A DNA stretch of 64,000 bases, taken from the NCBI GenBank assembly GCA_958009085.1, contig OY253683.1:496001-560000 (forward strand). Reading direction: 5' to 3'. The stretch comes from Protoeuglena noctilucae (lineage: Eukaryota). Below the pieces are notes generated by a model. It worked only from the letters and a program-made list of their open reading frames with translations, had not been told where the DNA came from and did not search any database. This document shows, in pieces, positions 1-64,000 of the stretch (positions are counted from its first letter, which is position 1; each line of letters starts with the position of its first letter). A program made the translations under genes and the position numbers.

Positions 1-822
1 CTCCGTCGGGTCCATACACCAGGCACGTGTTGTACAGCCGCCCCTGCACGCACCGGCACGGCACGAGCACAGTTGTCACTCCTGCCTGGCAGCATGTCGT
101 CTTACCGGGCCGCGGACCTGCGTGGCGCACCTGACTTCGCTCTGGGATGGAGCCCCCGACCAGCGTGACTTTGTGTTCCCTCGCGAGCCGTGACATGGTC
201 TCCGCGGAAGGCGAGGGGCCCCCATCAACGTCCTCAGCGTATTCTGGAAAGCTGTCGTTCTGCGGGGCGGGGCACGGTCGCACCGTCGCGGCGAGGGGCA
301 GCCTGGACACATCAGCAGGGCGCATGGCCAAAAGAACGGATCGCGCGTCTGTGCGGGGCGCAGCGCACCGAGTACGGGCAGTTCCACATCTCCGGCAGCA
401 CGACGAGCTGCGCCCCCGCCCCAGCTGCCTCCCGCACGAAGCTGCTAGCACGGTTCATGTTGAGCTGCTTGTCGGGGCCGACCAGCATCTGGCAGAGGGC
501 TATCCTGACTTGCCGACCCTGCGGAGACAACGTACGGAACGAAAGGAACGGTCTCAGCCAGACGCTGCTCGGTCGGCGAGCGCGGGCGGCCCGCGGGCAT
601 GCCGGTTGCGCCGTGCCCCAGCCCCTCGCCGCGCCCTCTCACCTCGGGGGGGTCGTGGAAATCCGGCCGAAAGGACGCCATGCTGGCCTTGAAGCGAGCT
701 TCACCGGCCTGCGCGAGACCCCGCCGGAAGCGCGCGGTGCAGTTGGCAAGCGCCCGCCCTTCGAACCGTCCCCACGCGTGGCAGCGGCCGCGACGCGTTG
801 CCTGCAGGGTCGCGTGCTCCAT
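1..822 (-). CDS. NIT2: Omega-amidase / carbon-nitrogen hydrolase (NIT2/NLP3-like); 3' part runs off the window start
   Basis: Spliced exons read MASFRPDFHDPPE | GRQVRIALCQMLVGPDKQLNMNRASSFVREAAGAGAQLVVLPEMWNCPYS | NDSFPEYAEDVDGGPSPSAETMSRLAREHKVTLVGGSIPERSQ | ..GRLYNTCLVYGPDG. Nitrilase-family LPE motif present. Upstream in-frame ATG at 822 would add an Arg/Ala-rich presequence; alternative ATG near 681. Confidence 0.9.
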
Positions 823-1310
823 GTTTGCCCTCGAAGTCGACCAATCAATCAACGAATTCAGCAGTGCGGGCGCAGGGGACCGGTCAATGGGGTCGCCCTT
901 GCAGGGTGCCTCGGAACTGGGGGCCGCGCACCGAGGAATGGAGAAAGGCCGTCCGCACGAGCCCAGGACAGCTCATCTGTAACGAGCGCGCCCCCGATCG
1001 GGGACGTCCTCCCCCCCTCCCCCAACTGCTCGCGCTCAAGTCCACGTCAAAAGCCGGGTCCGCTGCCGAGGCGCCAGCCGGCCATGTCAGCGTTGCAGTG
1101 GGCAAGAAGTGGAGCTGGTTCTAGCGACGGGGGCTCGCCTCGCGCGGATGCGGCCACGAGTTCTGCCGCCAGAAACAGGGGGTTTCGTGCGTATGAAGCT
1201 TTCGGGCGCCGGCCAGGAGCTCCATGGTGACTATGTTGTTGCGCATCGCACCTGCCTGAGCGTGGAAGTGTCGCTGTCCTTCGTAATCGCTTGCGTAACG
1301 ACCAGGCGCG

Positions 1311-3444
1311 ATGACGGCCATCCGGCGCGTGCTGGCTCAGGGCCTCGCCGCCCAGAGCAGGGGTATCTTCGGTGAGGATTCGTGCCGTCGGATGGTGCAG
1401 TGCCGACGACCGCTGGCGCACCAACACCGAAACCCGTTGCCCGGGCCCGATGCCGAGCGATGCTGCCCTGCGTGCATCCCGACGGCATCTTTTGAAGTTT
1501 GTGGCACGCGTGCTGAGTGCTACGTGCCCAGCAAACGTCAGGAGCGGGTTCTCCATGCGCAGGGACGCCGGTGGCGATGGGCCTGTGGGACAAGACGCCC
1601 ATGGCTCCCCCCGACCCGATCCTGGGCGTGACCGAGGTACGCGGTGGCATGCATGCACCCGACAGACCGGCCGGCGCGGGATGGGCCCAGCGACGGGCCT
1701 TCTTGGCTCACGAGCGCGGCGCCTTCCGCTTACGCAGATGTGGAAGGCCGACGCGAACCCGCAAAAGATCAACCTGGGCGTGGGTGCATACCGTGACGAC
1801 GACGGCAAGCCCGTCGTGCTCAGCGTGGTGCGCAAGGCCGAGCAGATGATCTCGGGGAAGGAAAACATGGAGTATCTGCCGATGGGGGGCCTCAAGTCGA
1901 TGGTGGACGCCTCGGTGCGCCTGGCGTACGGGGAGAGCCACGAGGTCGTCAAGTCCAAGCGCGTGGCGGCCGTGCAGAGCCTGTCGGGCACCGGTGAGGC
2001 GCACCATGGCACGAGGGCAGTGCCCGTCATCGTCAAGAGGGGCTTGTTGCTTCTGCTGCCCCCTGCGTTTCAGTATCCTGCACACGCGCACGTGCGGTGC
2101 TGCGCCCGCAGGCGCCTGCCGCGTGTTTGGTGAGTTCCTGCAGCGCTTCCCCGCCCCGGGCCGCAAGGACATTTACATCCCCGACCCCACGTGGGGCAAC
2201 CACTGGACGATCTTCAAGGACGCGGGCCTCGAGGGCAAGAAGTACACGTACTACAAGCCCGAGACGCGTGGGCTGGACTTCGAGGGGCTGATGCGTTCGA
2301 TCGACCAGGCGCCGAACGGCTCGTTCTTCCTCCTCCACGCCTGCGCCCACAACCCCACGGGCGTGGACCCCACGGTGGAACAGTGGAAGCAGATTTCTCA
2401 GGCGTTCAAAGCCAAGAAGCACTTCGCCTTCTTCGACATGGCGTACCAGGGGTTTGCGTCGGGGGACTTCGAGCGCGACGCGGCGGCCATCAAGATCTTC
2501 CTCGACGACGGGCACCAGTTCGCGCTCGGGCAGGTGAGAGAAAGCATGCGCGTTTGGTGCCGCACAGCTTGTGTGGCATGTGCCGAGTGCGCTGTGCCGG
2601 TCGTCCTGCTATTTTGTGCCTGTCGCAACATGCTCAGGACTCGCTGCCCCTTGCAGTCTTACGCCAAGAACATGGGCCTGTACGGCCAGCGTGGCGGTGT
2701 CCTCTCGGTGGTCTGCCAGGACGCCGACGAGGCCCAGCGAGTCGAGTCCCAGCTCAAGCTGATCGGCCGTGCCATGTTCTCCAACCCCCCGCTGCACGCC
2801 GCCATGATCATCGACAAGGTGCTCAACGACTCCGCCCTGCGCCAGGAGTGGTACGGGGAGGTCAAGAAGATGGCGCACCGCATCATCGGTGAGGGCCACG
2901 ATGCCATGTGTTGACAGTATGCAGTGGTTGGCAGTGATGTGGTGGGCCACGGGCGACTTCGACCAACATTTATGCTGAAAGCATTATGTAAGGGACAGAG
3001 TTAAGCCTTGAAGGCTTGACCGCGATGGCGCCACTGAGGCTGGCCCCGTCGCTCCCTCGCAGACATGCGCAAGGCGCTTCGGGAGGCCCTGGAGGGCGAG
3101 GGCTCCAAGCTCAAGTGGAACCACATCACGGACCAGATCGGCATGTTCGCGTTCACGGGCCTGACGCCGGAGCAGGTCGACGTGCTGTACAAGGCGAGAG
3201 GGGCGGGGCACCGGCGCTTGCGTTGCGTGGGGCTGGCTTTCACTATCATGGAATGCCGTGTCTGTGTCCATGGTTAGATTATTGACATGGTGTCGCTCCT
3301 GAATGGCGAGGTAACAAAGCACGCGAGTCTGAGTGCCCGCAGAAGTCGATCTACCTCACCCGCAACGGCCGCATTTCCATGGCGGGCGTCAACACCAAGA
3401 ACGTCGGCCGCCTCGCCAAGGCGATCCACGAGGTGACCAAGTAA
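1311..3444 (+). CDS. Aspartate aminotransferase, probably mitochondrial
   Basis: Exons give [20 protein letters not shown] (mito-type presequence) ...[74 protein letters not shown] (PLP lysine), [23 protein letters not shown]...AIHEVTK*. Intron 3194-3342 is GC-AG. Confidence 0.96.
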
Positions 3445-3697
3445 GGGCCAGTTAACGTCGGACCGTGGTGCACGGAGGGTGGCTGCATAGACTGGGTGCA
3501 CCGGCAGGGCTCTACAAGGAGCTGTTGCTGTGACTCAGCACCTGCTCAAGAGGGCTGGCTGGCAGCTTCTCCATCGCGGCCCCTCCTGGCCCAGCAGCCG
3601 CGCCCTAGACTCGCACACAGCAAGTTTAAACTCCCTCAATCGCCAAAGCATCGTGCATGGCAGCCCTGGCACAAGGGGTCCCCCGCCACATAGGCGC

Positions 3698-6215
3698 TCA
3701 GATGATGCCCTGGCGCTTCAGGTCGTCGAACGTCTTCTTGTTGTAGACGTTGCCCTCCGCGTCCTCATACTCCTCGTCCAGCTGCATCGCAACGGACACG
3801 AACACATCGCTTCAGTCATGGCAAGGCGTAGCGACCACTTGGAACATCTAGCACGACGACTTGGACAGCCCACGACACCCCTACCGCAGCCCGCAGCGAC
3901 AGGCCCTCGACACAGTCGCACACCACCATCGCCGGTCGTCACCTCTGGCACGAACCCGCCCGTGTTGCGCTGCTTGAGCGTCTCCCACAGCGCCCTGGCC
4001 TCGGCGATGCTCGTGATTTCGTAAAACTCCTTGGACATCCGGATGCCGAGGGCCTTGAGGCCGTTGACGTGCGTCCACTCGTTGAAGTGCGTCTCAAACG
4101 CCCGCCGGCCCCAGTAGGACGCCTCGCCGCAGATCTGCGAGAGCGCAACGCGAGCGCCGTTTCACTTCCCAGCGCCGGCCGGGGACCCTCCGCAGCGCTT
4201 CTGCCAAAGCGTAGCTCCCGCACCTCGCACTTATACTCGATGTTGAGGCCGTGGAGCTTGTACAGCCACACCGGCAGGGGCTTGCCGTCCCAACCCAGCG
4301 GGATCTTCCACGGGTTGTAGATGTCGTCCTCCTTGTCGCTGTCTTCCTTCAGCTCAACCTCCACCGCCCGCTGCTCGTCCTCCCGCTCCCTCTCCAGCTC
4401 CTCAAACGTCTGGACCTGCTTCTTCTCCGCGTAGTGCACCGTCGCCTCCAGCACGTTCGCCATCACCTCGCACAGCTTCATGGCCTTGACCTCCAGCAGC
4501 GCCGTCGCTCGGCAACGCGTCTCGCGCTTGGCCGCCTGTGCGGCCGTCAGCGCCGCGGCGGGCTCCCGGCCCTTCTGGAACAGGTTCTTCGGGAGCTCAG
4601 AAAGCGCGTGGCCGCGCGTCATCCACAGCCGCTCCGCCCGCTGCTCGACTGCGCGCAGGGGATGGTCCACACGCGTCGCACCGCGCCAGCCCCGGCGCCC
4701 ACCATGGCCCAGGCCGCGCCACCCGCGCCCTCACCCGTGCCCCCCGTCTTCAACCCCAAACGGTCTAGCGCCTCCTTGAGGCTCTCCGGCCCCAGCGCCA
4801 GCAGATCGCCCACACCCTCCAAGGAGTCGACATCCACCAAGGGCTCCACCTCGTCCCCCGCCACCCCCGCACCCCGGTCCTCCCACCCGTCCACCTCCCC
4901 CGCGTCCCACTGCCGCCCGAACTCCTCCTCCAGCTTGCGGTAGTTGCGCTCTGCGAGGACGGGCGCACGTGAAGGGTCATCATCATGGCACAGCGGTGTG
5001 AAATCCAAAGCAGGATCGCATCGCTGCACGCAGCTGATGACAGGAATATGTGCAATAGCAGTGCGCTGCGTGGGCGAGATGCGCACCCGCGTTCACGAGT
5101 GGCTGGGTGCGGGCGTAGAAGCTCTCCAGGTACGAGACCAGCTGTCGTAGGTAGCCGGCGTATGCGTCGGACATCTTCAGGCGGCGCGGGATGGCGGAGA
5201 AGTCGGAGAGGTCCTGTACGTACGTCGTGTAGTCGCACGCGCGGCCGAAGGGGGCGTTCTGGAACTGCAAGTGGAGGTCGTGGAGGTCGAAGGAACGGCC
5301 CCACCGCTCCTCTCCCGTGAACTCCACGCGGGGCTCCGTGATCAGCGTCAGGGGGTCGATGTCCCCGCCCTCGGAGAACTGCGGCGGCAGGGGAACGATC
5401 GCAGTGAGGCGATGGGAGGCACAGGGCACAGCTCGCCAGGGCCCCCAGGGCCATCGCAAGCCCCCGAGCTCTCGCACCTCGTACGTCGGGTGCCGCCGGT
5501 AGTAGTCCTGCACCTCGCGGAACAAGGACATGAACTTGGTCATGCGCTGCGCCGGCGTGACCCCGCTCAGGCTGGCCGCCTCGTCGCGACGTCCCCGGTC
5601 CTCGTCCGCGTAAATGCGGCGGAGCTTCGCCGAACGCTCCTGCGAGAGAGGCGCGGGATTTAGATAAAGTGTCCACCATGTCGGTGTGGGACGAAGGCGG
5701 GGTCGGCGCCAGCGCTCCGTGCCCATCCCCGCCGCACCTGCATGGCGTCCAGCAGCCCCCGGATCCGATGGTTCTGTAACAGCCGATCCTTGTGGCCCTC
5801 GGGCTCGTTCTTGAACTCGTCCACGATCTTGCGCTCCATCCGCTCCAAATCCTCGTGGAGGGCTGCGCGGAGAGGGGCCCAAACGCACGTCGGACATCAG
5901 GACCGCCCAAGCCGCGCCTCAGCGACGCCCACAAGCGATCTTGGCGTCCAGATCCACGAACATAGACACTGTAAGCCTCTCCGGAAACCAGAAAGTGACA
6001 AGGACGCCGCAGGAACGCATGAGTGCGACGGCTCGATGCCGAGCCCCTTCCCGTACCCCGTCCGCCCCCTCCGCGCGGCGATGGGGGCGCGGAGCGTGCA
6101 TCGCGACTGTAACATGCCACCTCGTCAGCATTCGGTCGATCCCTGGATCCAGGATGGTTAAGGAAGTGACGTAACGCGACCCACCTCGCGTCTGCTCAAG
6201 CAGCGTGTCCGCCAT
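3698..6215 (-). CDS. SF3A3: Splicing factor 3A subunit 3 (SAP61/Prp9)
   Basis: MADTLLEQTR|ALHEDLERMER..., FTGEERWGRSFDLHDLH, SAP-like LGPESLKEALDRLGLKTGG, IYNPWKIPLGWDGKPLPVWLYKLHGLNIEYKCE|ICG..YWGRRAFETHFNEW, C-terminal EEYEDAEGNVYNKKTFDDLKRQGII*. Confidence 0.96.
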
Positions 6216-6611
6216 GGTCCCAAACCGAACCCCCCCGCGCCCTGAGAGGGCTCTACACACGAAAGTTCCCTGCCAGGGCAGATGAAGCCAAGCAGTGGCC
6301 GAGAAGAGGCAAAATAAGCCCTGCAAAGAGCAGGCCGACGTGCGAGGGTCTGGGAGCTCGGCGACCGCTTGTGAGTGGTGAATGGATGCGTTTTGTGTGG
6401 CGATGGGGCACGTTCCTGGCCCAAACGAGTCCAAAACGCGCTGAGTCATGGCGGCTGTCAGGCACGAACGAGCGTCGGGCCTTCTCGCCATGCCGTGCTA
6501 CGGATATACATTACTACCTCGGTGGCTTCGCCTGTGCGTTTGTCGTTGACGCACAAAGCCTTCCCGCCGATCTTGCGCACCAGCGCGCCCTAGCTGGTCC
6601 TTCCAGCCATC

Positions 6612-7935
6612 ATGGCTGCCATGAAGGTGGGTGCAGCGCCGAGGAGCTTTCTTTGGCCAGCTCGAGGTGTTCTGGGCCCGTGTGCGCTTGCCCTGATGCG
6701 TGGGCCCTCCTGCGCTCTCACGACGCGGCTCGGCATGCTTTTTGCCACGTCGGTTTACATCGATGGTCAGGCACTGCGAGGGTGCCCGAGAAGGTCACGG
6801 CGTGGCCCCGAGAGGCCGCGCACAGAGCAAGATGCTCCGTCATCCACGGGACCCTCCTCGGCCAGCGCGTGGCTCGGGCCAATTGCCGGGCTGGCATGTC
6901 GCGCGTTTCCAAATGCCGCGCATGCGTGACCTGGGCCGCCCATCGCGGGCCTCCGGACGGCGAATTGGCCTGCCACGCGCCATGCAGGTCGTCGCGACCT
7001 GGAAGAGTCCGTATGCGCCGGAGTCCAGCCCGAATCCCAAGCCCGGCGGCAAGGCACCGAGCCGGGTCACGAAGCGGAAGCCTGGGGCGGACTATTGGAA
7101 GTACAGCGCGGACGGTGAGCATGGGGAGCTGGGCACCAGCCCTGGGCGACGGTGCCTGTCGCAAAGTTCGTGCCGCTGATCGTCCGCTGCCCCCCTGGTT
7201 TGCAGCCAAGCCTTACGAGATCACGGCCAAGTCCCCGGCGGACAACTTCTCCTACGGCCTGCCCACGTACGGCGCAGGATCGCCGAAGAACACCAACCGG
7301 TGGGGTGCGCCAGGTTGCTAGCACAGCAGAGAAAGCCCCTGCCGGTTCAGAATGTGTATTGTAAGGCCCTCCTGCGCAGGGGGTTCAACCCGTTCGGCGG
7401 GGGCGGGTCGGGGCGCAGGGGCGGTGGCGGCGGCGGGGGCGGTGGTGGCGGCGGTGGTGGTGGCGACAGCTTCATGCGCGGGCCGACGAACGCCCTGGCG
7501 ATGGCGCTCATCGTCGCGGGCCTGGTCGGGTACTTGCGCGCCAAGTCCAAGATGTCTCTGCTGTTTGGGATGGGCGCCGGGTTCGCCCTCATGTTTGCTG
7601 GGACGATGATGGCGGACGTGGGCGTGAAGGTGAGTGGGAAGGAGGACATCACCCGCAAAGCAGGCGCCCATATGCGCAGTCGCACGCATGGGGTGCACGC
7701 CAACGCTTGCGCATCGCAGCCCCGCTCCAAGGGGTCTGAGTTGACGCACATGACATGCACTGACCCCCGCTGTCGGCCGCAGGTCGGGCCCTTGACGGCG
7801 CTGGTGGTGGTGGCGGGCCTGGGGTACAAGATGTACGTGCGTTACACTCAGACGAAGGCGGTCATGCCGGCGGGGGCGCTGGCAGGGGTCTGCGGGGTGT
7901 ACGCTTTGGGTTACTTGGTGACGCTGTTTGCCTAG
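6612..7935 (+). CDS. TMEM14/FAX-family membrane protein with N-terminal extension (probably plastid); 5' exons uncertain
   Basis: Poly-Gly linker followed by ALIVAGLVGYLRAKSKMSLLFGMGAGFALM...|VGPLTALVVVAGLGYKMYVRYTQTKAVMPAGALAGVCGVYALGYLVTLFA*, matching the TMEM14 GY.KAKS..SL.AG and RF..T.K.MPAG motifs. Confidence 0.8.
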
Positions 7936-8254
7936 GGCCTGGAGCGCCGGGTGTTGGCTCGGAGATGACTGGACTAGACCACGATTGGGCGTGCACGGAT
8001 TGAAACGGCTTGTGAACCAGAGACAGGGTTTGAGACCGCACGGGCTGAGTGTCCGTTAGGCCAGCCGGTTCCGGATCGTGAAGCGTCGCTTCAAAAGTGC
8101 TTTGCATGCAGGTGGTCGAGAGCGCTGTCCAGCATCACGCGCCGAGCTACGAAGACGGCGTGACGCGACGTATGCCCCGCTAGGTCACTGGTCACATGAG
8201 ACGCAAGAATGGGAACTGAAGGGATTTCTAAAGGTAGACATGCAGTGGCCGGAC

Positions 8255-11200
8255 TCAGCTACGGGTCGTCATGGCGTTCTCCGTCACCACCGGGCCCAGG
8301 GCCAGCCAGTACAGGTCTGCGTGGGAGGTCGAGAGATGCGGGTGATCAGCAGGGTGCTAGCATCCAATGCTAGCACTCTGCAGTCAGCCTTTGACACTCT
8401 ACAGATACTGTGCCAGGCATGTATGGACGGCATCTCACCCACAATCGTGTACTGGACGTAGTAGATGGTCCCAGATTTCATCGCAGTCGGCGACCCTGGG
8501 ATCGTGTTGGCGGGGCATCCCTGCAGGGTCACCGCCGGCTGCTGCACCCCGACCTGGGACGCCGTCACGACGTACTTGCCGTTGGAAATCAGGATGCCGT
8601 TCACTGCAGGTGCAAGGAAGAGGGGCGTCACGTCAACAAGTGGCGCGAGTGCAGCTGTCGATCGCAAACCCCTTCACCCACGCGCGCATTGCATGTCGCA
8701 TTGCCGTGCACAAGGCAACCCCGCCTCCCTCGTCTCGCTCGCCTGTGGTGGATCCCGAGCCCCCGATGATTTGGATGGGGTCGCCGGTGGAGCTGAACTC
8801 GTACATCTGGTACGCCACCAGGCCCGGGCGGTCGGTGGTGATGAAGAAGTCGAAGTGGTCGACGTACGAGACGAGGAGGTTGGCGGAGGGAGTGGTCATC
8901 TGCGGGTGGGGGACAGCGGGGGCGGTGCGGTTGCGAGGGGTGCTGTGGGCGGCGACATGGCTTGCGGGGAGCGGCAGGAAGCTGCCGGGACTGGGCACTG
9001 GCACTCTGCTTCAGTATTATTGCAGCAAGGGCACTACCGAAAGCGAGGGGCGCAGAATGGGCGCAGGCCGCATGCCACACGGCACTCACGTTGGGCGTCA
9101 GTCCGGTCATGTCCAGCTTGAAGGTGAAGGCCAGGGGTTTGCCCTTGGCCTGCGCGACCGTCATGATGTCCGGCGCCGTGTTGATGACCTGCGTGCCGCC
9201 CTGCGTGAGCGTGGACGCCCACGCGACCCACGCGCCCGACTGGACGTTGGCGGTGTCGCCCCCCGCCGCCGCGCCCTGCTTGCAGTCCCGGGACACCGTG
9301 TACCCCGTCGGGATGGCCGTGGAGGACACGGGCGTGCAGTGGTCATCGTATCCGTTGAACGTGTAGTCGATGCCGTTGGTGGCGCCCACGTTGTCCGACG
9401 CGACGGCGTAGACCGTGAAGGTGGCGCAGGGGGACGGGGTCCCGGACGTGAAGCACTGCGTCGTCTGGGTCGTGGGGATGGGCGCCCGGCTGAAGACGCC
9501 CGTCAGCGACGGCGTGGCCTTGGCGGAGGTGTCCGTGTAGTACGACCCATCGGCAGGCGCGGACACGGCGGTGGCCGTGACGGCCCCCGGCTGGTTGGCG
9601 CTCTGCGTGGCGGGCACCAGCGGGTCGCACTGGTTCCAGCACGTCAGGGACTGCCCCTGGACGCACACGCTGGCGTTGGCCTGGACCTGCGCCACCGTCG
9701 GCTGCAGCCCGCAGCCGCAGTTGCGGAACACCACGTACTGGATGTTGGAGGGCTTGTCAGTGTCGAACTCGATGGAGAACTGCAGCGTGTTGGACAGCAG
9801 CTGCGACGACGTCGGCACCAGCGTCCCGGTCGTGCCTGTGGTCAGCCGCACCCCCGTGAAGCCCGGCGGGGTCACGTCGCGCGTGCGGACGCCCTGCAGC
9901 GCCGCGGAGACGCCCGAGCCCGCCTGGATGTAGATGAAGACGTCGTAGACGCGCGCGGGCGTCAGGCCCGTGATGGTGAAGCTCGGCTGCGGGGTGGCGG
10001 TCGTGGGGCTGTAGGTGGCGGTGCCAGCCACGTAGACAAGTGTCGCGGGCAGGAGCGAGGGGTTCTGGAACTGCGTGACGGTCGGCACCGCGACTGGGCC
10101 GTCGTTGATCTCCGTGCGGTTAGGAATGCGGATCGGGCGCAGGACGGCCACGTAGCTGAGGGCGTAGCTGGCGTTGAGGGGCACGATGGCGCCGGGCGTG
10201 ATGGTCATGGAGGGGCCGGCGATGGCCGTGGCCGTGGGGAAGCCGGGGGAGAAGGACAGGATGTTCGGGATGGTCAGCTGTGTGTAGGGCGTCCAGGACA
10301 GCATGCCCATCACCGTGCCCAAGTACGTGGGGCGGTCGGTGGCGCCGTAGTAGGGGAAGAACCCCAGGGCGGTGTCTGTCGCGAAGGGCTGCCCCAGGGT
10401 GCTGAAGCGCTCCACGCGCACCGCCACCTGCATGGTGCCCGTCGACAGCGGCTGGATGGACTGCGCCGTCGAGGTGCTGCCCACCATGCGCACCACGAAC
10501 TGCCCGGCCGTGCCCGCGTACGACGCCGTGGCGACGTAGTACCCCGACTTGCGGGCGATCGAGAGGAGCGTGCCCGTCGAGTCGACGAACAGCGCGTCCT
10601 GGGTGATGCTGATCTCCATCGTCACTTGGTACTGCGCCGGCGCGCCCCCGGCAGTCGGGTCGCCCAGCGGGGTGCCATCCGCCGCCACCAGGGATGCCGT
10701 GACATGGACCTGGAGCGTGGAGGGGTCCGGCGTCAGGGACAGGCCCTGGAAGAAGTACTGCTTGCCGCCCTGGATGGACTGCAGGAGCACCAGGCTGTCG
10801 TCCCCGCCGGGCCGGAGCAGGGCCAGCTGGGCACTCGTGCGGCCACCGCCCGTGACGAAGGCCGTGCCGTCCGTGCGGGGCAGGTACAGCGAGTCTGTGG
10901 TGGCCAGGCTGCTGAAGTAGGCCATCGTGGCGTCGAGGGACTGCAGCTGGTGCACTGTCAGGCCTGAGACGGGGGAGCCAGTGTAGTCCAGGGTGGATGT
11001 GACGCCCTTGGCGGCACGGCTCGCTGCGGCCAGCACGGCCACCTCCTGCAGGTAGGTTTGGCGGTACCCGGACCCGGCCACTGCGAGAGGAAGAAGGAGA
11101 ATGGGTCTGTCTCAGTAACACGCCTGTCTTAGCAACGCGCCTCTCATGCAACCATCTCATGCGCAACCACCTTGCTCCAGAGCTTGCCGACACGAAATGC

Positions 11201-14200
11201 TCACCCGGGTTCCAGTAGTTGCGGGCGCGCGCCAGGAGCAGCCAGTCGTCCTTGTCAAAGGTGCAGGAGCCGTCCACGTCCCCAGGCGTGGCCGCGTGGA
11301 CGGCCTGCGTGCACGTCGTCTGCGCCAGCGCGCGCCCTGCGTCCTGCGCCCAGTGCTGCGCGCCGTGTTCCGCCAGCATCGCCGGCAGGAACGTTGGATC
11401 GAAGTCGACTTCAGACAAGAGCAGGCGGCGGGACGCGGAGACGACGATGGTGCCTGCTGCCGCGACGGCTGGGTACGAGGACGTCGTCTTAGGCACCGCC
11501 TGCGTCAGCGTGTCGACCGTGACCGTCACGCTGCTGCTGCCCAGCGCCTGGGCCACGAAGCTCAGCGTCGCCAGCTGCAGCGCCGCCCCTGGCCCCGCCG
11601 ACGTGCCCTGGAGGGTCAGCGAGACCTGACCCGCCACCGAGGTGGTGTCGCAGGACAGCAGCAGGGACCCGGCGTCAGGACCAGCCACGCACTGGGACAC
11701 CGCGACGGCGCTGCCGGTGAACATGACCCGCGCCGTGAGCTTCTGCACCGCCAGGGTGGGCGAGGCCAGCACCACCGGGACCGTCAGCACGTCGCCCACC
11801 TTGACGGAGGCCGCCGTGGTCACGGACGCGCTCGTGGGCGGGACCTGGAACTGCGGGCCGTACGCCACGCCCAGGTCCACGTCGCGGTCGCTGGGCGTCA
11901 GGTTGGCGTAGACCTGGGCGGTGGCCGACAGGGGCGCGCGGGTCCCGCACGCGTACCGGGCCGTGAGCGTGACGGTCTGCGTCCCCGAGGAGCTGGCTAG
12001 GAGCGTCACGTCGCCGTACTGCTTGCCGTCCGTCGCCGTGGCGATGGCGATCTGGGAGGGCTGGCTGGACGTGAAGGAAAGCAGCTGCGGCACCGGGAGC
12101 ACGTTGTTCGCGGCGCGGGCGTACCCCAGCACTTGCGTGTACGTCTGGTAGTTGGCCGTGTCCAGGGTCACGGTCGCCTCCAGCGTTGCCTGCGAGTTGA
12201 CGGCCCCGGTGAGGGTGCTCTGGCAGAGACCGTAGAGCGGGCCGGCTGCCGCGGCCGTCGCCGTGCACCACTGTGACACGGACAGGGTGAGGGACGCGAC
12301 CCCCGCAGGCGACGCATCCGACACCGACACAGCCACGGTCGCCAGCTGCGTCCCCCCGAGCGTCGCGGTCACGATGAGCGTGCCTGCCTGCGTGGGCTGC
12401 AGGCGGTTGGAGAGCCCCGCCACGCCCAGGTTCGCCAGCAAAGCCCCTCCAGCGGTCGGCGTGACGGTCAGCGTGGCCTGGGCGGTGACGTCGTAGCGGG
12501 TGCTGTCTGTCAGTTGCGCCTTGGCCCACACGGTTGCCTGCTGGTACGCCGTGGCGCAGTCGATTTTGTGGAGGGCCAGGGGCTGCGTGACGAACGCGGC
12601 GTCGCTCGTGACGTCCCCGGACGCGAGCGGCCCCACCGAGTAGTCCCGCAGCACCAGGGTGCCCGCCTGGAGCATCACCACCTGCACCGTCACCGTCTGC
12701 TGGGCCCCCGCTAAGAGCCCCGTCACAGTCACTTGGATCTTGGCCGACCCGACCCCCGTGACGTTGTCTCCAAGCAGCGGGGTCACCACCGTGTACCCCG
12801 ACGCGTCCTGGGACAGCGAGATGAGCGTCGCCCCGGACGTGATGGCAAACGTCGCTCGGGAGTCCTTGCTCAAGTCGAGCGTGGACCCGTCGCTGAGGCT
12901 CAGGAGCACCCGCAGCCGCGCCTTGGTATCCACTGAAATGGGCGCGGCGGCCGCGGGGTCGCCGGTGCGCGTCAGGCGCGTGACGGTGCGGGTGCCTGGG
13001 CCGGGGTAGTCCCGGAGGTCCAAGGTGGCGATGCCCTGCACGACTGCGGGCACGATGCGCGCCGGGGCGATGCCCGTAATGACCTGGGCCCCGCAGACGG
13101 CGTACGTGCCGCGGATGTAATAGCCGCACGCGGCCGAGGCGCCGTAGGTGGTGGAGAGGGTGGCGGTGGGCACCGACCCCGCGTTGACGGTGAAGGTGGA
13201 AGAGTCCAGCGACTGGAAGGTCGTGCTGGGCGTGACGTCCACGCGCGTACCGTCTGCGAGGACCAGGTACGCGCGGAGGAAGACCTGCTGCCCTGACTGG
13301 GTCAGTACCTGCCGGGGCGTGACTGACACAGCGGTGGGTGCGTCGGGGGAGAAGAGGCCGTTGGGGGGCCCGGTGGCGAGGGACGCGGAGGTGTAGGCGA
13401 CGACTTCGAGGGAGGAGAGGCACTCGGTCTGGGCGACGGTGGACACGGTGGCGGTCCCGCTGACGGCCGCGCTGGCACCCGAGGCGGTGATGGTGACGGT
13501 GTCGGGGCCGCCCATGCCCTGCAGGAGGCTGCCGCCCTGCACGGCCACGATGGACGAATCGGAAGACGCGAGGGTCACGCGGGAGGTGATGTCGACGTCG
13601 GCGACGGTGGCGAGCGGGGCGCCGTTGGCGGCGGCGGCCGTGAAGTCCGCTGAGACGCGGACGAGGGTGGCCTGGTACGTTGTGGAGGTGCAGGCGATGT
13701 TGGCGGTGGGGTAGATGCTCGGGAGGCTCGGGTCGGCGAGGTCGATGATCTTGTTGAGCTTCGTGCGGGAGGGTGTGACGTGGATGGCCGTCGGGAAGTA
13801 GACGGCCACCTGCACCGTGGCGCTGAGGCCGGACGCGGTGATCGTGAAGGGCACCGCCGCGCTCCCGGCCGTGTTGGTCGAGGCCACCGTCGCTGTGCAC
13901 CCTGAGAGAGAGAGCACCGACGCGTTGCCGGAGGCGACGGAGCAGGTGGGAGAGGAGGCGGGGGCGTCCGCGACGGTCGGATCGGAGCTGACCACGACCG
14001 CCTGGAGCGTGGTGGTGACGCTCGTGCCGTCCAGCACGACCGTGTTGACCAGGGCAGGGCGAGAGGCCCAGGCGAGGAGGCCCACGGGGCCGGCGGCGCG
14101 CACCAGCAGCTTGAACTGCGTCTGCGCGCCGCCCTGCGAGTCGTTGATCTGGCCCGTGGGCCGCGCGGCGACCGACTGCCCCGCGGACGTGAGGCCCACG

Positions 14201-17200
14201 AGGGTGACGGGGTTGGCCGCGTCGCCGGCACGCAGGGCGTTGGCGTAGGTGCCCGAGGCGACGGTCGAGAGCACCTGCATCTGGAAGGTCATGAGCAGGA
14301 GCGCCGAACCGGTCGTGTCGGACGCGGTGGCGGTTGAGGCGCGGCCGTAGGTGTTGAATGCAAGGTAGCCCGAGGACGCCTGGCTGACCACGAAGGGCTG
14401 CTGCCAGAGCGCCGAATTGACGGCGAAGGCCCCGGTGAAGGCGAGCTTGGAGGAGTCGTAGTAGACCGGGAAGGACCACACGAGGAGGCTGGCGCCGCCC
14501 GAGTCCGCCGTGACGGTGACCGTGAAGCGGGCGCCGGGGGCCAGGTACGTGGTGGGCATCGCGAGCGTGATGCCCGCGCCGGTCGGGGTCGTGTATTGCG
14601 GCGGCGGCTGCAGCGTCACGGCCAGCGCGGGCGACCGCACCGCGGTGCTGGTGTTGCCATTGTAGAGGACGCGGACGTTCGCCGTGGTGACGATGGCCGA
14701 GGCTCCCGCCGCGGGGAACGCGGCGAGGGGCACGGTCAGCGTGCACGTCCCGAGGCCGGTGGTCGGGTCGAAGGTTGAGGTCGCCGCATCGCAGGCGTCG
14801 GTGCGTGCGCCCGTGGCGCTGTTGGCCAGCTCGACTGAGGGGGTGCCGAGCCCCGCCGTGCCCACGACGACCTGCCCGTCGGCGTCCTTGAGCAGGTAGC
14901 GGAAGCTGAGCACGGGGGCGTCGGGGGACGCGGTCGCCACCCGCAGCACCGCGCTCATCGTCGATGCCGGCTGCGTCGCCACGGCGCCCGACACCGTCAT
15001 GGCCTGCTGGGTCGTCTGGTCGAGCACCGGCGACTTGGTCAGCGGCCCGCCGCCCGTGTACACCTCCAGCGACACCGCTGTCCCCGGGGTGGACCCCTCC
15101 AGCAGCCCAAAGGACCGGCTGCGGGTGGCCGTGGCGACGCCCGTGGTGCTGCCCAGGGCGGTGCCAGGCGACCCCGCGGCCACGTTGATGACCGGCCGCA
15201 GCGCCGAGGTGAGGAAGGCGTCCGTGCAGGTGGAGAGGTCGATGGAGGCGAACGTGGAGGCGTTGCCGACTTGCGTGGCCGCCACGGCCAGCACCGAGGG
15301 GTTGCGGTTCGGGGTGGGCTGGACCGTGTCCTGGCTGATGACGTAGAGCATGTACGACTGGGACGCCTGCACGCCGCAGCCCTGGGTGGTGACCCACTGG
15401 TTGGGCGTGGGCAGCGAGAGGATGCCCGAGAAGGGCGTGGAGCTGCCCGTGCTGTCCTGCAGGTTCCACAGCTGCGTGGGCGACGGCGCGGCGGCCGTCG
15501 AGGGCAGCAGCATCCACTTGGCCGTCGCAACCTTGTTGGCCTGCACCGACACGGCGTAGCCCGACGGGGCCGTGACCGTGGCCTTGGCCTGGAGCACGGG
15601 CGGCGTCAGGTCGAGCGTGGAGAAGGCCAGGATGGGGCAGTTATCCGTGGAGATTACGGCCGAGTTGGGTGGGCTCGCCTTGTCCTGCACCAGCACGTAC
15701 AGGCGGTAGGCGGTGGCCGACGTGAGGCCGGTGAGCGCGATCGTGCCCCCGAAAGTGCCGTAGTACTCCCCCGCCTGGTTGCCGATCTCCACGCGGTTGT
15801 CGCACGTGGCTCCCGTGCAGGGAGTCACGGTGCACACCGTGCCGGCCGCGTTGACGCTGCCGGCGACGGTGGCGGTGGCCCCGGTGGCGTCCTGCCCCGC
15901 CTGGATCTGAGCCGCCGTGGGGGCGCTGGCCGACTGGAGCGACAGGACATACCACAGCGACGTGGGCTTGTTCGCCGTGAAGTTCCAGGTGAACTTGGTG
16001 TCGGTGACCGTTACGTCGCCGGCGATGCACGAGGGGTCCAGGACCGGGGCGGCGATGTCGAGGGTCGACGTGGGCACCTGCTGCACCGTCGTGGCCATGT
16101 TGGGTGGACTGGCGTTGTCCTGGGCCGTGACGATCCAGATGAACTGGTTGGCGGCGTCCAGGCTGGTGCGGTTGATGTCCACAGAGGGACCTGCGGACGT
16201 GCGCAGGGCCGTGCCAGTGGCAACGTAGCTGGCCCCGTCCACCACGGTCGTCGGGGCCGCCGTGCCCTGCGCCACGGCCATGACCATGGCGGGGGTGACG
16301 CCCGTGGTGACCGTGGCGCACCCGCGGACCAGGACCCAAAACACCGACGCGGGTTTGCTGACGGTGACCGTCAGCGTCAGGGCCGTGGCCTGCCGCGCCG
16401 TGGCGGCGGCCGAGAAGGTCGGCGGGGTCAGGTCCGGCGTCGTGACCTGCCAGCACGTGGTGGTCGGCTGCACGTTGGGCGTGGGCGTGACCAGGTCCTG
16501 GGCGTACATGTAGATGGTGTACGTGGTGGCCTGGGCCGTGGGGCTCACGGTGGTCAGCACGGGCTGGTTGACCACGTTCACGCTGATGATGCCCGCCTGG
16601 GTCAGGGGGTCCGCCGTCGGGCGCTGCTGCGTGCGCACTTGGTCCACCGTCAGCGTGTAGGTCGAGCAGAGCGCGGCCCCGCCGATGACCATGTAAATGA
16701 CCTTGCCCGTCTTGTCCAGCTCGATGCTCATGTCGAAGCTGGTGGTGCCCATGTTGACCGCCTTGTACTGCACGAACGCAGGCGGCGTATTGCTGACCGT
16801 GCACACAGTGACCTGGGCCGGCGGGTCGGGGCGGCGGTTGGGCGTCGGCGTGGCGCGGTCCTGCGCCCCGAAGAAGGCGTCGTAGCACGTGGCGGGGTTG
16901 AGGCCCGTGACGGACAGGGCCGTGGCCGTGGCGGCCTGGTTGATGGGGAACGAGCCGTACTGCACGGCTGCCGTGCCCGAGATCAGGTCGTTGGTGGTCG
17001 GGGTGAAGGAGTTGGAGGGGTACATGGCCCAGTACACGGTGCCCGTCTTGCTCATCTGCACCGTGAAGGCCACGGTCGTGCGCTGGACGTCCGTCGACGC
17101 AGGCGTGCTGTTGATGAAGGCGGGCGGGGTCGTGTCCAGCGTCGTGACGGGCGTGACCTGGGAGAAGAGCGACGGAGGATTGTGAGTGCGGGGGCCATGT

Positions 17201-20200
17201 AGCGCCGGAGGGGCTGCCTGCGCATCAGCTGGCACTACACGGCCTGTGCACCTGACACTACAGGCGACGCTCAAGTCACCTGGAGGCCCTGGCGGGCGCC
17301 CGAGTCCGGGTTCTGAGACTGGGAGTACACCTGGTAGAGCGTCGCGTCGGTCACGGTGGCTCCGTTCTGGCCGTTGGCCACCGTGACGGTGATGGCCTGG
17401 TTGCGCTGGATCACTAGGGTCACCCCCGCGGCCATCTCGACCCAGGGCCCGGTCACGCACGTCTGCGCCAAAGCCCGTTTGGTCCTCCCCGCAAGCACCG
17501 GGCCCTCGCCGCAGTCCCCAGCACCCTGCCAGGCTGCGCCGCCACCCCTGGCCATCATCAGACGCCGCGCTGTGGCCGTGGGCGTCGCCGCAGACGTGGT
17601 CTTGGGTGTAGATGCAGGCGTGGGCATGGACACTGCAGCTGGCGTCGATGCCGGAGTAGCTGCGGACGTCGCTTTTGGCGTCGACGTCGGCGTGGGCGTT
17701 GCAGCAGCCGTGGAGGCTGGCGTCGCTGTGCCGGTCGGCGTGGCAGCGGACGTAGCCTTGGGCGTCGACGTAGACGTGGGCGTCGGCGTCGCAGCAGCGG
17801 TGGGCGTAGGGGTGGCAGCAGACGTGGCCTTGGGCGTAGGCGTCGGCGTGGGTGTCGCAGCGGTGGGCGTAGGAGTGGCAGCGGACGTAGTTTTGGGTGT
17901 CGCCGTCGACGTCGAAGTGGGCGTCGCAGCAGCCGTGGAGGCTGGCGTCGCTGTGCCGGTCGGCGTGGCGGCCGACGGGGTTGCAGTGGGCGCGGACACC
18001 GGCGTGGCACCCGCAGTCGATTTGGGAGTCGGGGTGGCCGTCCCGGACGACGTGGCAGCCGGCGTGGCAGTAGCAGCCGGGGTGGCAGTGCCGGCCGGGG
18101 TGGCGGCCGAGGTCGGGACGGGCGTGGAGGTCGCGGTGGGCTGGGACGCCCCCGGGAAGTCGAAGGGCCCCCGGATGGTGGGGAAGGGGCAGATGGGGTT
18201 GGCGGCCAGCAGCTCCGCGCACCGCTGGTTCATCTGGGCCTGGGTGACGACGGGGGTGGACCCGGCCGCCTGGTTGTTGGGCTGAACGATCCAGTAGCAG
18301 AGGATGCCGACGCTCTCGACGGCGATGTTGACCGTGAAGGACGTGGCCTGCACGTCCTTGGGCGTGACCGTGTAGGCGGGCACCAGGAGGCTGTCATCGG
18401 CCGTCTGCATCGACAGCGTGACGGCCGAGGACTGCAGCGCCCCGGAGGTGTTGGCCGCGGTGACGAAGACGCGGTAGGGGGTGTTGGGGAGCAGCGCGGT
18501 GGCCGAGGCGCTGCACAGCTGCGTGTTGCACGCCGGGCTAACGGTAGCCTGCGCCACCTGCTGCCCCGTCGCCGAGAAGGACCCCGCCGCCACGACCCCG
18601 CCGGGCGCGACGGCCTGGATCGACAGGCCGGCCGCCGTCTGGACGCTCGTGGCCGCCATGGTCGTCCCCGCCACGAACGCAAACAGCGTCTCCTTGTACC
18701 TCGCCACGGGCTCCCCCAGGACCACGGCGTAGTACACCGTGCCGTCCTTGTCGAGGGTGGCGGAGAGCGTGAAGGACGTGTAGCCGACGGAGTTGATGGA
18801 GGGGGAGACGAGGAACTTGGGGGGAACCATGTCGGGTCCCGGGGGAGGCGGAGGGGGCGGGGGCGGAGGGTACGTGAAGGGCGGCGGGGGCGGCGAGGGG
18901 GGCGGCGACGGCGGCGGGGGCGGGGACGGCGGAGGGGGCGGCGGCGACGGCGGAGGGGGTGGCGGGGACGGCGGGGGCGGCGCGGGGCCCACGAGAGTGA
19001 AGGTCGCGGTGCGGAGGGACCCCGCGAGGCGATCGTCTTTGGACACAGGAACGGCCATGAAGACGTACGAGACGCCCGGCTTGAGCCCGCCGCACCGGGA
19101 GCACGCCCGGCGGAGGCTATCTGGGGCGGGTAGGGTGCGGCGAGGGCGATTGGTGTGGAGCAGCACCAGCATTTGGAAAGGCCCGATTGCCCTTTCAACC
19201 CATGGAACTGTCGCAGGTCGCCCTGGGCCGACACCCTGGCTCGTGTCTCACCTCGGTAGATGGGGCTGCTTGGGCTGTGGGCCCTCATCGTTTGGAGGAT
19301 GTCTATGCACTCGGCGGTCGCAGGCGCATCTGGGACGCCGATCACCGAGGTCATGTCTAGCGTGGGTCCGGCCCACCCCAGGGCAGGCACGGGGTTCAGG
19401 GCGCCCCCCGCGGGGCCCCACAGCGTGAGGACGTGCAGCACGCGCTCCTGCGGGCACGTCGTTCGCAGATGATCATGCTTAGCTCAGGTCAAGAGAAAAA
19501 GATAAAGAACGAGCTTTACGACACAGGCTGGCACGAGACATGAAAGACAAGTGTGGTTTCCACAGAAGGGGCTGTGCACGCAACCCCGGTGTTGCATGAA
19601 TGACCCGCACCACCCCACAGCCGAGTGGCACCTGGGAGATGGGCGCCTCGCCGCACAGCACGGCCTTGCTCCCTGTGCCGCCCAGGCGGAATGCAGCGAG
19701 GTCCTTTCCAGAGATGCCCGGCCTCGCGGCGTTGACCTGGTTCGCTGGGAACACGGCCCACCGCACGCGGGCCTCGTGCTGGTTCGGGGTCACGTAAGCC
19801 ACTGACACTCCCACGTCCGCACTCCACCCCGTGGTGCTGAGCACCTGGGGGGTCGTGGTGATCTGCGGGGGCGGGGCAGTGTGATGGTTCTGGGATTTGG
19901 GCTGGGCCGGGTAGGATGTGGGAGAAGGCACGCCAGCGGGTGCAGTGCAGGTGCTACAAACGGAGGCGTGCGGACCAGGTGCAGCAGCTCCGTTTTCACC
20001 TTGGGAGGGGTCAGGAAGAGCGCCAAGAGGAGGGCGAGAATGGCGAGAAGCAGAAGGAGCAGCAGTAACAGCCAGATGCACCAGTTGCGAGGGTCGAAGA
20101 GAGCGTCGATGTGGGACTTGCGGCGGTAGTCCGCGAGGGCGGGGATCCAGAGGTTGTACGAGTGCACGAGGACGGCCGGGCGACGCTTGCCGTCCGTGGC

Positions 20201-21140
20201 GAGGCCCGGGGAGGCCCCGTCGGTGCCGACGCCCCGGTCGGTGCGCGGGGTCGCAGGCACGCTCGGCAGGCGGGCTCCCTGGACGAGCGCCGTCGCGGGC
20301 GTGGGTGCAGCGCGCCTCTGCGAAGGAAGGGCACGATGCGGTGGGCACGCGGGGCTCTAGCGCAGCCATGCTGTGCTCCAGCCCACTCCCCGAGCCTCAC
20401 CCGCAGCTCCCCGAGGTCCTGCTTCTGCCTCTCGATCTCCATATCCTTGGCGCGCAGCTCCTGTTTCAAACGCTCCACCTCGGCGTCCTTCCGCGCCACC
20501 TCCCGCTCGATCTTCTCCGTGGTCTCCCGGATCACCTCCCGCGTGATCTCCGGCCGCCGGAGGGCGTCCAGCTCGGCGCCCAGCGGCGCTGCCGGCGGCG
20601 CGCGCGCGAGGGCATCGTTGCGGGACTCGGCGTCACGGAGCCTCTGCCGCAACGACCGGGTCTCCGCCTCCAGACGGTCGATGTCCTCCTGCAGGGCCGC
20701 GCGCTCGCGCTCCGCCTCTCTCCGCGCGCGCTCCAGCCGCTCCTCGAGCTCCCGCTCCCGCGCAGCGTCGGCAGGGTTCCTGCGGCGCGACGCCGTCTCG
20801 AGCGCGCGGCGAAGCTGGGTGCGCGCGCGCTGGAGGAGGTCCCGCTGGAAGTTTTTGACGCGCCGCTCGATGTCCTCTTGCAGATACGACGTGCTGCGGG
20901 CGCGGTCGCGGTGGCAAGCTTTGAAGAGGGCTGCCCGGCCTCATTTCACACCCCCCGGCGCGCACAGAGCGTCGGGCCACGCGCACGCCAGCCCATCTCC
21001 TACCTGGCTGCATCAACATCCCAGCTTTGCCCCAGCGCGGGCGAACCGTATGGACTCGGGTCCCTGCCAGACCCCTGCCGCGAAGCATAGAGGCTGTTGT
21101 CCACCATACGCGGCCTGCGAGGGGCGAGGGGCATAGCCAT
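8255..21140 (-). CDS. Giant (~3,840 aa) type II membrane / cell-surface protein: coiled coil, TM, FnIII-like repeats, extensin- and mucin-like stalks, TMEM132-like cohesin+Ig block, second cohesin, dockerin-like motif, further FnIII-like modules
   Basis: Eleven phase-compatible exons: 21140-21004, 20893-20401, 20278-19976, 19862-19632, 19447-19252, 19120-17280, 17157-11205, 11080-9090, 8899-8743, 8603-8439, 8316-8255. They sum to 11,529 nt (divisible by 3) and end in TGA. One hydrophobic segment (WCIWLLLLLLLLLAILALLLALFL, ~20012-20083); no C-terminal TM seen. Confidence 0.8.
17570..18140 (-). repeat. Coding tandem repeat encoding a Thr/Ala/Pro mucin-like stalk (units like ATSAATPTPT / TATPASTAAATP)
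   Basis: Degenerate 15-30 nt units; the ~44-nt block GCAGCAGCCGTGGAGGCTGGCGTCGCTGTGCCGGTCGGCGTGGC occurs at ~17701 and ~17926. Confidence 0.85.
18836..18988 (-). repeat. Coding Ser-Pro(n) extensin-like (HRGP) repeat
   Basis: PAPPPPSPPPPPPSPPPPPPSPPPPPSPPPSPPPPPFTYPPPPPPPPPPG in ORF 17271..19172. Confidence 0.9.
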
Positions 21141-21887
21141 CGAGTCTCTTGCAAGTAACGATCCAAGCTCACTCTCCAAAACGGGACACGCAGGCGGAGA
21201 GCGCGGCCAACCATCCATCCTCACGTTTCGCCATCCATGGGCGACGACAGGACTCGCGTGCCTGCGGGCGTGGACTCTCGGACAGACGTGCCTGCCGGGG
21301 GCCGCCGCGGCGACCGCAGGGCAGCCTCCAGCGCCGACATGGGCTCCCCCTAGCCCTGAGTTGTGCTAGCAGGGCGTCCAAGCAACATCGGCGGCGCGCC
21401 GGCCCGTCCGGGCGCACTGACTACACTACCCGGATGCTTTTGGAAAGAGCGGATCCCTCGATCAAGCGCGACGCGCGGATGCAGCGGTGGGTGCGCGCAC
21501 AACGATCGAGATGTATTTGAATGCTGGGCCCACCAGCCGCAAGCGCCAGCCGCGAAAGGAGGTCGCAGGGACGCAGTAGGCTGAGGAGCTACTGTGGGAG
21601 GAATGTAGGAGAAAGAGGACGTGAAACTCGCGATGCTGGGAGGCCCCTTAAGCCTGACTCAGGTCGCCTGTTGGCCTCCCTTCCTCTGCTCGCGGCGCTG
21701 AGCACGGCAGTAGTTCACTTGGTATACTTTGAGGCCGGGCTGGCGTCGAGTCGCGCGTAGGGGCGTCGTTGGGAGCTTTCTTCAACTTTGCTTTCTCTCG
21801 GGGGCGGATTTGCGGTCAAGAGGCGTGCACCCGATAGAAATGCATGGGTGGCTGACCAGCAGCTAGCTTTTCACCGACGTGCTGCTC

Positions 21888-23877
21888 ATGACGAGGACAG
21901 TTGGCCGCCGCGCCCTCCGCGCCTTGCTCGGGGCCGCGGGGTGCGGGGATCGCGGCGGCATTCGATGCCTCGCGACAGAAGGTGTGTCGTTCACGCTGCT
22001 GGCTCCCTCCGCTGCTTCTGTGAGGCCACAGCTGGGCAGGGATGGGGGCAACACTCGGCTCCTCTCCTCGCCAGACCTGGGAGCGTCTGGGGAACACGCG
22101 ACCCCAATCTCCTTAACCCCATCGAACAGATCTTCTCTCCGCGCAGGCTGGGCGTCGCCGGCCACCGCTGCGCTCGCCCATCGGCGCTGGAGGCACTCGT
22201 GCGCAGCAGTTGCGCGGAGCCGAGCTGCGCGGGCGCCGATTCCTGCCGCGGCTTCGGCGTTGGCGATCGCGCGAAGCATAGCGTCGTCGCGGGTGGTCGA
22301 AGAGAGCAATCCGGGTCTGGCGGCGCGGAGCCCACCACCGCCCGAGCCTGAGCACCCGCCGGCTCACGGCGCGTCATCCGTCGAGCGCCCCACCGGCGGC
22401 GTCATCGACGGACGGGCGCTCGCCACTGCGTGGAAGGACGAGGTCGCGGCCAAGGTCGCGCACCTGCGGCGTTTCGGTGCCCGCCCGCCCGGGCTGGCGG
22501 TGGTCCTCCTGGGCAACCGCCCCGACAGCGTGCTGTACGTGCAGCGCAAGGAGGAGGCTGCGCGCGAGGTGGGCTTCGACTTCCGCGTCGAGCGGCTGCC
22601 CGAGGCGGTGACGCAGGGCGAGGTGCTGGCCACCGTGCGTCGCCTGTGCCGCGACCCGGCGGTGGACGGCGTCCTGGTGCAGCTGCCGCTCCCACCGCAC
22701 ATTGACGAGGAGGCCGTGATGGAGGCGTTCGATCCCCGGAAGGACGTGGACGGCTTCCACCCCGTAAACGTGGGGCGACTCGTGATGCGGGGCAGGTGCC
22801 CGCATGGACGCTGCGCTTGTGGTGATGTCGGAGCTGCCGGCCTGCGCACGCCATGAAAGTGTGTCTTCCGCCCCACTGATATGCAGGAGCTCCCTGCACG
22901 TGCCATGCACCCCGCTGGGCTGCCTGGAGATGCTGCGGAGGTCGGGGGTGGACGTCCGTGGGTCGCACGCCGTCATCGTCGGGGACTCCAACATCGTCGG
23001 CACGCCCCTCTCGATGCTCCTGCGGGACGCGGGCGCCGCGGCCGTCACCGTCTGCCACCGCGTCTCCACGCCCGCGCAGCCTATAGAGGGTTTCCATGCC
23101 CAAGAGGCGGAGCGGCGGGCGCAGGCGGGCGTCTGCCTACCCCGGACGCCCGGCCCGCGCCTCGCGCCGCGACTGCACGGCTCGCCGCGCGCCGTCCCGC
23201 GTCCTGCGGCGGCTGGCCTTGCAGGCGACACTGACTATCCCAGCATCGCCATGGCGGCACCCAGGAAGAAACACGACATGGAGGACGCTGGCACGTCGCG
23301 AGCGGGGTTCGCGAGGGACCTCCCGCGCATCACTGCACAGGTGACCAGCGCAGCCGCTGGGTGTCTCTGTGCCGATGTGAACAATGGGCTGTCCCTGCGA
23401 GGCTTGTCTATTCGTGTCACCCCCTGCCATCGCTTCTGCGCGGCTGGTCATCGCAGGCGGACATCCTCGTGGTTGCGATCGGGGAGCCCGAGCTGGTGCG
23501 GGGCGACTGGGTCAAGCCGGGGGCGGTGGTGCTGGATGTGGGCATCAACGTGGTGCCCCCGGAAACGGAGGGGGGGTCGACCGAGTCGGTGAGTGGCTAA
23601 TGACGTAAAAGGAGTCTGTAAGTCAAGCTAGTGTTGCGCTCGGGGCGCTGACTGGCCTGAACAGACAACGTGCTCATCGCAACCATTGCGTCTTTGTCGC
23701 TCCCAGGCGCATCACCACATCGTGGGCGACGTGGCGTTCGCGGAGGTCTCGCGTGTCGCGTCGCTCATCTCGCCCGTGCCCGGGGGTGTGGGCCCCATGA
23801 CCATCGCGGCGCTGCTGAGCAACACGCTTGAGAGCGCGCAGCTGGCCATGGGCCTTGCCGACATGGAGGGGTGGTAG
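21888..23877 (+). CDS. folD: Bifunctional methylenetetrahydrofolate dehydrogenase/cyclohydrolase (FolD) with organellar presequence
   Basis: [79 protein letters not shown]...[39 protein letters not shown]. Confidence 0.95.
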
Positions 23878-23960
23878 GAGACCGTTTGTTAGTCCGGGGC
23901 GCGGGCTAATCAGTGCGTCTAGCTTTTCCTTATTCAAATCTCCTTGCCAGTCATCCTGCG

Positions 23961-25982
23961 TCATGCTGCCGTCCCACCCAGCTCTCCGCCACTGCGGCTA
24001 GCTCGCCCAACCCCTGCACCCCACACTGGACCAGCAACTCGCCCAGCTGTCGTGCGGACCACGCCTCCTCCCGCCCCCAACCTGGGTCCCCACATGGGTC
24101 CCCAGTGACCCCCCCCCGATGCCATGGCGTCACGCCGAATCTCCTCAAACAAGGACGTCAGGGCCAGCAGGGCCGCGCAGGCGTGCTGGGCCTCCACCAA
24201 CGCCCACAGCACTTGTGCTCTGCTCCTGCTGTCGTTGCCCTCGCCCGTGCCCAGCTCTCCAGCATTCCCGAGCACGATCTCCCGCACGCGGCCGTGGTCG
24301 ACCTGGCCAAACCTCCAATCAAGGCCCCGGTGGGTGTCGGTGTCTTGCCCCAGGGCGTGGCTGCACATCCGTGACGCCTGCCCCGCTGCCGCTGCATCGT
24401 CTGTACCGCAGGTGTTGCGGCACCTGTCCCTCGCGTCCCCCTCCGCCGGGCACAGTTCGGCCAGCCGAGCCACGGCCTGCTCCGCCGCGTGCTGTACCAT
24501 GAGCCCCGCCTCACGCAAGTCCATCCCGGCATTGGCCGCCACATTCCGCTGGACCAGCGCCTGAAACTCCCAGGGCTCTGACAGCGCCCGGCAATCCTCA
24601 ATCGCCTCCCTCGCTCCCTGCATGGGATGAGCCAACGGCGCAGGGTCTGATACACCAATACCAGAGGGCTTGGCTGAGTTGAACTGGCACTCAGCCTGCG
24701 TGCCTTATGCCTCGTGTACAACACTCACGCGATACTCTTAGGCCAGGTGGTGCAGGACGTAGCGGATATTGAAAGCCGTGACCCAGTTGTGGTTGATGGA
24801 CAGCGTAGCGGCGGCGTTGTCGACCGTGTGGTGCCAGGCACTGGGGACAAACAGGGCGTCTCCAGGAAGCTGCGTCACGTCGAGCGTGAACTGACTCGCG
24901 GCCTCCAAGCACGGAAACCGCTTCAAGTCCCACCCTGGACTGTCAAGGTCCACGTCACCGCAGTCGCAGGGTGCCTCGCTGACCCCGCCTTCCTCCAGTG
25001 CCGCCTCCACATCCCCCGCACGCAACCGCCGTGGCCCAGAGTCGGGGCCCTTCCTCGTTGCGCGTGCCACGGCTGCCCGTAGGGCCACGCCGCGCGGGCA
25101 TGCTCCCCGGTGTTTGGGGGCAAACCCGGGCGCGAGCTGCCCGTGGGCGTCCACGAGGAGCCACGAGAGCGAGGGGTGCGCCATGCGCCACCGCTTGACG
25201 CCCGTGACGTTGGCCGACCAGCTGTTGGAGCGCAGCACGTCTGAATGGAGCGGGGTGCCCGTGCCGCGGGGCCCTAGGTACACGAACCGATAGTCGGCCA
25301 CTCGATGCCCCCGGTCATCAGCAGCGCGACGGGGGCACAGGAGGTAGGCGTTGAGCCAGTCGTGTTGGAAGTAGCACGGGAGCCCGTAGATTGGGGCGCC
25401 GGGATGGGAGCGCGCCGACTCGGCCGCCAGGTGCCAGTCCTGCGCATCAGGTGCCGCTGTGTGAAGAGGGTGAGTAATAGAGAACCTAAGAGAGATTCCT
25501 TACTACGGAGCACTCGTGCAGGGTAAGGGTAGGTAGCGCACCTTGACGTAAAGCAGCGGGTACGTGGTGGGCTCCCTCTCTGCCCCTTTCCACCAGCGGG
25601 CGTACTCCTCGAGTTGCATCTCATTGCACTCCCCTCCCAGGCCGCCTGGCCCGGTGCAGACCGTCACGGGGACGACGGAGCGGCCGAAGGAAGCGGCGAG
25701 GGCGTCCATGGCCACGCCCGGGATGGTGACATCGTCGCGATCAGCTCCCCATCGCTGCGGCTGACTGGCGTCCGTCCATGCCCGGGAGCACGGCCAGGGG
25801 CTCGCCACGCCCTTCAGGAGCACGGGATGGTTGCCGTCGAGGTAGCGAAGGAAGTCTTGGTACGATGCATTGGCGGGGAGCTCCTCCAACTCGCTTGGTG
25901 CTTGGAGGAACTGGAAGTCGGGATCATCGCGCCCGCCTCCCTCTGCCTGCATGGCAGGGGCTCGCTTTGAGGTTCTGCGCAT
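23961..25982 (-). CDS. JMJD4: JmjC 2-oxoglutarate/Fe oxygenase, JMJD4/JMJ20-like; in-frame TAA at 24738-24740 (possible nonsense allele, error or readthrough)
   Basis: LYVK|DWHL, YFQHDWLN, DYRFVYLGPRGTGTPLHSDVLRSNSWSANVTGVKRW (HxD), PGDALFVPSAWHHTVDN (distal His), SINHNW; downstream exon EAIEDCR...QRNVAANAGMD. Start at 25982 or 25952. Confidence 0.85.
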
Positions 25983-26526
25983 CGCAGGCTCGCCCGGCCT
26001 CTTTTCTGTGCCATCCGCGCGCCCTGTCACCTTGGCATCGACCGGTGGGATCGGATTAATAAAGCCGTCGTCGATGTGTCGATGCGGCCCTCTGAGGAGC
26101 AGGGAGTGAGCAGTCGCTTCGCTCACGCACGCGGGAGAGCCAACGAGCATGCCCAAGTGCGTGGCCGATCCATTGCAAAGGAGCATGTGCTGCAGTCGTA
26201 CAACCATACACGTCCTAAGCCCCCCCCTTGATGTCCAAGCTGGCACGCACGCGTCAGCGTGCATGCGTGTCAGACGGCTCGGAAAAGACGCAGCTGCGGC
26301 GATTCCAGGGCAGTGCAAATGAACCGTCCCGTCGAACCTGACGTGCTCGGTACCTGTTCTTGGGACGGATTCCCTGTCAGTCCGCAGGGCGATTTGATTT
26401 CTGCGCGGCTCGTGACTGCGCGAATTCCGCGTCGACAGACGCATATAGAGCGATGGGGCATCCGATCTGAGAATTTGTGACTGCAACATTGCTCGGGACG
26501 CGCCCTGCTCGCCCTGAGCAGCGGAG

Positions 26527-29500
26527 ATGGCGCGCGCCGGGCCGCTCCTGGCGGTGTGGGACGCGGCGGGGACCGGGGCGCGCTCCGTTTGGGTCGCGGC
26601 CAGCTGCGCCGCTGCCGGCGCGGCATGGTCGACCCAGAACGTCTTCCACCAGGCAGGAGCCAGTGATTCTGCCGCGGCTGCGCCCGGGGAGCCCCGGGTC
26701 CCCAGCTCCCCGCCCATCCCCCACGCCAGCGGCCCCGCGCCGCCTCTCCGCGTGCGTTGGTGGGCGCCCCTTTACGAGATTTCCTCTTCGGGAGTCTACG
26801 ACGCCATCGCGGGCAGCCTGAGCGGCCTGGCCGTGGCGCTAGGAGCGTCGCCACGGCTTCAAGACGCAGCAACGAGCGCTGCCGGCGCCGACGGGATGCT
26901 TGCGGCCGACGAAGCCGCGGGAACTCCCACGGGCGCTCGGGGCACTGCGGAGGAGGGGGCGGAGGCTGTCGAGGTGGAGTGGGGCGAGTGGCTCCCGGTC
27001 CTCTCGGGATGCGGCCTCGGCTGTCAGTTAACGCGGGCGCTCAAGCGCGTCGCCGAAAGCGACCGGTGGGCGCCCCTGGCTCTGAAGGCGTCCGGTGGGC
27101 ATCTCGTCGCCCGGTTCACGGCGGGGATCCTTCGCCCAGACAGCGTGCCCCAGACGAGGGAGCACGCGCGTGCGGGGCTGGTGGCTCTGCTGCGACGGAC
27201 AGAGACAGGCAAGGGGGCTAAAAGGTCTAAGAGTCAGTTGTGAAGGGGTAGCCTGTGCCCGTAAGGGCAGACCGTGCCTGTGCCATGCACCATGCACTGA
27301 CCCAGCTACCACCCTGCCATCGCAGGGGAGTATGTGTTGAGCCGCGGCGACCGCCTGCCGGACCTCCTCAAGGTCCTGGCGGAGGACGAGGTGTCTGGGG
27401 GTCTCGGGGTGGCGCTGATCGACCGCATTCGGGACGCTGGGCTCCGAGTGCACGCGGCGACGCTTCCTTCTGAGGCTGAGTTGCAGCAGGTCGTGGAGAT
27501 GGCTGGAAACCCGGTGAGTGGTTCGCGAGAGCACGCAAGACCCTGCTGCACGCTGCGAGGGGTGCAGTGCGGTGTGCTTTGGGGTGATGTCAGGTGGCAG
27601 GGACTGTTCAGGCATGTCAAAGCCCCGCATGGCCGCTCTTTACGACACATCCTTCCCTGGGCGTCCCCATCGCAGAAGGTCGGGGCGCTGGCGCGAGAGG
27701 CGGCTGCATGGGCGCTGTGGCTGTGGGCGGGGAGCTCCGTGGCTGCGGCACACGCAGCCGCCAAGGCCGGGGCGGCGGAGATCCTGGTCGCTAACGCGTC
27801 CAAAGCTGCGCCCCGGAATGGGACGGACCGCGCGGCGGAGAAACAGGCCAGCGCCCCGCTGGGCCTGCAGCTGCGGTCGGCCCAGGCGCTGCGCGCGGTG
27901 CTGGGGTCCTGTCCGGGGCTGGGGACTCCCCAGCAGCGTCTCGAATGGCTGACGGCGCTGGCGGCGTCGGCATCCGCGTCGCACCGCGGTGGGTGGGACG
28001 CCGTGGCTGCGGCGAACGTCGAGGCCGCGTCTTCGTGCTTGATGACGCACCCGTGCTTTGTGGGCCTCGCGCGGGGCAGCGTGGAGGCGTCCGTGGCCCG
28101 GAACCTCGACGTTGCGTTGCGGGGCCTGCCCAAGCGGTGGCTGGAGCTGGCGCAGTCAAAGGACGCCGACCTGCGGGCTGCGGTGGCGGGGGCCTTCCTT
28201 GTCATGTCGGCCATCACCGGCGGAGTGTTTGCGGAGGTGAGCCTGGCTGGTTACGGCGATTGCTGAGCATGCATGGATTGCCTTGGCATTGCACCATGCG
28301 CACAAGGCCACGCAAACCGGGTTCGGCGGTACAGCACTGCGCCTGAACCAACGAGCACCTTCATGCCCCCTGCTCCCAGGTCGGGCAAGGGGCGGTCGAC
28401 GCAGGGCGCATCGGAGACGCGCTCCTGCCCTGGGCTTTGGCGGGAGGGAACACGCGGGTGCAGGCGGCTGCCGGGGCCGCGCTGGCCGGGCTGAGTTCAC
28501 TGGAGGGACTTTTCGGGCAGGAAATGGCGCACAGGTATGCGGCTGTATGCATGTCGGCTGCTGCAACATGGACCCTGTCACCTGGCGCGCTCAGCTCAGC
28601 GCAAACGGTGGTCTCGCCGCAGGTGGCTGGCGGCTTTGCTCAATCGTGCGGCAGACCTGTCGCTGGCTGCCGTGGAAAGAGCCGAGCAGGGCACCGGCCC
28701 TGCGGTGGCGGGCGCACCCAGGAGCAAGCTCCTGAGGGACATGCGAGTGGATGAGGCGCAGAGGGCCAAGGAAGCTGCAGCGACGCTGGCGAGTGCTATG
28801 ACTACGACCACGCGTGCGCACCTGCATGTCCCGCTCTGGACCTTTAGCAACTGCCTTTGCGCTTCTTGCATGCACTGGTCTGGTTCTCACTCACCGGGTG
28901 CCTCTGTGCTTTCCCCAGGTCCGCTCGTGCCGTGTGGTGCCCGTGCCTCGCGAGCCGCCGCCGAACGAGGAGCAGATGCAGCGCCCCTGGGACCTGGCGG
29001 AGTCCCCTCGCGCCGTGACGCCCGCTCCCCGCGCGTCGATCGAGGAGCAGGCGACGGCAGCCCTGACGCTGCTGGGGGACCTGGCGGGGGACCAGCAGTC
29101 ACTGCAGGAAGAGCTCATCGAAGCAGGGCTGCCGGTGCTGGTGCAGTGCTTGCTCGCGCGGGGCATGGAGGCGGCCGCGGGGGCGGACGGGGGCGGCGCG
29201 GCGCTGCTGCGCAACCGCCAGGTCTCGCGACTGCTGGCCACGCTCTGCCTCCACCACCCGACGCACCGCCTTCTGCTCGCGTCCCCGTTGCTGCCCTGGC
29301 TCCGCCGCGCGTCGGTCGAGGACGACAGCTTCGTGTCCAGCAGCGCCACCCGCGCCCTCCTGCACCTCGCCTATCCGGTGGGTGCACCCGCGAACCCTCA
29401 AGTGGCCCAGCCAGGGGCATGGGAGGCCCTCGCGCGGCTGCGATCCTGGTGGAACGCCAGTCCCGTCGGGGAGGCCCTGGACGATGCGATCGAGCGCATG

Positions 29501-30762
29501 ACAGATGACCATGGGGCCGGGCTGCCTCCGGTGTACCTGGATGGGACGCACCTCGTCAACCCCAAGGCGCGCCACCACCGCACGCTGGGGGCCAAGGGCC
29601 GGGGGGCGCCCGCCCCGGACGGCCCCGCGTTTGATATCGTGTTCGTGCACGGGCTGATGGGCGATGCCTTCCGCACCTGGCGCATGCGGTCGTACCACCC
29701 CGGGTGGGGTTTTGGGGCCTACGCCATGCCGCACGACCAGGTTTGGCCGTCGGCGTGGCTGCAAGCGGACTTCCCGAACGCGAGGGTGCTTTCGTACGAG
29801 TACAGCGCGCCCATGGGGTACAAATGGTTCACCGGTGAGACCTGTGAGGGGTGGCAGGGGGCGATGAGCAGCAACGGTGCTTTCCAGGGTGCCCGGGAAG
29901 CATGAGATGCAGGTAGCAGTTGTCAGCTACTCCTTCTGTGTTTGCACTGATCACGGCTGCTGACCGTTGATGGGCGGTGCTGTGCGCAGGACAGTCGGCC
30001 GGTTTCTTCCCATCGGTAGAGGAGCTCGCATTGGCCATGACGCGCAAGCTCCAGGCAGCTGGCGTCGGCGAGCGGCCCGTGGTGTTCGTCACCCATTCGC
30101 TGGGTGGCATTATCGTCAAGCAGGCGCTCGTGGCGTCCGCCCAGAGCGCCGCGTTGGGCACGCACGGTGCGGCCATGATGACCACGGAGCCGCCCCTGTC
30201 CAAGCTCGCCGAGCGCGCCCGCGGCGTCGCTTTCTACTCCGTCCCGCACTTTGGGGCGTGGACGGCGGGGCTGGGGTCCTGGACGGCCGGGCCGCTGAGG
30301 TGCGTGGCTTGCTTGCAGCGAGCTCGTCGGGTGCCTTGGTGAGCACTGCCGCAGCCCGGCCCACCTCCACCGCCGCTCCTGGCACGCAGGGCGCTCGGGA
30401 CGGGCCCGTCGGATGCGATTGAGGTCCTGGCCCCGGGTCAGCCGCTGGAGGCGCTGAATGCGCAGTTCCGGCGCATGACGAAGCGCCCCGAGGGCCTCGG
30501 CGTCCTCAGCTTCCTGGAGGGCCAGCGGACCAACATTCCCGTGGGCCCGGGACACCTGGGATTCGAGGTGGTCCCGATGGAAAGCGCCTACCCGGGGTAC
30601 GGCCGCTACGTCGTGATGGAGTCGGACGACCACGTGAGCATCGCCAAGCCGCCGTCGCGGGACGCGGCGTCCTACCAGGCGCTCGTTCGCTTCATCGCGG
30701 AGGTTGCCGGGACGGACCCCGCGCCGCCGAACGAAGTGTACGCGTTGGGTGCGGGTGCCTGA
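26527..30762 (+). CDS. SERAC1-like alpha/beta hydrolase with long helical (ARM-like) N-terminus
   Basis: FDIVFVHGLMGDAFRTWR, WPSAWLQADFPNARVLSYEY, KLQAAGVGERPVVFVTHSLGGIIVKQAL (nucleophile elbow), FYSVPHFG, VVPMESAYPGYG, DHVSIAKP. Intron 27209-27325 is GC-AG. Middle exons approximate. Confidence 0.85.
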
Positions 30763-31209
30763 CGCCAGTGCCGCGGCGGCCGCCAGAGTTTTGGCACGAG
30801 AGGGCGGCTGTTTGCAGTCATCTCTCCTGCAATAGCCGCATGCATCCTGAGCTCCGTGCTGTATGCGTAGACAAGTGTGACTGTCAAGAATTCCGGACCT
30901 TCGCCCCCACGTCCATCGCTTGAATCTCTTGTCGCTGCACCGACCTCCTCTGCGTATCGCTTACGCCGGTGACTGCACAGCGTGCGCTTGGCGACTTCTG
31001 CTAGCCCTCCTCACGTTGCAATCCGCTGCATCCACGAGTTCTTGACGTTTTGTGGATGCTCGGGTCGCCCCGTTAACAACGCAGCGAGCGATGGCTAACG
31101 GGGGTGCACTTCCGGCGGCCAAAGTCGCAATTCGGTTCCTTTCATTGCACGCAGCTAGGGAGCGTCGCGCCGCTGGGGTCCGGCCCACAACGAGGCTGGA
31201 CGAGCCAAA

Positions 31210-34200
31210 ATGAGGCGGTCTCCTGTGAGTGGCGCCCCGACTGCGTAATTGGAACGCTTGCGGCTGATGGATGTTATCACATGACAATGCTACTTGGGTG
31301 TTTCTCTCGCAGGCCCGTAATCAGCTCAGGGGCGGCGCTAAGGGGCGGTGGGCCCCGTCGCCGACACGATCGGACGCAAAGAAGTCCCCGCGCGCGACGC
31401 CAGGGCCCGTCCGCGCGCTGGAGGTGTCCATGGCAAGAGACGACGACGTGCTGTTCCCCATGTCTCCCATGGTCCCCATGTCTGCTCTGGCGAAGAAAGC
31501 GGATGGCCAGGTGATGGCGAAGCCAGGCCGCCTGTCCCCCCCTGAGCTGTCCTCCCTGGTTAGTCCCCGTGTCTGTAGCAGGCATAGCTCCGCTCTGATG
31601 CACCGGCCGCTACTTGGCACCGCAGGGCACCACGGTCGAACCATCGCCGATCTGTGTGTCCCCTCGGATACGTCGCACAATGTCTTCGCCCACGCCAGTG
31701 GAGGGGACCAAGAAGGGCCGCGTGTCCTGGTCTGACCAGGCGCACGTGCCGGTCGCTGGCGAGGGGCAGCCCGGCCAGCAAGACGGGGACGGAAAGGGCA
31801 GCAACGAGGTCCCCTCCTCACCTCTGCCAAATGGGGCCGAGCGCGACTTAGCAGCCTCCCCGACCCCAGCAGACCTGAGTGGCGACAGAAATGAGGTGAG
31901 ACCTCACGGTGTAGGGTCTGCAAGCTATGTCTGCCGACTACCCCGACAGATTCCCCTCGCTCTCTGCACGGTGGCCCCGCAGGAACCCAAGACCGATGTG
32001 AAGGTTCCCGACAACGCCGCACCGACTGCCCAGGTCACCGCCACGGCAGCGACCACGCAGGCGACCACGCAAGCGACGCCATCGCGACTCGAGGACCAGT
32101 CCCTTGAGGCGAGTGGCATCCCTCACCACAAGCACCTCATGTCGCCACATGCTAAGACAAATCACCCCTCCCAACCTCGCTCTTGCCGCCCTGCGACCTG
32201 CAGATCAGCTTCGGCGAGGCGTCCCTGCGCATCAAGGTGCCCGCGTCCCTCGGCTGGGCTGCGTCGGGAGACCTGTGCCTGTCCGTGCCGCGTTCCGTGG
32301 TGCAGAGGGCAGCCCAGGGCACCCCCTTCACTGCGGCCATCGCTGCCCTGGCACCCATCCACCCCGAGTGCAGGCAAGAAAGCTTCCCTGGCCATCCACC
32401 GTAGCGCAGTCGCTGTCCAATGCCGTTGAGTGTAGGCAATGCTGCTGTGCAAACACCATCTCTGTATTCCTTCCCGCAGCACTCTGGCCCCTACGCCCGC
32501 GATGCACGGGTCACGGAGCTTCGGGATGGGCGGGGACCTGATGGAAACGCCCGCTTCGGCTGGCCTCTGGACGCCCGCCGACCCGTCCCCAGGCACCGCG
32601 GGACCGTCGCTTGCGCCCAACGCGCTGGCCGCAGGTGAGTCGCTGCACTTGCGCTGCACCTGCGCCTTTCCTTTGTGTCCCATCGCGCACGTTGTGACAC
32701 GCGGCCCCTGGAGCGCACGCAGGGACAGAAACGTCTGGCAGCTTCTCGTTCGTCTCTGCGACTCTGTGCGTCGCCTCGCCTTCCCTCATGGCCAACACCC
32801 CCTGGGTTTGCGGCACCCCGGGGCCCCTCGTGGGTGCCACCCCAGAAACCGGCTTCAAAGCGCCAGGCCAGTACCCCCACTTCGGCGGCAAGGTCCGCCC
32901 AGCGCAGGCGGGCGCAGCGACCACGCCGGCTCAGGCCGCGACGGCGGCAGAGGCCGCCACGCCGGGAGGCCAGGGCGCTTCCCACCGCAACGACGGGCAG
33001 ACGGAGGATGCGCGCACGCCCCACGACGCCAGTGCCTTTTCCTTCCCGTCCCAGCTGTCCCCAGTCGTCGCGACCCTCCCGGCCGGCTGGACGCGGCCCC
33101 CCGCGGCAGCTACTCCGGCTGCTCGCTGCCAGAGAGCTGCAGGTGACGGACTGTCGTCTCGAACGACGGAGGGGGCCCGGGGCGACGGCGAGGGAGCCGG
33201 GGCGTGTCCCAGCGCAGATGCGAGGGCGTGCGTGGACGGGCTGAGCGGCGCCCGGGTGGTTGCGGACGTGGATGCCGCCCACGCTGAGGGAGACGGGGAC
33301 CTCTCGGTGGTCATCCCCCGGGCGCTGTTCAACCAGCTGTCGGGCGCTGGGGTCGTTGTCACGGTGCCCGCGGATGCGGTCGAGGGGGCGCTGAAGGAGG
33401 CTGCGGGGACTGGGAAGGACGAGGCGTGCCGGGGCATGTCCGAGGAGGGGGGAGAGGCAGGGGCAGAGGTGGATGGGGGTTGCGCAGGGGCTGAGGAGGG
33501 TATCGATGCGGCAGGGCAGGGGCTAACAGACCAGGATGGGGAGGAGGGCGTCGTGGTGGGGCGGGCCGTGGGTGGGCGGGCGATGTACGACGCGGCGGTG
33601 GTGGCGCGGCTGCGGGCTGTGGCTCGCAAGTACAAAGCAGCGGCGCAGCAGGCAGCGGCGCGCGTGCGGCGTCTCGAGGCCAAGTGCCTGCGCCTGGCTG
33701 CCAAGAACCGTGCCGTGAATGCGGAGGCGGGGACTGGGAAGGGCAAGGGCGGGGTGTCTGGGGCCGAAGGGGTGGCCTGCCCCACCCCGGTGCGCCTGAC
33801 GCTGAGGGTGGAGGAGGTGGCTGCGCAGGCCAAGACCCCAGTGCGCGTGGCGCTGAACGTCCTGCCCCGCGTGCCCGCGGCAGACTGCGCCACGCAGGTG
33901 ACGCCGCTGCGGGGGGCCACGGAGGCTGCCGCGCAGACAGCGGCGGAGGAGCAGGCCCCGGGTGTCGAGGAGGCCGCGCTGATGACCCCCGCGGTCAGCC
34001 GCAAGCGGGCGAGGCCGCTGCCGACGCCGGCGTCCGCGGCCAGCTTCGGGCCGGTCGCGAGGGCGGGGCGCGCCAGCCGCGGAACCCGCTCGATGGCCGC
34101 GGTTGCGGAAGAGCAGGCGGCGCGGGCCGACGACGCGAGGGGCCGGAGCAGGCAGGCGGGGAACGGGGCCAGCGACAGCAACGCGTGTGGGGAGGGCGCG

Positions 34201-34675
34201 GGTGCTAGTGGCGTTGGCGGGACTGGGAAGGGCGTTGGCAGGAAGCGGGCAAGGGAGGTCACGGAGGCGGGCGTGGAGGGGAGCTGCAGGTCGGCAGGCG
34301 CGCGGGGCTCCAAGCGTGCGAGGGCAGAGAGCACGAGGGAGTCCGGGTGGCGCCGCGCTGAGTGCGAGGAGGCACCGGGGCCGGGGGTGGCGTCGCCCGT
34401 GGCGTCCGGCATGTCGCTGCGGAGCGGCAAGAGCTGCGCCGCGCACCACGCGAGCGCCGCAGGGTGCGTGGAGGGCGGGTCCCGTGCCACGTCGCGCGCG
34501 TCCCGGGGCGCATCCCACAGCACGGCAGCGGGGGAGGGCGGCCCTACCAGGTGGGTGCTGGAGCGGGACAAGCTGGCCTGGCTCTGCAGGCCACGCATGT
34601 CATCTGTTGGGCCTGGGATCTGAAGTGGCCGTGGTTGTCGTTGCATGCAGGCGCAGCACCAGGTCCAGGAGGTGA
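31210..34675 (+). CDS. Uncharacterised low-complexity protein with many SP/TP sites, short coiled coil and basic NLS-like motifs
   Basis: Phase-compatible exons from MRRSP|ARNQLRGG... through long exon ~32742-34550 (RLRAVARKYKAAAQQAAARVRRLEAKCLRLAAKN; RKRAR twice) to |RSTRSRR*. No recognised domain. Confidence 0.55.
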
Positions 34676-34946
34676 AGGGCGCCGTGGGACGCTGGTGGAT
34701 GGCATCGCAGATGCAGATGAGAGAGCGTGTGGCAGGCGGTGGAGATCGGCTGCCCATGACAGGATGTGAATGATTTGAATCCGTTGACGACGAAACTACT
34801 GCAAACTACTACTACAAAGTGCATCTGCGCAAACGGATATGCTGCTGCTGGTCCGCCCATCTGTCCACCTGTCGTGCTCTGCCAGTACCTGCCCATGTTC
34901 GCCTATCTGCCACGCCTGGTTACCCAAATGTCTGCTCTCTGCGTCA

Positions 34947-36042
34947 CTACTCTGCCCGTACCTCCAGCACCAGCACCTGCCGGGCGCTGCCGTCCGGCTG
35001 CTGGTCCAAAGCCTCGTGAAACACCCTCATCGTCAAGCCGTGCTCGGTGAACGCCCTAAAGACGTCCTTCAGCGTCGTGAACGTCCGAGAGCTCTCGGGG
35101 ACACCCTGTCGGCCACGCTCTGCGGCGCAGGGGCTGGCTCACGTGTGTGGATATCCTATGCAACGCTCAGCGTTACTGCGAAACCAGTCACTGTTGTGGC
35201 TGTGATGGCATCTCACCCTCGTAAGTGACGAACGCGGTTGGTCGGCGTGGCCCGTGGCAGAGTGTAGCGAGAGTACGGGTGAAGGGTGCAAGCATCTCGC
35301 ACAGCCAGATGCAGTCACACGCGAGCACCACCTCCGCCTCCCTGAAGTCGTGCTTTCCGATCTGCGCATGTTCGACAAAGTGCGTTACTTTGCGATGTGC
35401 AAACAGACGAGGTCGTCATCTGCGTCATGGTAGCCACCCAGCCCACCTGAGCGTCGACGGGCTTAGTCCAGTCCAGCGGGACGACCGCAGCCGAGCCCAG
35501 CCCCACGCTCACGGCACCCTCCCACGTTGTCCCGCATCCATCGCGTGACGCATCGTCGACGAGCCGGGCGTTGCGGGCGACGTTGGGCGCTGTGGCGTCG
35601 CGCACCACCGTCGGGACGTCCGTGAGGAGCACATGGGCGCCCACCGCAGCCGCGCAAAGCCCCACGAGGCCCGTGCCGCTTCCCAGCTCCACGCACGCCT
35701 TGTGGCTTAGGAACGGCTGCAATGCGCCATCGATAAGGCGCACAAACTCGGCGCTCGCTTCCCAGAGGCGGAACCCCGTCACCGCAGCGAGGCTCGCGTC
35801 CTCGTCGAAGAGATGCGATAAGTAGAACCCGCTGCTCTCATCCTCCTCGTCCTGGCTCGAGTCGCTCTGCGGCGGGGCAGGAAGGAGGCTTCTTGACGCG
35901 CTCAAGGGGACGGCAATCCATTAATGCGCAGAACGTGGCTCACCTCGGCGTAGTTGTACAGCCGCTCCAGGATCTCAACTCGATGGCTGCCGCCGTTGAC
36001 AGCGTATACCACGCTCCGAAAGCCGGGGGGCGTCGCCGCCAT
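34947..36042 (-). CDS. Family-16 (METTL21/EFM-type) SAM-dependent protein methyltransferase
   Basis: VTGFRLWEAS, VELGSGTGLVGLCAAAVGAHVLLTDVP (motif I/post-I), PLDW, VVLACDCIW (DxxW, motif II); 4 exons; first exon MAATPPGFRSVVYAVNGG. Confidence 0.88.
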
Positions 36043-36390
36043 GAGAGGGCGTCGATGGGCGCGCGATGGAACGCGGTCGCCTGAGAAGCACCACGTGCGC
36101 TTCAGACGGCAAGGCCGGCTTCGGCTTTCTCACAGTAGTTTAAGAAAGCAAGTGGGACGAGACAGGGGGAAAAGGGGTTATTCCTTGATGCCAGAGAAAT
36201 GTGCAAGGCTAGGGTTTCGAAGAGCCTGCACCCTTCCTCAGCTTTTATGAGACGACCGTGGCACATTAACGACACCGGTTAGCCTGGCATGCATGGATCT
36301 GCCGACTTCAAGAAAGCGCGCCACTTCGCCCTAGTACCAACGCGTGTGTTCGTTGTGTAGCTAGTCCCGTGCCCATCTGTCGCCCTTACC

Positions 36391-38077
36391 ATGGTCGTTA
36401 GTACCGTGGCCACGACATGGTGTCGGGGAGCCTGCGGTGCCGCCACTTCGACGCAGCGAGCCGTGCCCAGGGCAGCCCTGAACGATGTGGCCCGTGCCGC
36501 GCACCCAGGCGAGATTCCCCGCATACGGCGGCTTGCGATGATTCATTGTTGCCACAGTCATCTTTCGGAGGCTCGAAGAGACTCCTTCTTTTTCACACAG
36601 GGCGGCGTGGACTGCTGCGAGCTGACGCCACGCCCTCTCTGAACGGCAAAGGCCATTTCCACCACGTTCACGAGGCGTCGTTGGCCGAGGATGTGACGGA
36701 CGTGCCTGCACGGGAGCTAGTGAACTCGGTGCTTCAGATCGTGGATCGCGACAGCTCCTCAAGCGATGTCGCCGCGGGCACGGTCCCGCCAGCAGAGACG
36801 GAGCGCCTCGACTCCCTGCTCCTCGCCCTCTCCCAGATCGGCAAGAGGCAGCAGCCGCGCCCGCTGCACGACCCCCTCCTTTTCGGCAACTACCGGTGAC
36901 AGACGCGAGGGTTGGCTCCTGCAGTGCGACTTCATAGTACTACTCATGCTCGTGACTGCATGACTGTCAATCCGCTCCTCTGCAGCGTGAGCTACGTGTC
37001 CAGCCGCGGATCGCCAGCCGGCGGACCCATCGTCACCAGTCCACGGTCGCGGCGTGTGTTTCGCTCCAAAGGTCTGTATCAGGCAATCGCCCGTGGCCGT
37101 CTGGGCCACCCCTCGATCGTCGTCAACAAGGTCGTGGCGTCGCTCTTCGGATTCCTCACGTTCTCGATTGCCCTCAGGCGAGCGCCCTGCCTGACACCCT
37201 GGGAGGTGTTTGTGCAGACACCTCCCACGCCATTCCCGTGCAGCCCCACATGCGTCGACCCTGGCCACATGGCCAACATAAATGGTGTCGTCAACATGCA
37301 GACCTGCCCCTTGGCTCTTTCGCAGGGGCCTGGTGTGCCGCCCATCTCTAGAGACCCTGACGGCTTTGGAGGACGAGGCAGACACAGTGAAGGTCGTATT
37401 CGACCCCGCGAGACTGCTGCTGCCGGGCGGCATCGAGGTCCGTGTGGGGCGGCCCAGCTCCGTGACTCTGCAGACCGTGTACCTGGATGAGAGGCTGCGG
37501 CTGGGGAGGGGCAAGTATGGGGCCACGTTCGTGTTCAAGGTGAGAAAGGGGCCGAGGCTGGGGAGGGGCAAGTGGGGCGAGTGAGTTTTCGGAGCCCTCT
37601 CTTACCGATGCGCCCCCTTCCCTTTGCAGAGGGACGCGGCTGCGGACTGGGAAGACATGGAATCTTTGGGAAGGGAGCCGGTGCCGGCAGCGTCACAGGC
37701 GGCGGGCATTGCTGTGACGGCGGCGCTGGCGGGGCTCGGGGCGCTGTGCTTGGTGGGCCTGTGGGGGGTGGGGCCCCTGGCACTCCTGCCGTTAGGTGAG
37801 CTGAGCTGGCAGGGTGCTGGGCGCGGTGCTGATGCGAGGCTTGTTGGGTTCATGTGACGGGCGCTATCTTGTACTGCACTTGGTCGTGGATGCAGGCCAG
37901 GTGGGGCCGGTGAGGGCCGCGCTTGCCCCGGCGGTGCGGCTGCTGGGATTCGTGGTGGGGCTGGTGGCCGCGGGGCTGCTGAGGGCGATGGTGCAGGCGG
38001 CGATGGTGCCTGACGTGGCCGTGGACAGCGCACAGAAGGAGGCAGGGGCCCCAGAGCCGGTGGCGGAGGGCGCATGA
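36391..38077 (+). CDS. Plastid lipid-associated protein (PAP/fibrillin-like domain) with two C-terminal hydrophobic segments
   Basis: Transit-peptide-like N-terminus; RLDSLLLALSQIG...PLHDPLLFGNYRVSYVS; SSVTLQTVYLDERLRLGRGKYGATFVFKR (fibrillin TYLD..LR..RG..G..FVF motif). Introns 36509-36600 and 37178-37325 are GC-AG. Confidence 0.78.
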
Positions 38078-38228
38078 GAGCAGCCGGGCGGGAGGCATGC
38101 ACGCGCTTTCACAAAACACGGACGGGTGGGAGGCATGCAAGCGCTTTCACAAAACAGCGCCTAGGCCTGGCCTGAACTGCCCCGATCAAATCAGTGTAAC
38201 CAGTAGAATACGGATCTGCTTGCGAACG

Positions 38229-41200
38229 TCAGCTGTCAAAGTCGTCGCCCATGGCGCCCACGCGCGTCGCGGACGTGTGGTTGCGGCCAAGGTGCCGCGG
38301 GGCCCCTTGCGCTGCGCTGGCCACCCCCTGCGCCAGGGCCGCGTGGTGTGCGGGCGCACCCCGGCCGCCCCGCTCAGGACGCCGCCGGTGCGCGTCCCCG
38401 TTTTGCTCTGCGTCCCCTGAGCTGGCGTCCTGCAGTGTCTTGATGATGAACTGCTCCGCCACGTACACCTCGCGCTCCATCAGCAGAGAGAAGCGCCGGA
38501 ACGCGGGGCCTGGGGGGGCGTGGACGGTGTCGATATAAGCGTGTTGATGTAAGAGTGTCGATGTTGTCAATGTTTGAATGGCCACGTACACTACGGGGTG
38601 CCATTGGACGTCGTGAGGCGCACAGGGCAGCGCACGCGAGCCCCCACGCGTGCCCTATCAAGTCACCCGTGTGGTGCTTGTAGTGGACGAAGGTCCCCGT
38701 GAGGCCGTGGTACTCCCAGAAGTAGCGCATGATGCGGGTGTGTGCCGTCTTGCGCGCCGTGGCCCGCATGCCGAAGCGGAAGAAGTCCTCCAGAGCCGTG
38801 GCCACGGTGCCCACCACGCTGAAGATGATGGACGTGTTGACGAGCGCCAGGGTGGTGCTGGTGGAGTTGTTCGTGTTGGCGAGGACGCTGATGAGGACGG
38901 GGACCAGGACGCCGGAGATGAGCTTTACGAGGCCCACTGTGCCGACAGACGGGGAGAGGCACATGAGGCGGAGTGGGAGCGTGCGACTGAGACCCAGACT
39001 GAGACCCACACGTCCGTGCTGACTGCCAGGACCTCACCCGTTCGGAACCATCTCTCGTTGAGTTTGAACTCCCCCTGCTGCTTGTGTATGACGTCCAGGA
39101 ACCGCGTCAGCATCCACTGCCGCTCGTGCGTGCGCAGGCGCAACTGGGCAATCAAGTCGCCCAGCTCCCGCAGGCCACGGTTCTTGCCCTCCCGCGCCTT
39201 GAGGCGGTTGGACTGCGGAGGCAGAGCGAGCTCGTCACCATAGTTACTAAGTCACCAACACTGACATTGGGGTGACCACATGTCTGCTGATTGCTACCCC
39301 CACATGACCCCCTCAGAGAGGCCCACCCATGCACCAGGCTCACCGAGTGATCGTAGTCGACGTCCGCGTCCAGTTCAGCTGCCCGGGCCTCCTTGAGCTC
39401 CTTCTCCGAGACCTCGAACTCCGAATCAGAGTCGTTCTTCACCGCCTGTGCAGATAAGGGACAAGGGACACGGTTACACAGGGGCACCTCAGGCGCATGC
39501 ACCACGATACGCATGAGCCCTGGGACAGTAGGGAGTGGCGCAGCGCAGCCGCTGGGCAGCGACAGACAACAGTCATATCGTATTGCATCGTCACTGCATT
39601 CCTCGCCTTCTTGCGTCCCCGGTTCTTGTCGTCGTCATCGCCGCTCCCGTCGTCGTCCCGCCCAAACACCGCCATGCCCAACAGGGCCGCGTCTGCCACC
39701 GCCCCAGACCGGACCTCGCCCACACCCGACACAAACGGCGCCGTCGCTGACGTCCCCAGATCCCCCGTGCCCGGCCGCCCACCTGGGGTGCCCGGCAGCA
39801 GCCCAGCCCCGAACCTCGACATCCCAGACACGTCCGTGTGCAGCGTGCCGTTGGGCGTGGGGAACCAAAGCCCCGGCCGTCCCCAGCCCCCGAGCCCGGA
39901 CCGCCAGCCGAGCAGCGTGGATGGGGCCCCGGGAGTCCACGGCTGGGCATGGCCGGTCGCGGGCCCGGGCAGTGGGGCTGCCTCGATCTCCGCCCGCCCC
40001 GCTGCCCCGGATAGCCCGAGGTGCGAGCGGGGCGTGGGGACGGCAGGCGCATCCCCCGCGGGACTGGGGAAGACCCTGGCCCCGCCGTTCCTGGCGCGAG
40101 GGGGCCTGTCGCCCTTAGGAGTGCGGAATGTGGCCGTTTCCTGCGACCTCGACTCTCCGTGCCGCTCCCGGCCATCGTGGGCCTGGCCACCTGAGCAGCA
40201 CAGGGCACCACCGTCGCTGTTACAACCCATCCACTCGTGCCGCAAGTACACGTCATCTCATCCGAGGAAGGGTTACACATGCCCCTGCCATGCCAGCCCC
40301 GGCCTCACCTCTTGCAAACGACGCCTCGGCTGCACCGTCTTCCTCTTCCTCGTCGTCTCTCCTCCTTCCCCCACGCCCCCTCCTCTCACCGCCCCGCTTC
40401 CCATTTCCACCCCCGCGATCATCCCCACCACCCCACCTGGCCCGGCCCTTCCGGCCCCGCCCCTCCCCCTCCCCCCCTCGGTCCCCATCCCCAGATACGC
40501 CCGCCTCCTCACCCTTACGCCTGTTCCCACGCTCCCAGTCGTCCTCAAACCCCTCCATCTCCTCACGCATCTCCTCCATCGTTATTGCAGGCCCTGACAT
40601 ACCCACCCCAGCCCCCTCCCCACCGCCATCATCATCACCCTCGTCATCCCCACCGTCGTCCTCACCCCGCAGCCTCCGCAGCCCAGCCTCTGCTGCCCGC
40701 TGCACCCCAATGGCCAGCGCGACAGCGTCATTGGACTCTTCGTCATCCTCTGACTCGCCATACTCACGCTCCAAGTACTCCCCAATGTCCTCCTGCCCTC
40801 GCAAGGCCCGTATCGCGTGAGCCCCCGCCTGCTGCACCCCCATCACCAGGCCCAGCGCCTGCGACCTCGCACTCTCCTCCGACTCGCTCCGAGCCTGGAG
40901 GCCCCACATGGCTGTGCCCGGGGCGGCTGCGGCAGCCGCGTCGCCGGCGGTCGCTGCCCCTGCCACCGATTGCTGCTCAGAAGCGACAACGGCCTCGGGA
41001 CCCCCAGCAAGGGCCGCACTGGGTCCCTGCTTGGTGCCAGGTATGCTCTCAGCAAGAGCAGCGCTGGTCTCCCGGTCCTCTGCAGTCTTCTGCTGCTCCT
41101 CAGCAGATGTGACCCTACCACTCGGCTGCTGCACAACCGTCGGTGCAAGGGAACGCTCCTCCAGGTCCCTCTGTGCCGCTCCCCGGTCTCCTGACTCAGC

Positions 41201-42509
41201 CAACGCCCCGCCTGCGTTAGAGAATCCTGCCGACTCCTGCACTGCAACCGCGCTCCCTGCGGTGGCACTCTGGCGTGCAGCCTCCCCAGCACCCGCCCTG
41301 CCGTCGCTCTCCCCAGTGACGTTTGTAGCAATGCCCTCTGCACCCCTGGCTGGCTCCCCCTGAGCGCCGGCGACCCCAAGCACACCGCCCCTGTCCCGCT
41401 GCACTTCCACAGACCCAACCCCGGGCAACCTGCTGTCCTGCACCCCGCGCCCCGCTTGCTCTCGCCCCTCCCCACGCACCCCCTCTCTCTTGCCACCGGT
41501 GTCGTCCCTCGCTTGCACCTCCGCCTCTGCCACCCGCCGTAGCTCGTCCACGACCGAAAGCGGCTTCCCACGACGCCTCGACTCGTCGGTGTATCGCTTG
41601 GGTCGCGCAGGGACGTGCGGTGACTGTGAAGGAGCAACAACCACGTCCGATGGCTGTGATGCGGGCTTGAGCGGACTGCATGCAGGAGTGGGGAGCATTG
41701 GGGAGCAGGTAGGGCACACCACGACAGCACATGCGTATGTCGTGTCACAGGCAAGATGGAGTGGCTGGGTGTCTCCTCCATTCCACATGCACTCACCTGC
41801 CAAGTGCCTCTCGCAGCGGCTGGGTGAGGTCCGTCACGTGGCCGATCCTGCGGTCGTGCTTGGCCGTGAGGGCGTGCTGGTCCAAGCGAGGCGCTCCAAC
41901 AGCACTTGCAGTAACTGCGCCGGGAAGGTCGTCAATGCCCACCGCCGCAGGGCTGGGCGTTGCTGTCCTTATGACAAGCTGCCCGCCCTGGCTGGACCCC
42001 GCGGCAGGGGCCGTGCCTGGGCCTGTGAGAGGCAGTCCCAGGGAAGCCGGGACGGCGCGGACGGGGGAGAAGGCTGCAGATCCCGCTGTTACTCCCCGCG
42101 CACGGGCGCTGTCGGCTGTGGGTGGTGTGGAAGGGTGAGCCGCGCGAGGTGCACGGGCAGTGTGGGGGCGTGGGGGGGAAGGTTGGGGTCCGGGGAGGGG
42201 CGCGGCGTAGATGGCCTCGAGGGCGGCGATGCCAGGGTGCGATCGCCCAGCAGCCGGCTCGCGCCCCAGTCGCAGCGCCTGCAGTTGCGGAAGCAACGGG
42301 GGCTGTGATGGGTTGTGGGACGTGACACATTACAGCATGGGCGTGGCGCTGCCAACGTATCACACCTGATGACGACTCTCAGTGGATTCGGCGACAGTAA
42401 CTGGAGCGCCCCGGCCGGCGCCGCTTTCGACCCAGGCAGTGGCGGCGAGCCCCGACCTAGGCGGCTGAGGAAGCGCTGAGCTGCTTGCACTGGAGCGCCC
42501 GCCGGGCAT
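38229..42509 (-). CDS. Large protein with long disordered N-terminus and C-terminal SLATT/DUF4231-like two-TM domain
   Basis: Exons splice in phase from MPGGRSS (42509) through ORFs 41793-42296, 40253-41803 and 39439-40251 to ..LGDLIAQLRLRTHERQWMLTRFLDVIHKQQGEFKLNERWFRT|VGLVKLISGVLVPVLISV..SIIFSVVGTVATALEDFFRFGMRATARKTAHTRIMRYFWEYHGLTGTFVHYKHHT|GPAFRRFSLLMERE...DDFDS*. Confidence 0.7.
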
Positions 42510-43196
42510 TGCAGATGACGAAGGACATCATGTCATTGGGGAGAGAAGGAACGACCGCGGCTGCGGGAGGAAAAGGCGCAACCATTTACGGCGCGTTCCG
42601 CATGCAAAGGCCCACTCCCTCTCTTCGCGATACCGCAAGCGTTGAGGAGAGAACAGGGCAGAGCCTTAGCTATCGACAATTGCAGCGCGATAGGCACAGA
42701 CTCCTCTCGGCGCATGTTCGGCGAGGCACATGGTCGAGATGTGGGCCGCCAATGACAGGCGTCCAAAACACACCCCTGCGCGAGGTCCACCCTTCAAGCC
42801 CTTCATGCTCGCACTCGCACTGACCATCGCAAAGCGCAGAGCGGATCTCACCTGGCTGAAGTGCTGGGGATGGTTTTGTGGGGTGTCCCTCCTCCCATCC
42901 ACACATGCCCTCCCCCCTTCCTTGCTCAGCCATCTGAAACAAGGAGCGTCCCCTTGCGACGAAGAAGCGCACGGGTAACGAGATTTGTGCTGTGGTGTCA
43001 TGCGCTGATGAGTCAGCTCCATACGGAAAAAGCAATCCAAAAGTCCTTCGCAGCCGCGATATCAGGAACAGGCACTGGAAGCGTCGGTGCGTCGTTGGAC
43101 GTTGTCGCTGCACGGACGGGTGTGCGTGGACATTTAAATTCAACCCCATGACGTCGACACCGCTGCCCCTTCTTTGAGGGTTTCTCGAGGGCGAGG

Positions 43197-46100
43197 ATGG
43201 AGCGCCCTCGATCCACGTATCGCTCCGATATGGAGCCGAGGCCGCAACACCTGGCCCAGCGCCCCACTGGTGAGGGCCTTCTTAGCATGAATTTTCAAGC
43301 GAATGCGCGCTCTTCAGTCAATGGAAAGGCCTTTGCGTGACAGCTGGTACATCCTCCTTTCACGCAGGGTTCTCAGGGCGGGGCGGCGCAGCTCCAGAAC
43401 CCACTCGCAACCCGTTGATGCGGGCGGCCACCTTCAACGCGGGCCACGGCGGCCCCCACAGCCCCGTCCGACCCCAGCTGCGGCCACATCCATCTCTGGG
43501 GTCATCAGGCGCTGCTTACGCTCCTCCCCCTCCTCCCCTCCCTGCGGCCAACATCTTTGCCCGGTCTGCCTCGCTCCGTGACCCTCGCTGGCACACGGAC
43601 GACGCGCCCGATGAGTACGAAGACTATGAATACGACGAAGGTCCTGCGCCGGACGCACGGGGGTACGCCCACGACATGCTGATGATGGAGGAGCAGCGCA
43701 GTGCGGGGTACGGGGCCCTGGGGGCCCAAACTCTGGGCCTGCCGATGCCCAGGGGCGGGTACGAGAGGCCGATGGCGGGTCACGCGCTCATGGCGGAGCG
43801 GTCGCTGAGCATGGAGGAAATGCAGTCGGGATCCGAGGGGTACGAGGAGGTGAGACGCTTTGGCATGCGCTGGGGTGATGAGAGTGCATCCCTGGGGTAC
43901 CCCCACGGCTGTTGCACTGAAGAAGCTGTCAATATTTTTAGTTCTCCGGTCGTCCCGCAGTCCGTGCCTGACTCGAGTCCCGAGCTGGTCCGGCACGGCG
44001 GTGCTGGGGGGAGGGTCGCGACCGGCAACAACCCCCTCATGCGCGCCGCCAGCATGACGCAGGCGCAGTCGCAGCAGTGGGGCCGGCCCTCTCAAACAGG
44101 CCAGCAGGCTCGCGGGTGAGAGGCGGGGGAATGGATGGATGCAGCTGCGACGTTTGCCCGGTTGTTGGCCGAGACGACATGTCACACGCGCTCGCTCGCA
44201 GGTCCCTCACTGGGTCGGGTTATGCCGCAGCCCCCGGACAGGCCCAAGAAGCGCAACAGGTGAGGGCCGCACGCAGAGTGGCTGAACTGGCGTTGCGTTT
44301 GCGCCCTGCCCAGCCACCACATGCAGACAGGCTACCTCCACGAACCCTCCACAGGTGCGCCACAGCCCGCTGGATGTGCTGGAGGCCCTCAGCCAGGCAG
44401 ACGCGCTCCTGCGGGCAGGGGAGCTGGCCTCTGCCGGCCCAGTCACCTCCCGGGGCACCTTGCCTCATAGGGCGGCCAGTGCGCGTGCAGCCTTGGGCCT
44501 CGGCGGCGACTACGGGGACGTCGACGCGGCAGAGTCCCCGACGGAGCAGGAGCCCTGGCCCGGCGCCGTCTCCCGCGACGGTTCGCGTCTCGGGGGAGCG
44601 TCGCGGGGGTCACACCCCGAAGGAGCAGGCATCGAGGAGCACCGACCGGCCAGGGGCCCCGGCCGCGCCGCGTCGGCATCCGCGGCCCTCGGGGCGCGCG
44701 TGGCTGCAAGCGCCGGCTGGCGCGAGCCTGCCGGACTGGCGGCCCCAGGCAGGGCTGCGGGGTTCGTAGGTAGCGGAGCGGACGTGTGGCGGCGCGTGGA
44801 GGACGGGGACGAGGCCCGCTCCGTGGATTGGGAAGGGGACGACGGGGACGGAGGCTGGCGGTCTACCCCGTCGGGGGAGGGTGACGATGGGTGGGGCGGC
44901 GCGCCTCCGCCGTTGGAGCACGCTGGCACGGGGCGTGACGGGTCTGGGAGTGGGGCCGGGTCGGAGGAAGATCGATGGGGGTCCCGGGGAGGTTCCGGGG
45001 CCGAGGGTGGGCGTGGGGCGGGGCTGGCGGGGGCGTCGATGGGCATCACGCGGCTGCGGGTGGCCGAGGAGGCGAGGCTACAGGGGCCTAACCAATCTGC
45101 TGCGCCTTCGAGGGCATCTGCTGCGTCTGAGAACGAGTCATATTACATTTCGGGGGAGCTGTCGGGTGGCAGCGGGGCGGACGCCCGCGGCTCTGGTGGG
45201 AGCGTCGCTGAGGGGTCGGTGGGGCTGTCGAGGAGCACGGGGCGATTGCTGGAGGAGGCGGTGGCAGAGACAGGTGACGGGCTGTTGTTGACGGGCATGG
45301 TTGTACGGAGATGGCTGTGGTGCAGCTGAGCGAGTTTCGCGGCTTGGAGGCGGGCGAGGCATACGAGGCGAGGCATATAAGCGTAACTCACTGGTTGCCC
45401 TTGCAGATGCGCTGCTGCAAGCGATGGGGGAGCTGTCGGGGGTGGGCGAGGGGAGGGCGAGGGTTGCGCGCGAGGCAGGCGGCGCGCCAAGCAGCGCCAG
45501 GGGCGTCGGTTCGCCTGACCCAGCGAATGGGGAGGGCGATCAGAGTGCATCTGGTGAGGCATCGGTGTCTGTGAGTGGCGAGCACGACAGGGATGCATCG
45601 AGGGACGTCGCAGAAAGGGTGACGGGGCCGGGAGGGCACAGCGAGGAGAGCCGCGGTGACGGCGACGAGTCACGAGGCAGCAGGAGCAGCGAGGGGCCAT
45701 TCGGGAGCAGCGAGGGCGTGGAGGAGGTCCCTTCAGGGGTCGCTGGGGACGCAACGGGTGTGCGTGAGAGCGCGGAGGAGTCGCGGGACGGCGTAGCGTC
45801 GCCGGCGGCGGAGGACAGCGCGCGTGCGATGACCGAGGCACTCTGGGCTCAGTTCGAGGGCCGCATTCTGGTGGAGGGGGCCCGTGGGGCCGATAAGGCG
45901 CAGAGCCGGGGCGGATCAGACGCGGGCTCTGGTTCTGCGGATGAGGCGAGCGCAGAGGAGGAGGAGGAGGTGGAGCTCGAGTCAGGGCTGGAGGGGCGGA
46001 CGTCAGAGAGGGGAGGTGAGGGGAGGCAGAGAGGGTCAAGTGGTGCGAGTAGGTCCCTGTGGCGAAGCGCATGAAGGGATCGCACGTTTCAACACGACCC

Positions 46101-49089
46101 ATCCATAGCAACCTTCCCTCTTGCAGAGGTCAGGTTCAGGTTACCTCACTACGCTTACAACAACAAACACCCCACGCCTGGTCTCCCTCGCTGCTCTCGC
46201 AGGCCCAGACGCCCTCAGCCTCAATCTGTCGTCCTCCTCGGGCCACGACAGCGGTGGGCGCCCAGGGGAACCCGTCCGGCCCTCTCCAGCGCCGCCCCCC
46301 CGGGCCACCGACAGCGCCGCGAGGCTGGCATCCGAGTCTGGCAGCGCAGTGTTCGACCGTTCGCAGCGAGACGTGGCAAGAGTGAGGCGCTGACGCCACC
46401 TCTAGGCACATGAGGGTGGCAGAACTAGACATGGCACTTTCTGTCGGATGATCGTGCTTTTTGCACCCAAATAGTATCTTGCAAGGGTCCCACCGTCTTC
46501 CCACTCCGGCCCTCCCAGGCGCCCTCTCCCTCCTGGCACTCCCAGTCCTCCATCCCAACGCGCAGCCCACCCCCCCGCCCCGCCCCCGCCCCTGCGTCAC
46601 TCCAAGCGCCCAAGCCAGCGCGGCGCCTGTCCCACTCGGGCAGCGGCACGCAGGCAGCAGAGTCTCCCGGGTCATCCAACGAGTCGTTTGGAGAGGAGAG
46701 GAGTGCCGGGCGCAGGTCTGGGGGCGCGCGGGCGAGGGCCAGGGCGGATGCCGATACTGCAGCGGCGTCCCGAGCAAAGGAGAGGGCGGCTCGGCAGCAG
46801 TTCACGGCAGCACGCGTGTGGAGGGACGACCGCGGGGTTGCCTGCCGCGACGTGGCGGCGCAAGTGGGCGGGGCCCTCGAGCGTGGGACGCAGGTGCGCG
46901 GCAGTGGTGTCATGCAGGTCACGCTGACATCGACAGCCAGTGCAGGGCGCCCTGCCCTCGCCTGCTCGGCATGTTATTGGTCGCTGCCGCAGCACAAAGG
47001 GCCTGCCTGCAAACAAGTGCCACCCTGTTGCCTCTCACCCAGGTGGACTTCGACGAGCGTTACGGTGTCTTGTGGGACGCCTCGCAGTTGCCGCCCTCCC
47101 AGCAGACACTCCTGAAGCCCCCCCTGCGCTTCCTGGCCCACTTGGACCCGAGGGTCACCACGGCGTGGAAGGCTGGTCCGGGACAGCCGCAGAGTATGAT
47201 GAACGCAGCCCCGCCTGCATCGGTGGCCCCTGCCTGGGGCTTCGTGCCAGGCATGCCCGTCTGGGGCACAAGGACGGTCGCGTCAGGCACGCACGAAGGG
47301 GAGCCCCTGGGCCGCGTCCTGGCAGAGTCGGGGCCCTCGGTGGGCTCAGGACACGCCCGGCAGGGGGCGGGGCAAGACGAGGGGGCGGGCGAGGGCAGCG
47401 GGCGGCGGGGCAGCGCGCCCGGCACCCCCCTGGGCTCCTTTCGTCGCCCCCAGCCAGTCCGGAGCAAGTCGATGACCCCGGAGTTCATGGGCGCGGGGCG
47501 CAGCAGGCTGTCGGAAGGGGCGGACCGTGGGCACCGGGGCATGCGACCCCCGACACCGCCGAGGTGAGGAGGGGTCTGTGACAGGCATGCATGTCGCGGG
47601 TGATTGTGCGCTATGCTGGGGCAGTGCAGTCGCGGGGCATGGACTTTGGATTGACCCCTTACATCGCTGCAGGGCCGTGTCAGCCACTGCGGGCGGCGGT
47701 CGGCCAAGCACGCCGGGTGACATGGGCGGGGTGAGCGAGGTGGTGGAGAGCGTGTTGTCGGACGTGAGCGAGGTGATGGAGGAGGGCGAGGAGGGCGCGG
47801 AGGTCGCCATCGTGACGGCTATGGACTCTGGCATCGACATCGAGGAGCACTCCACGCCCCTCTTCCGGTGAGATGGGATAGCGACTGTTGCCATTTATGA
47901 TGATGATGGGTGTCAATGCACTCGCACGAGCACAGGCTGTGATACTGCGAGAGCTGCATAGGATGAAGCCGCGACGCGTAATCGTGCGCATCCTCTTGCT
48001 CGCAGGGGCCCCCGTCGTTTCCAGGCTCAGCCGGCGGTGGCCGTGGAGAGCACCATGGGGAGCTACGCGGAAGAGTCCTTTGAGTCCTTTTCCCAGGCGG
48101 ACAGCCACAGGGCCGCACACGCCTCCGCCGCCCAGAGGGGCCCTGCCCTGCGCAAGGCCGCGTCCCATGGGGCCGTCCAGGCGCCGGCGCCCAGGCAAGC
48201 CCCATCAGAAGCCCAAGCAGAGGCCCAAGCAGATGCCGAAGCCCCGCGAACGCCGCCGGCGCCGGGGCTGGGCGGGTCCGGCCGGAGCCTGTCGAGCGCA
48301 GCGGATGCTTTAGGTGTCGAGGCGGCGATGGAGGGCGCGAGGAGACCCGGGGTCGCCTCGGCGGGGGTGCAGGTCGTGTATGTGCCCGTGCCGTGGCCCG
48401 TGCAGGCAGCGGGGCTGCAGGGGACAACGCAGCCGCCCGGGGGTGGAGTCCCTTGGGCCACGCGGGTCCCGGGAGCATGGGAGGGCGGTGCCGTGTACGG
48501 GAATGCCGACCACGGGTGGGCGCAGGGGGCGTGGCAGGGTGCGGCGCCGGGGTGGGCGGCGGGGCATGCCGCACATGCGCCTGGTGCCGGTGGGCCCACT
48601 GCGTCCCACCCCTGGGTTCCTCACCCGTCAGACCCGGGCGCCGGAGTGCGCCATGTGCCGGAGAACGATGTGCTGGAGGACATGGGGGTCAGGCGCGGGG
48701 CAGGGGCGGAGAGTGTCAAAGGGGGTGCGGGGGCGGGAAGTCATCCGGACTGGGTCATCCGGCGCGGCGTGCAGCGCATTCGGGAGCAGTTGGAGTCTCT
48801 GCGGCGCTGGGAGGCCGGGGGACAGGGCGGGGGCGGCTGCCTGCTGGTCGTTGGTGGTGTGGCGGGGCAAGCGCGTGGCGGGGAGGAAGGCATGGGCGAC
48901 ATGACGAAGGCCACTGACGGGGCCGCAGGGGCGACGGAGGCGGTTGCTGCCGATGCGGGACCAGCGATGCGTGACACGGGCGACGGGGGCAGGGAGTGGG
49001 CGGCGCTGGGCATGGCCAAGGCGCATGCCAGCCTGGAGGAGACGATGCGATTCATTCGGGCCACGCTGCCCTACCCCGAAGTGCGCTGA
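43197..49089 (+). CDS. Large low-complexity uncharacterised protein (possibly two genes); C-terminus weakly resembles DUF4614/C19orf44
   Basis: Series of GT-AG-bounded exons in ORFs 43337, 44355, 45301, 46121, 46461, 47527 and 48037; acidic, Gly/Ser-rich; C-terminal SYAEESFESF...VQRIREQLESL...HASLEETMRFIRATLP. Junctions not all verified. Confidence 0.45.
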
Positions 49090-49217
49090 GTGCGTGGCGA
49101 ACTGAAAGCACGTTCGTTATGCGCTTGCTGGGTCGCCATTGCTGTCATTGAAGTGTGTACAGACGCACGCGTGCGGGAGAGCAGGGTCGGGTAGAGCAGA
49201 GGCCTGGCCAGGCCGCG

Positions 49218-50205
49218 TCAGGCGTGCGCCATGCAGTTCCGTCCGATGACGTACTCGTTGTCCCCCAGCTGGAGGGTACAGCCGGGCGCCAGGTCCGCCG
49301 AGTCGTTCACGTTCAGCTGCGGGCGAGCACCAGCATTGGCTGTGACTATGAGCGACGTCGGTGACCAACGCAACCCAGGCGTGGCGCCGCCTGCAGGGCC
49401 GCGCTCGCCTTGCGGCCGTCGATGAGGATGGGCGCGGATGAGCCCACGTTGGTGATGCGAAGGTGCCCTGGCGTTTGCATCGACCAACGCGGCTCGTCTC
49501 CGGAGAAGCGGACGTGGACGCCCTCCACAGCCCCCGAGAGGTCGCACTCGACCTCGTTCTTGCACACCAGCACCGTGTCGCGCAGGAGCGTGGACGACTC
49601 GCATGGCGTATGCTCGCACTGCGAGCAAGCATGCCATATCACATCGCATCGGACCGAATTGATGGGTTAGCATTCTCTAGCAGCTCACGTGTCGCAGCGC
49701 CTGCTCTCCTCCCGTCACCTTGTCCTCGTTCAGAGACGTGACAAAGAGATCCGCCTCCATGTGCGAGCAGATGCTCAGCGGCTTGGCCTTCTGGTCCGCG
49801 CAACGTGCTGTGGGCTGCAGGCTCCACACCACTGCAGAGCATCGACGGGGAGTCGATGAAGTCGAGGCGTTAAAGAAGAAGCTGACAAGTCCCATGACAG
49901 CCTCGTCAAAAGCTTCAGCGTCGGATGCGCCACACGGAGCAGCAGCAACCCACCGAAGGCGTGCGTGGGCGTGCGCAGGCCAGCGCGATCGCAAGCTGCA
50001 CCGCGCGACGTCAGTGGAGCCGGAACATGCTTGGCGACCAACCGACCCTGCGATACAGCGTGCGACGGTGCGGTGGGAGGGGCTGACGGTCCCTGGAAAT
50101 TTGGTGAGCTATCGAGGCATTGTCACGACCCCACACTCCATCGACGAGCTCGCGAAGAACGTCTTTGACAGCTGAGATGGTCAGATGAAGGGTCACGCGA
50201 GGCAT
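49218..50205 (-). CDS. Small protein with SMAD/FHA-like C-terminal beta domain; 5' end uncertain
   Basis: ..VLVCKNEVECDLSGAVEGVHVRFSG..HLRITNVGSSAPILIDGRK|LNVNDSADLAPGCTLQLGDNEYVIGRNCMAHA* resembles the FHA pattern L.ITDLGS.NGT.IDG.KL....L.PG..I.LG. Last intron 49408-49317 is GC-AG. Confidence 0.55.
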
Positions 50206-50392
50206 CGCGGCGATGGGCCGCTAACTGTCGCCACGCCCGCTCGCCTTGCTGCCAAGAGGCCCTGCCGTGACTTTCAGCATGTCGACGATTAAGTGCTTTT
50301 GCTTCCTGGTTTTGATCAAGATTGCTCTATTGATGGATTTTCTCTGGCCAGGTTTCAAGAGTGCCCGGGACCCTACCCGCTGGAATCACGCG

Positions 50393-51141
50393 TCAGGGCA
50401 GCAGCTCGATGTCAAACTGCAGGGTCGTGTTGGGGGGGATCACGCCGCCAGCCCCGCGCTCCCCGTACGCCAGTCCCGGCGGGATCACCACCTTCCTCTT
50501 GCCGCCAGTCTTCATGGCAGGGATGTCCTGCAGCAGCCAGCAGGCTACCGTGAGTGAGCCGAGGAACGACGTGCGTGGGCACGGATGCCATGCGGCACCC
50601 ACCACTTGCCTCAGAGCCGAGGATCGCCATGTCCCAGCCCTTGATGACGCGGCCCGTGCCCACGGGGAAGGAGAGGGGGCGGCCACGCCCGTAGGACTCG
50701 TCGAACACGCGCCCGTCGAGGAACGTGCCGCGGTAGTGGCACTTGATCGTGGCACCCTGGGGGCGTGGAACCGCGTGAAGATGCTCTCTCAGGCCCAGGG
50801 CCTAGCTGGAGTGGACAAGCTGAGTGGACAAGCTGAAGCTGCGGCGTCCGGCGGCGTCAACGCACCTTCACGGGGGCGTTGCCCTCGCCCACCGTGTAGT
50901 CCCCCCACTGAATGCCAGAGGACGAGGTCGTGAGCTGAGGGTCGGCCCCCATGGCCGACGAGCACACGATGTTGGACAGCGCGATGCCCGACGAGAGGAG
51001 TCCGAGGCGCCGGGAAACGCTTGCCGCGTGGCAGCAGGTCGTAGGAGAGGCGACGATCCGCGACGACCGGGCGCTGGCAGGGGCCTGCTGGCGGCTCCCC
51101 GCGGCGCGGGTGGCCGAGAGACTGAGGGAGACCGCTTGCAT
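50393..51141 (-). CDS. FKBP-type peptidyl-prolyl isomerase, thylakoid-lumen type (FKBP13/FKBP16-like)
   Basis: Bipartite presequence with twin-Arg [118 protein letters not shown]. Confidence 0.94.
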
Positions 51142-51402
51142 GGCGCTGAGGCGATGCCGGGGACGATGGCGGATGTACGTGGATTTTTCAGACGACAAGT
51201 GAGCCGAATCGCATGGGCACTGGGCGAATCAAATGCCGTGGTGGCTGGAGTCAGCGCCAGATGTCTGACTGACTGACGGCGCCAACACCGCCGACCATTC
51301 CCCAGCGATTCGACTCTTCTTGCTCACATTCTCATCGCGGTCCAGGGGAGGTCCAGAAGCCGTCGACTTTTTTGTTTTATCGATCGTCGGCTTTTAGGAA
51401 CG

Positions 51403-52231
51403 ATGGCCGCCCTCTCGTCCTCCGCGTGCGCCTTTGTGCGCTCTGGGCGGCTCGTGCACGTCAGCCGAATCGCCAGGTGAGACTTTTCGATGGGTGGGAG
51501 TGGATTGGACCTGGGCCTACGACGCTCGCGCCGTCCCATCCTGCCCGCGTGACGTGGCGACCTATCCGATGGAGAGGGAGCAGAGGTGGCATCGGCACAG
51601 GGTTTATAGGGCGCGGGGCAGCGGCTGTGACAGCACTCGCACGCCCCCCTTCCCAGGAGCGTCGGCCGGTCGACGCCGCAAATCCGGGCGATGTTCGGGG
51701 GCAAGGACGGCGCAAATCCGTTCGGGGGCGGCTTCATGGAGAAGGTCAAGGAGGCGCAGGTGCACGGAGGCCTCGTTGGTGCGCCGGTGGGTGCAGCCGC
51801 GCCTCTCCGGGATCCCGCGTGACGGCGGCCATCCGACCGCCTCTCGCAGGAAAGGGTGCAGCGGGAGACGGCCCAGGTGCAGGCCGAGCTGGCCGCCACC
51901 GAGTTCGAGGGGTTTGACGACGACGAGACGGTGCGGGTGGTGTTTAACGGCAACCAGGAGCCCCTGGCTGTGGACATCACGCAGGACGCGTACGATGCGG
52001 GGAAGGAGGTGCGGCTGGGGCGGTCTCTGAGGCCCAGGGTATCACATGAGGGGGTCTAAGCGTGCTTGGCTGCGGCGAAGCGTGTTACTCTTGCCCTATC
52101 CAACGCAGGCACTGGAGAAGCGCATCACGGCGGCGATGCGCGAGGCGCACTCCAAGTCCGTGGAGGGGATGAAGGAGAAGATGCGGGGGCTGGCGGCGAA
52201 GCTCGGGCTGCCGGGCGCGCTGCCCTCGTGA
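51403..52231 (+). CDS. YbaB/EbfC-family protein, plastid STIC2-like
   Basis: Transit peptide MAALSSSACAFVRSGR; MFGGKDGANPFGGGFMEKVKEAQ|ERVQRETAQVQAELAATEFEGFDDDETVRVVFNGNQEPLAVDITQDAYDAGKE|ALEKRITAAMREAHSKSVEGMKEKMRGLAAKLGLP. Confidence 0.9.
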
Positions 52232-52251
52232 GCCGCTTGCTGTTCGCGTCG

Positions 52252-54712
52252 TCACCGGGTGGGAGGGCGGGGCATCGCCTTGAAAAACACCGACGTGGCG
52301 AAGCATAGGAGCCCCGCGATGCCGAACGTGAGGTACTGGTAGCCGGGCACGCCCCATGCCATGGCTGCGGGGGCAGAGGACCACGCAGGTGGGGGTTCGC
52401 CGGCCCCGTGCGGCCTGGGGATGCCCAGCGGCGGCCGGTGCGTCGTCCCTCACCGGTGGTCCAAAGCCAGCCCCCGATGATGGGGCCGACTGCGCGGGAC
52501 AGCGACGCGATGGTCATGCCCGCCCCATTGACGGCGCCAATCTGGTCAGGTGGGGAGAACTTGTTGACCAGGAACATGCACCCCGTGAAGGCCGTGACCC
52601 CGCACGCGCACTTGACGGCGTACGCCACGACGAAGCCGGCGTAGGCCAGCGCTCGGCCTGGGAAGCTGCCGGTGGCGGGGATGAGAAGGGCCATTGGGGC
52701 CTGGAGCACCAGGGAGTAGACGACGGACGGCCCGTGCCCGACCTTGGCCACGATGACGGGCGCGACGACCAGCGTGTAAAGGATGAGGACGGCGCCCCCC
52801 ACGCCCAGAGGCACCGAGAAGTCCCGCTCTGTGAGGCCGAGACCGCCACGTGAGGGCTCGGTGGAGGCAAACACGGGCACCAATTCGTCAATCAGGCAGT
52901 ACACGATCGCGACGAGGCCATAGCCGGTGACCGCCATGATACAACCGCGGTCTCGGTACCAGGGCAGGAAGGCCTGCGGCCTAGGAGCCTTGTCCTCCGC
53001 CCAGGGGCCATCGAGGTCCGAATGGCCCTCGTGCCTGCCGCCCGCGAACGATCCCCGGCTCTCCTCGTCCCGCCCGCCGCGCGCCAGCGGCGATGTCGAC
53101 GCCGATGCGCTCCCCGACGCCGGCCGGTAGCCGGGGTCTGAGGGGTCCACCCATCGGTCCCCCATAGACACGCGGCGCTGGGCCGCGGCGGCCGACTGGG
53201 GCGTCAGAGCCACCCCGGAACGCAGCACCTGGGAGCGGACAGGCAGAGACTCGGTGGTCACAGCGGCAATAATGGGCGCGGGAGTCTGTCACACACTGTC
53301 CATTGCGAGCCCTGGCCGCCTCGCCTGCGTCTCTGAGTCGCCATCCACAGCGGCCCCCATCAACTCGTCGGGCTCTTCCAAGACCATCTCCAGCACCTCG
53401 CCCTGCTTGCCGCCTAGCCCCAGGACCGCCGAGGCCGGAAGGGGCCGCATCGTGGCCCCGTCGCGTGCCCCAATCAGCCCCTTCATCTCCACCTCCCCCC
53501 ATTTCCGGTGCCCGGACCCGCCCTCGCCCGCCGCCGCCTGCCGCCTGACCCACGCCTCCCGCTCCCGCCGGGCCTTCGCGCGCCGCCGCTGGATGACCCC
53601 CGGGGCCGTCTCCCGCATCCGCGCCACCAGCATGGCCGTCAGGACGGTGCTCACAGCCACGAGCAGGGCGGGGAGCAGGTACGGGTGGCGGACGAGGAGG
53701 CCTGGGGCGTGAGACGCATCGCCAAGGAGCAGCCGCCGGAGGCCGCTCCCGCCCTGAGGGTCGGGGACCAAGGGCGGCACGACCACAGGGTCACCGCCCT
53801 CGCTGTCGGACGACGTCGCCCCCGCACACAGGGAGAAGGACGAGGAAAGACGGTCGCATGGTCTTGAGAAGGTCCCGGCGATGAGGGGACCGAAGATGCT
53901 GCCGATGCCCCATACGAGGGACATGTAAGCGATGCCCGTGGCCTGCTGCGCCTCGTCCCCCACCTCCCCAATCACCGACTTGACCGAGCCCACTGCGCCG
54001 TTGCAGAGACCTCCCAGGAAACGCGCGAGCACGGCGAGAGGGTAGGAAGGCGCCAGGACCATCAAGCTGCGAGGAGAGTGCGGGGCGAGCGCTTGGCAAT
54101 GGCGTTCAAGTGTGTGCGTGCACTGGGGGCAGCTCTGTGCATGCAGCAGCATCCACTTGCCAGAGGCTGGACACGACGGCGATGGAGCTGCATATGATGA
54201 CGGTCTTGCGACCGATCTGGTCGCTCACGAGGCCCCAACCGTACGACGTGAGAAGCGCTCCAAAGGGCGCCGCGCCGGCGAGGAAGCCGGCCATCTCTCC
54301 CACGCTGGCCTGCGGAGAGAAACGGTATCGGATGCGCCAACCATTCGCGGAGGCGTCTCGAGATCTTTGAGGCGTGTTAAGTCACCTCCGAAGCATCCTT
54401 GGCGAGGAATTGACGCACTACGAAGACGCCGAGGACCTGGGGCGGAGCATTGGACAGCATCCGTGAGCGAGCAACAATAGCAGCAGAGTGCGTCACCCGA
54501 CGCCCGGAGAGCGCCCGCAGAGCGTTGAGAGTCACCAGCGTAATGTTGTACTGGAGAGACAGGTTCGTGTGCGAGGAAAGCACCGCGTACATCTCGAAGG
54601 GTAGGATCACGAAATACTTATTCCGCGGTTTGGCATGCCGGCTCTCGCCGCCGTTGCGAAGGAGAGCCACATCTTCGACGTCCTCCTCTCCCTCGCGCCC
54701 CCGCGTCGCCAT
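52252..54712 (-). CDS. MFS transporter, zinc-induced facilitator-like (ZIFL)
   Basis: WGLVSDQIGRKTV (MFS motif A), ARFLGGLCNGAVGSVKSVIGE, WGIGSIFGPLIAGTFSRP, HPYLLP, GGLGL, GAVNGAGMTIASLSRAVGPIIGG. Intron 54160-54067 is GC-AG. Confidence 0.9.
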
Positions 54713-54919
54713 CCCCCTTCAAAGAAGCGGCCCACAACACCCACACCTTCGGTCCTAGAATGCTAGACGCTGGGCAGAGAGGCCGGGCCAATGTGAGCAC
54801 CACGGAGCTGAAAAAGTGTCAGTGAAACGGACTGTCTGACATATTAAAGCGCAGCTGCCCTGGCCAGTGCTGCAGTGCTACACTTTCCGACGCTATACTG
54901 TCCCAGTCCCTCCTCTGCT

Positions 54920-56725
54920 TCACTCGTAGGCCATGAAACGCTTCTCGTAGCTCTGTCGGCACGTCGGGCACGTGCAGCTACCGCCGCGCGTCTCCTCAAA
55001 CGCCTCAAAGGCCCCAAGGCACTCGGTGTGGAACGCATGGCCGCACGAGAGCCACGCGAGGCTGCGGGGGGAAAGCACGACATGGTGGCCGCGGTTTCGT
55101 GCTGAATCTGCCATGCACATGGCCCGTGCAGCGCATCGCTTGTTGCACTGGCCCGCCATGCCAGCGTGCCCCACCTGCTGCCCCATGGCCCCACGCTCTC
55201 CCTCCGCAGCACGTTCAGGCAGATGGCGCAGTCCCCGTCGAGCGTCCCCCGCGCCACCGACACCTCCAGCACCCGGTCCCAGTCCACCGCCCCAGGGGGA
55301 TCCGCGTTCAGCACGAGTCCTCCCACCCGGGCCGTCGACCGCGGCGTGCCCCCCCTGCGGTCCACCAGCGTCGCCGTGACCACCGGAGAAGCCCCCACCT
55401 CGCGAGACCGGGAAGACCCCTCCCCATCTCTGGCCCCGCCCCTGGCCCCCCTCGCGTCCCTGCCTGGCCCCTCGCTCTGCCCAGACGCTGTCACCCACTC
55501 GTCCCCGACGTGCCCGGCGTACTGCGCCCGCAGCACCGCCCCCAGCTCCTCGTCAAAGGGCATTCCCCGGTTCGCCCGGCGCAGCACCGTCGCCGCCACA
55601 GCTCGGTCCGACACGCGCCGCGCCATCTCCGCAGTCGCGTCTGCCTCGGCCATCAGACGCTCCGCCTCCGCCATCCACCCCGTGTCGCCCTCTCCACCAC
55701 TACCGCCCTCCTCCGCCTGCCCCCGCCCCTCAGCCACGCATGCCGGGGCCCAGGGAACCCCACGCTCGCTCCTGCCCCGCAATGCGCCCCGCGCTCCCGC
55801 TGCAGCTCCCCCGCGGGTGCTCGTCGCCCGCACCGGCATTGACGGGTGCGGCGGAGGCCGGCCGGGGGACCCCCGCGGAGGGAGCCCTTCCGAGCCAGCA
55901 GCCAGGGTGAGGCGGTCGGTGGCGTCTGCGAGGCGCTGGGCGATCCACTTGCGCCGCAAGAGAGGGTGATCCGGGCGGTGAGTGCGGCGCCAGGCGAGGT
56001 ATCGCGCGCGGCAGGCGTGCATGCGCCAGGCGGCCTGGATGACCACGGCGGCGCGCTCCCGGGCGTGGCGCCGGGCGTCGTCGATGGTACGCTCGTCGTA
56101 CCACGGCGTGCGGCACATGGGGCACAGGGCCTCCTCGGCATAGCGCTCGAAGGACCGCAGACACTGTCTGCGTGTGGCACGGCACGGGACAGCCGGTCAG
56201 CAGCTCGGCGGCGCGAGCGAGGCGTGCGACGTGTGCTGCACCAAGCCTCGCCTGTGGAAGGTGTGGGAGCATGGGAGCAGGACCTGCTCCCTCGTGCCCA
56301 GCGAGTCCAGGCACACCGGGCACACACCCTCCGAGTCGCCCCGGCGCCGGGACCGCTCCCGCACCTCCTCCCACTCCCCATCCGTCTGCAAGACAACGGG
56401 CCATCGTGGCTCATTGGCAAAGGTCGAGGCAAGCAGCACATGATAAGCAAGACAAACCATGAAGTGACTTGTTGCATGCAGCGGCACGCACCAGGGGCGG
56501 CGGCGGCCGCTCAACCAGGCCGAAGCGCTGGGCCAGGGTCAGCTGCAGCGACGACCGCGGGCGCCCCGGCTGGCGCTCCGAGGGGCGCTTGCCGCCGAGG
56601 CGGAGCTGACGCGCCCAGTGGTCCTGGAGAGCCGCAGCGCTGACGGACGACTCCCGGGGCACGCCACGGCCACTGCCACCGCCACCGCCTCCGCCGCCCC
56701 GACCGGACCCCCGCCGACCTGACAT
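54920..56725 (-). CDS. RNF32: RING-IQ-RING E3 ubiquitin ligase, RNF32-like
   Basis: LTLAQRFGLVERPPPPL|TDGEWEEV; RING1 CPVC..LLPCSHTFHR|QCLRSFE..CPMCR; IQ motif IQAAWRMHACRARY; RING2 CAIC..LSCGHAFHTECLGAFE..CPTCRQSY*. Confidence 0.9.
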
Positions 56726-56892
56726 CGGGCACTCGTGGAATCACCGACGCGAGGCTTGCTGGGGACGCTGCGGCGGAGGGCGTGCCGGTCCACGTCGCCA
56801 AAGGGAGTCCGGAGCGACCAGCGGGGCAGGCGCGAAAGTGCGCGGCCCGAAACGGCACAGCTTGGCTGGCAGCCAATGCGGGAACTAACTGA

Positions 56893-59458
56893 TCAAGAGC
56901 GTTTGCGCGTGGGGCGGCTGCCCTGGTGCCCCGACCCCAGCAACGCCCCCCAGGCGCGTTTCTGGCGCTGGCTGCGTTCGATCGATGCCAAGATGTGCTC
57001 CTGTTCCCGCACATCGACGCCAGAGAGCTCAAAGGCCCTCTCGGGAACTTCCTTAGGCTCTCTGGCAGCGGAGCCTCCCAAGCGCGCCCCTTGCGCTGAG
57101 GCCGTGGGTGCTAGGGGAGGTGGTGACTCCTCTTTCTCCACCACCTCCACCCCCTCTGCACCGCCCCTCTCCACCTGCGCAGAGCCCGCGCCCCCACTCC
57201 ATCTACTGTCCCCCTCTGCATGGTCCCCTCCCTCCCGTGCCTCAGATGGCCCCTCATCCGAGGCACTGCTGCTCGCCCTGCCCTCCTCCTCTATCAAATC
57301 CTCCTCCCTCAACCACTGCCAATCGTCCCCCCACGTGCCCGACCCCACCCCATCTCCCCACCCGTCGTCCTCCCAGCACCCCACGTCCTGCTCCCTGACG
57401 CCAGCCCCACAGCCACCGCTCCCCTCTGCAGCGCCTGGCGACATACCCGGACCGCCTGCAGAAGACCCCATCGCGACACGGTCTGCTGCTGGGGCGTCAT
57501 GTGGCCCATCGCCCGCTCCACAGGCCCCTGCAGATGGCCTCTCTTTGTCGCCGACACTCGTCTTGACCGGCCCCTCGTTTGCCAACGCAGCTGGCGTATC
57601 CTGGGCCGGGCCCGGTTGCGCACTCGGCCGGGGAGCGCGCGTGAAGAAGAAGTCGAGTTTGCGGGGATCGGCCTCCTTCCCTGCAAGCACCGACAGCTCT
57701 CAGGATAGTGGCAGGCTCAGAAGCAAGCAACGAGTTCATGAATCTCATCGCGGTGCAAAGAGCGCATGCTATTGCTTGCCAAGTCCCTGCAAAGGTCTCA
57801 CCGCTCAGGAAGGGCGTGAAGAGGTCGATGATGCGCTGGGCCTGCCGCTCGTCGCGGGCGTTGACCGTGGGTATTAGCTTGCCGGGCCGGAGCGCCTTCA
57901 CGCAAGCGCAGAGGTCATGCCAGGAGCTGTGCTCAGAGTAAGGGACGCCGTAGACCGACACCTTGCCGCCCGCGCCCACGCTGCGCTGCAGCCCGGATGC
58001 ACGGTACGACCACCCGGTGGGCCGGATGCCGATTGCCGCCGGCCGATCCAGCTGCTTCGCCAGTGCTGCGATGCGGTCCGACCTGCGCCACACACGGGCA
58101 AGGGAGCGGTTCAGTGAACGGTTATGCGAGCAGCGCACGTCAGCGTCGCACCCGCAGGCGGCTTGGTGGCTTAACAACAACCGCATGTGACCTCACCGGA
58201 CATCGCCCATGGGCACCACGTGGATGTGCGCGGCCTCGGGGCGGTCGACGAGCGTCGCCAGCTGCGTGGCCGGGAGCCCCAGCAGGTGCAGGAGCCTGCG
58301 CTTGCTGGGCTTGCAGAAGACCCGCAGACCGAGCGCCTCCGCGACGCCCATGTAGACACGCTCCTTGCCAATGTGGTAGCTACCTACCACCACGAGGGTG
58401 CGGGGCTCCTGGGCCAGGGCGTCACGCACGAGAGAGGTGACGCGCTGGATGCACGTGGCTTGGGGCGGGAACACATACGACGGCTGCGAGGCGGGGGCGG
58501 AAGGTGAGGTTGAGGGACGTGGGTGTTATGAGCTAAGGCGGATCACAGCTGGTGAGCAGGGCCCTCACGTCGGCATAGGTGGTGTCGATCATGAGGACGT
58601 CGAGGGGCTTGCCCGCGAGTGCCGGGTGCTGGGCCATCTCTGGGATCCATCGGAAGTCCCCCGTGTGCAGAATGCGGCGGGTGGTGCCAGCCTTGCCGGG
58701 GACCTCGAACAGGAGCATGACGGCGCCGGGGCAGTGGTTGGCGTCGATGGGCGTCACGCGCACTGGCATCCCCAAATCGTCGACGACCGTGGGTACGTCC
58801 AGCGGCAGCGCACAGACGCGGTCGGCGGGGAGGCCCCGGAACAGGTCTTTCTGCGGGGCGCCGAAGACCGGGCGTGACGCCCAATCTTGACGGGAGAACC
58901 GAGCGAAAGCGGTCAGGGGCGCGAGAAGCGAAGCGCGCACGCACCAGGAGGATGGCCGCGCTGACGGGGCTGCAGTAGATGGTGCCGCTGCGGAACTGGG
59001 CCGTCAGCCCCGTGTAGTGGTCCGAGTGGCAGTGGGTGAGGAAGAAGCGCCGCGATTTCGCGCTGGTGAACCGGAACCCGTCGACTATGAAGCTCGTGCC
59101 GGGCACGAACTTCAAGCTTTCGACTTGGGATGCCATTCTCTCCAGCCAGTGACAACACCGAAAACTCGGGAGGGCCTCCCACCTTCACAGAGGTCCTTCA
59201 CCACACTACGTCTTCCTGGGCCTCGTCCACGACTCCTTGCTCCGGCTGCCCGGCCTGGCGGATCTGCTCGTCATGGACTTGGGCGCTCCGCGTCGTGGAC
59301 GCCAGGTCGGCCCGCCCGGCCTGCTGGCCCGCGTACGAGTCCTGGATGGCCTTCAGCGCTTTCTGATACCGCGTCTCCTTCTTGTGCACCTCCCGCTCGA
59401 CGAGCGCCCGCCCGGCACCGTGGTCGACGCCAAACAGGACCGGGGCCAACAAATCCAT
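56893..59458 (-). CDS. SNM1: DNA cross-link repair nuclease SNM1/PSO2 (DCLRE1A-like, metallo-beta-lactamase/beta-CASP)
   Basis: FIVDGFRF, FLTHCHSDHYTGL, IYCS, DANHCPGAVM, LHTGDFR, IDTTY, GSYHIGKERV, IRPTGW, VPYSEHSS, IPTVN; C-terminal LSGVDVREQEHILASI. Start codon uncertain (59458 or 59633). Confidence 0.93.
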
Positions 59459-59728
59459 CCCCGCAACGGATTCTTAGCGTCTCCACCGGCTGCAAGGTCA
59501 GGCACGCTGCTAGATGATGCGTCGTTTGCGACGAGCTCGCTCGATTTTGGGTCGGACCCGTGGTCTGGCGATGCAACCGCCAGGCCTGCGCAGGAGGGAG
59601 CCGCCGCCGCGAATGCTCGTCCCCCTCAGACATTCACGATGGAGACGCGCTGACGGGCTGAGGCGGCAGTCATCATCGCAATCAAAGGCAAACACTAAAA
59701 AGTAATTTCTGCATAGGATTGGGGTGCG

Positions 59729-60794
59729 ATGCGGGGCCAGCCGGCCCTGATTAGTACAAAGCCACGAGCGGTGGTTACTGCCACGCCGCGGGGTCGCAAC
59801 GCATGCGCCGCGGCGAAGAAAGGGGGCAAGCGAGCGAAGTGGGTGCCCGACGCTCCGGCTACGCTCAAGGAGCCTTCCTCAGCACCGGCACTTCAGGGCG
59901 ATGATGAGCTGCCAGGAACCCGCGCGGCGCGTGAAGGGGAGCCCGCTTCTGGTCGCCCCGTGCCGGAAGACGCTGAGGCAGGGACGCTCGACCCGTTGCC
60001 GGTGGTCTCGCGAGGCCGAATATTCACGTCGTGCGCCCTGACAGCGGTGGGCATGACGGGCCTGGGATGGATTGCACGGCGAGTCGCAGAGGACGTGGGC
60101 CCCGCGGTGGTCACCTTCTCCCCCGACGTCGTGAGGGAGGTGGCGTCTGTGCCGCAGGTCGGGGCCGCGCCAGACAGGGCAGGGCACCGTCCATCCCTCT
60201 CCTTCCAGTAGACCAAACAGCCTCTCCACTCCTCTCCCGCAGCCCTTCCCTCTGGAGGACGTGGCCATCGCAGCGGCCATCGCCGGGGGTGTCACGGGGG
60301 CACGCATGCTCTTGGCACGTGCCTGGCCCCCTTTCGCGGCCGCCACCGACCGCTCGCTGACCCAGGTCCTGGGGCCCCTTACCTGGGGCGACCTCCTCTG
60401 GGTCTCGGGGCTCCCTGCCGCGTCAGAGGAGGTGCTCTTTCGGGGTGGTCTGCTCGTCGCCATATCCCCCGACTGGGTCGGCGCGGTGATATCCGGGGCC
60501 GTGTTTGGCGCACTGCATGTCTCGGGAAGGCGCAACACCTCCTCCGCTGCGTTCGCGACGGCAGGTGAGACAGAGACGCGGGGTTAAAGCGACACAGTTG
60601 TGTTACTGTGAGAAGCTGACAGACGGTATCATGCCCCACTCGTTGCTTCCCTCCCAGTGGGCATCGTGTACGGCATGGGCATGCTGTGGACGCACGACCT
60701 GGCCGTGCCCATTCTGGCCCACTGGCTGGCCAACCTCTCTTCGGCTGCCATATGGAAAGCGGCCAACGGGGGCGGGCCGAGCACAAGCGCATGA
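59729..60794 (+). CDS. CPBP / CAAX amino-terminal protease (Abi) family membrane protein, probably plastid
   Basis: LPAASEEVLFRG (EExxxR), FGALH (FxxxH), LAVPILAHWLAN (H..N); Arg/Lys-rich presequence. Confidence 0.88.
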
Positions 60795-61134
60795 GGTCGT
60801 TCAAGCTTTCTTCCAGGGTCACGGGCTGACAGAGCAAGTGAGCTAAGCGGTCCATGAGGTTACATGACGCTAGACTCGCCGCAGGCGCTGCTGGCTTGCG
60901 GATAGGAAAGGCGGGCGATGCGGGGCGATGCTGCAGAGTGCGCTCTCTGCCCCCTGAAAAGACGACGTTGTATGTGAAACAAGCCGGAACGGAAGAGTCT
61001 ATGCACGGGCGTTACAGCCAACTTGCGGTGCAGTTGGGCGGATAGAGGTCACGGGAAGCCAGCCCACTGGGCGCGTCAGCTTGCCAGCACCTCTGGTGAA
61101 GCGGGACAGACACGTGCATGGGTCGGCTGAGCTG

Positions 61135-64000
61135 CTAACCCATCTCGGCGTCCGAGGAGGGGGACGCCCGGGGGGTCTGGAAGAGGGACGAGAGGACGCC
61201 AGAGAACTCGGCGAGGCTGCCGTGGAAGTGGTTGACGCAGAGGAGGGCGGGGCGAGGGGGGCAAGGCGGAGGGGACGGCAGGCCGCCGCTCAGGGAGCTC
61301 CCTGCGCACAGAAGCACCGTGGGGGATTATCAATACCAATATCCCCCGCATCTCTGCGTCACTGGCCCCCCATGCAGCAAATGACACCGTAGTAGCACTG
61401 GTAGTACTTACCAGGTGAGAAGGGGGCCCGTGCGTGCCGGCGTCCCCGGTAGCTGGGCGACCGCACTTGGGGGGACTTGAGGCTGAGGCCGGTGCGGTCC
61501 GGCCACCCGCGCGCCGTGAGGCCACCCGGCGAGTGGGGCACAGCAGGGGGGCTGCGCAGGCCCTGGGGAGTGCCCTGGGAGGAGGCGGGGGCGCCGAGGG
61601 GGGCGCCGAGGGCCAGGACGGGGCAGCGGCAGTGGGCACAGAGGAAGAGGGCCCACCCCGGCTCCACGGTCGCCTCGGCAGGGGTGGCCTCGACCAGGGG
61701 GCTCACGGGGTCCACGTCGATGTGGGTCTCCGTGAGATGCGCCCAGTGGACCTCGGGGTGGGGGGAGGGGTCGTCGGAGCGGGAGGCGATGCGCGCGGCG
61801 TGGGGCTGGCAGGCGACGGGGCACCGGCCAGGGGCTGCGGGCGGCGGGAGCAGTGGCGTTGAGGGGCGGGAGAGGCGGAGTTCTGTTTACGGTATTCGCA
61901 GCTTGTGTCACTCGCCTGTTGCGCGGCAGTGCGTGAGCGGGACGGGGTGGCCCTTGGGCGCCGTGATGGCGGCGCGGGAGGCGTGGCACGGGCAGGTCAC
62001 GACGGGCAGCTTGGCCCACCGCGCGGCCTTGTCCGCGACCTGCTGGCTCCACAGCGAGAGCAGCTGCACGTGCGCGGGGCTCAGGTGGCAGCGCAGGCAC
62101 CGGCGCTGGACGTGCAGGACGCTCTGAAACAGCGTCAGCCCCATCGACAGCATCACGTACGCCACCGCGGCAGCCGTCGCGTCCGCCTGCGTGCAGAAAC
62201 GGTGCTCGTCTCGTCATAGTGAGACGGAGCGCATACAGCCGCCGCCACCCCTCGCGGCGCCCCTCACCTCGGTGCCATCTGCGTACAGCAGGAGCACCGT
62301 GCCCGTGTCGCTCGCCAGGGTCTTGGACTGGGCCGCCCCCGCGCCCGCCTCGGGGTCCGGGGCCCCGCGGGCCACGGGGCTGCCGAAGCTGAGTTCCGAG
62401 GCGGCGCTGCACGTGCTGGCGTCTGGGCCGGCCCTCCCCAGCGACACAGAGACAGCCCCCGCCTCCGTCGCGGCCGAGGGTGACACCACGCTGGCGCGGG
62501 AGGCGCGGTGCGGCGTGGAGCCCAGGGGACCCGGGAAGGCCCAGAAGCCGGGTGCCTCGGGCGTGGGGGCGTCGACGCTGGCGCGGCTCGGGGAGGTGTC
62601 GTGATCCGGGGTGGGCGTGGCGGCGGCGGCCAGGCCGGCGAGGCAGGCGCCCCCCCTGGCGGCGGCGATGTGGCGGAGGATGAGGTTGACCGCGCGCAGC
62701 ATGGGCATCAGGGCCACGCCCGCCGGGTCGCGGGAGGCGGGGTTCCATGCACCCCTGGGTGACGCGCCGGGTACCTCCACGACGTGGCAGGGGAGGTGGG
62801 CAGCGTGGCAGAGGAGCTTGGCGGAGGCGACCTCGGCGTGCGTTGAGGACCCGAAGGCCATCAGCTGGGGCGAGAGGACGACCGCGGCCGAGATGCGCAG
62901 GCGGGCGAGCTCGCGGGCGTCCCCCAAAAGGGCGGTGCCGGCGGGCAGCGTGGCGACCAGAAGCCCCGGGGCAGCGGCGGCGGAGTGGGCGGCGCGCCAG
63001 GCGTGCATGGGGAGGAGGGCCGACACGTCCGATGCCTCCAGGGCGCGCGTGTTGGGGGCCCGCGCCGCCGCCCGGGCCCGCCGCGCCTGCGCCAGGGACC
63101 CCGCGCGGTCGGCCGCGGTGGTGGGGGCGCCGGAGGTGACGGAGGACACGGAGGGAGGCGGCTTTGCGTCCGCGAAGGCGACCGAGGCGGAGACGGACGA
63201 GGCGGTGGGCGTGGCGCTGGGCAGGGAGATGCGGAGGTGCGGGAGGCCCAGGGGGCCGGTCGGCGGGGGCGGGGTGGCGGGCGCACCCGGGGCCGCGGCT
63301 GCGAGGACCTCATGCACCCTCGCGCGGACCTGGGCCAGCGAGGGGCGCTGTCGGGGGTCGCGGACGAGGATGTAGCGGAGGATGGCGGCGACGTCGGGGA
63401 TTTCGTTCAGAGTGGCGAGGCGGGCTTCGGGGAAGAGGGGCTGGGCGTCCTGGGTGAGGCGGATGAAGAACCGGATCCAGTCGGGGTCGTAGAAGAGGAG
63501 CTCCCCGGTGGTGAGCTCGTAGAGGAGGCAGCCCAGGGACCAGACGTCCGCGGGTGGGCCGACGCCGGTGCCGGCGCGGCGGGCGTGGGCGACCTGGAGC
63601 ATCTCGGGGGACTTGACGAACTCGGTGCCGCGGTTGCGCCGCGTGGCGGGGTCGTCGCCGGGCCGGAAGAGCCGCGACTCGCCGAAGTCGGCGAGCACGA
63701 CGCGGAAGGGGAGGCGGTCGAGGTCCCAAAGGGACTCCCAGGGAGCGGCAGGGTCGAGGGGCGCAAGGAGGACGTTGTCGCATTTGAGGTCGTAGTGGAC
63801 CACGCCGCGCTCGGCCATGGCCACCACGGCGTCGACGACGGCGGCGAAGACGCGGAGGAGGGGCCGGGCGGAGGCGGCGGCGCTGGGGAGCGCGGCGCGC
63901 CAGTCCCGGAGCGACAGGGCCAGGTCCTCCAACACCAGGTAGATGTGGTGGTCATCGACGCCGTAGTCGTGCAGTCCGCACGCCCAGGGGAGGCCGTTGA
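61135..64000 (-). CDS. Ser/Thr protein kinase fused to a degenerate dual-specificity-phosphatase-like domain and Cys-rich tail; 5' part outside the window
   Basis: HYDLKCDNVLL, ADFGES, GTEFVKSPEML, DVWSLGCLLYEL, RQRPS; later VLLLYADGTE|ADATAAAVAYVMLSMGLTLFQSVLHVQRR; CPC...CAHCRC. Confidence 0.85.

Follow-up and report, generated by a model that had tools for sequence, protein, structure and literature searches.

We consider it likely that the minus strand of the window analysed here, a 64,000-nucleotide stretch of DNA from a GC-rich marine green alga, Protoeuglena noctilucae, carries the coding sequence for the central adhesion cassette of a giant membrane glycoprotein with type II topology and about 3,600-3,800 residues. 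Profile comparison shows that the Ig domains of this cassette are homologous to domain models of the animal TMEM132 proteins. The window protein does not stand alone but is part of a large algal and haptophyte family.

The gene extends approximately from 20940 to 8255 on the minus strand, as judged from tblastn collinearity of positions 20859 to 8440 with a 3,576-residue spliced relative (P0005) and from the stop codon of the RNA-supported model (8257-8255). The start codon was not found, and the borders of the 5′ exons are given approximately. The main exon (17157-11206; 1,984 codons, 5,952 bases) is the coding part of a stop-free frame at 18393-10123 and carries the TMEM132-like block; its acceptor is RNA-supported, and its donor (11205/11204) is inferred from the GT..AG borders, the reading frame and P0005. 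The exon before it (19100-17280, upstream border approximate) encodes a proline-rich PPSPP run, two β-sandwich repeats and a Thr/Pro/Ala-rich linker, and the intron between the two (17158-17279) is seen in an RNA contig. An RNA contig and translation define four 3′ exons (11080-9090, 8899-8743, 8603-8439 and 8316-8255), with the introns at 8900-9089, 8604-8742 (GC-AG) and 8317-8438 all in one contig. The gene is spliced and represented in RNA libraries: four of its minus-strand introns are crossed by RNA contigs, and sampled words of the gene were found in three libraries (62, 27 and 22%). One library contig is unspliced across 20029-20744. A neighbouring gene on the plus strand has its poly-A end at 8016.

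At its N terminus the gene encodes a charged, helical region (20940-20452, corresponding to P0005 residues 1-145) that resembles a coiled coil by eye, has no significant Pfam family and is predicted to be cytoplasmic. A single transmembrane helix, WCIWLLLLLLLLLAILALLLALFL (20083-20012), follows as the signal anchor and has a homologous helix in P0005 (residues 230-248). The earlier note had proposed a type II topology with an N-terminal helix as the only membrane span. That topology is supported because the collinear P0005 carries coiled coil, transmembrane helix and ectodomain in one frame, and because translation of the RNA-supported 3′ exons contains no hydrophobic C-terminal anchor. An N-terminal anchor is also predicted in four further green-algal relatives, and Mesostigma P0052 is among the relatives with an anchor near the C terminus, as judged by a crude hydrophobicity scan that detected no helix in 127 of the 154 proteins, among which were many fragments.

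Within the main exon, five unclassified β-sandwich repeats of the D-x-T-P-P-x-F type (17157-15094; counted by eye, with no Pfam family) precede a region conserved across the family (15093-14602), where most profile matches begin (positions 2-45). This region lies where TMEM132 has its 'CR'; the likeness is positional, with no match to the Pfam model of the TMEM132 second domain. Next come a cohesin-like domain (14601-14098) and three Ig-like domains. The six peptide strings from which the note had drawn a resemblance to TMEM132, and the string it gave for a partial second copy, all lie, in the quoted order, in one minus-strand reading frame of this exon: GPVGLL... (14091-14056), VAVYFP... (13809-13777), CTSTTYQ... 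(13692-13654), VDITSRV (13596-13576), RQVLTQ... (13314-13285) and, for the second copy, LHKIDC... (12573-12538).

The first Ig domain (14079-13789) matches the TMEM132 fourth domain, BIG1 (Ig_TMEM132_4th, PF16070), at 33.0 bits (E 5.7e-8; 31.1 bits in a second scan), above the curated cut-off of 27 bits. The second (13695-13435) matches the fifth domain, BIG2 (Ig_TMEM132_5th, PF23486), weakly, its 18.8 bits (E 0.0019) falling below the cut-off of 28 bits that relatives P0028 and P0037 exceed. The third (13377-13015) is assigned by alignment to the family to the position of the sixth domain, BIG3; its Pfam model (PF23487) has no match in the window protein and matches 4 of 31 family members, at best with 26.1 bits against a cut-off of 27.8 (best E 8.6e-6). 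Among relatives, the fourth domain is recognized in 21 of 32, 31 of 35 and 29 of 31 proteins in three sets, the fifth in 5 of 31 (best E 2.4e-6) and Pfam Cohesin in 9 of 32. The order across the family is Cohesin, fourth, fifth, sixth, as in P0037 (Cohesin 45-140, fourth 190-288, fifth 306-393) and P0098 (fourth 332-428, sixth 548-645). The models of the TMEM132 second, third (cohesin), N-terminal and C-terminal domains match 0 of 31 family members at E≤1. Two cysteines of the first Ig domain, C384 and C399, are invariant in a 31-sequence alignment (A3), and a disulphide within BIG1 is predicted for TMEM132 (PMC6030884). The proposed likeness to TMEM132, here assessed through Pfam domain models rather than animal sequences, is thus borne out over consecutive domains, by the fourth and weak fifth matches in the window and by the ordered series in the family.

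Pfam Cohesin does not match the first cohesin-like stretch of the window, but this stretch aligns with the Pfam Cohesin stretch of relatives, and family profile positions 156-265 match the solved cohesins 4ums, 5nrk and 5nrm (E 0.015-0.15). The profile also matches Leptospira Lig Ig-like domains (8gyr, E 0.018), so that the solved structures fall in the same two fold classes, cohesin and Ig-like, that have been given for TMEM132 (PMC6030884). A second cohesin-like domain (11826-11440) spans positions 4-139 of the 139 in the Cohesin model at a score below cut-off (13.2 bits, E 0.1), and P0015 and P0028 have above-cut-off Cohesin matches at the equivalent relative place. It is followed by a dockerin-like calcium-loop motif, GDVDGSCTFDKDDW, with a helix (11283-11206), identified by a motif survey and by the dockerin position of relatives. 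Of the segments of 8 relatives, 6 match Pfam Dockerin_1, with 2 exceeding the cut-off, but P0005, the closest full-length relative, has no match. Relatives thus carry a second cohesin and dockerin module downstream of the block, and of the dockerin the window keeps only the loop, in the form of one degenerate repeat to which Pfam gives no match. The partial second copy of the TMEM132-like block reported earlier is present as a motif within further Ig-like domains (12573-12484) and is conserved in P0004 and P0002, but statistically it is no repeat, being non-significant against both the fifth-domain segment (BLASTP, E 0.83) and the family profile (-5.3 bits, conditional E 0.45).

A profile of the 693-residue block, built from three algae, was searched against 1.84 billion representatives and retrieved 866 proteins at E≤1e-3, 462 at E≤1e-10 and 153 at E≤1e-30. 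In most of the 150 top-ranking proteins a single stretch covers the profile from about position 30 to 689 (of 693), which shows at the level of sequence that hundreds of algal and haptophyte proteins preserve the block as a single unit. Carriers include the green algae Cymbomonas, Pedinophyceae, Bryopsis, Edaphochlamys and Mesostigma, and the haptophytes Prymnesium, Pavlovales and Diacronema. UniRef automatically names members 'TMEM132 fourth domain-containing', and a literature search found no paper on such algal or haptophyte proteins.

From the membrane outward, the protein would comprise a cytoplasmic coiled-coil-like N terminus, one transmembrane helix, a proline-rich rod, a Thr/Pro-rich spacer and about nine unclassified β-sandwich repeats. 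Beyond these would lie the conserved region, cohesin and three bacterial-type Ig domains homologous to the core of the TMEM132 ectodomain, and, most distally, further Ig-like domains, the second cohesin-like domain, the dockerin-like calcium loop and an anchorless C-terminal part. Its function is entirely inferred. The protein may project from the cell surface and bind protein partners through its cohesin faces, a candidate partner being a dockerin-like module of its own chain or of a neighbour's, and it could serve to build or hold extracellular material, or in adhesion.

Several other readings have to be weighed against this one. At a G+C content of about 70%, either strand often contains long frames free of stop codons, and the frame might be such a chance product, or a pseudogene. 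We regard this as refuted, with a negligible probability, because relatives span the frame at 54%, about 49% and 27-29% identity, its exons are joined in spliced RNA contigs and it contains a curated Pfam match. It is improbable, too, that we are dealing with a generic surface protein of Big_2-like and cohesin-like β-sandwiches whose resemblance to TMEM132 reflects shared fold and composition. Each of the three Ig domains of TMEM132 is in turn remotely related to Big_2 (PMC6030884), a language-model search returned bacterial Big_2 clusters (0.79-0.87) alongside a chordate TMEM132 cluster (0.85), a word-based search gave a Big_2 protein only, and the TMEM132 second and third models are unmatched. 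Against this, Pfam Big_2 does not match the window protein, while the TMEM132 fourth domain exceeds its curated cut-off; three distinct TMEM132 Ig models follow the cohesin in the correct order in relatives; and the entire 693-position block is conserved as a unit.

A further alternative is that the N-terminal helix is only an export signal anchor, uncleaved or cleaved, and that the ectodomain is shed to the wall, scale layer or medium as a matrix component and not a membrane receptor. Proline-rich and Thr/Pro-rich stretches, such as the window protein has, are typical of algal wall glycoproteins, and cohesin and dockerin-like parts in a single chain would permit self-assembly. We think this possible but doubtful, since the roughly 180-430 conserved and presumably cytoplasmic residues that precede the helix in P0005, P0009, P0025 and P0132 are difficult to account for if the helix served export alone. 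As to origin, the frequent occurrence of the cassette among green algae and haptophytes makes it probable that it predates animals and their nearest relatives. Lateral transfer, for example by a virus, bacterium or endosymbiont, might instead have brought it to green algae and haptophytes, or to holozoans, in place of descent from an early eukaryotic ancestor. Haptophytes and green algae have marine habitats and viruses in common; cohesin, dockerin and Big_2 domains are chiefly bacterial; and the named carriers (green algae, haptophytes and, according to PMC6030884, holozoans) are patchily distributed. We nevertheless judge transfer unlikely. A FastTree phylogeny of 101 blocks unites the named green-lineage proteins except Cymbomonas in one supported clade (15 rows) and places the named haptophyte proteins in other groups, as vertical descent with lineage expansions predicts. 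A scan of viral contigs and prokaryote genomes found no relative; it was narrow and weak, because its peptide patterns derive from three close algal sequences.

Among known systems, bacterial Ig-like adhesins (Leptospira LigA and LigB, intimin, invasin) belong to the same fold class as the three Ig domains, but Pfam Big_2 misses the window and TMEM132-specific models match it. Bacterial cellulosome scaffoldins and anchoring proteins (4ums, 5nrk) likewise have cohesin modules, and relatives of the window protein have a Pfam dockerin with a GDVNGDG calcium loop. The algal protein differs in being eukaryotic, in having no enzymes attached and in placing cohesin and dockerin-like loop on one chain, where binding by the window's degenerate loop is putative. 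Proteins of Cymbomonas (CYMTET_54389, 17257, 15425 and 13431) and Prymnesium parvum (AB1Y20_021478) belong to the same family and contain the whole block (E 4e-29 or better), and a type II layout is likewise found in the closest full-length relatives. The named proteins are unstudied entries in databases, and UniRef labels them by Pfam domain only. Choanoflagellate and sponge cadherins (lefftyrins, coherins and hedglings) carry the same five-domain block as TMEM132 (PMC6030884), and resemble the window protein in holding the block as one cassette inside a far larger multidomain surface protein. They belong to a different lineage, and classical cadherin repeats were found neither in the window protein nor in the scanned relatives, with only a 'Cadherin-like' match (PF12733) in P0018.

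Animal TMEM132A-E (Sanchez-Pulido & Ponting 2017, PMC6030884) likewise have an extracellular conserved region, a cohesin and three tandem bacterial-type Ig domains, with the Pfam fourth, fifth and sixth domains in the order seen in the algal family and a cysteine pair in the first Ig. Whereas TMEM132 has a signal peptide and a C-terminal helix, the algal protein carries a signal anchor at its N terminus; it is unmatched by TMEM132D_N, the second and third domains and TMEM132D_C, and has no TMEM132 cytoplasmic tail. Its block occupies the middle of a chain three to four times as long, has further Ig-like domains, another cohesin and a dockerin-like element downstream of it, and is hosted by a green alga. 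The block is best placed outside the TMEM132 family of animals in the strict sense and regarded as an old surface cassette of eukaryotes that is employed in either membrane orientation.

The conserved block, a pre-cohesin region and a cohesin-like domain followed by three Ig domains, occupies 15093–13015 on the minus strand (693 residues) and lies in a stop-free frame at 18393–10123, the coding part of which forms a main exon of 1,984 codons (17157–11206, minus strand). G+C content is ~63–75% throughout the window and 70–72% around the finding, and long stop-free frames are consequently common on both strands. An earlier note, made from the sequence alone, had proposed a TMEM132-like block at this place, and all the strings that it quoted are found in this minus-strand frame between 14091 and 12538, in the sequence in which it gave them.

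The proposed likeness to TMEM132 is supported by Pfam. Ig_TMEM132_4th (PF16070, BIG1) matches at 14079–13789 with 33.0 bits (E 5.7e-8), above its cut-off of 27 bits; the same model scores 27.7 bits on the whole exon, 31.1 bits on a 700-residue piece and 33.0 bits on the 693-residue block. The main exon contains only one other Pfam family, Ig_TMEM132_5th (PF23486, BIG2), which follows directly behind the first at 16.8–18.8 bits (E 0.0019 at best), below its cut-off of 28 bits, and which passes that cut-off in the relatives P0028 (35.8 bits) and P0037 (28.1 bits). Ig_TMEM132_6th (PF23487, BIG3; cut-off 27.8 bits) has no match in the window and matches four of the 31 members of the family alignment at E ≤ 1, the best at 26.1 bits, below the cut-off. 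The Pfam models Big_2 and Cohesin do not match the block of the window.

Relatives were scanned in three sets, namely 32 proteins at E ≤ 1e-3, 35 proteins at E ≤ 0.01 and the 31 alignment members at E ≤ 1. Ig_TMEM132_4th was detected in 21/32, 31/35 and 29/31 of these (best E in the last set 2.7e-13), Ig_TMEM132_5th in 3/32, 3/35 and 5/31 (2.4e-6), Ig_TMEM132_6th in 0/32, 2/35 and 4/31 (8.6e-6), and Cohesin (PF00963) in 9/32, 4/35 and 2/31. This general Cohesin model matches relatives at the place of the TMEM132 third domain, and the models for the second and third (cohesin-type) domains of TMEM132 itself match none of the 31 members at E ≤ 1. Consecutive domains in the TMEM132 order are seen in three relatives: P0037 has Cohesin at residues 45–140, the fourth domain at 190–288 and the fifth at 306–393; P0054 has the same three at 63–186, 227–320 and 361–454; and P0098 has the fourth at 332–428 and the sixth at 548–645. 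Neither TMEM132D_N nor TMEM132D_C is carried by any of 64 different relatives drawn from the best 150 of 866 profile matches.

Only three residues, N350, C384 and C399, are invariant in the 31-sequence alignment, and all fall within the fourth-domain match. A disulphide has been predicted within the first Ig domain (BIG1) of animal TMEM132 from a conserved cysteine pair, according to the study by Sanchez-Pulido and Ponting (PMC6030884). The two block cysteines, 15 residues apart, are candidate counterparts of the animal pair. The family consensus ('LVNTA.L.G', 'VW.P..V....D..L', 'YQ.T', 'DVT.LV.F') has at least the form of the putative animal motifs given in the earlier note. Against solved structures, a single-sequence search returned nothing relevant, and the family profile returned no TMEM132 entry; its matches included cohesins at profile positions 156–265 (4ums, E 0.015; 5nrk, 0.12; 5nrm, 0.15) and Leptospira Lig Ig-like domains at positions 452–507 (E 0.018). 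Word-based searches brought up no animal TMEM132 sequence; they retrieved one Cymbomonas protein, or the window's own frame and one relative, and when based on the 31-sequence alignment nothing but a Big_2 protein. Language-model neighbours of the pre-cohesin region and cohesin all scored below 0.9 and serve as leads only.

To define the family we built a profile from the block at 15093–13015 together with the corresponding stretches of two algal relatives and searched it against 1.84 billion representative proteins. This gave 866 matches at E ≤ 1e-3, 462 at ≤1e-10 and 153 at ≤1e-30; the window itself aligns to family profile positions 4–697 with 576.9 bits. Most of the best 150 of the 866 matches cover approximately positions 30–689 of 693 in a single stretch, indicating that the pre-cohesin region stays linked to the cohesin and the three Ig domains as a single unit. 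Carriers include the green algae Cymbomonas tetramitiformis (seven proteins examined), Pedinophyceae sp. YPF-701, Bryopsis sp., Edaphochlamys debaryana and Mesostigma viride, and the haptophytes Prymnesium parvum, Pavlovales sp. CCMP2436 and Diacronema lutheri. Several bear the automatic UniRef name 'Transmembrane protein family 132 fourth domain-containing protein', and the nearest named language-model cluster (score 0.96) is 86% eukaryotic, with haptophytes commonest. The block is also found joined to other surface modules: P0011 (Cymbomonas) carries NHL and teneurin-NHL repeats, P0033 an ephrin-receptor-like cysteine-rich domain, and P0032 a PAN domain.

In a FastTree phylogeny of 101 blocks, from which duplicates and matches of fewer than 560 profile positions were left out and which was midpoint-rooted for drawing only, the window groups with relatives P0004 and P0005 (support 99), joined next by P0095 and then by a Pedinophyceae protein. 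This group is nested in a clade of 15 rows (support 96), in which Bryopsis, Edaphochlamys and Mesostigma are found as well; the named haptophytes and Cymbomonas lie outside it.

The closest full-length guide to the architecture of the protein is P0005 (3,576 residues), which was retrieved by the profile search, is identical in three sources and is encoded on contigs of 12–15 kb. It is collinear with window positions 20859–8440, with 31–64% identity per piece and 49% across the main exon. In one frame it contains a charged helical region, the string 'NWCVWLLLLLLLLLIGLAVLLCLLL', an ectodomain as in the window and an end like that of the window model, and the window helix that matches its own lies at 20083–20012. 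The type II layout put forward in the earlier note is accordingly supported: a single N-terminal helix lies behind a long hydrophilic N-terminus, with arginines on the N-terminal side of the helix. The C-terminus of the RNA-supported window model contains no hydrophobic anchor. Pfam detects no TMEM132D_N in the window, and where animal TMEM132 has a signal peptide the protein has an extended hydrophilic, coiled-coil-like N-terminus and then a signal anchor. The type I layout of animal TMEM132, with a C-terminal transmembrane helix and a cytoplasmic tail (TMEM132D_C, with PP1 and WIRS motifs), is likewise not seen: Pfam detects no TMEM132D_C, and the only helix of the protein is near its N-terminus.

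Both orientations occur across the family. A crude hydrophobicity scan of 154 matched proteins, many of them fragments, placed the sole strong helix before the block in 10 and after it in 16, with helices on both sides in one and none in 127. N-anchored relatives include P0005, P0009 (Pedinophyceae), P0025 (Bryopsis), P0132 (Edaphochlamys) and P0150; of these, P0009, P0025 and P0132 begin with a methionine, and their N-termini are hydrophilic. C-anchored relatives include P0052 (Mesostigma) and several proteins of 4,600–7,800 residues, and in P0109 the helix lies directly behind the block, a layout like that of TMEM132. The existence of N-anchored and C-anchored relatives means that the cassette is used in both orientations, and the 'inverted' one characterizes the green-algal subgroup of the window.

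Further Ig-like stretches lie behind the block in the window. They include the motif that had been taken for a partial second copy; the motif is present and conserved in relatives, but self-profile, BLASTP and family-profile comparisons give it no significance as a copy of the block. A second cohesin-like domain also lies downstream, matching Pfam Cohesin over the full model length at E 0.1 (13.2 bits); the first cohesin-like domain of the window has no match to this model. At the equivalent downstream place in relatives P0015 and P0028, Cohesin exceeds its cut-off.

About 50 residues behind the second cohesin-like domain of the window is the string 'GDVDGSCTFDKDDW'. The pattern GD[VIL][DN]G is present in 39 of the 174 sequences surveyed, against a rough chance expectation of about two occurrences, and usually takes the form GDVNGD.xFD..D behind the second cohesin. 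When the 91-residue segments of eight relatives were compared with Dockerin_1 (PF00404), six matched at E ≤ 0.1 and two exceeded the cut-off; the segments of P0005 and P0009 did not match, and the window likewise has no Pfam match to this model. The window and P0005 have a single GDVDG.C.FD..DD loop, whereas type I dockerins have two calcium-binding loop–helix repeats. To judge from their sequences, relatives have their cohesins and a dockerin on a single chain; of the dockerin, the window protein has a putative degenerate half at most. In P0007 from Prymnesium parvum (4,778 aa), a near-identical dockerin-like site recurs three times at intervals of 1,385 residues (1755, 3140 and 4525) and the fourth-domain model matches three stretches, so that the whole cassette seems to be triplicated. 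Four other relatives (P0062, P0077, P0094 and P0097; ~5,900–6,100 aa) are uninterrupted giant frames on metagenome contigs of 0.3–1.2 Mb, with two or three dockerin-like sites each and a helix near the C-terminus in three of the four, P0097 having none.

Sampled words from 11000–20900 are present in three RNA libraries of one study (62, 27 and 22%), and RNA-library contigs match the block region without differences, for example at 12865–13476, 13468–13859 and 14104–14501. RNA libraries can contain DNA, and transcription is therefore demonstrated by the spliced contigs. In a contig from the RNA run X2, 122 bases are absent whose ends read CT..AC on the plus strand, equivalent to GT..AG on the minus strand, which places the main-exon acceptor at 17158/17157. 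One 1,563-base X2 contig spans three more minus-strand introns (8900–9089, 8604–8742 and 8317–8438); the second of these has GC..AG rather than GT..AG ends, spanned by the contig and confirmed by the sequence. At the 3′ end of the main exon there is a GTGAGC donor at 11204, and the next exon begins after a pyrimidine-rich CAG at 11081; here we infer an intron from the sequence, the reading frame and homology rather than from RNA. When the 3′ exons are joined, the frame stops at 8257–8255 and the protein ends '...VQYTIVDLYWLALGPVVTENAMTTRS'. The RNA-library contigs cover parts of the gene only, and one is unspliced across 20029–20744, where no intron is seen. Rebuilding the 5′ splice borders by homology is ambiguous, with four solutions of which one is clearly wrong. 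The gene for a very large N-anchored protein with a TMEM132-type ectodomain block is expressed and spliced. Its Thr/Pro/Ala-rich linker (17500–18110) and PPSPP proline run (18840–18988) are encoded by degenerate tandem repeats. DNA-run contigs break at 17730–17940, suggesting that this repeat stretch may vary in length or be difficult to assemble.

A convergent plus-strand gene at ~7100–8016 has GT..AG introns at ~7113–7205 and ~7627–7781; between its poly-A end at 8016 and the giant gene's stop codon there are ~240 bases. Other minus-strand neighbours are a splicing factor SF3A3/Prp9 gene at ~3700–5918 (Pfam SF3A3 E 4.3e-13, SF3a60_Prp9_C E 2.2e-11), with five minus-strand introns spanned by RNA contigs, and a JmjC/cupin-8 hydroxylase-type gene piece at 24741–25499 (Cupin_8 E 3.6e-12, JmjC E 3.8e-8).

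In a possible mode of action, the proline-rich run (18988–18840) and the Thr/Pro-rich linker would act as rods and spacers and the beta-sandwich repeats would lengthen the chain. The cohesin faces may bind protein partners, conceivably dockerin-type calcium loops of their own family. Through its conserved cytoplasmic region the protein would in this way tie the cell membrane to extracellular material or to other cells.

The main text of PMC6030884 dates the TMEM132 architecture to early holozoans, mentions beyond them only that two TMEM132 domains occur 'among more diverse eukaryotes', and treats the dockerin partner of the TMEM132 cohesin as not known. We tentatively suggest, at somewhat less than even confidence, that the TMEM132 core is an old eukaryotic cassette and not a holozoan invention, and that its cohesin possibly comes from a calcium-dependent cohesin–dockerin lock for cell coverings. 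The proposed sharers of this cassette are green algae (chlorophytes and the streptophyte alga Mesostigma), haptophytes and holozoans. Because a second cohesin and a dockerin still accompany the cassette in algae, the 'orphan' cohesin of animals may descend from such a lock; if so, dockerin-like calcium loops are the type of ligand to seek in animals. The occurrence of the block as a single unit in many green-algal and haptophyte proteins either places the origin of the cassette far beyond animals and their nearest kin or reveals a transfer between distant eukaryotes. A scan for lateral transfer identified no relatives among 44 viral-contig and 24 prokaryote-genome pattern matches, a weak test whose patterns came from three close algal sequences. 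The cassette is also seen to work in either membrane orientation, and tractable algae, such as Chlamydomonas relatives like Edaphochlamys, become available for testing what the cohesin binds. For algal biology, the family is a large, unstudied set of giant surface proteins, expressed in the sea.

Literature search listings contained no treatment of TMEM132-type proteins in algae or other protists. That the fourth domain is present is already known, in that databases label it automatically; on these listings the wider phyletic range, the opposite anchoring and the association with a second cohesin and a dockerin appear to be new. The cohesin and Ig-like folds matched by the algal family profile are also the pair of fold classes assigned to TMEM132 by Sanchez-Pulido and Ponting (PMC6030884).

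Follow-up and report, generated by a model that had tools for sequence, protein, structure and literature searches.

Several bacterial immune modules survive in eukaryotes, including cGAS-STING, TIR, gasdermin, and viperin, and they are under active cataloguing. SLATT domains were reportedly described by Burroughs and co-workers in 2015 as effectors in the nucleotide-signalling conflict systems of prokaryotes, and no eukaryotic SLATT protein is known to have been functionally tested. In a paper that takes up the 2015 prediction, the two-transmembrane (two-TM) SLATT domains are predicted to perforate membranes (PMC7159879). The gene described below, found in a 64-kb stretch of DNA that is called the window, belongs to the same superfamily as these predicted membrane-perforating effectors. 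The nucleotide-signalling SLATT systems are defined by activation through a linked nucleotide-generating or nucleotide-binding partner, whereas the window gene has no such known partner.

The bacterial proteins that it resembles most are of the DUF4231/SLATT_1 type and occur in filamentous cyanobacteria, Nitrospira, Chloroflexota, and Actinomycetota. They share with the window protein a colinear arrangement of an N-terminal helix, two TM segments, a proline in TM1, an A-x-E-x-F-F motif, and two further helices. The bacterial proteins, 185–450 aa long, occur alone or as fusions with SLOG (LSDAT) or lysozyme, and TIR, TPR-S, or caspase genes are often found next to theirs. Unlike them, the window protein is 1134 aa long with a low-complexity head of ~890 aa, and its gene has eight introns and no linked partner in 64 kb. 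The context scan of these bacterial relatives consisted of 14 loci. SLOG (LSDAT_prok) adjoins the gene in L002 and is fused to it in L007 (2/14), lysozyme is fused C-terminally in three cyanobacteria (L004, L005, and L006; 3/14), TIR lies within 3.5 kb in L005, L007, L019, and L026 (4/14), and TPR-S is the next gene in L023 and L026 (2/14). Caspase genes also stand beside some of the nearest bacterial relatives.

SLATT genes of algae, giant viruses, and polinton-like viruses have already been published, and the window gene thus adds a member to a known group. The SLATT_4 genes of polinton-like viruses and the SLATT genes of giant viruses are similar to it in belonging to eukaryote-associated genomes and in having a related fold (PMC12220804; 10.1101/2025.10.09.676808; 10.64898/2026.06.19.733378). 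In contrast to these, the window gene represents another sub-family and is spliced and cellular, while the fold-matched viral proteins are virus-borne and ~190–290 aa long. In the marine alga Gephyrocapsa huxleyi, the SLATT gene EMIHUDRAFT_256646 is described as regulated in opposite directions in the course of virus infection, depending on the presence or absence of a quorum-sensing signal (10.64898/2026.09.30.755861). Being a cellular gene from a marine alga that is discussed together with viral infection, it resembles the window gene and may be the same gene, an orthologue, or a member of an unrelated SLATT sub-family.

The window gene lies on the minus strand and was modelled by joining exons at RNA-supported junctions. 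A sequence-only reading had proposed an intron-containing, bacterial-type two-TM SLATT/DUF4231 domain at this place; the peptides that it quoted are present on the minus strand, and its exon borders agree with those of the model, which comprises the following features.

38229..42509, minus strand: coding region of the SLATT/DUF4231 gene, from the ATG at 42509 to the stop at 38229-38231, with a product of 1134 aa.
42366-42509, 41797-42278, 40309-41675, 39607-40190, 39344-39445, 39038-39212, 38667-38936, and 38232-38509, minus strand: the eight coding exons.
42561..42851, minus strand: 5' UTR intron, with 42560 joined to 42852 in RNA run X8 and CT..AC on the plus strand.
39607..42509, minus strand: N-terminal low-complexity region, aa 1 to ~859, recognised by composition, in four exons, with no Pfam family.
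39446..39606, minus strand: GC-donor intron, GCGAGG...GCACAG, with 39442 joined to 39604 in X8.
39344..39445, minus strand: exon D, aa 860-893, with an acidic Ser-rich motif that is kept in the relatives P0001 and P0047.
39213..39343, minus strand: intron between exons D and C, GTGAGC..CCGCAG, with the joint in X8 and X11 and absent from DNA run X5.
39038..39212, minus strand: exon C, aa 894-952, with the SLATT N-terminal helix and the start of TM1, aligning from position 1 of the bacterial profile and colinear with the bacterial relative P0016.
38937..39037, minus strand: phase 1 intron inside TM1, GTGAGG..GCACAG, with the joint in X8 only.
38667..38936, minus strand: exon B, aa 952-1042, with the rest of TM1, TM2, the ALEDFFRFGMR motif, and the next helix, recognised by Pfam DUF4231 (25.9 bits), hydropathy, and family-invariant residues.
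38510..38666, minus strand: intron between exons B and A, GTGACT..CCCCAG, with the joint in X8 and X11 and absent from X5.
38232..38509, minus strand: exon A, aa 1042-1134, where the domain ends with its last helix (to ~aa 1071, window 38421), followed by a low-complexity tail at the C-terminus.

The reading frame runs open through 1140 codons, with the first Met 6 codons past an upstream stop, and an additional 5' exon extends upstream from 42852. All eight introns are spliced out in metatranscriptome contigs (8/8), and contigs of the gene are present in all three metatranscriptomes examined. Removal of the 38937-39037 and 38510-38666 introns in RNA contigs bears out the splicing that had been modelled from the letters alone; at the former junction, the record positions of contig 16 leave zero extra letters between the two sides. 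The GC-donor intron was placed at 39446..39606 because, of six equivalent placements, the +3 shift alone gives G[T/C]..AG. DNA run X5 covers the region continuously with no splice joints. RNA run X10 reaches only some portions of the gene, is free of joints in those portions, and was given no weight. The relative L059, which has no introns, can be aligned through each of the three splice junctions of the domain region with a gap at none of them. The gene is real, and it is carried in the nucleus of a marine microbial eukaryote, where it is transcribed and spliced. For the organism, an atlas match of an aminotransferase exon returned Eukaryota with Streptophyta as the commonest group, too weak a lead to use since the phylum was given for 2-3 members.

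The last ~220 residues of the protein constitute a DUF4231/SLATT_1-type domain, in which one helix precedes a two-TM hairpin and two more follow it towards the C-terminus. Pfam DUF4231 (PF14015), with a gathering cut-off of 24.7 bits, is matched by exon B alone at 25.9 bits (E 1.4e-5) over profile positions 22-101 of 103. A second profile, derived from 13 bacterial DUF4231 sequences and no others, gives the spliced protein 71.6 bits in a single alignment that spans its positions 1-156 of 166, and the best of 200 shuffles reaches 4.1 bits. The family assignment made from the sequence alone is thus upheld by both profiles. Matches of short TM domains are weak in general, and the exon B score stands only 1.2 bits above the Pfam cut-off; nothing else would favour an artefact, be it contaminating bacterial DNA, a pseudogene, or a hydrophobic hairpin that matches by chance. 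However, the match includes the soluble helices on either side of the hairpin, the message is spliced, the gene lies inside a contig of eukaryotic genes, and conserved relatives exist. An artefact is refuted by the splicing, by the profile score against the shuffles, and by the conservation in L059, and the probability left to it is negligible. The gene model and the DUF4231/SLATT identity of the domain, taken jointly, are held with very high confidence.

Further profiles place the relatives in the same family. The Pfam scan of 17 proteins took in 14 phmmer matches plus the cluster members P0019 and P0037. DUF4231 was matched at E <=0.1 by 14 of the 17, and its cut-off was passed by six: P0003 (42.0 bits), P0019 (41.9), P0004 (32.9), P0037 (32.4), P0008 (25.4), and the bacterial P0016 (113.3). 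P0047, the full open reading frame of L059, falls just under it with 22.9 bits. The cut-off of NCBIfam SLATT_1 (NF033634) is 41 bits; P0004 (52.9 bits) and P0003 (51.4 bits) exceed it, while exon B, queried by itself, stays under it with 26.5 bits, as does the C-terminal part of P0047 with 28.2 bits. Pfam SLATT_4 (PF18186) was matched by none of the window exons or the 17 relatives at E 0.1 to 10, and NCBIfam SLATT_4 (NF033632) gave 23.0 bits for P0004 and 26.7 bits for P0003, below its cut-off of 55. In the protein atlas, the first match is a DUF4231 cluster at 0.93, and the 10 best family-bearing matches all belong to the same family or clan as DUF4231 (10/10).

The family is small. Among 1.84 billion representatives, phmmer found 17 matches, of which 15 are eukaryote-like, all of them environmental sequences, and no member carries an annotation beyond "hypothetical protein". 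The same search reaches the bacterial P0016 with an E-value of 1.6e-4 against 1.84 billion proteins, exon B being 37% identical to it, and close relatives of P0016 are present in filamentous cyanobacteria. The cyanobacterial motifs that the sequence-only reading had cited do resemble this actual bacterial relative. In a word-index protein search, P0001 was the sole match in the "longer" class and exon B had none in the "near" class, while the C-terminus of L059 retrieved four proteins with "hypothetical protein" names only.

The domain has exactly two hydrophobic segments, TM1 at ~aa 951-971, which starts in exon C, and TM2 at ~aa 980-1000 (window 38791-38853). The loop of ~8 aa between them is uncharged and basic residues flank both TM helices, a charge distribution from which both termini should face the cytosol. 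In P0004 numbering, P167, A198, and E200 are near-invariant in 27 eukaryotic and bacterial rows, and the window protein has VPV at the conserved TM1 proline and ALEDFF at the A-x-E site that ends TM2. Across the seven rows of the eukaryotic alignment (window exon B and its six closest aligned relatives), S171, S190, and T194 do not vary, so that both TM helices contain invariant Ser/Thr sites. In the AlphaFold2 model of P0004, the domain has pLDDT values of 84-97, and long helices run through 124-173, 179-203, 205-227, and 239-269, four in all.

Ahead of the domain stands the low-complexity head of ~890 aa, rich in G/A/R/E/P/S; these six make up 65% of the residues in aa 1 to ~859, and translations of the four N-terminal exons match no Pfam family. 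A fusion to more than 1,000 aa of disordered sequence had been expected, and the long low-complexity part does precede the domain, but at ~890 aa it is shorter than claimed. Just upstream of the domain, the acidic Ser-rich motif of exon D (AVKNDSDSEFEV...AELDADVDYDHS) is conserved in P0001 and P0047, and the alignment of the window protein with P0047 starts at aa 847. Over aa 847-1084, the window protein is 56% identical to L059, in the cytosolic helices as well as in the hydrophobic segments, while the head has no alignable similarity to the N-terminus of L059. The SLATT domain is therefore the conserved, selected part of the protein.

Among solved structures, Foldseek against the PDB gave nothing at E <=0.001 and the sequence profile against the PDB nothing at E <=1. 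The wide VIA-align search reached a best Z of 9.5 with generic BAR-like and helical bundles, under the tool's meaningful level for helical proteins. With nothing alike beyond generic helical bundles, a pore model would have no structural precedent. In the viral library, the best structural match is a protein of the giant virus ChoanoV1 (E 1.5e-7, TM 0.52/0.60, 23% identity), and 8 of the best 50 rows are giant-virus proteins named SLATT. SLATT genes are also reported to be widespread in polinton-like viruses of cryptophytes and Tetraselmis (PMC12220804; 10.1101/2025.10.09.676808). Both observations would suit a recently integrated fragment of a polinton-like or giant virus, or a gene acquired through such a virus and not directly from bacteria. 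Against recent integration speak the eight spliceosomal introns, a G+C content equal to that of the flanks, ordinary eukaryotic neighbours, which indicate a eukaryote and nothing narrower, and the finding of no capsid, polymerase, or integrase family in the 141 frames scanned. Moreover, the polinton-like virus SLATT is reported as SLATT_4, whereas the window family matches DUF4231/SLATT_1, and two IMG/VR scans found no close viral relative by sequence. The sole match of the first scan, made with exon B, was L001, which was treated as a chance match because its open reading frame encodes a tail-collar protein of a phage (119.7 bits with Pfam Collar); the second, which used patterns of the eukaryotic family, confirmed none of its 79 candidates. 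A viral source of either kind is considered very unlikely, with some probability left for an ancient virus-mediated route.

Spliceosomal intron positions differ among the window gene, P0001, and L059, which argues for a long residence of the family in eukaryotes; the 38937-39037 intron, for instance, is missing from both P0001 and L059. In the phylogeny, a branch supported at 100/100 has all nine eukaryotic rows on the same side. The maximum-likelihood tree places this group within the Nitrospira set. Its stem there is very long, at 3.9 changes per site, and meets a branch of zero length, and the tree tool flags a long-branch risk; for these reasons, Nitrospira was not accepted as the donor lineage. 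As regards origin only, endosymbiotic gene transfer from the cyanobacterial ancestor of the plastid would agree with the filamentous cyanobacterial relatives of P0016, and grouping the eukaryotic rows with 19 cyanobacterial rows was not rejected (AU p 0.142). It is nevertheless very unlikely: the tree puts the eukaryotic group in the Nitrospira set, with the long-branch warning, only 21 of 101 sampled genomes of the phylum in question carry DUF4231, all of at least 3.4 Mb, and the family is patchy, with its 15 eukaryote-like clusters. The tree and the intron pattern together suggest that eukaryotes may have acquired the domain in a single ancient event from conflict systems of bacteria, and a linked sensor gene, if there was any, would have been lost since.

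In the membrane, the hairpin would self-assemble and alter permeability, a mechanism drawn from the bacterial biology of the family as predicted by Burroughs and co-workers and quoted in PMC7159879. The cytosolic helices and the long head with its acidic Ser-rich motif might hold the hairpin shut until a signal arrives, or alternatively steer it to a membrane until then. Such a gated, membrane-permeabilising mechanism is put forward tentatively, with the balance of probability somewhat against it. For the best explanation as a whole, namely, a spliced SLATT gene encoding a gated hairpin and derived from a single ancient bacterial entry, the chances appear even.

A housekeeping protein would need no conflict role: in an organelle or at the plasma membrane, the DUF4231 hairpin could provide anchoring, scaffolding, or a small channel that is constitutive, and the head would be the functional cytosolic part. 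Contigs of the gene in 3/3 metatranscriptomes accord with this, as do the cyanobacterial relatives that carry the domain ahead of lysozyme, where anchoring would suffice. PADLOC-DB 2.0 effector models gave marginal matches only (RTasSLATT 14.9 bits; "2TM Effector" 13.7 and 14.0 bits) and zero matches for exon B and three bacterial proteins. A sensor or signalling partner is likewise missing from the window, where none of 141 open frames of at least 170 aa encodes SLOG, TIR, SMODS, or CD-NTase; eukaryotic genes are not organised in operons. On the other hand, the nearest bacterial relatives accompany SLOG, TIR, TPR-S, and caspase genes, and the identity with L059 extends to the cytosolic helices while the head cannot be aligned. 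A housekeeping role is judged somewhat unlikely. The gated hairpin might conceivably take part in cell death or in defence against viruses.

The furthest-reaching proposal is that marine protists have kept a bacterial SLATT_1-type perforating effector over the long term as a spliced nuclear gene, uncoupled from a SLOG/TIR sensor and restrained by the disordered head of ~900 aa and by an acidic motif open to phosphorylation, and that it would act as a regulated cell-death executioner or an antiviral permeabilising switch in plankton. It is quite unlikely in full; if true, the effector would be to eukaryotes what abortive infection is to bacteria. The finding contributes one more member of the family, with an architecture that is unusual, and not a new principle. 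It provides, for a marine eukaryote, a clean model of a SLATT_1/DUF4231 protein that is cellular and verified by RNA, and it defines a small family, including the intronless L059, that could be cloned for tests of membrane permeabilisation and virus-induced plankton death. The occurrence of the gene in every metatranscriptome examined is equally compatible with a latent effector and with a membrane protein that is expressed constitutively for housekeeping.

The SLATT gene on the minus strand of the window (coding region 38229..42509) is real, expressed and spliced as modelled. The window is rich in G+C along its entire length (63-75% in 2-kb steps), and all peptides quoted in the sequence-only reading map to three stretches of the minus strand that lack stop codons and have splice signals, together encoding the domain, with a further conserved exon just upstream:

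39445-39344, minus strand, acidic Ser-rich exon just upstream of the domain, conserved in the relatives P0001 and P0047
39212-39038, minus strand, exon C, with splice signals
38936-38667, minus strand, exon B, with splice signals
38509-38232, minus strand, exon A, with splice signals; stop at 38229-38231

Contigs of the marine metatranscriptomes X8, X10 and X11 and of the DNA run X5 were placed on 37600-43400. RNA contigs join the exons at the modelled borders, with joints 38508|38666 and 39212|39344 present in X8 and X11 and joint 38936|39038 in X8, and five further upstream joints occur in X8 (39442|39604, 40187|40306, 41675|41797, 42277|42365 and 42560|42852). After placement ambiguity was resolved, the introns at these joints end in CT..AC on the plus strand (GT..AG on the minus strand), with the single exception of intron 39446-39606, for which GC..AG is the sole sensible placement. 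None of these joints is found in X5, though two of its contigs span the whole of 37600-43400. X8 contig 16 has consecutive record positions at 38936|39038: the 274 letters between 1941 and 2216 correspond to 175 plus 99 bases from the two exon pieces that follow, which leaves no room for an insert. The joined exons give an open frame of 1140 codons; its first Met (42509), six codons past a stop, opens a product of 1134 aa. An independent check on the splice model is provided by L059, a JGI metagenome contig (72% G+C) with an uninterrupted 1127-codon frame (P0047) adjoining an intronless eukaryotic topoisomerase I gene: residues 847-1084 of the spliced protein align with P0047 873-1110 at 56% identity, with small gaps, none of them at the splice junctions. 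The N-terminal ~850 aa of the window protein have no alignable part in P0047.

As judged by profile matches, the gene carries a bacterial-type DUF4231/SLATT_1 domain. The sequence-only reading was right in its essentials. Exon B alone (89 aa) matches Pfam DUF4231 at 25.9 bits (gathering score 24.7; E 1.4e-5; profile positions 22-101 of 103) and NCBIfam SLATT_1 at 26.5 bits, under the model cut-off of 41. Against a bacterial-only profile built from 13 bacterial DUF4231 proteins, the spliced model, scored by script, reaches 71.6 bits in one alignment (aa 913-1071 to positions 1-156 of 166), exon B alone 48.2 bits and exon C alone 10.2 bits, while 200 shuffled versions of the C-terminal 280 aa reach at most 4.1 bits. 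Exons A, B and C are colinear with the bacterial protein P0016. The protein atlas ranks a DUF4231 cluster first (score 0.93; 193 of 256 features in common), and the ten best family-bearing matches all belong to the same family or clan as DUF4231. The protein has exactly two hydrophobic segments, at approximately aa 951-971 and 980-1000, with basic residues on both outer sides and an uncharged short loop, as read from the sequence. In 27 aligned rows from eukaryotes and bacteria, P167, A198 and E200 (numbering of the eukaryote-like relative P0004) hardly vary, and a seven-row eukaryotic alignment (window exon B and six relatives) has 18 invariant columns, including Ser/Thr within both TM helices and the motif ALEDFF..G.R. 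The AlphaFold2 model of P0004, built on the 27-row alignment, shows four long helices over the domain, where the ten-residue blocks between 111 and 270 have pLDDT of 84-97. No related solved structure was found in the PDB by Foldseek and sequence profile, or by VIA-align wide.

The architecture is unusual, with a long low-complexity head, an acidic motif and no linked sensor. The four N-terminal exons match no Pfam family, and G, A, R, E, P and S make up 65% of their residues, a composition that suggests disorder. The L059 protein also has a long head, with no sequence similarity to that of the window protein, while the more distant relatives P0003, P0004 and P0037 have heads of only ~110-270 aa. 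The acidic Ser-rich exon might, speculatively, be a phospho-regulated or sorting motif.

A phmmer search of exon B against 1.84 billion representatives returned 17 proteins at E <=0.001, comprising 15 eukaryotic-looking proteins (several with intron read-through), a single bacterial one, P0016, whose 90% cluster includes a member named 'DUF4231', and P0012, rejected as a low-complexity repeat artefact. The ten clusters examined consist solely of sequences from ENA, JGI and Logan assemblies, and no member carries a name beyond 'hypothetical protein' or 'DUF4231'. As deduced from read-through translations, P0001 has introns at the same D/C and B/A positions as the window gene, lacks the TM1 intron and has an extra intron in TM2; the L059 gene is free of introns. 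These differences argue for long residence of the family in eukaryotic genomes. Family members also occur on the environmental contigs L057 (76% G+C), L058 (71%) and L059, whose very high G+C and apparently intronless genes (for a CLC channel, UDP-glucose pyrophosphorylase and topoisomerase I) point to marine eukaryotes of high G+C, from a single lineage or several, as their source.

A tree of 58 rows, including nine eukaryotic domains with the spliced window model, was computed without fragments (P0006, P0010, P0011, P0014, P0015), intron-read-through proteins (P0001, P0013), near-duplicates (P0019, P0037), the artefact P0012, duplicate loci (L037, L050, L053), the frameshifted L028 and loci with a domain under 20 bits against the bacterial-only profile. 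It placed the eukaryotic rows in one group (support 100/100; stem 3.9 changes per site) but singled out no donor. The stem joins inside the Nitrospira set beside a zero-length branch, where the tree tool warns of long-branch attraction, and constraining the eukaryotes to group with 19 cyanobacterial rows lowers the log-likelihood by 5.65 units, a topology that the AU test does not reject (p 0.142). The data are thus compatible with a single entry into eukaryotes, without a fixed donor. Sequence searches of IMG/VR gave no viral relative. The top fold match in the viral structure library is a ChoanoV1 giant-virus protein that is uncharacterised (E 1.5e-7; TM 0.52/0.60; 23% identity), and among the top 50 rows eight giant-virus proteins bear the name SLATT; because of these fold matches, an old virus-mediated route is possible. 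A second, divergent cyanobacterial DUF4231 group (L041-L049 and L055, in genomes G010, G061, G076, G046, G091, G070 and G025) has proteins of ~260-300 aa, scores 33-52 bits against Pfam and is set apart in the tree by a branch 10 changes per site long.

Relatives of P0016 in named bacterial genomes (n=27) include those of filamentous cyanobacteria, many Nitrospira, Anaerolineales, Thermomicrobiales, Actinomycetota and Geminicoccaceae. DUF4231 occurs in 21 of 101 sampled genomes from the phylum of the L002 genome. A neighbourhood scan of 104 ORFs at 14 of the 27 loci gave the following:

L002, 5160-7667, SLOG (LSDAT_prok) gene directly upstream of two tandem DUF4231 genes
L007, 478-1779, SLOG-DUF4231 fusion (LSDAT_prok), with a TIR-PASTA protein adjoining
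L004, 2806-4128; L005, 5992-7272; L006, 2305-3594 (three filamentous cyanobacteria), DUF4231 fused to a C-terminal phage-type lysozyme, with a Peptidase_M15 gene near
L005, an additional triple-TIR-CHASE2 protein
L023 and L026, 658-aa TPR-S protein after DUF4231, with a caspase or TIR gene near
L019, TIR gene just upstream, and an nSTAND1-WD40 protein
L015, MazF, integrase and caspase genes near

No telling partner was seen in the scanned neighbourhoods of L003, L008, L012, L027 and L028. LSDAT_prok is the prokaryotic version of the SLOG domain of TRPM channels. Where the lysozyme is fused, the arrangement is reminiscent of a cassette for membrane-tethered lysis or cell-wall remodelling and may be informative on the role of the domain.

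Pfam also includes a fungal SLATT family. SLATT domains are predicted to be nucleotide-signal-responsive pore-forming effectors (Burroughs et al., 2015, as cited in PMC7159879). Given the bacterial relatives, a role of the SLATT gene in cell death or defence, as the sequence-only reading proposed, is a reasonable inference by analogy; a housekeeping membrane role is a serious rival. According to two reports, SLATT_4 is widespread among the polinton-like viruses that infect cryptophytes and Tetraselmis (PMC12220804; 10.1101/2025.10.09.676808), and a 2026 preprint reports opposite regulation during infection for the SLATT-domain gene EMIHUDRAFT_256646 of Gephyrocapsa huxleyi and the occurrence of SLATT proteins in giant viruses (10.64898/2026.09.30.755861). 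Algal SLATT genes, both cellular and viral, are thus already in print, and routine annotation would label them; full-text literature searches returned no description of the present cellular family and no test of a eukaryotic SLATT protein.

Among 141 open frames of at least 170 aa scanned in the window, ordinary eukaryotic genes were recognized, including SF3A3/Prp9, TMEM14, methylene-tetrahydrofolate dehydrogenase, JmjC/cupin, an MFS transporter, a DRMBL nuclease, a protein kinase and an aminotransferase. A plus-strand gene in 37600-38230 (open frame ending at 38077) with a GT..AG intron at ~37794-37893 in X8 converges on the SLATT gene, and their 3' untranslated regions overlap or abut, since the RNA contig of X8 record 16 spans both. 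A divergent plus-strand gene (43268-43367 and 43286-44116; RNA joint 43268|43367, GT..AG) begins no more than a few hundred bases from the 5' exon of the SLATT gene, and its product matches no Pfam family. At 10123-18393 on the minus strand, a single stop-free frame of 2757 codons, whose sole Pfam match is a marginal one to the Ig-like 'TMEM132 fourth domain' (27.2 bits; cut-off 27), probably encodes a very large secreted or surface protein.
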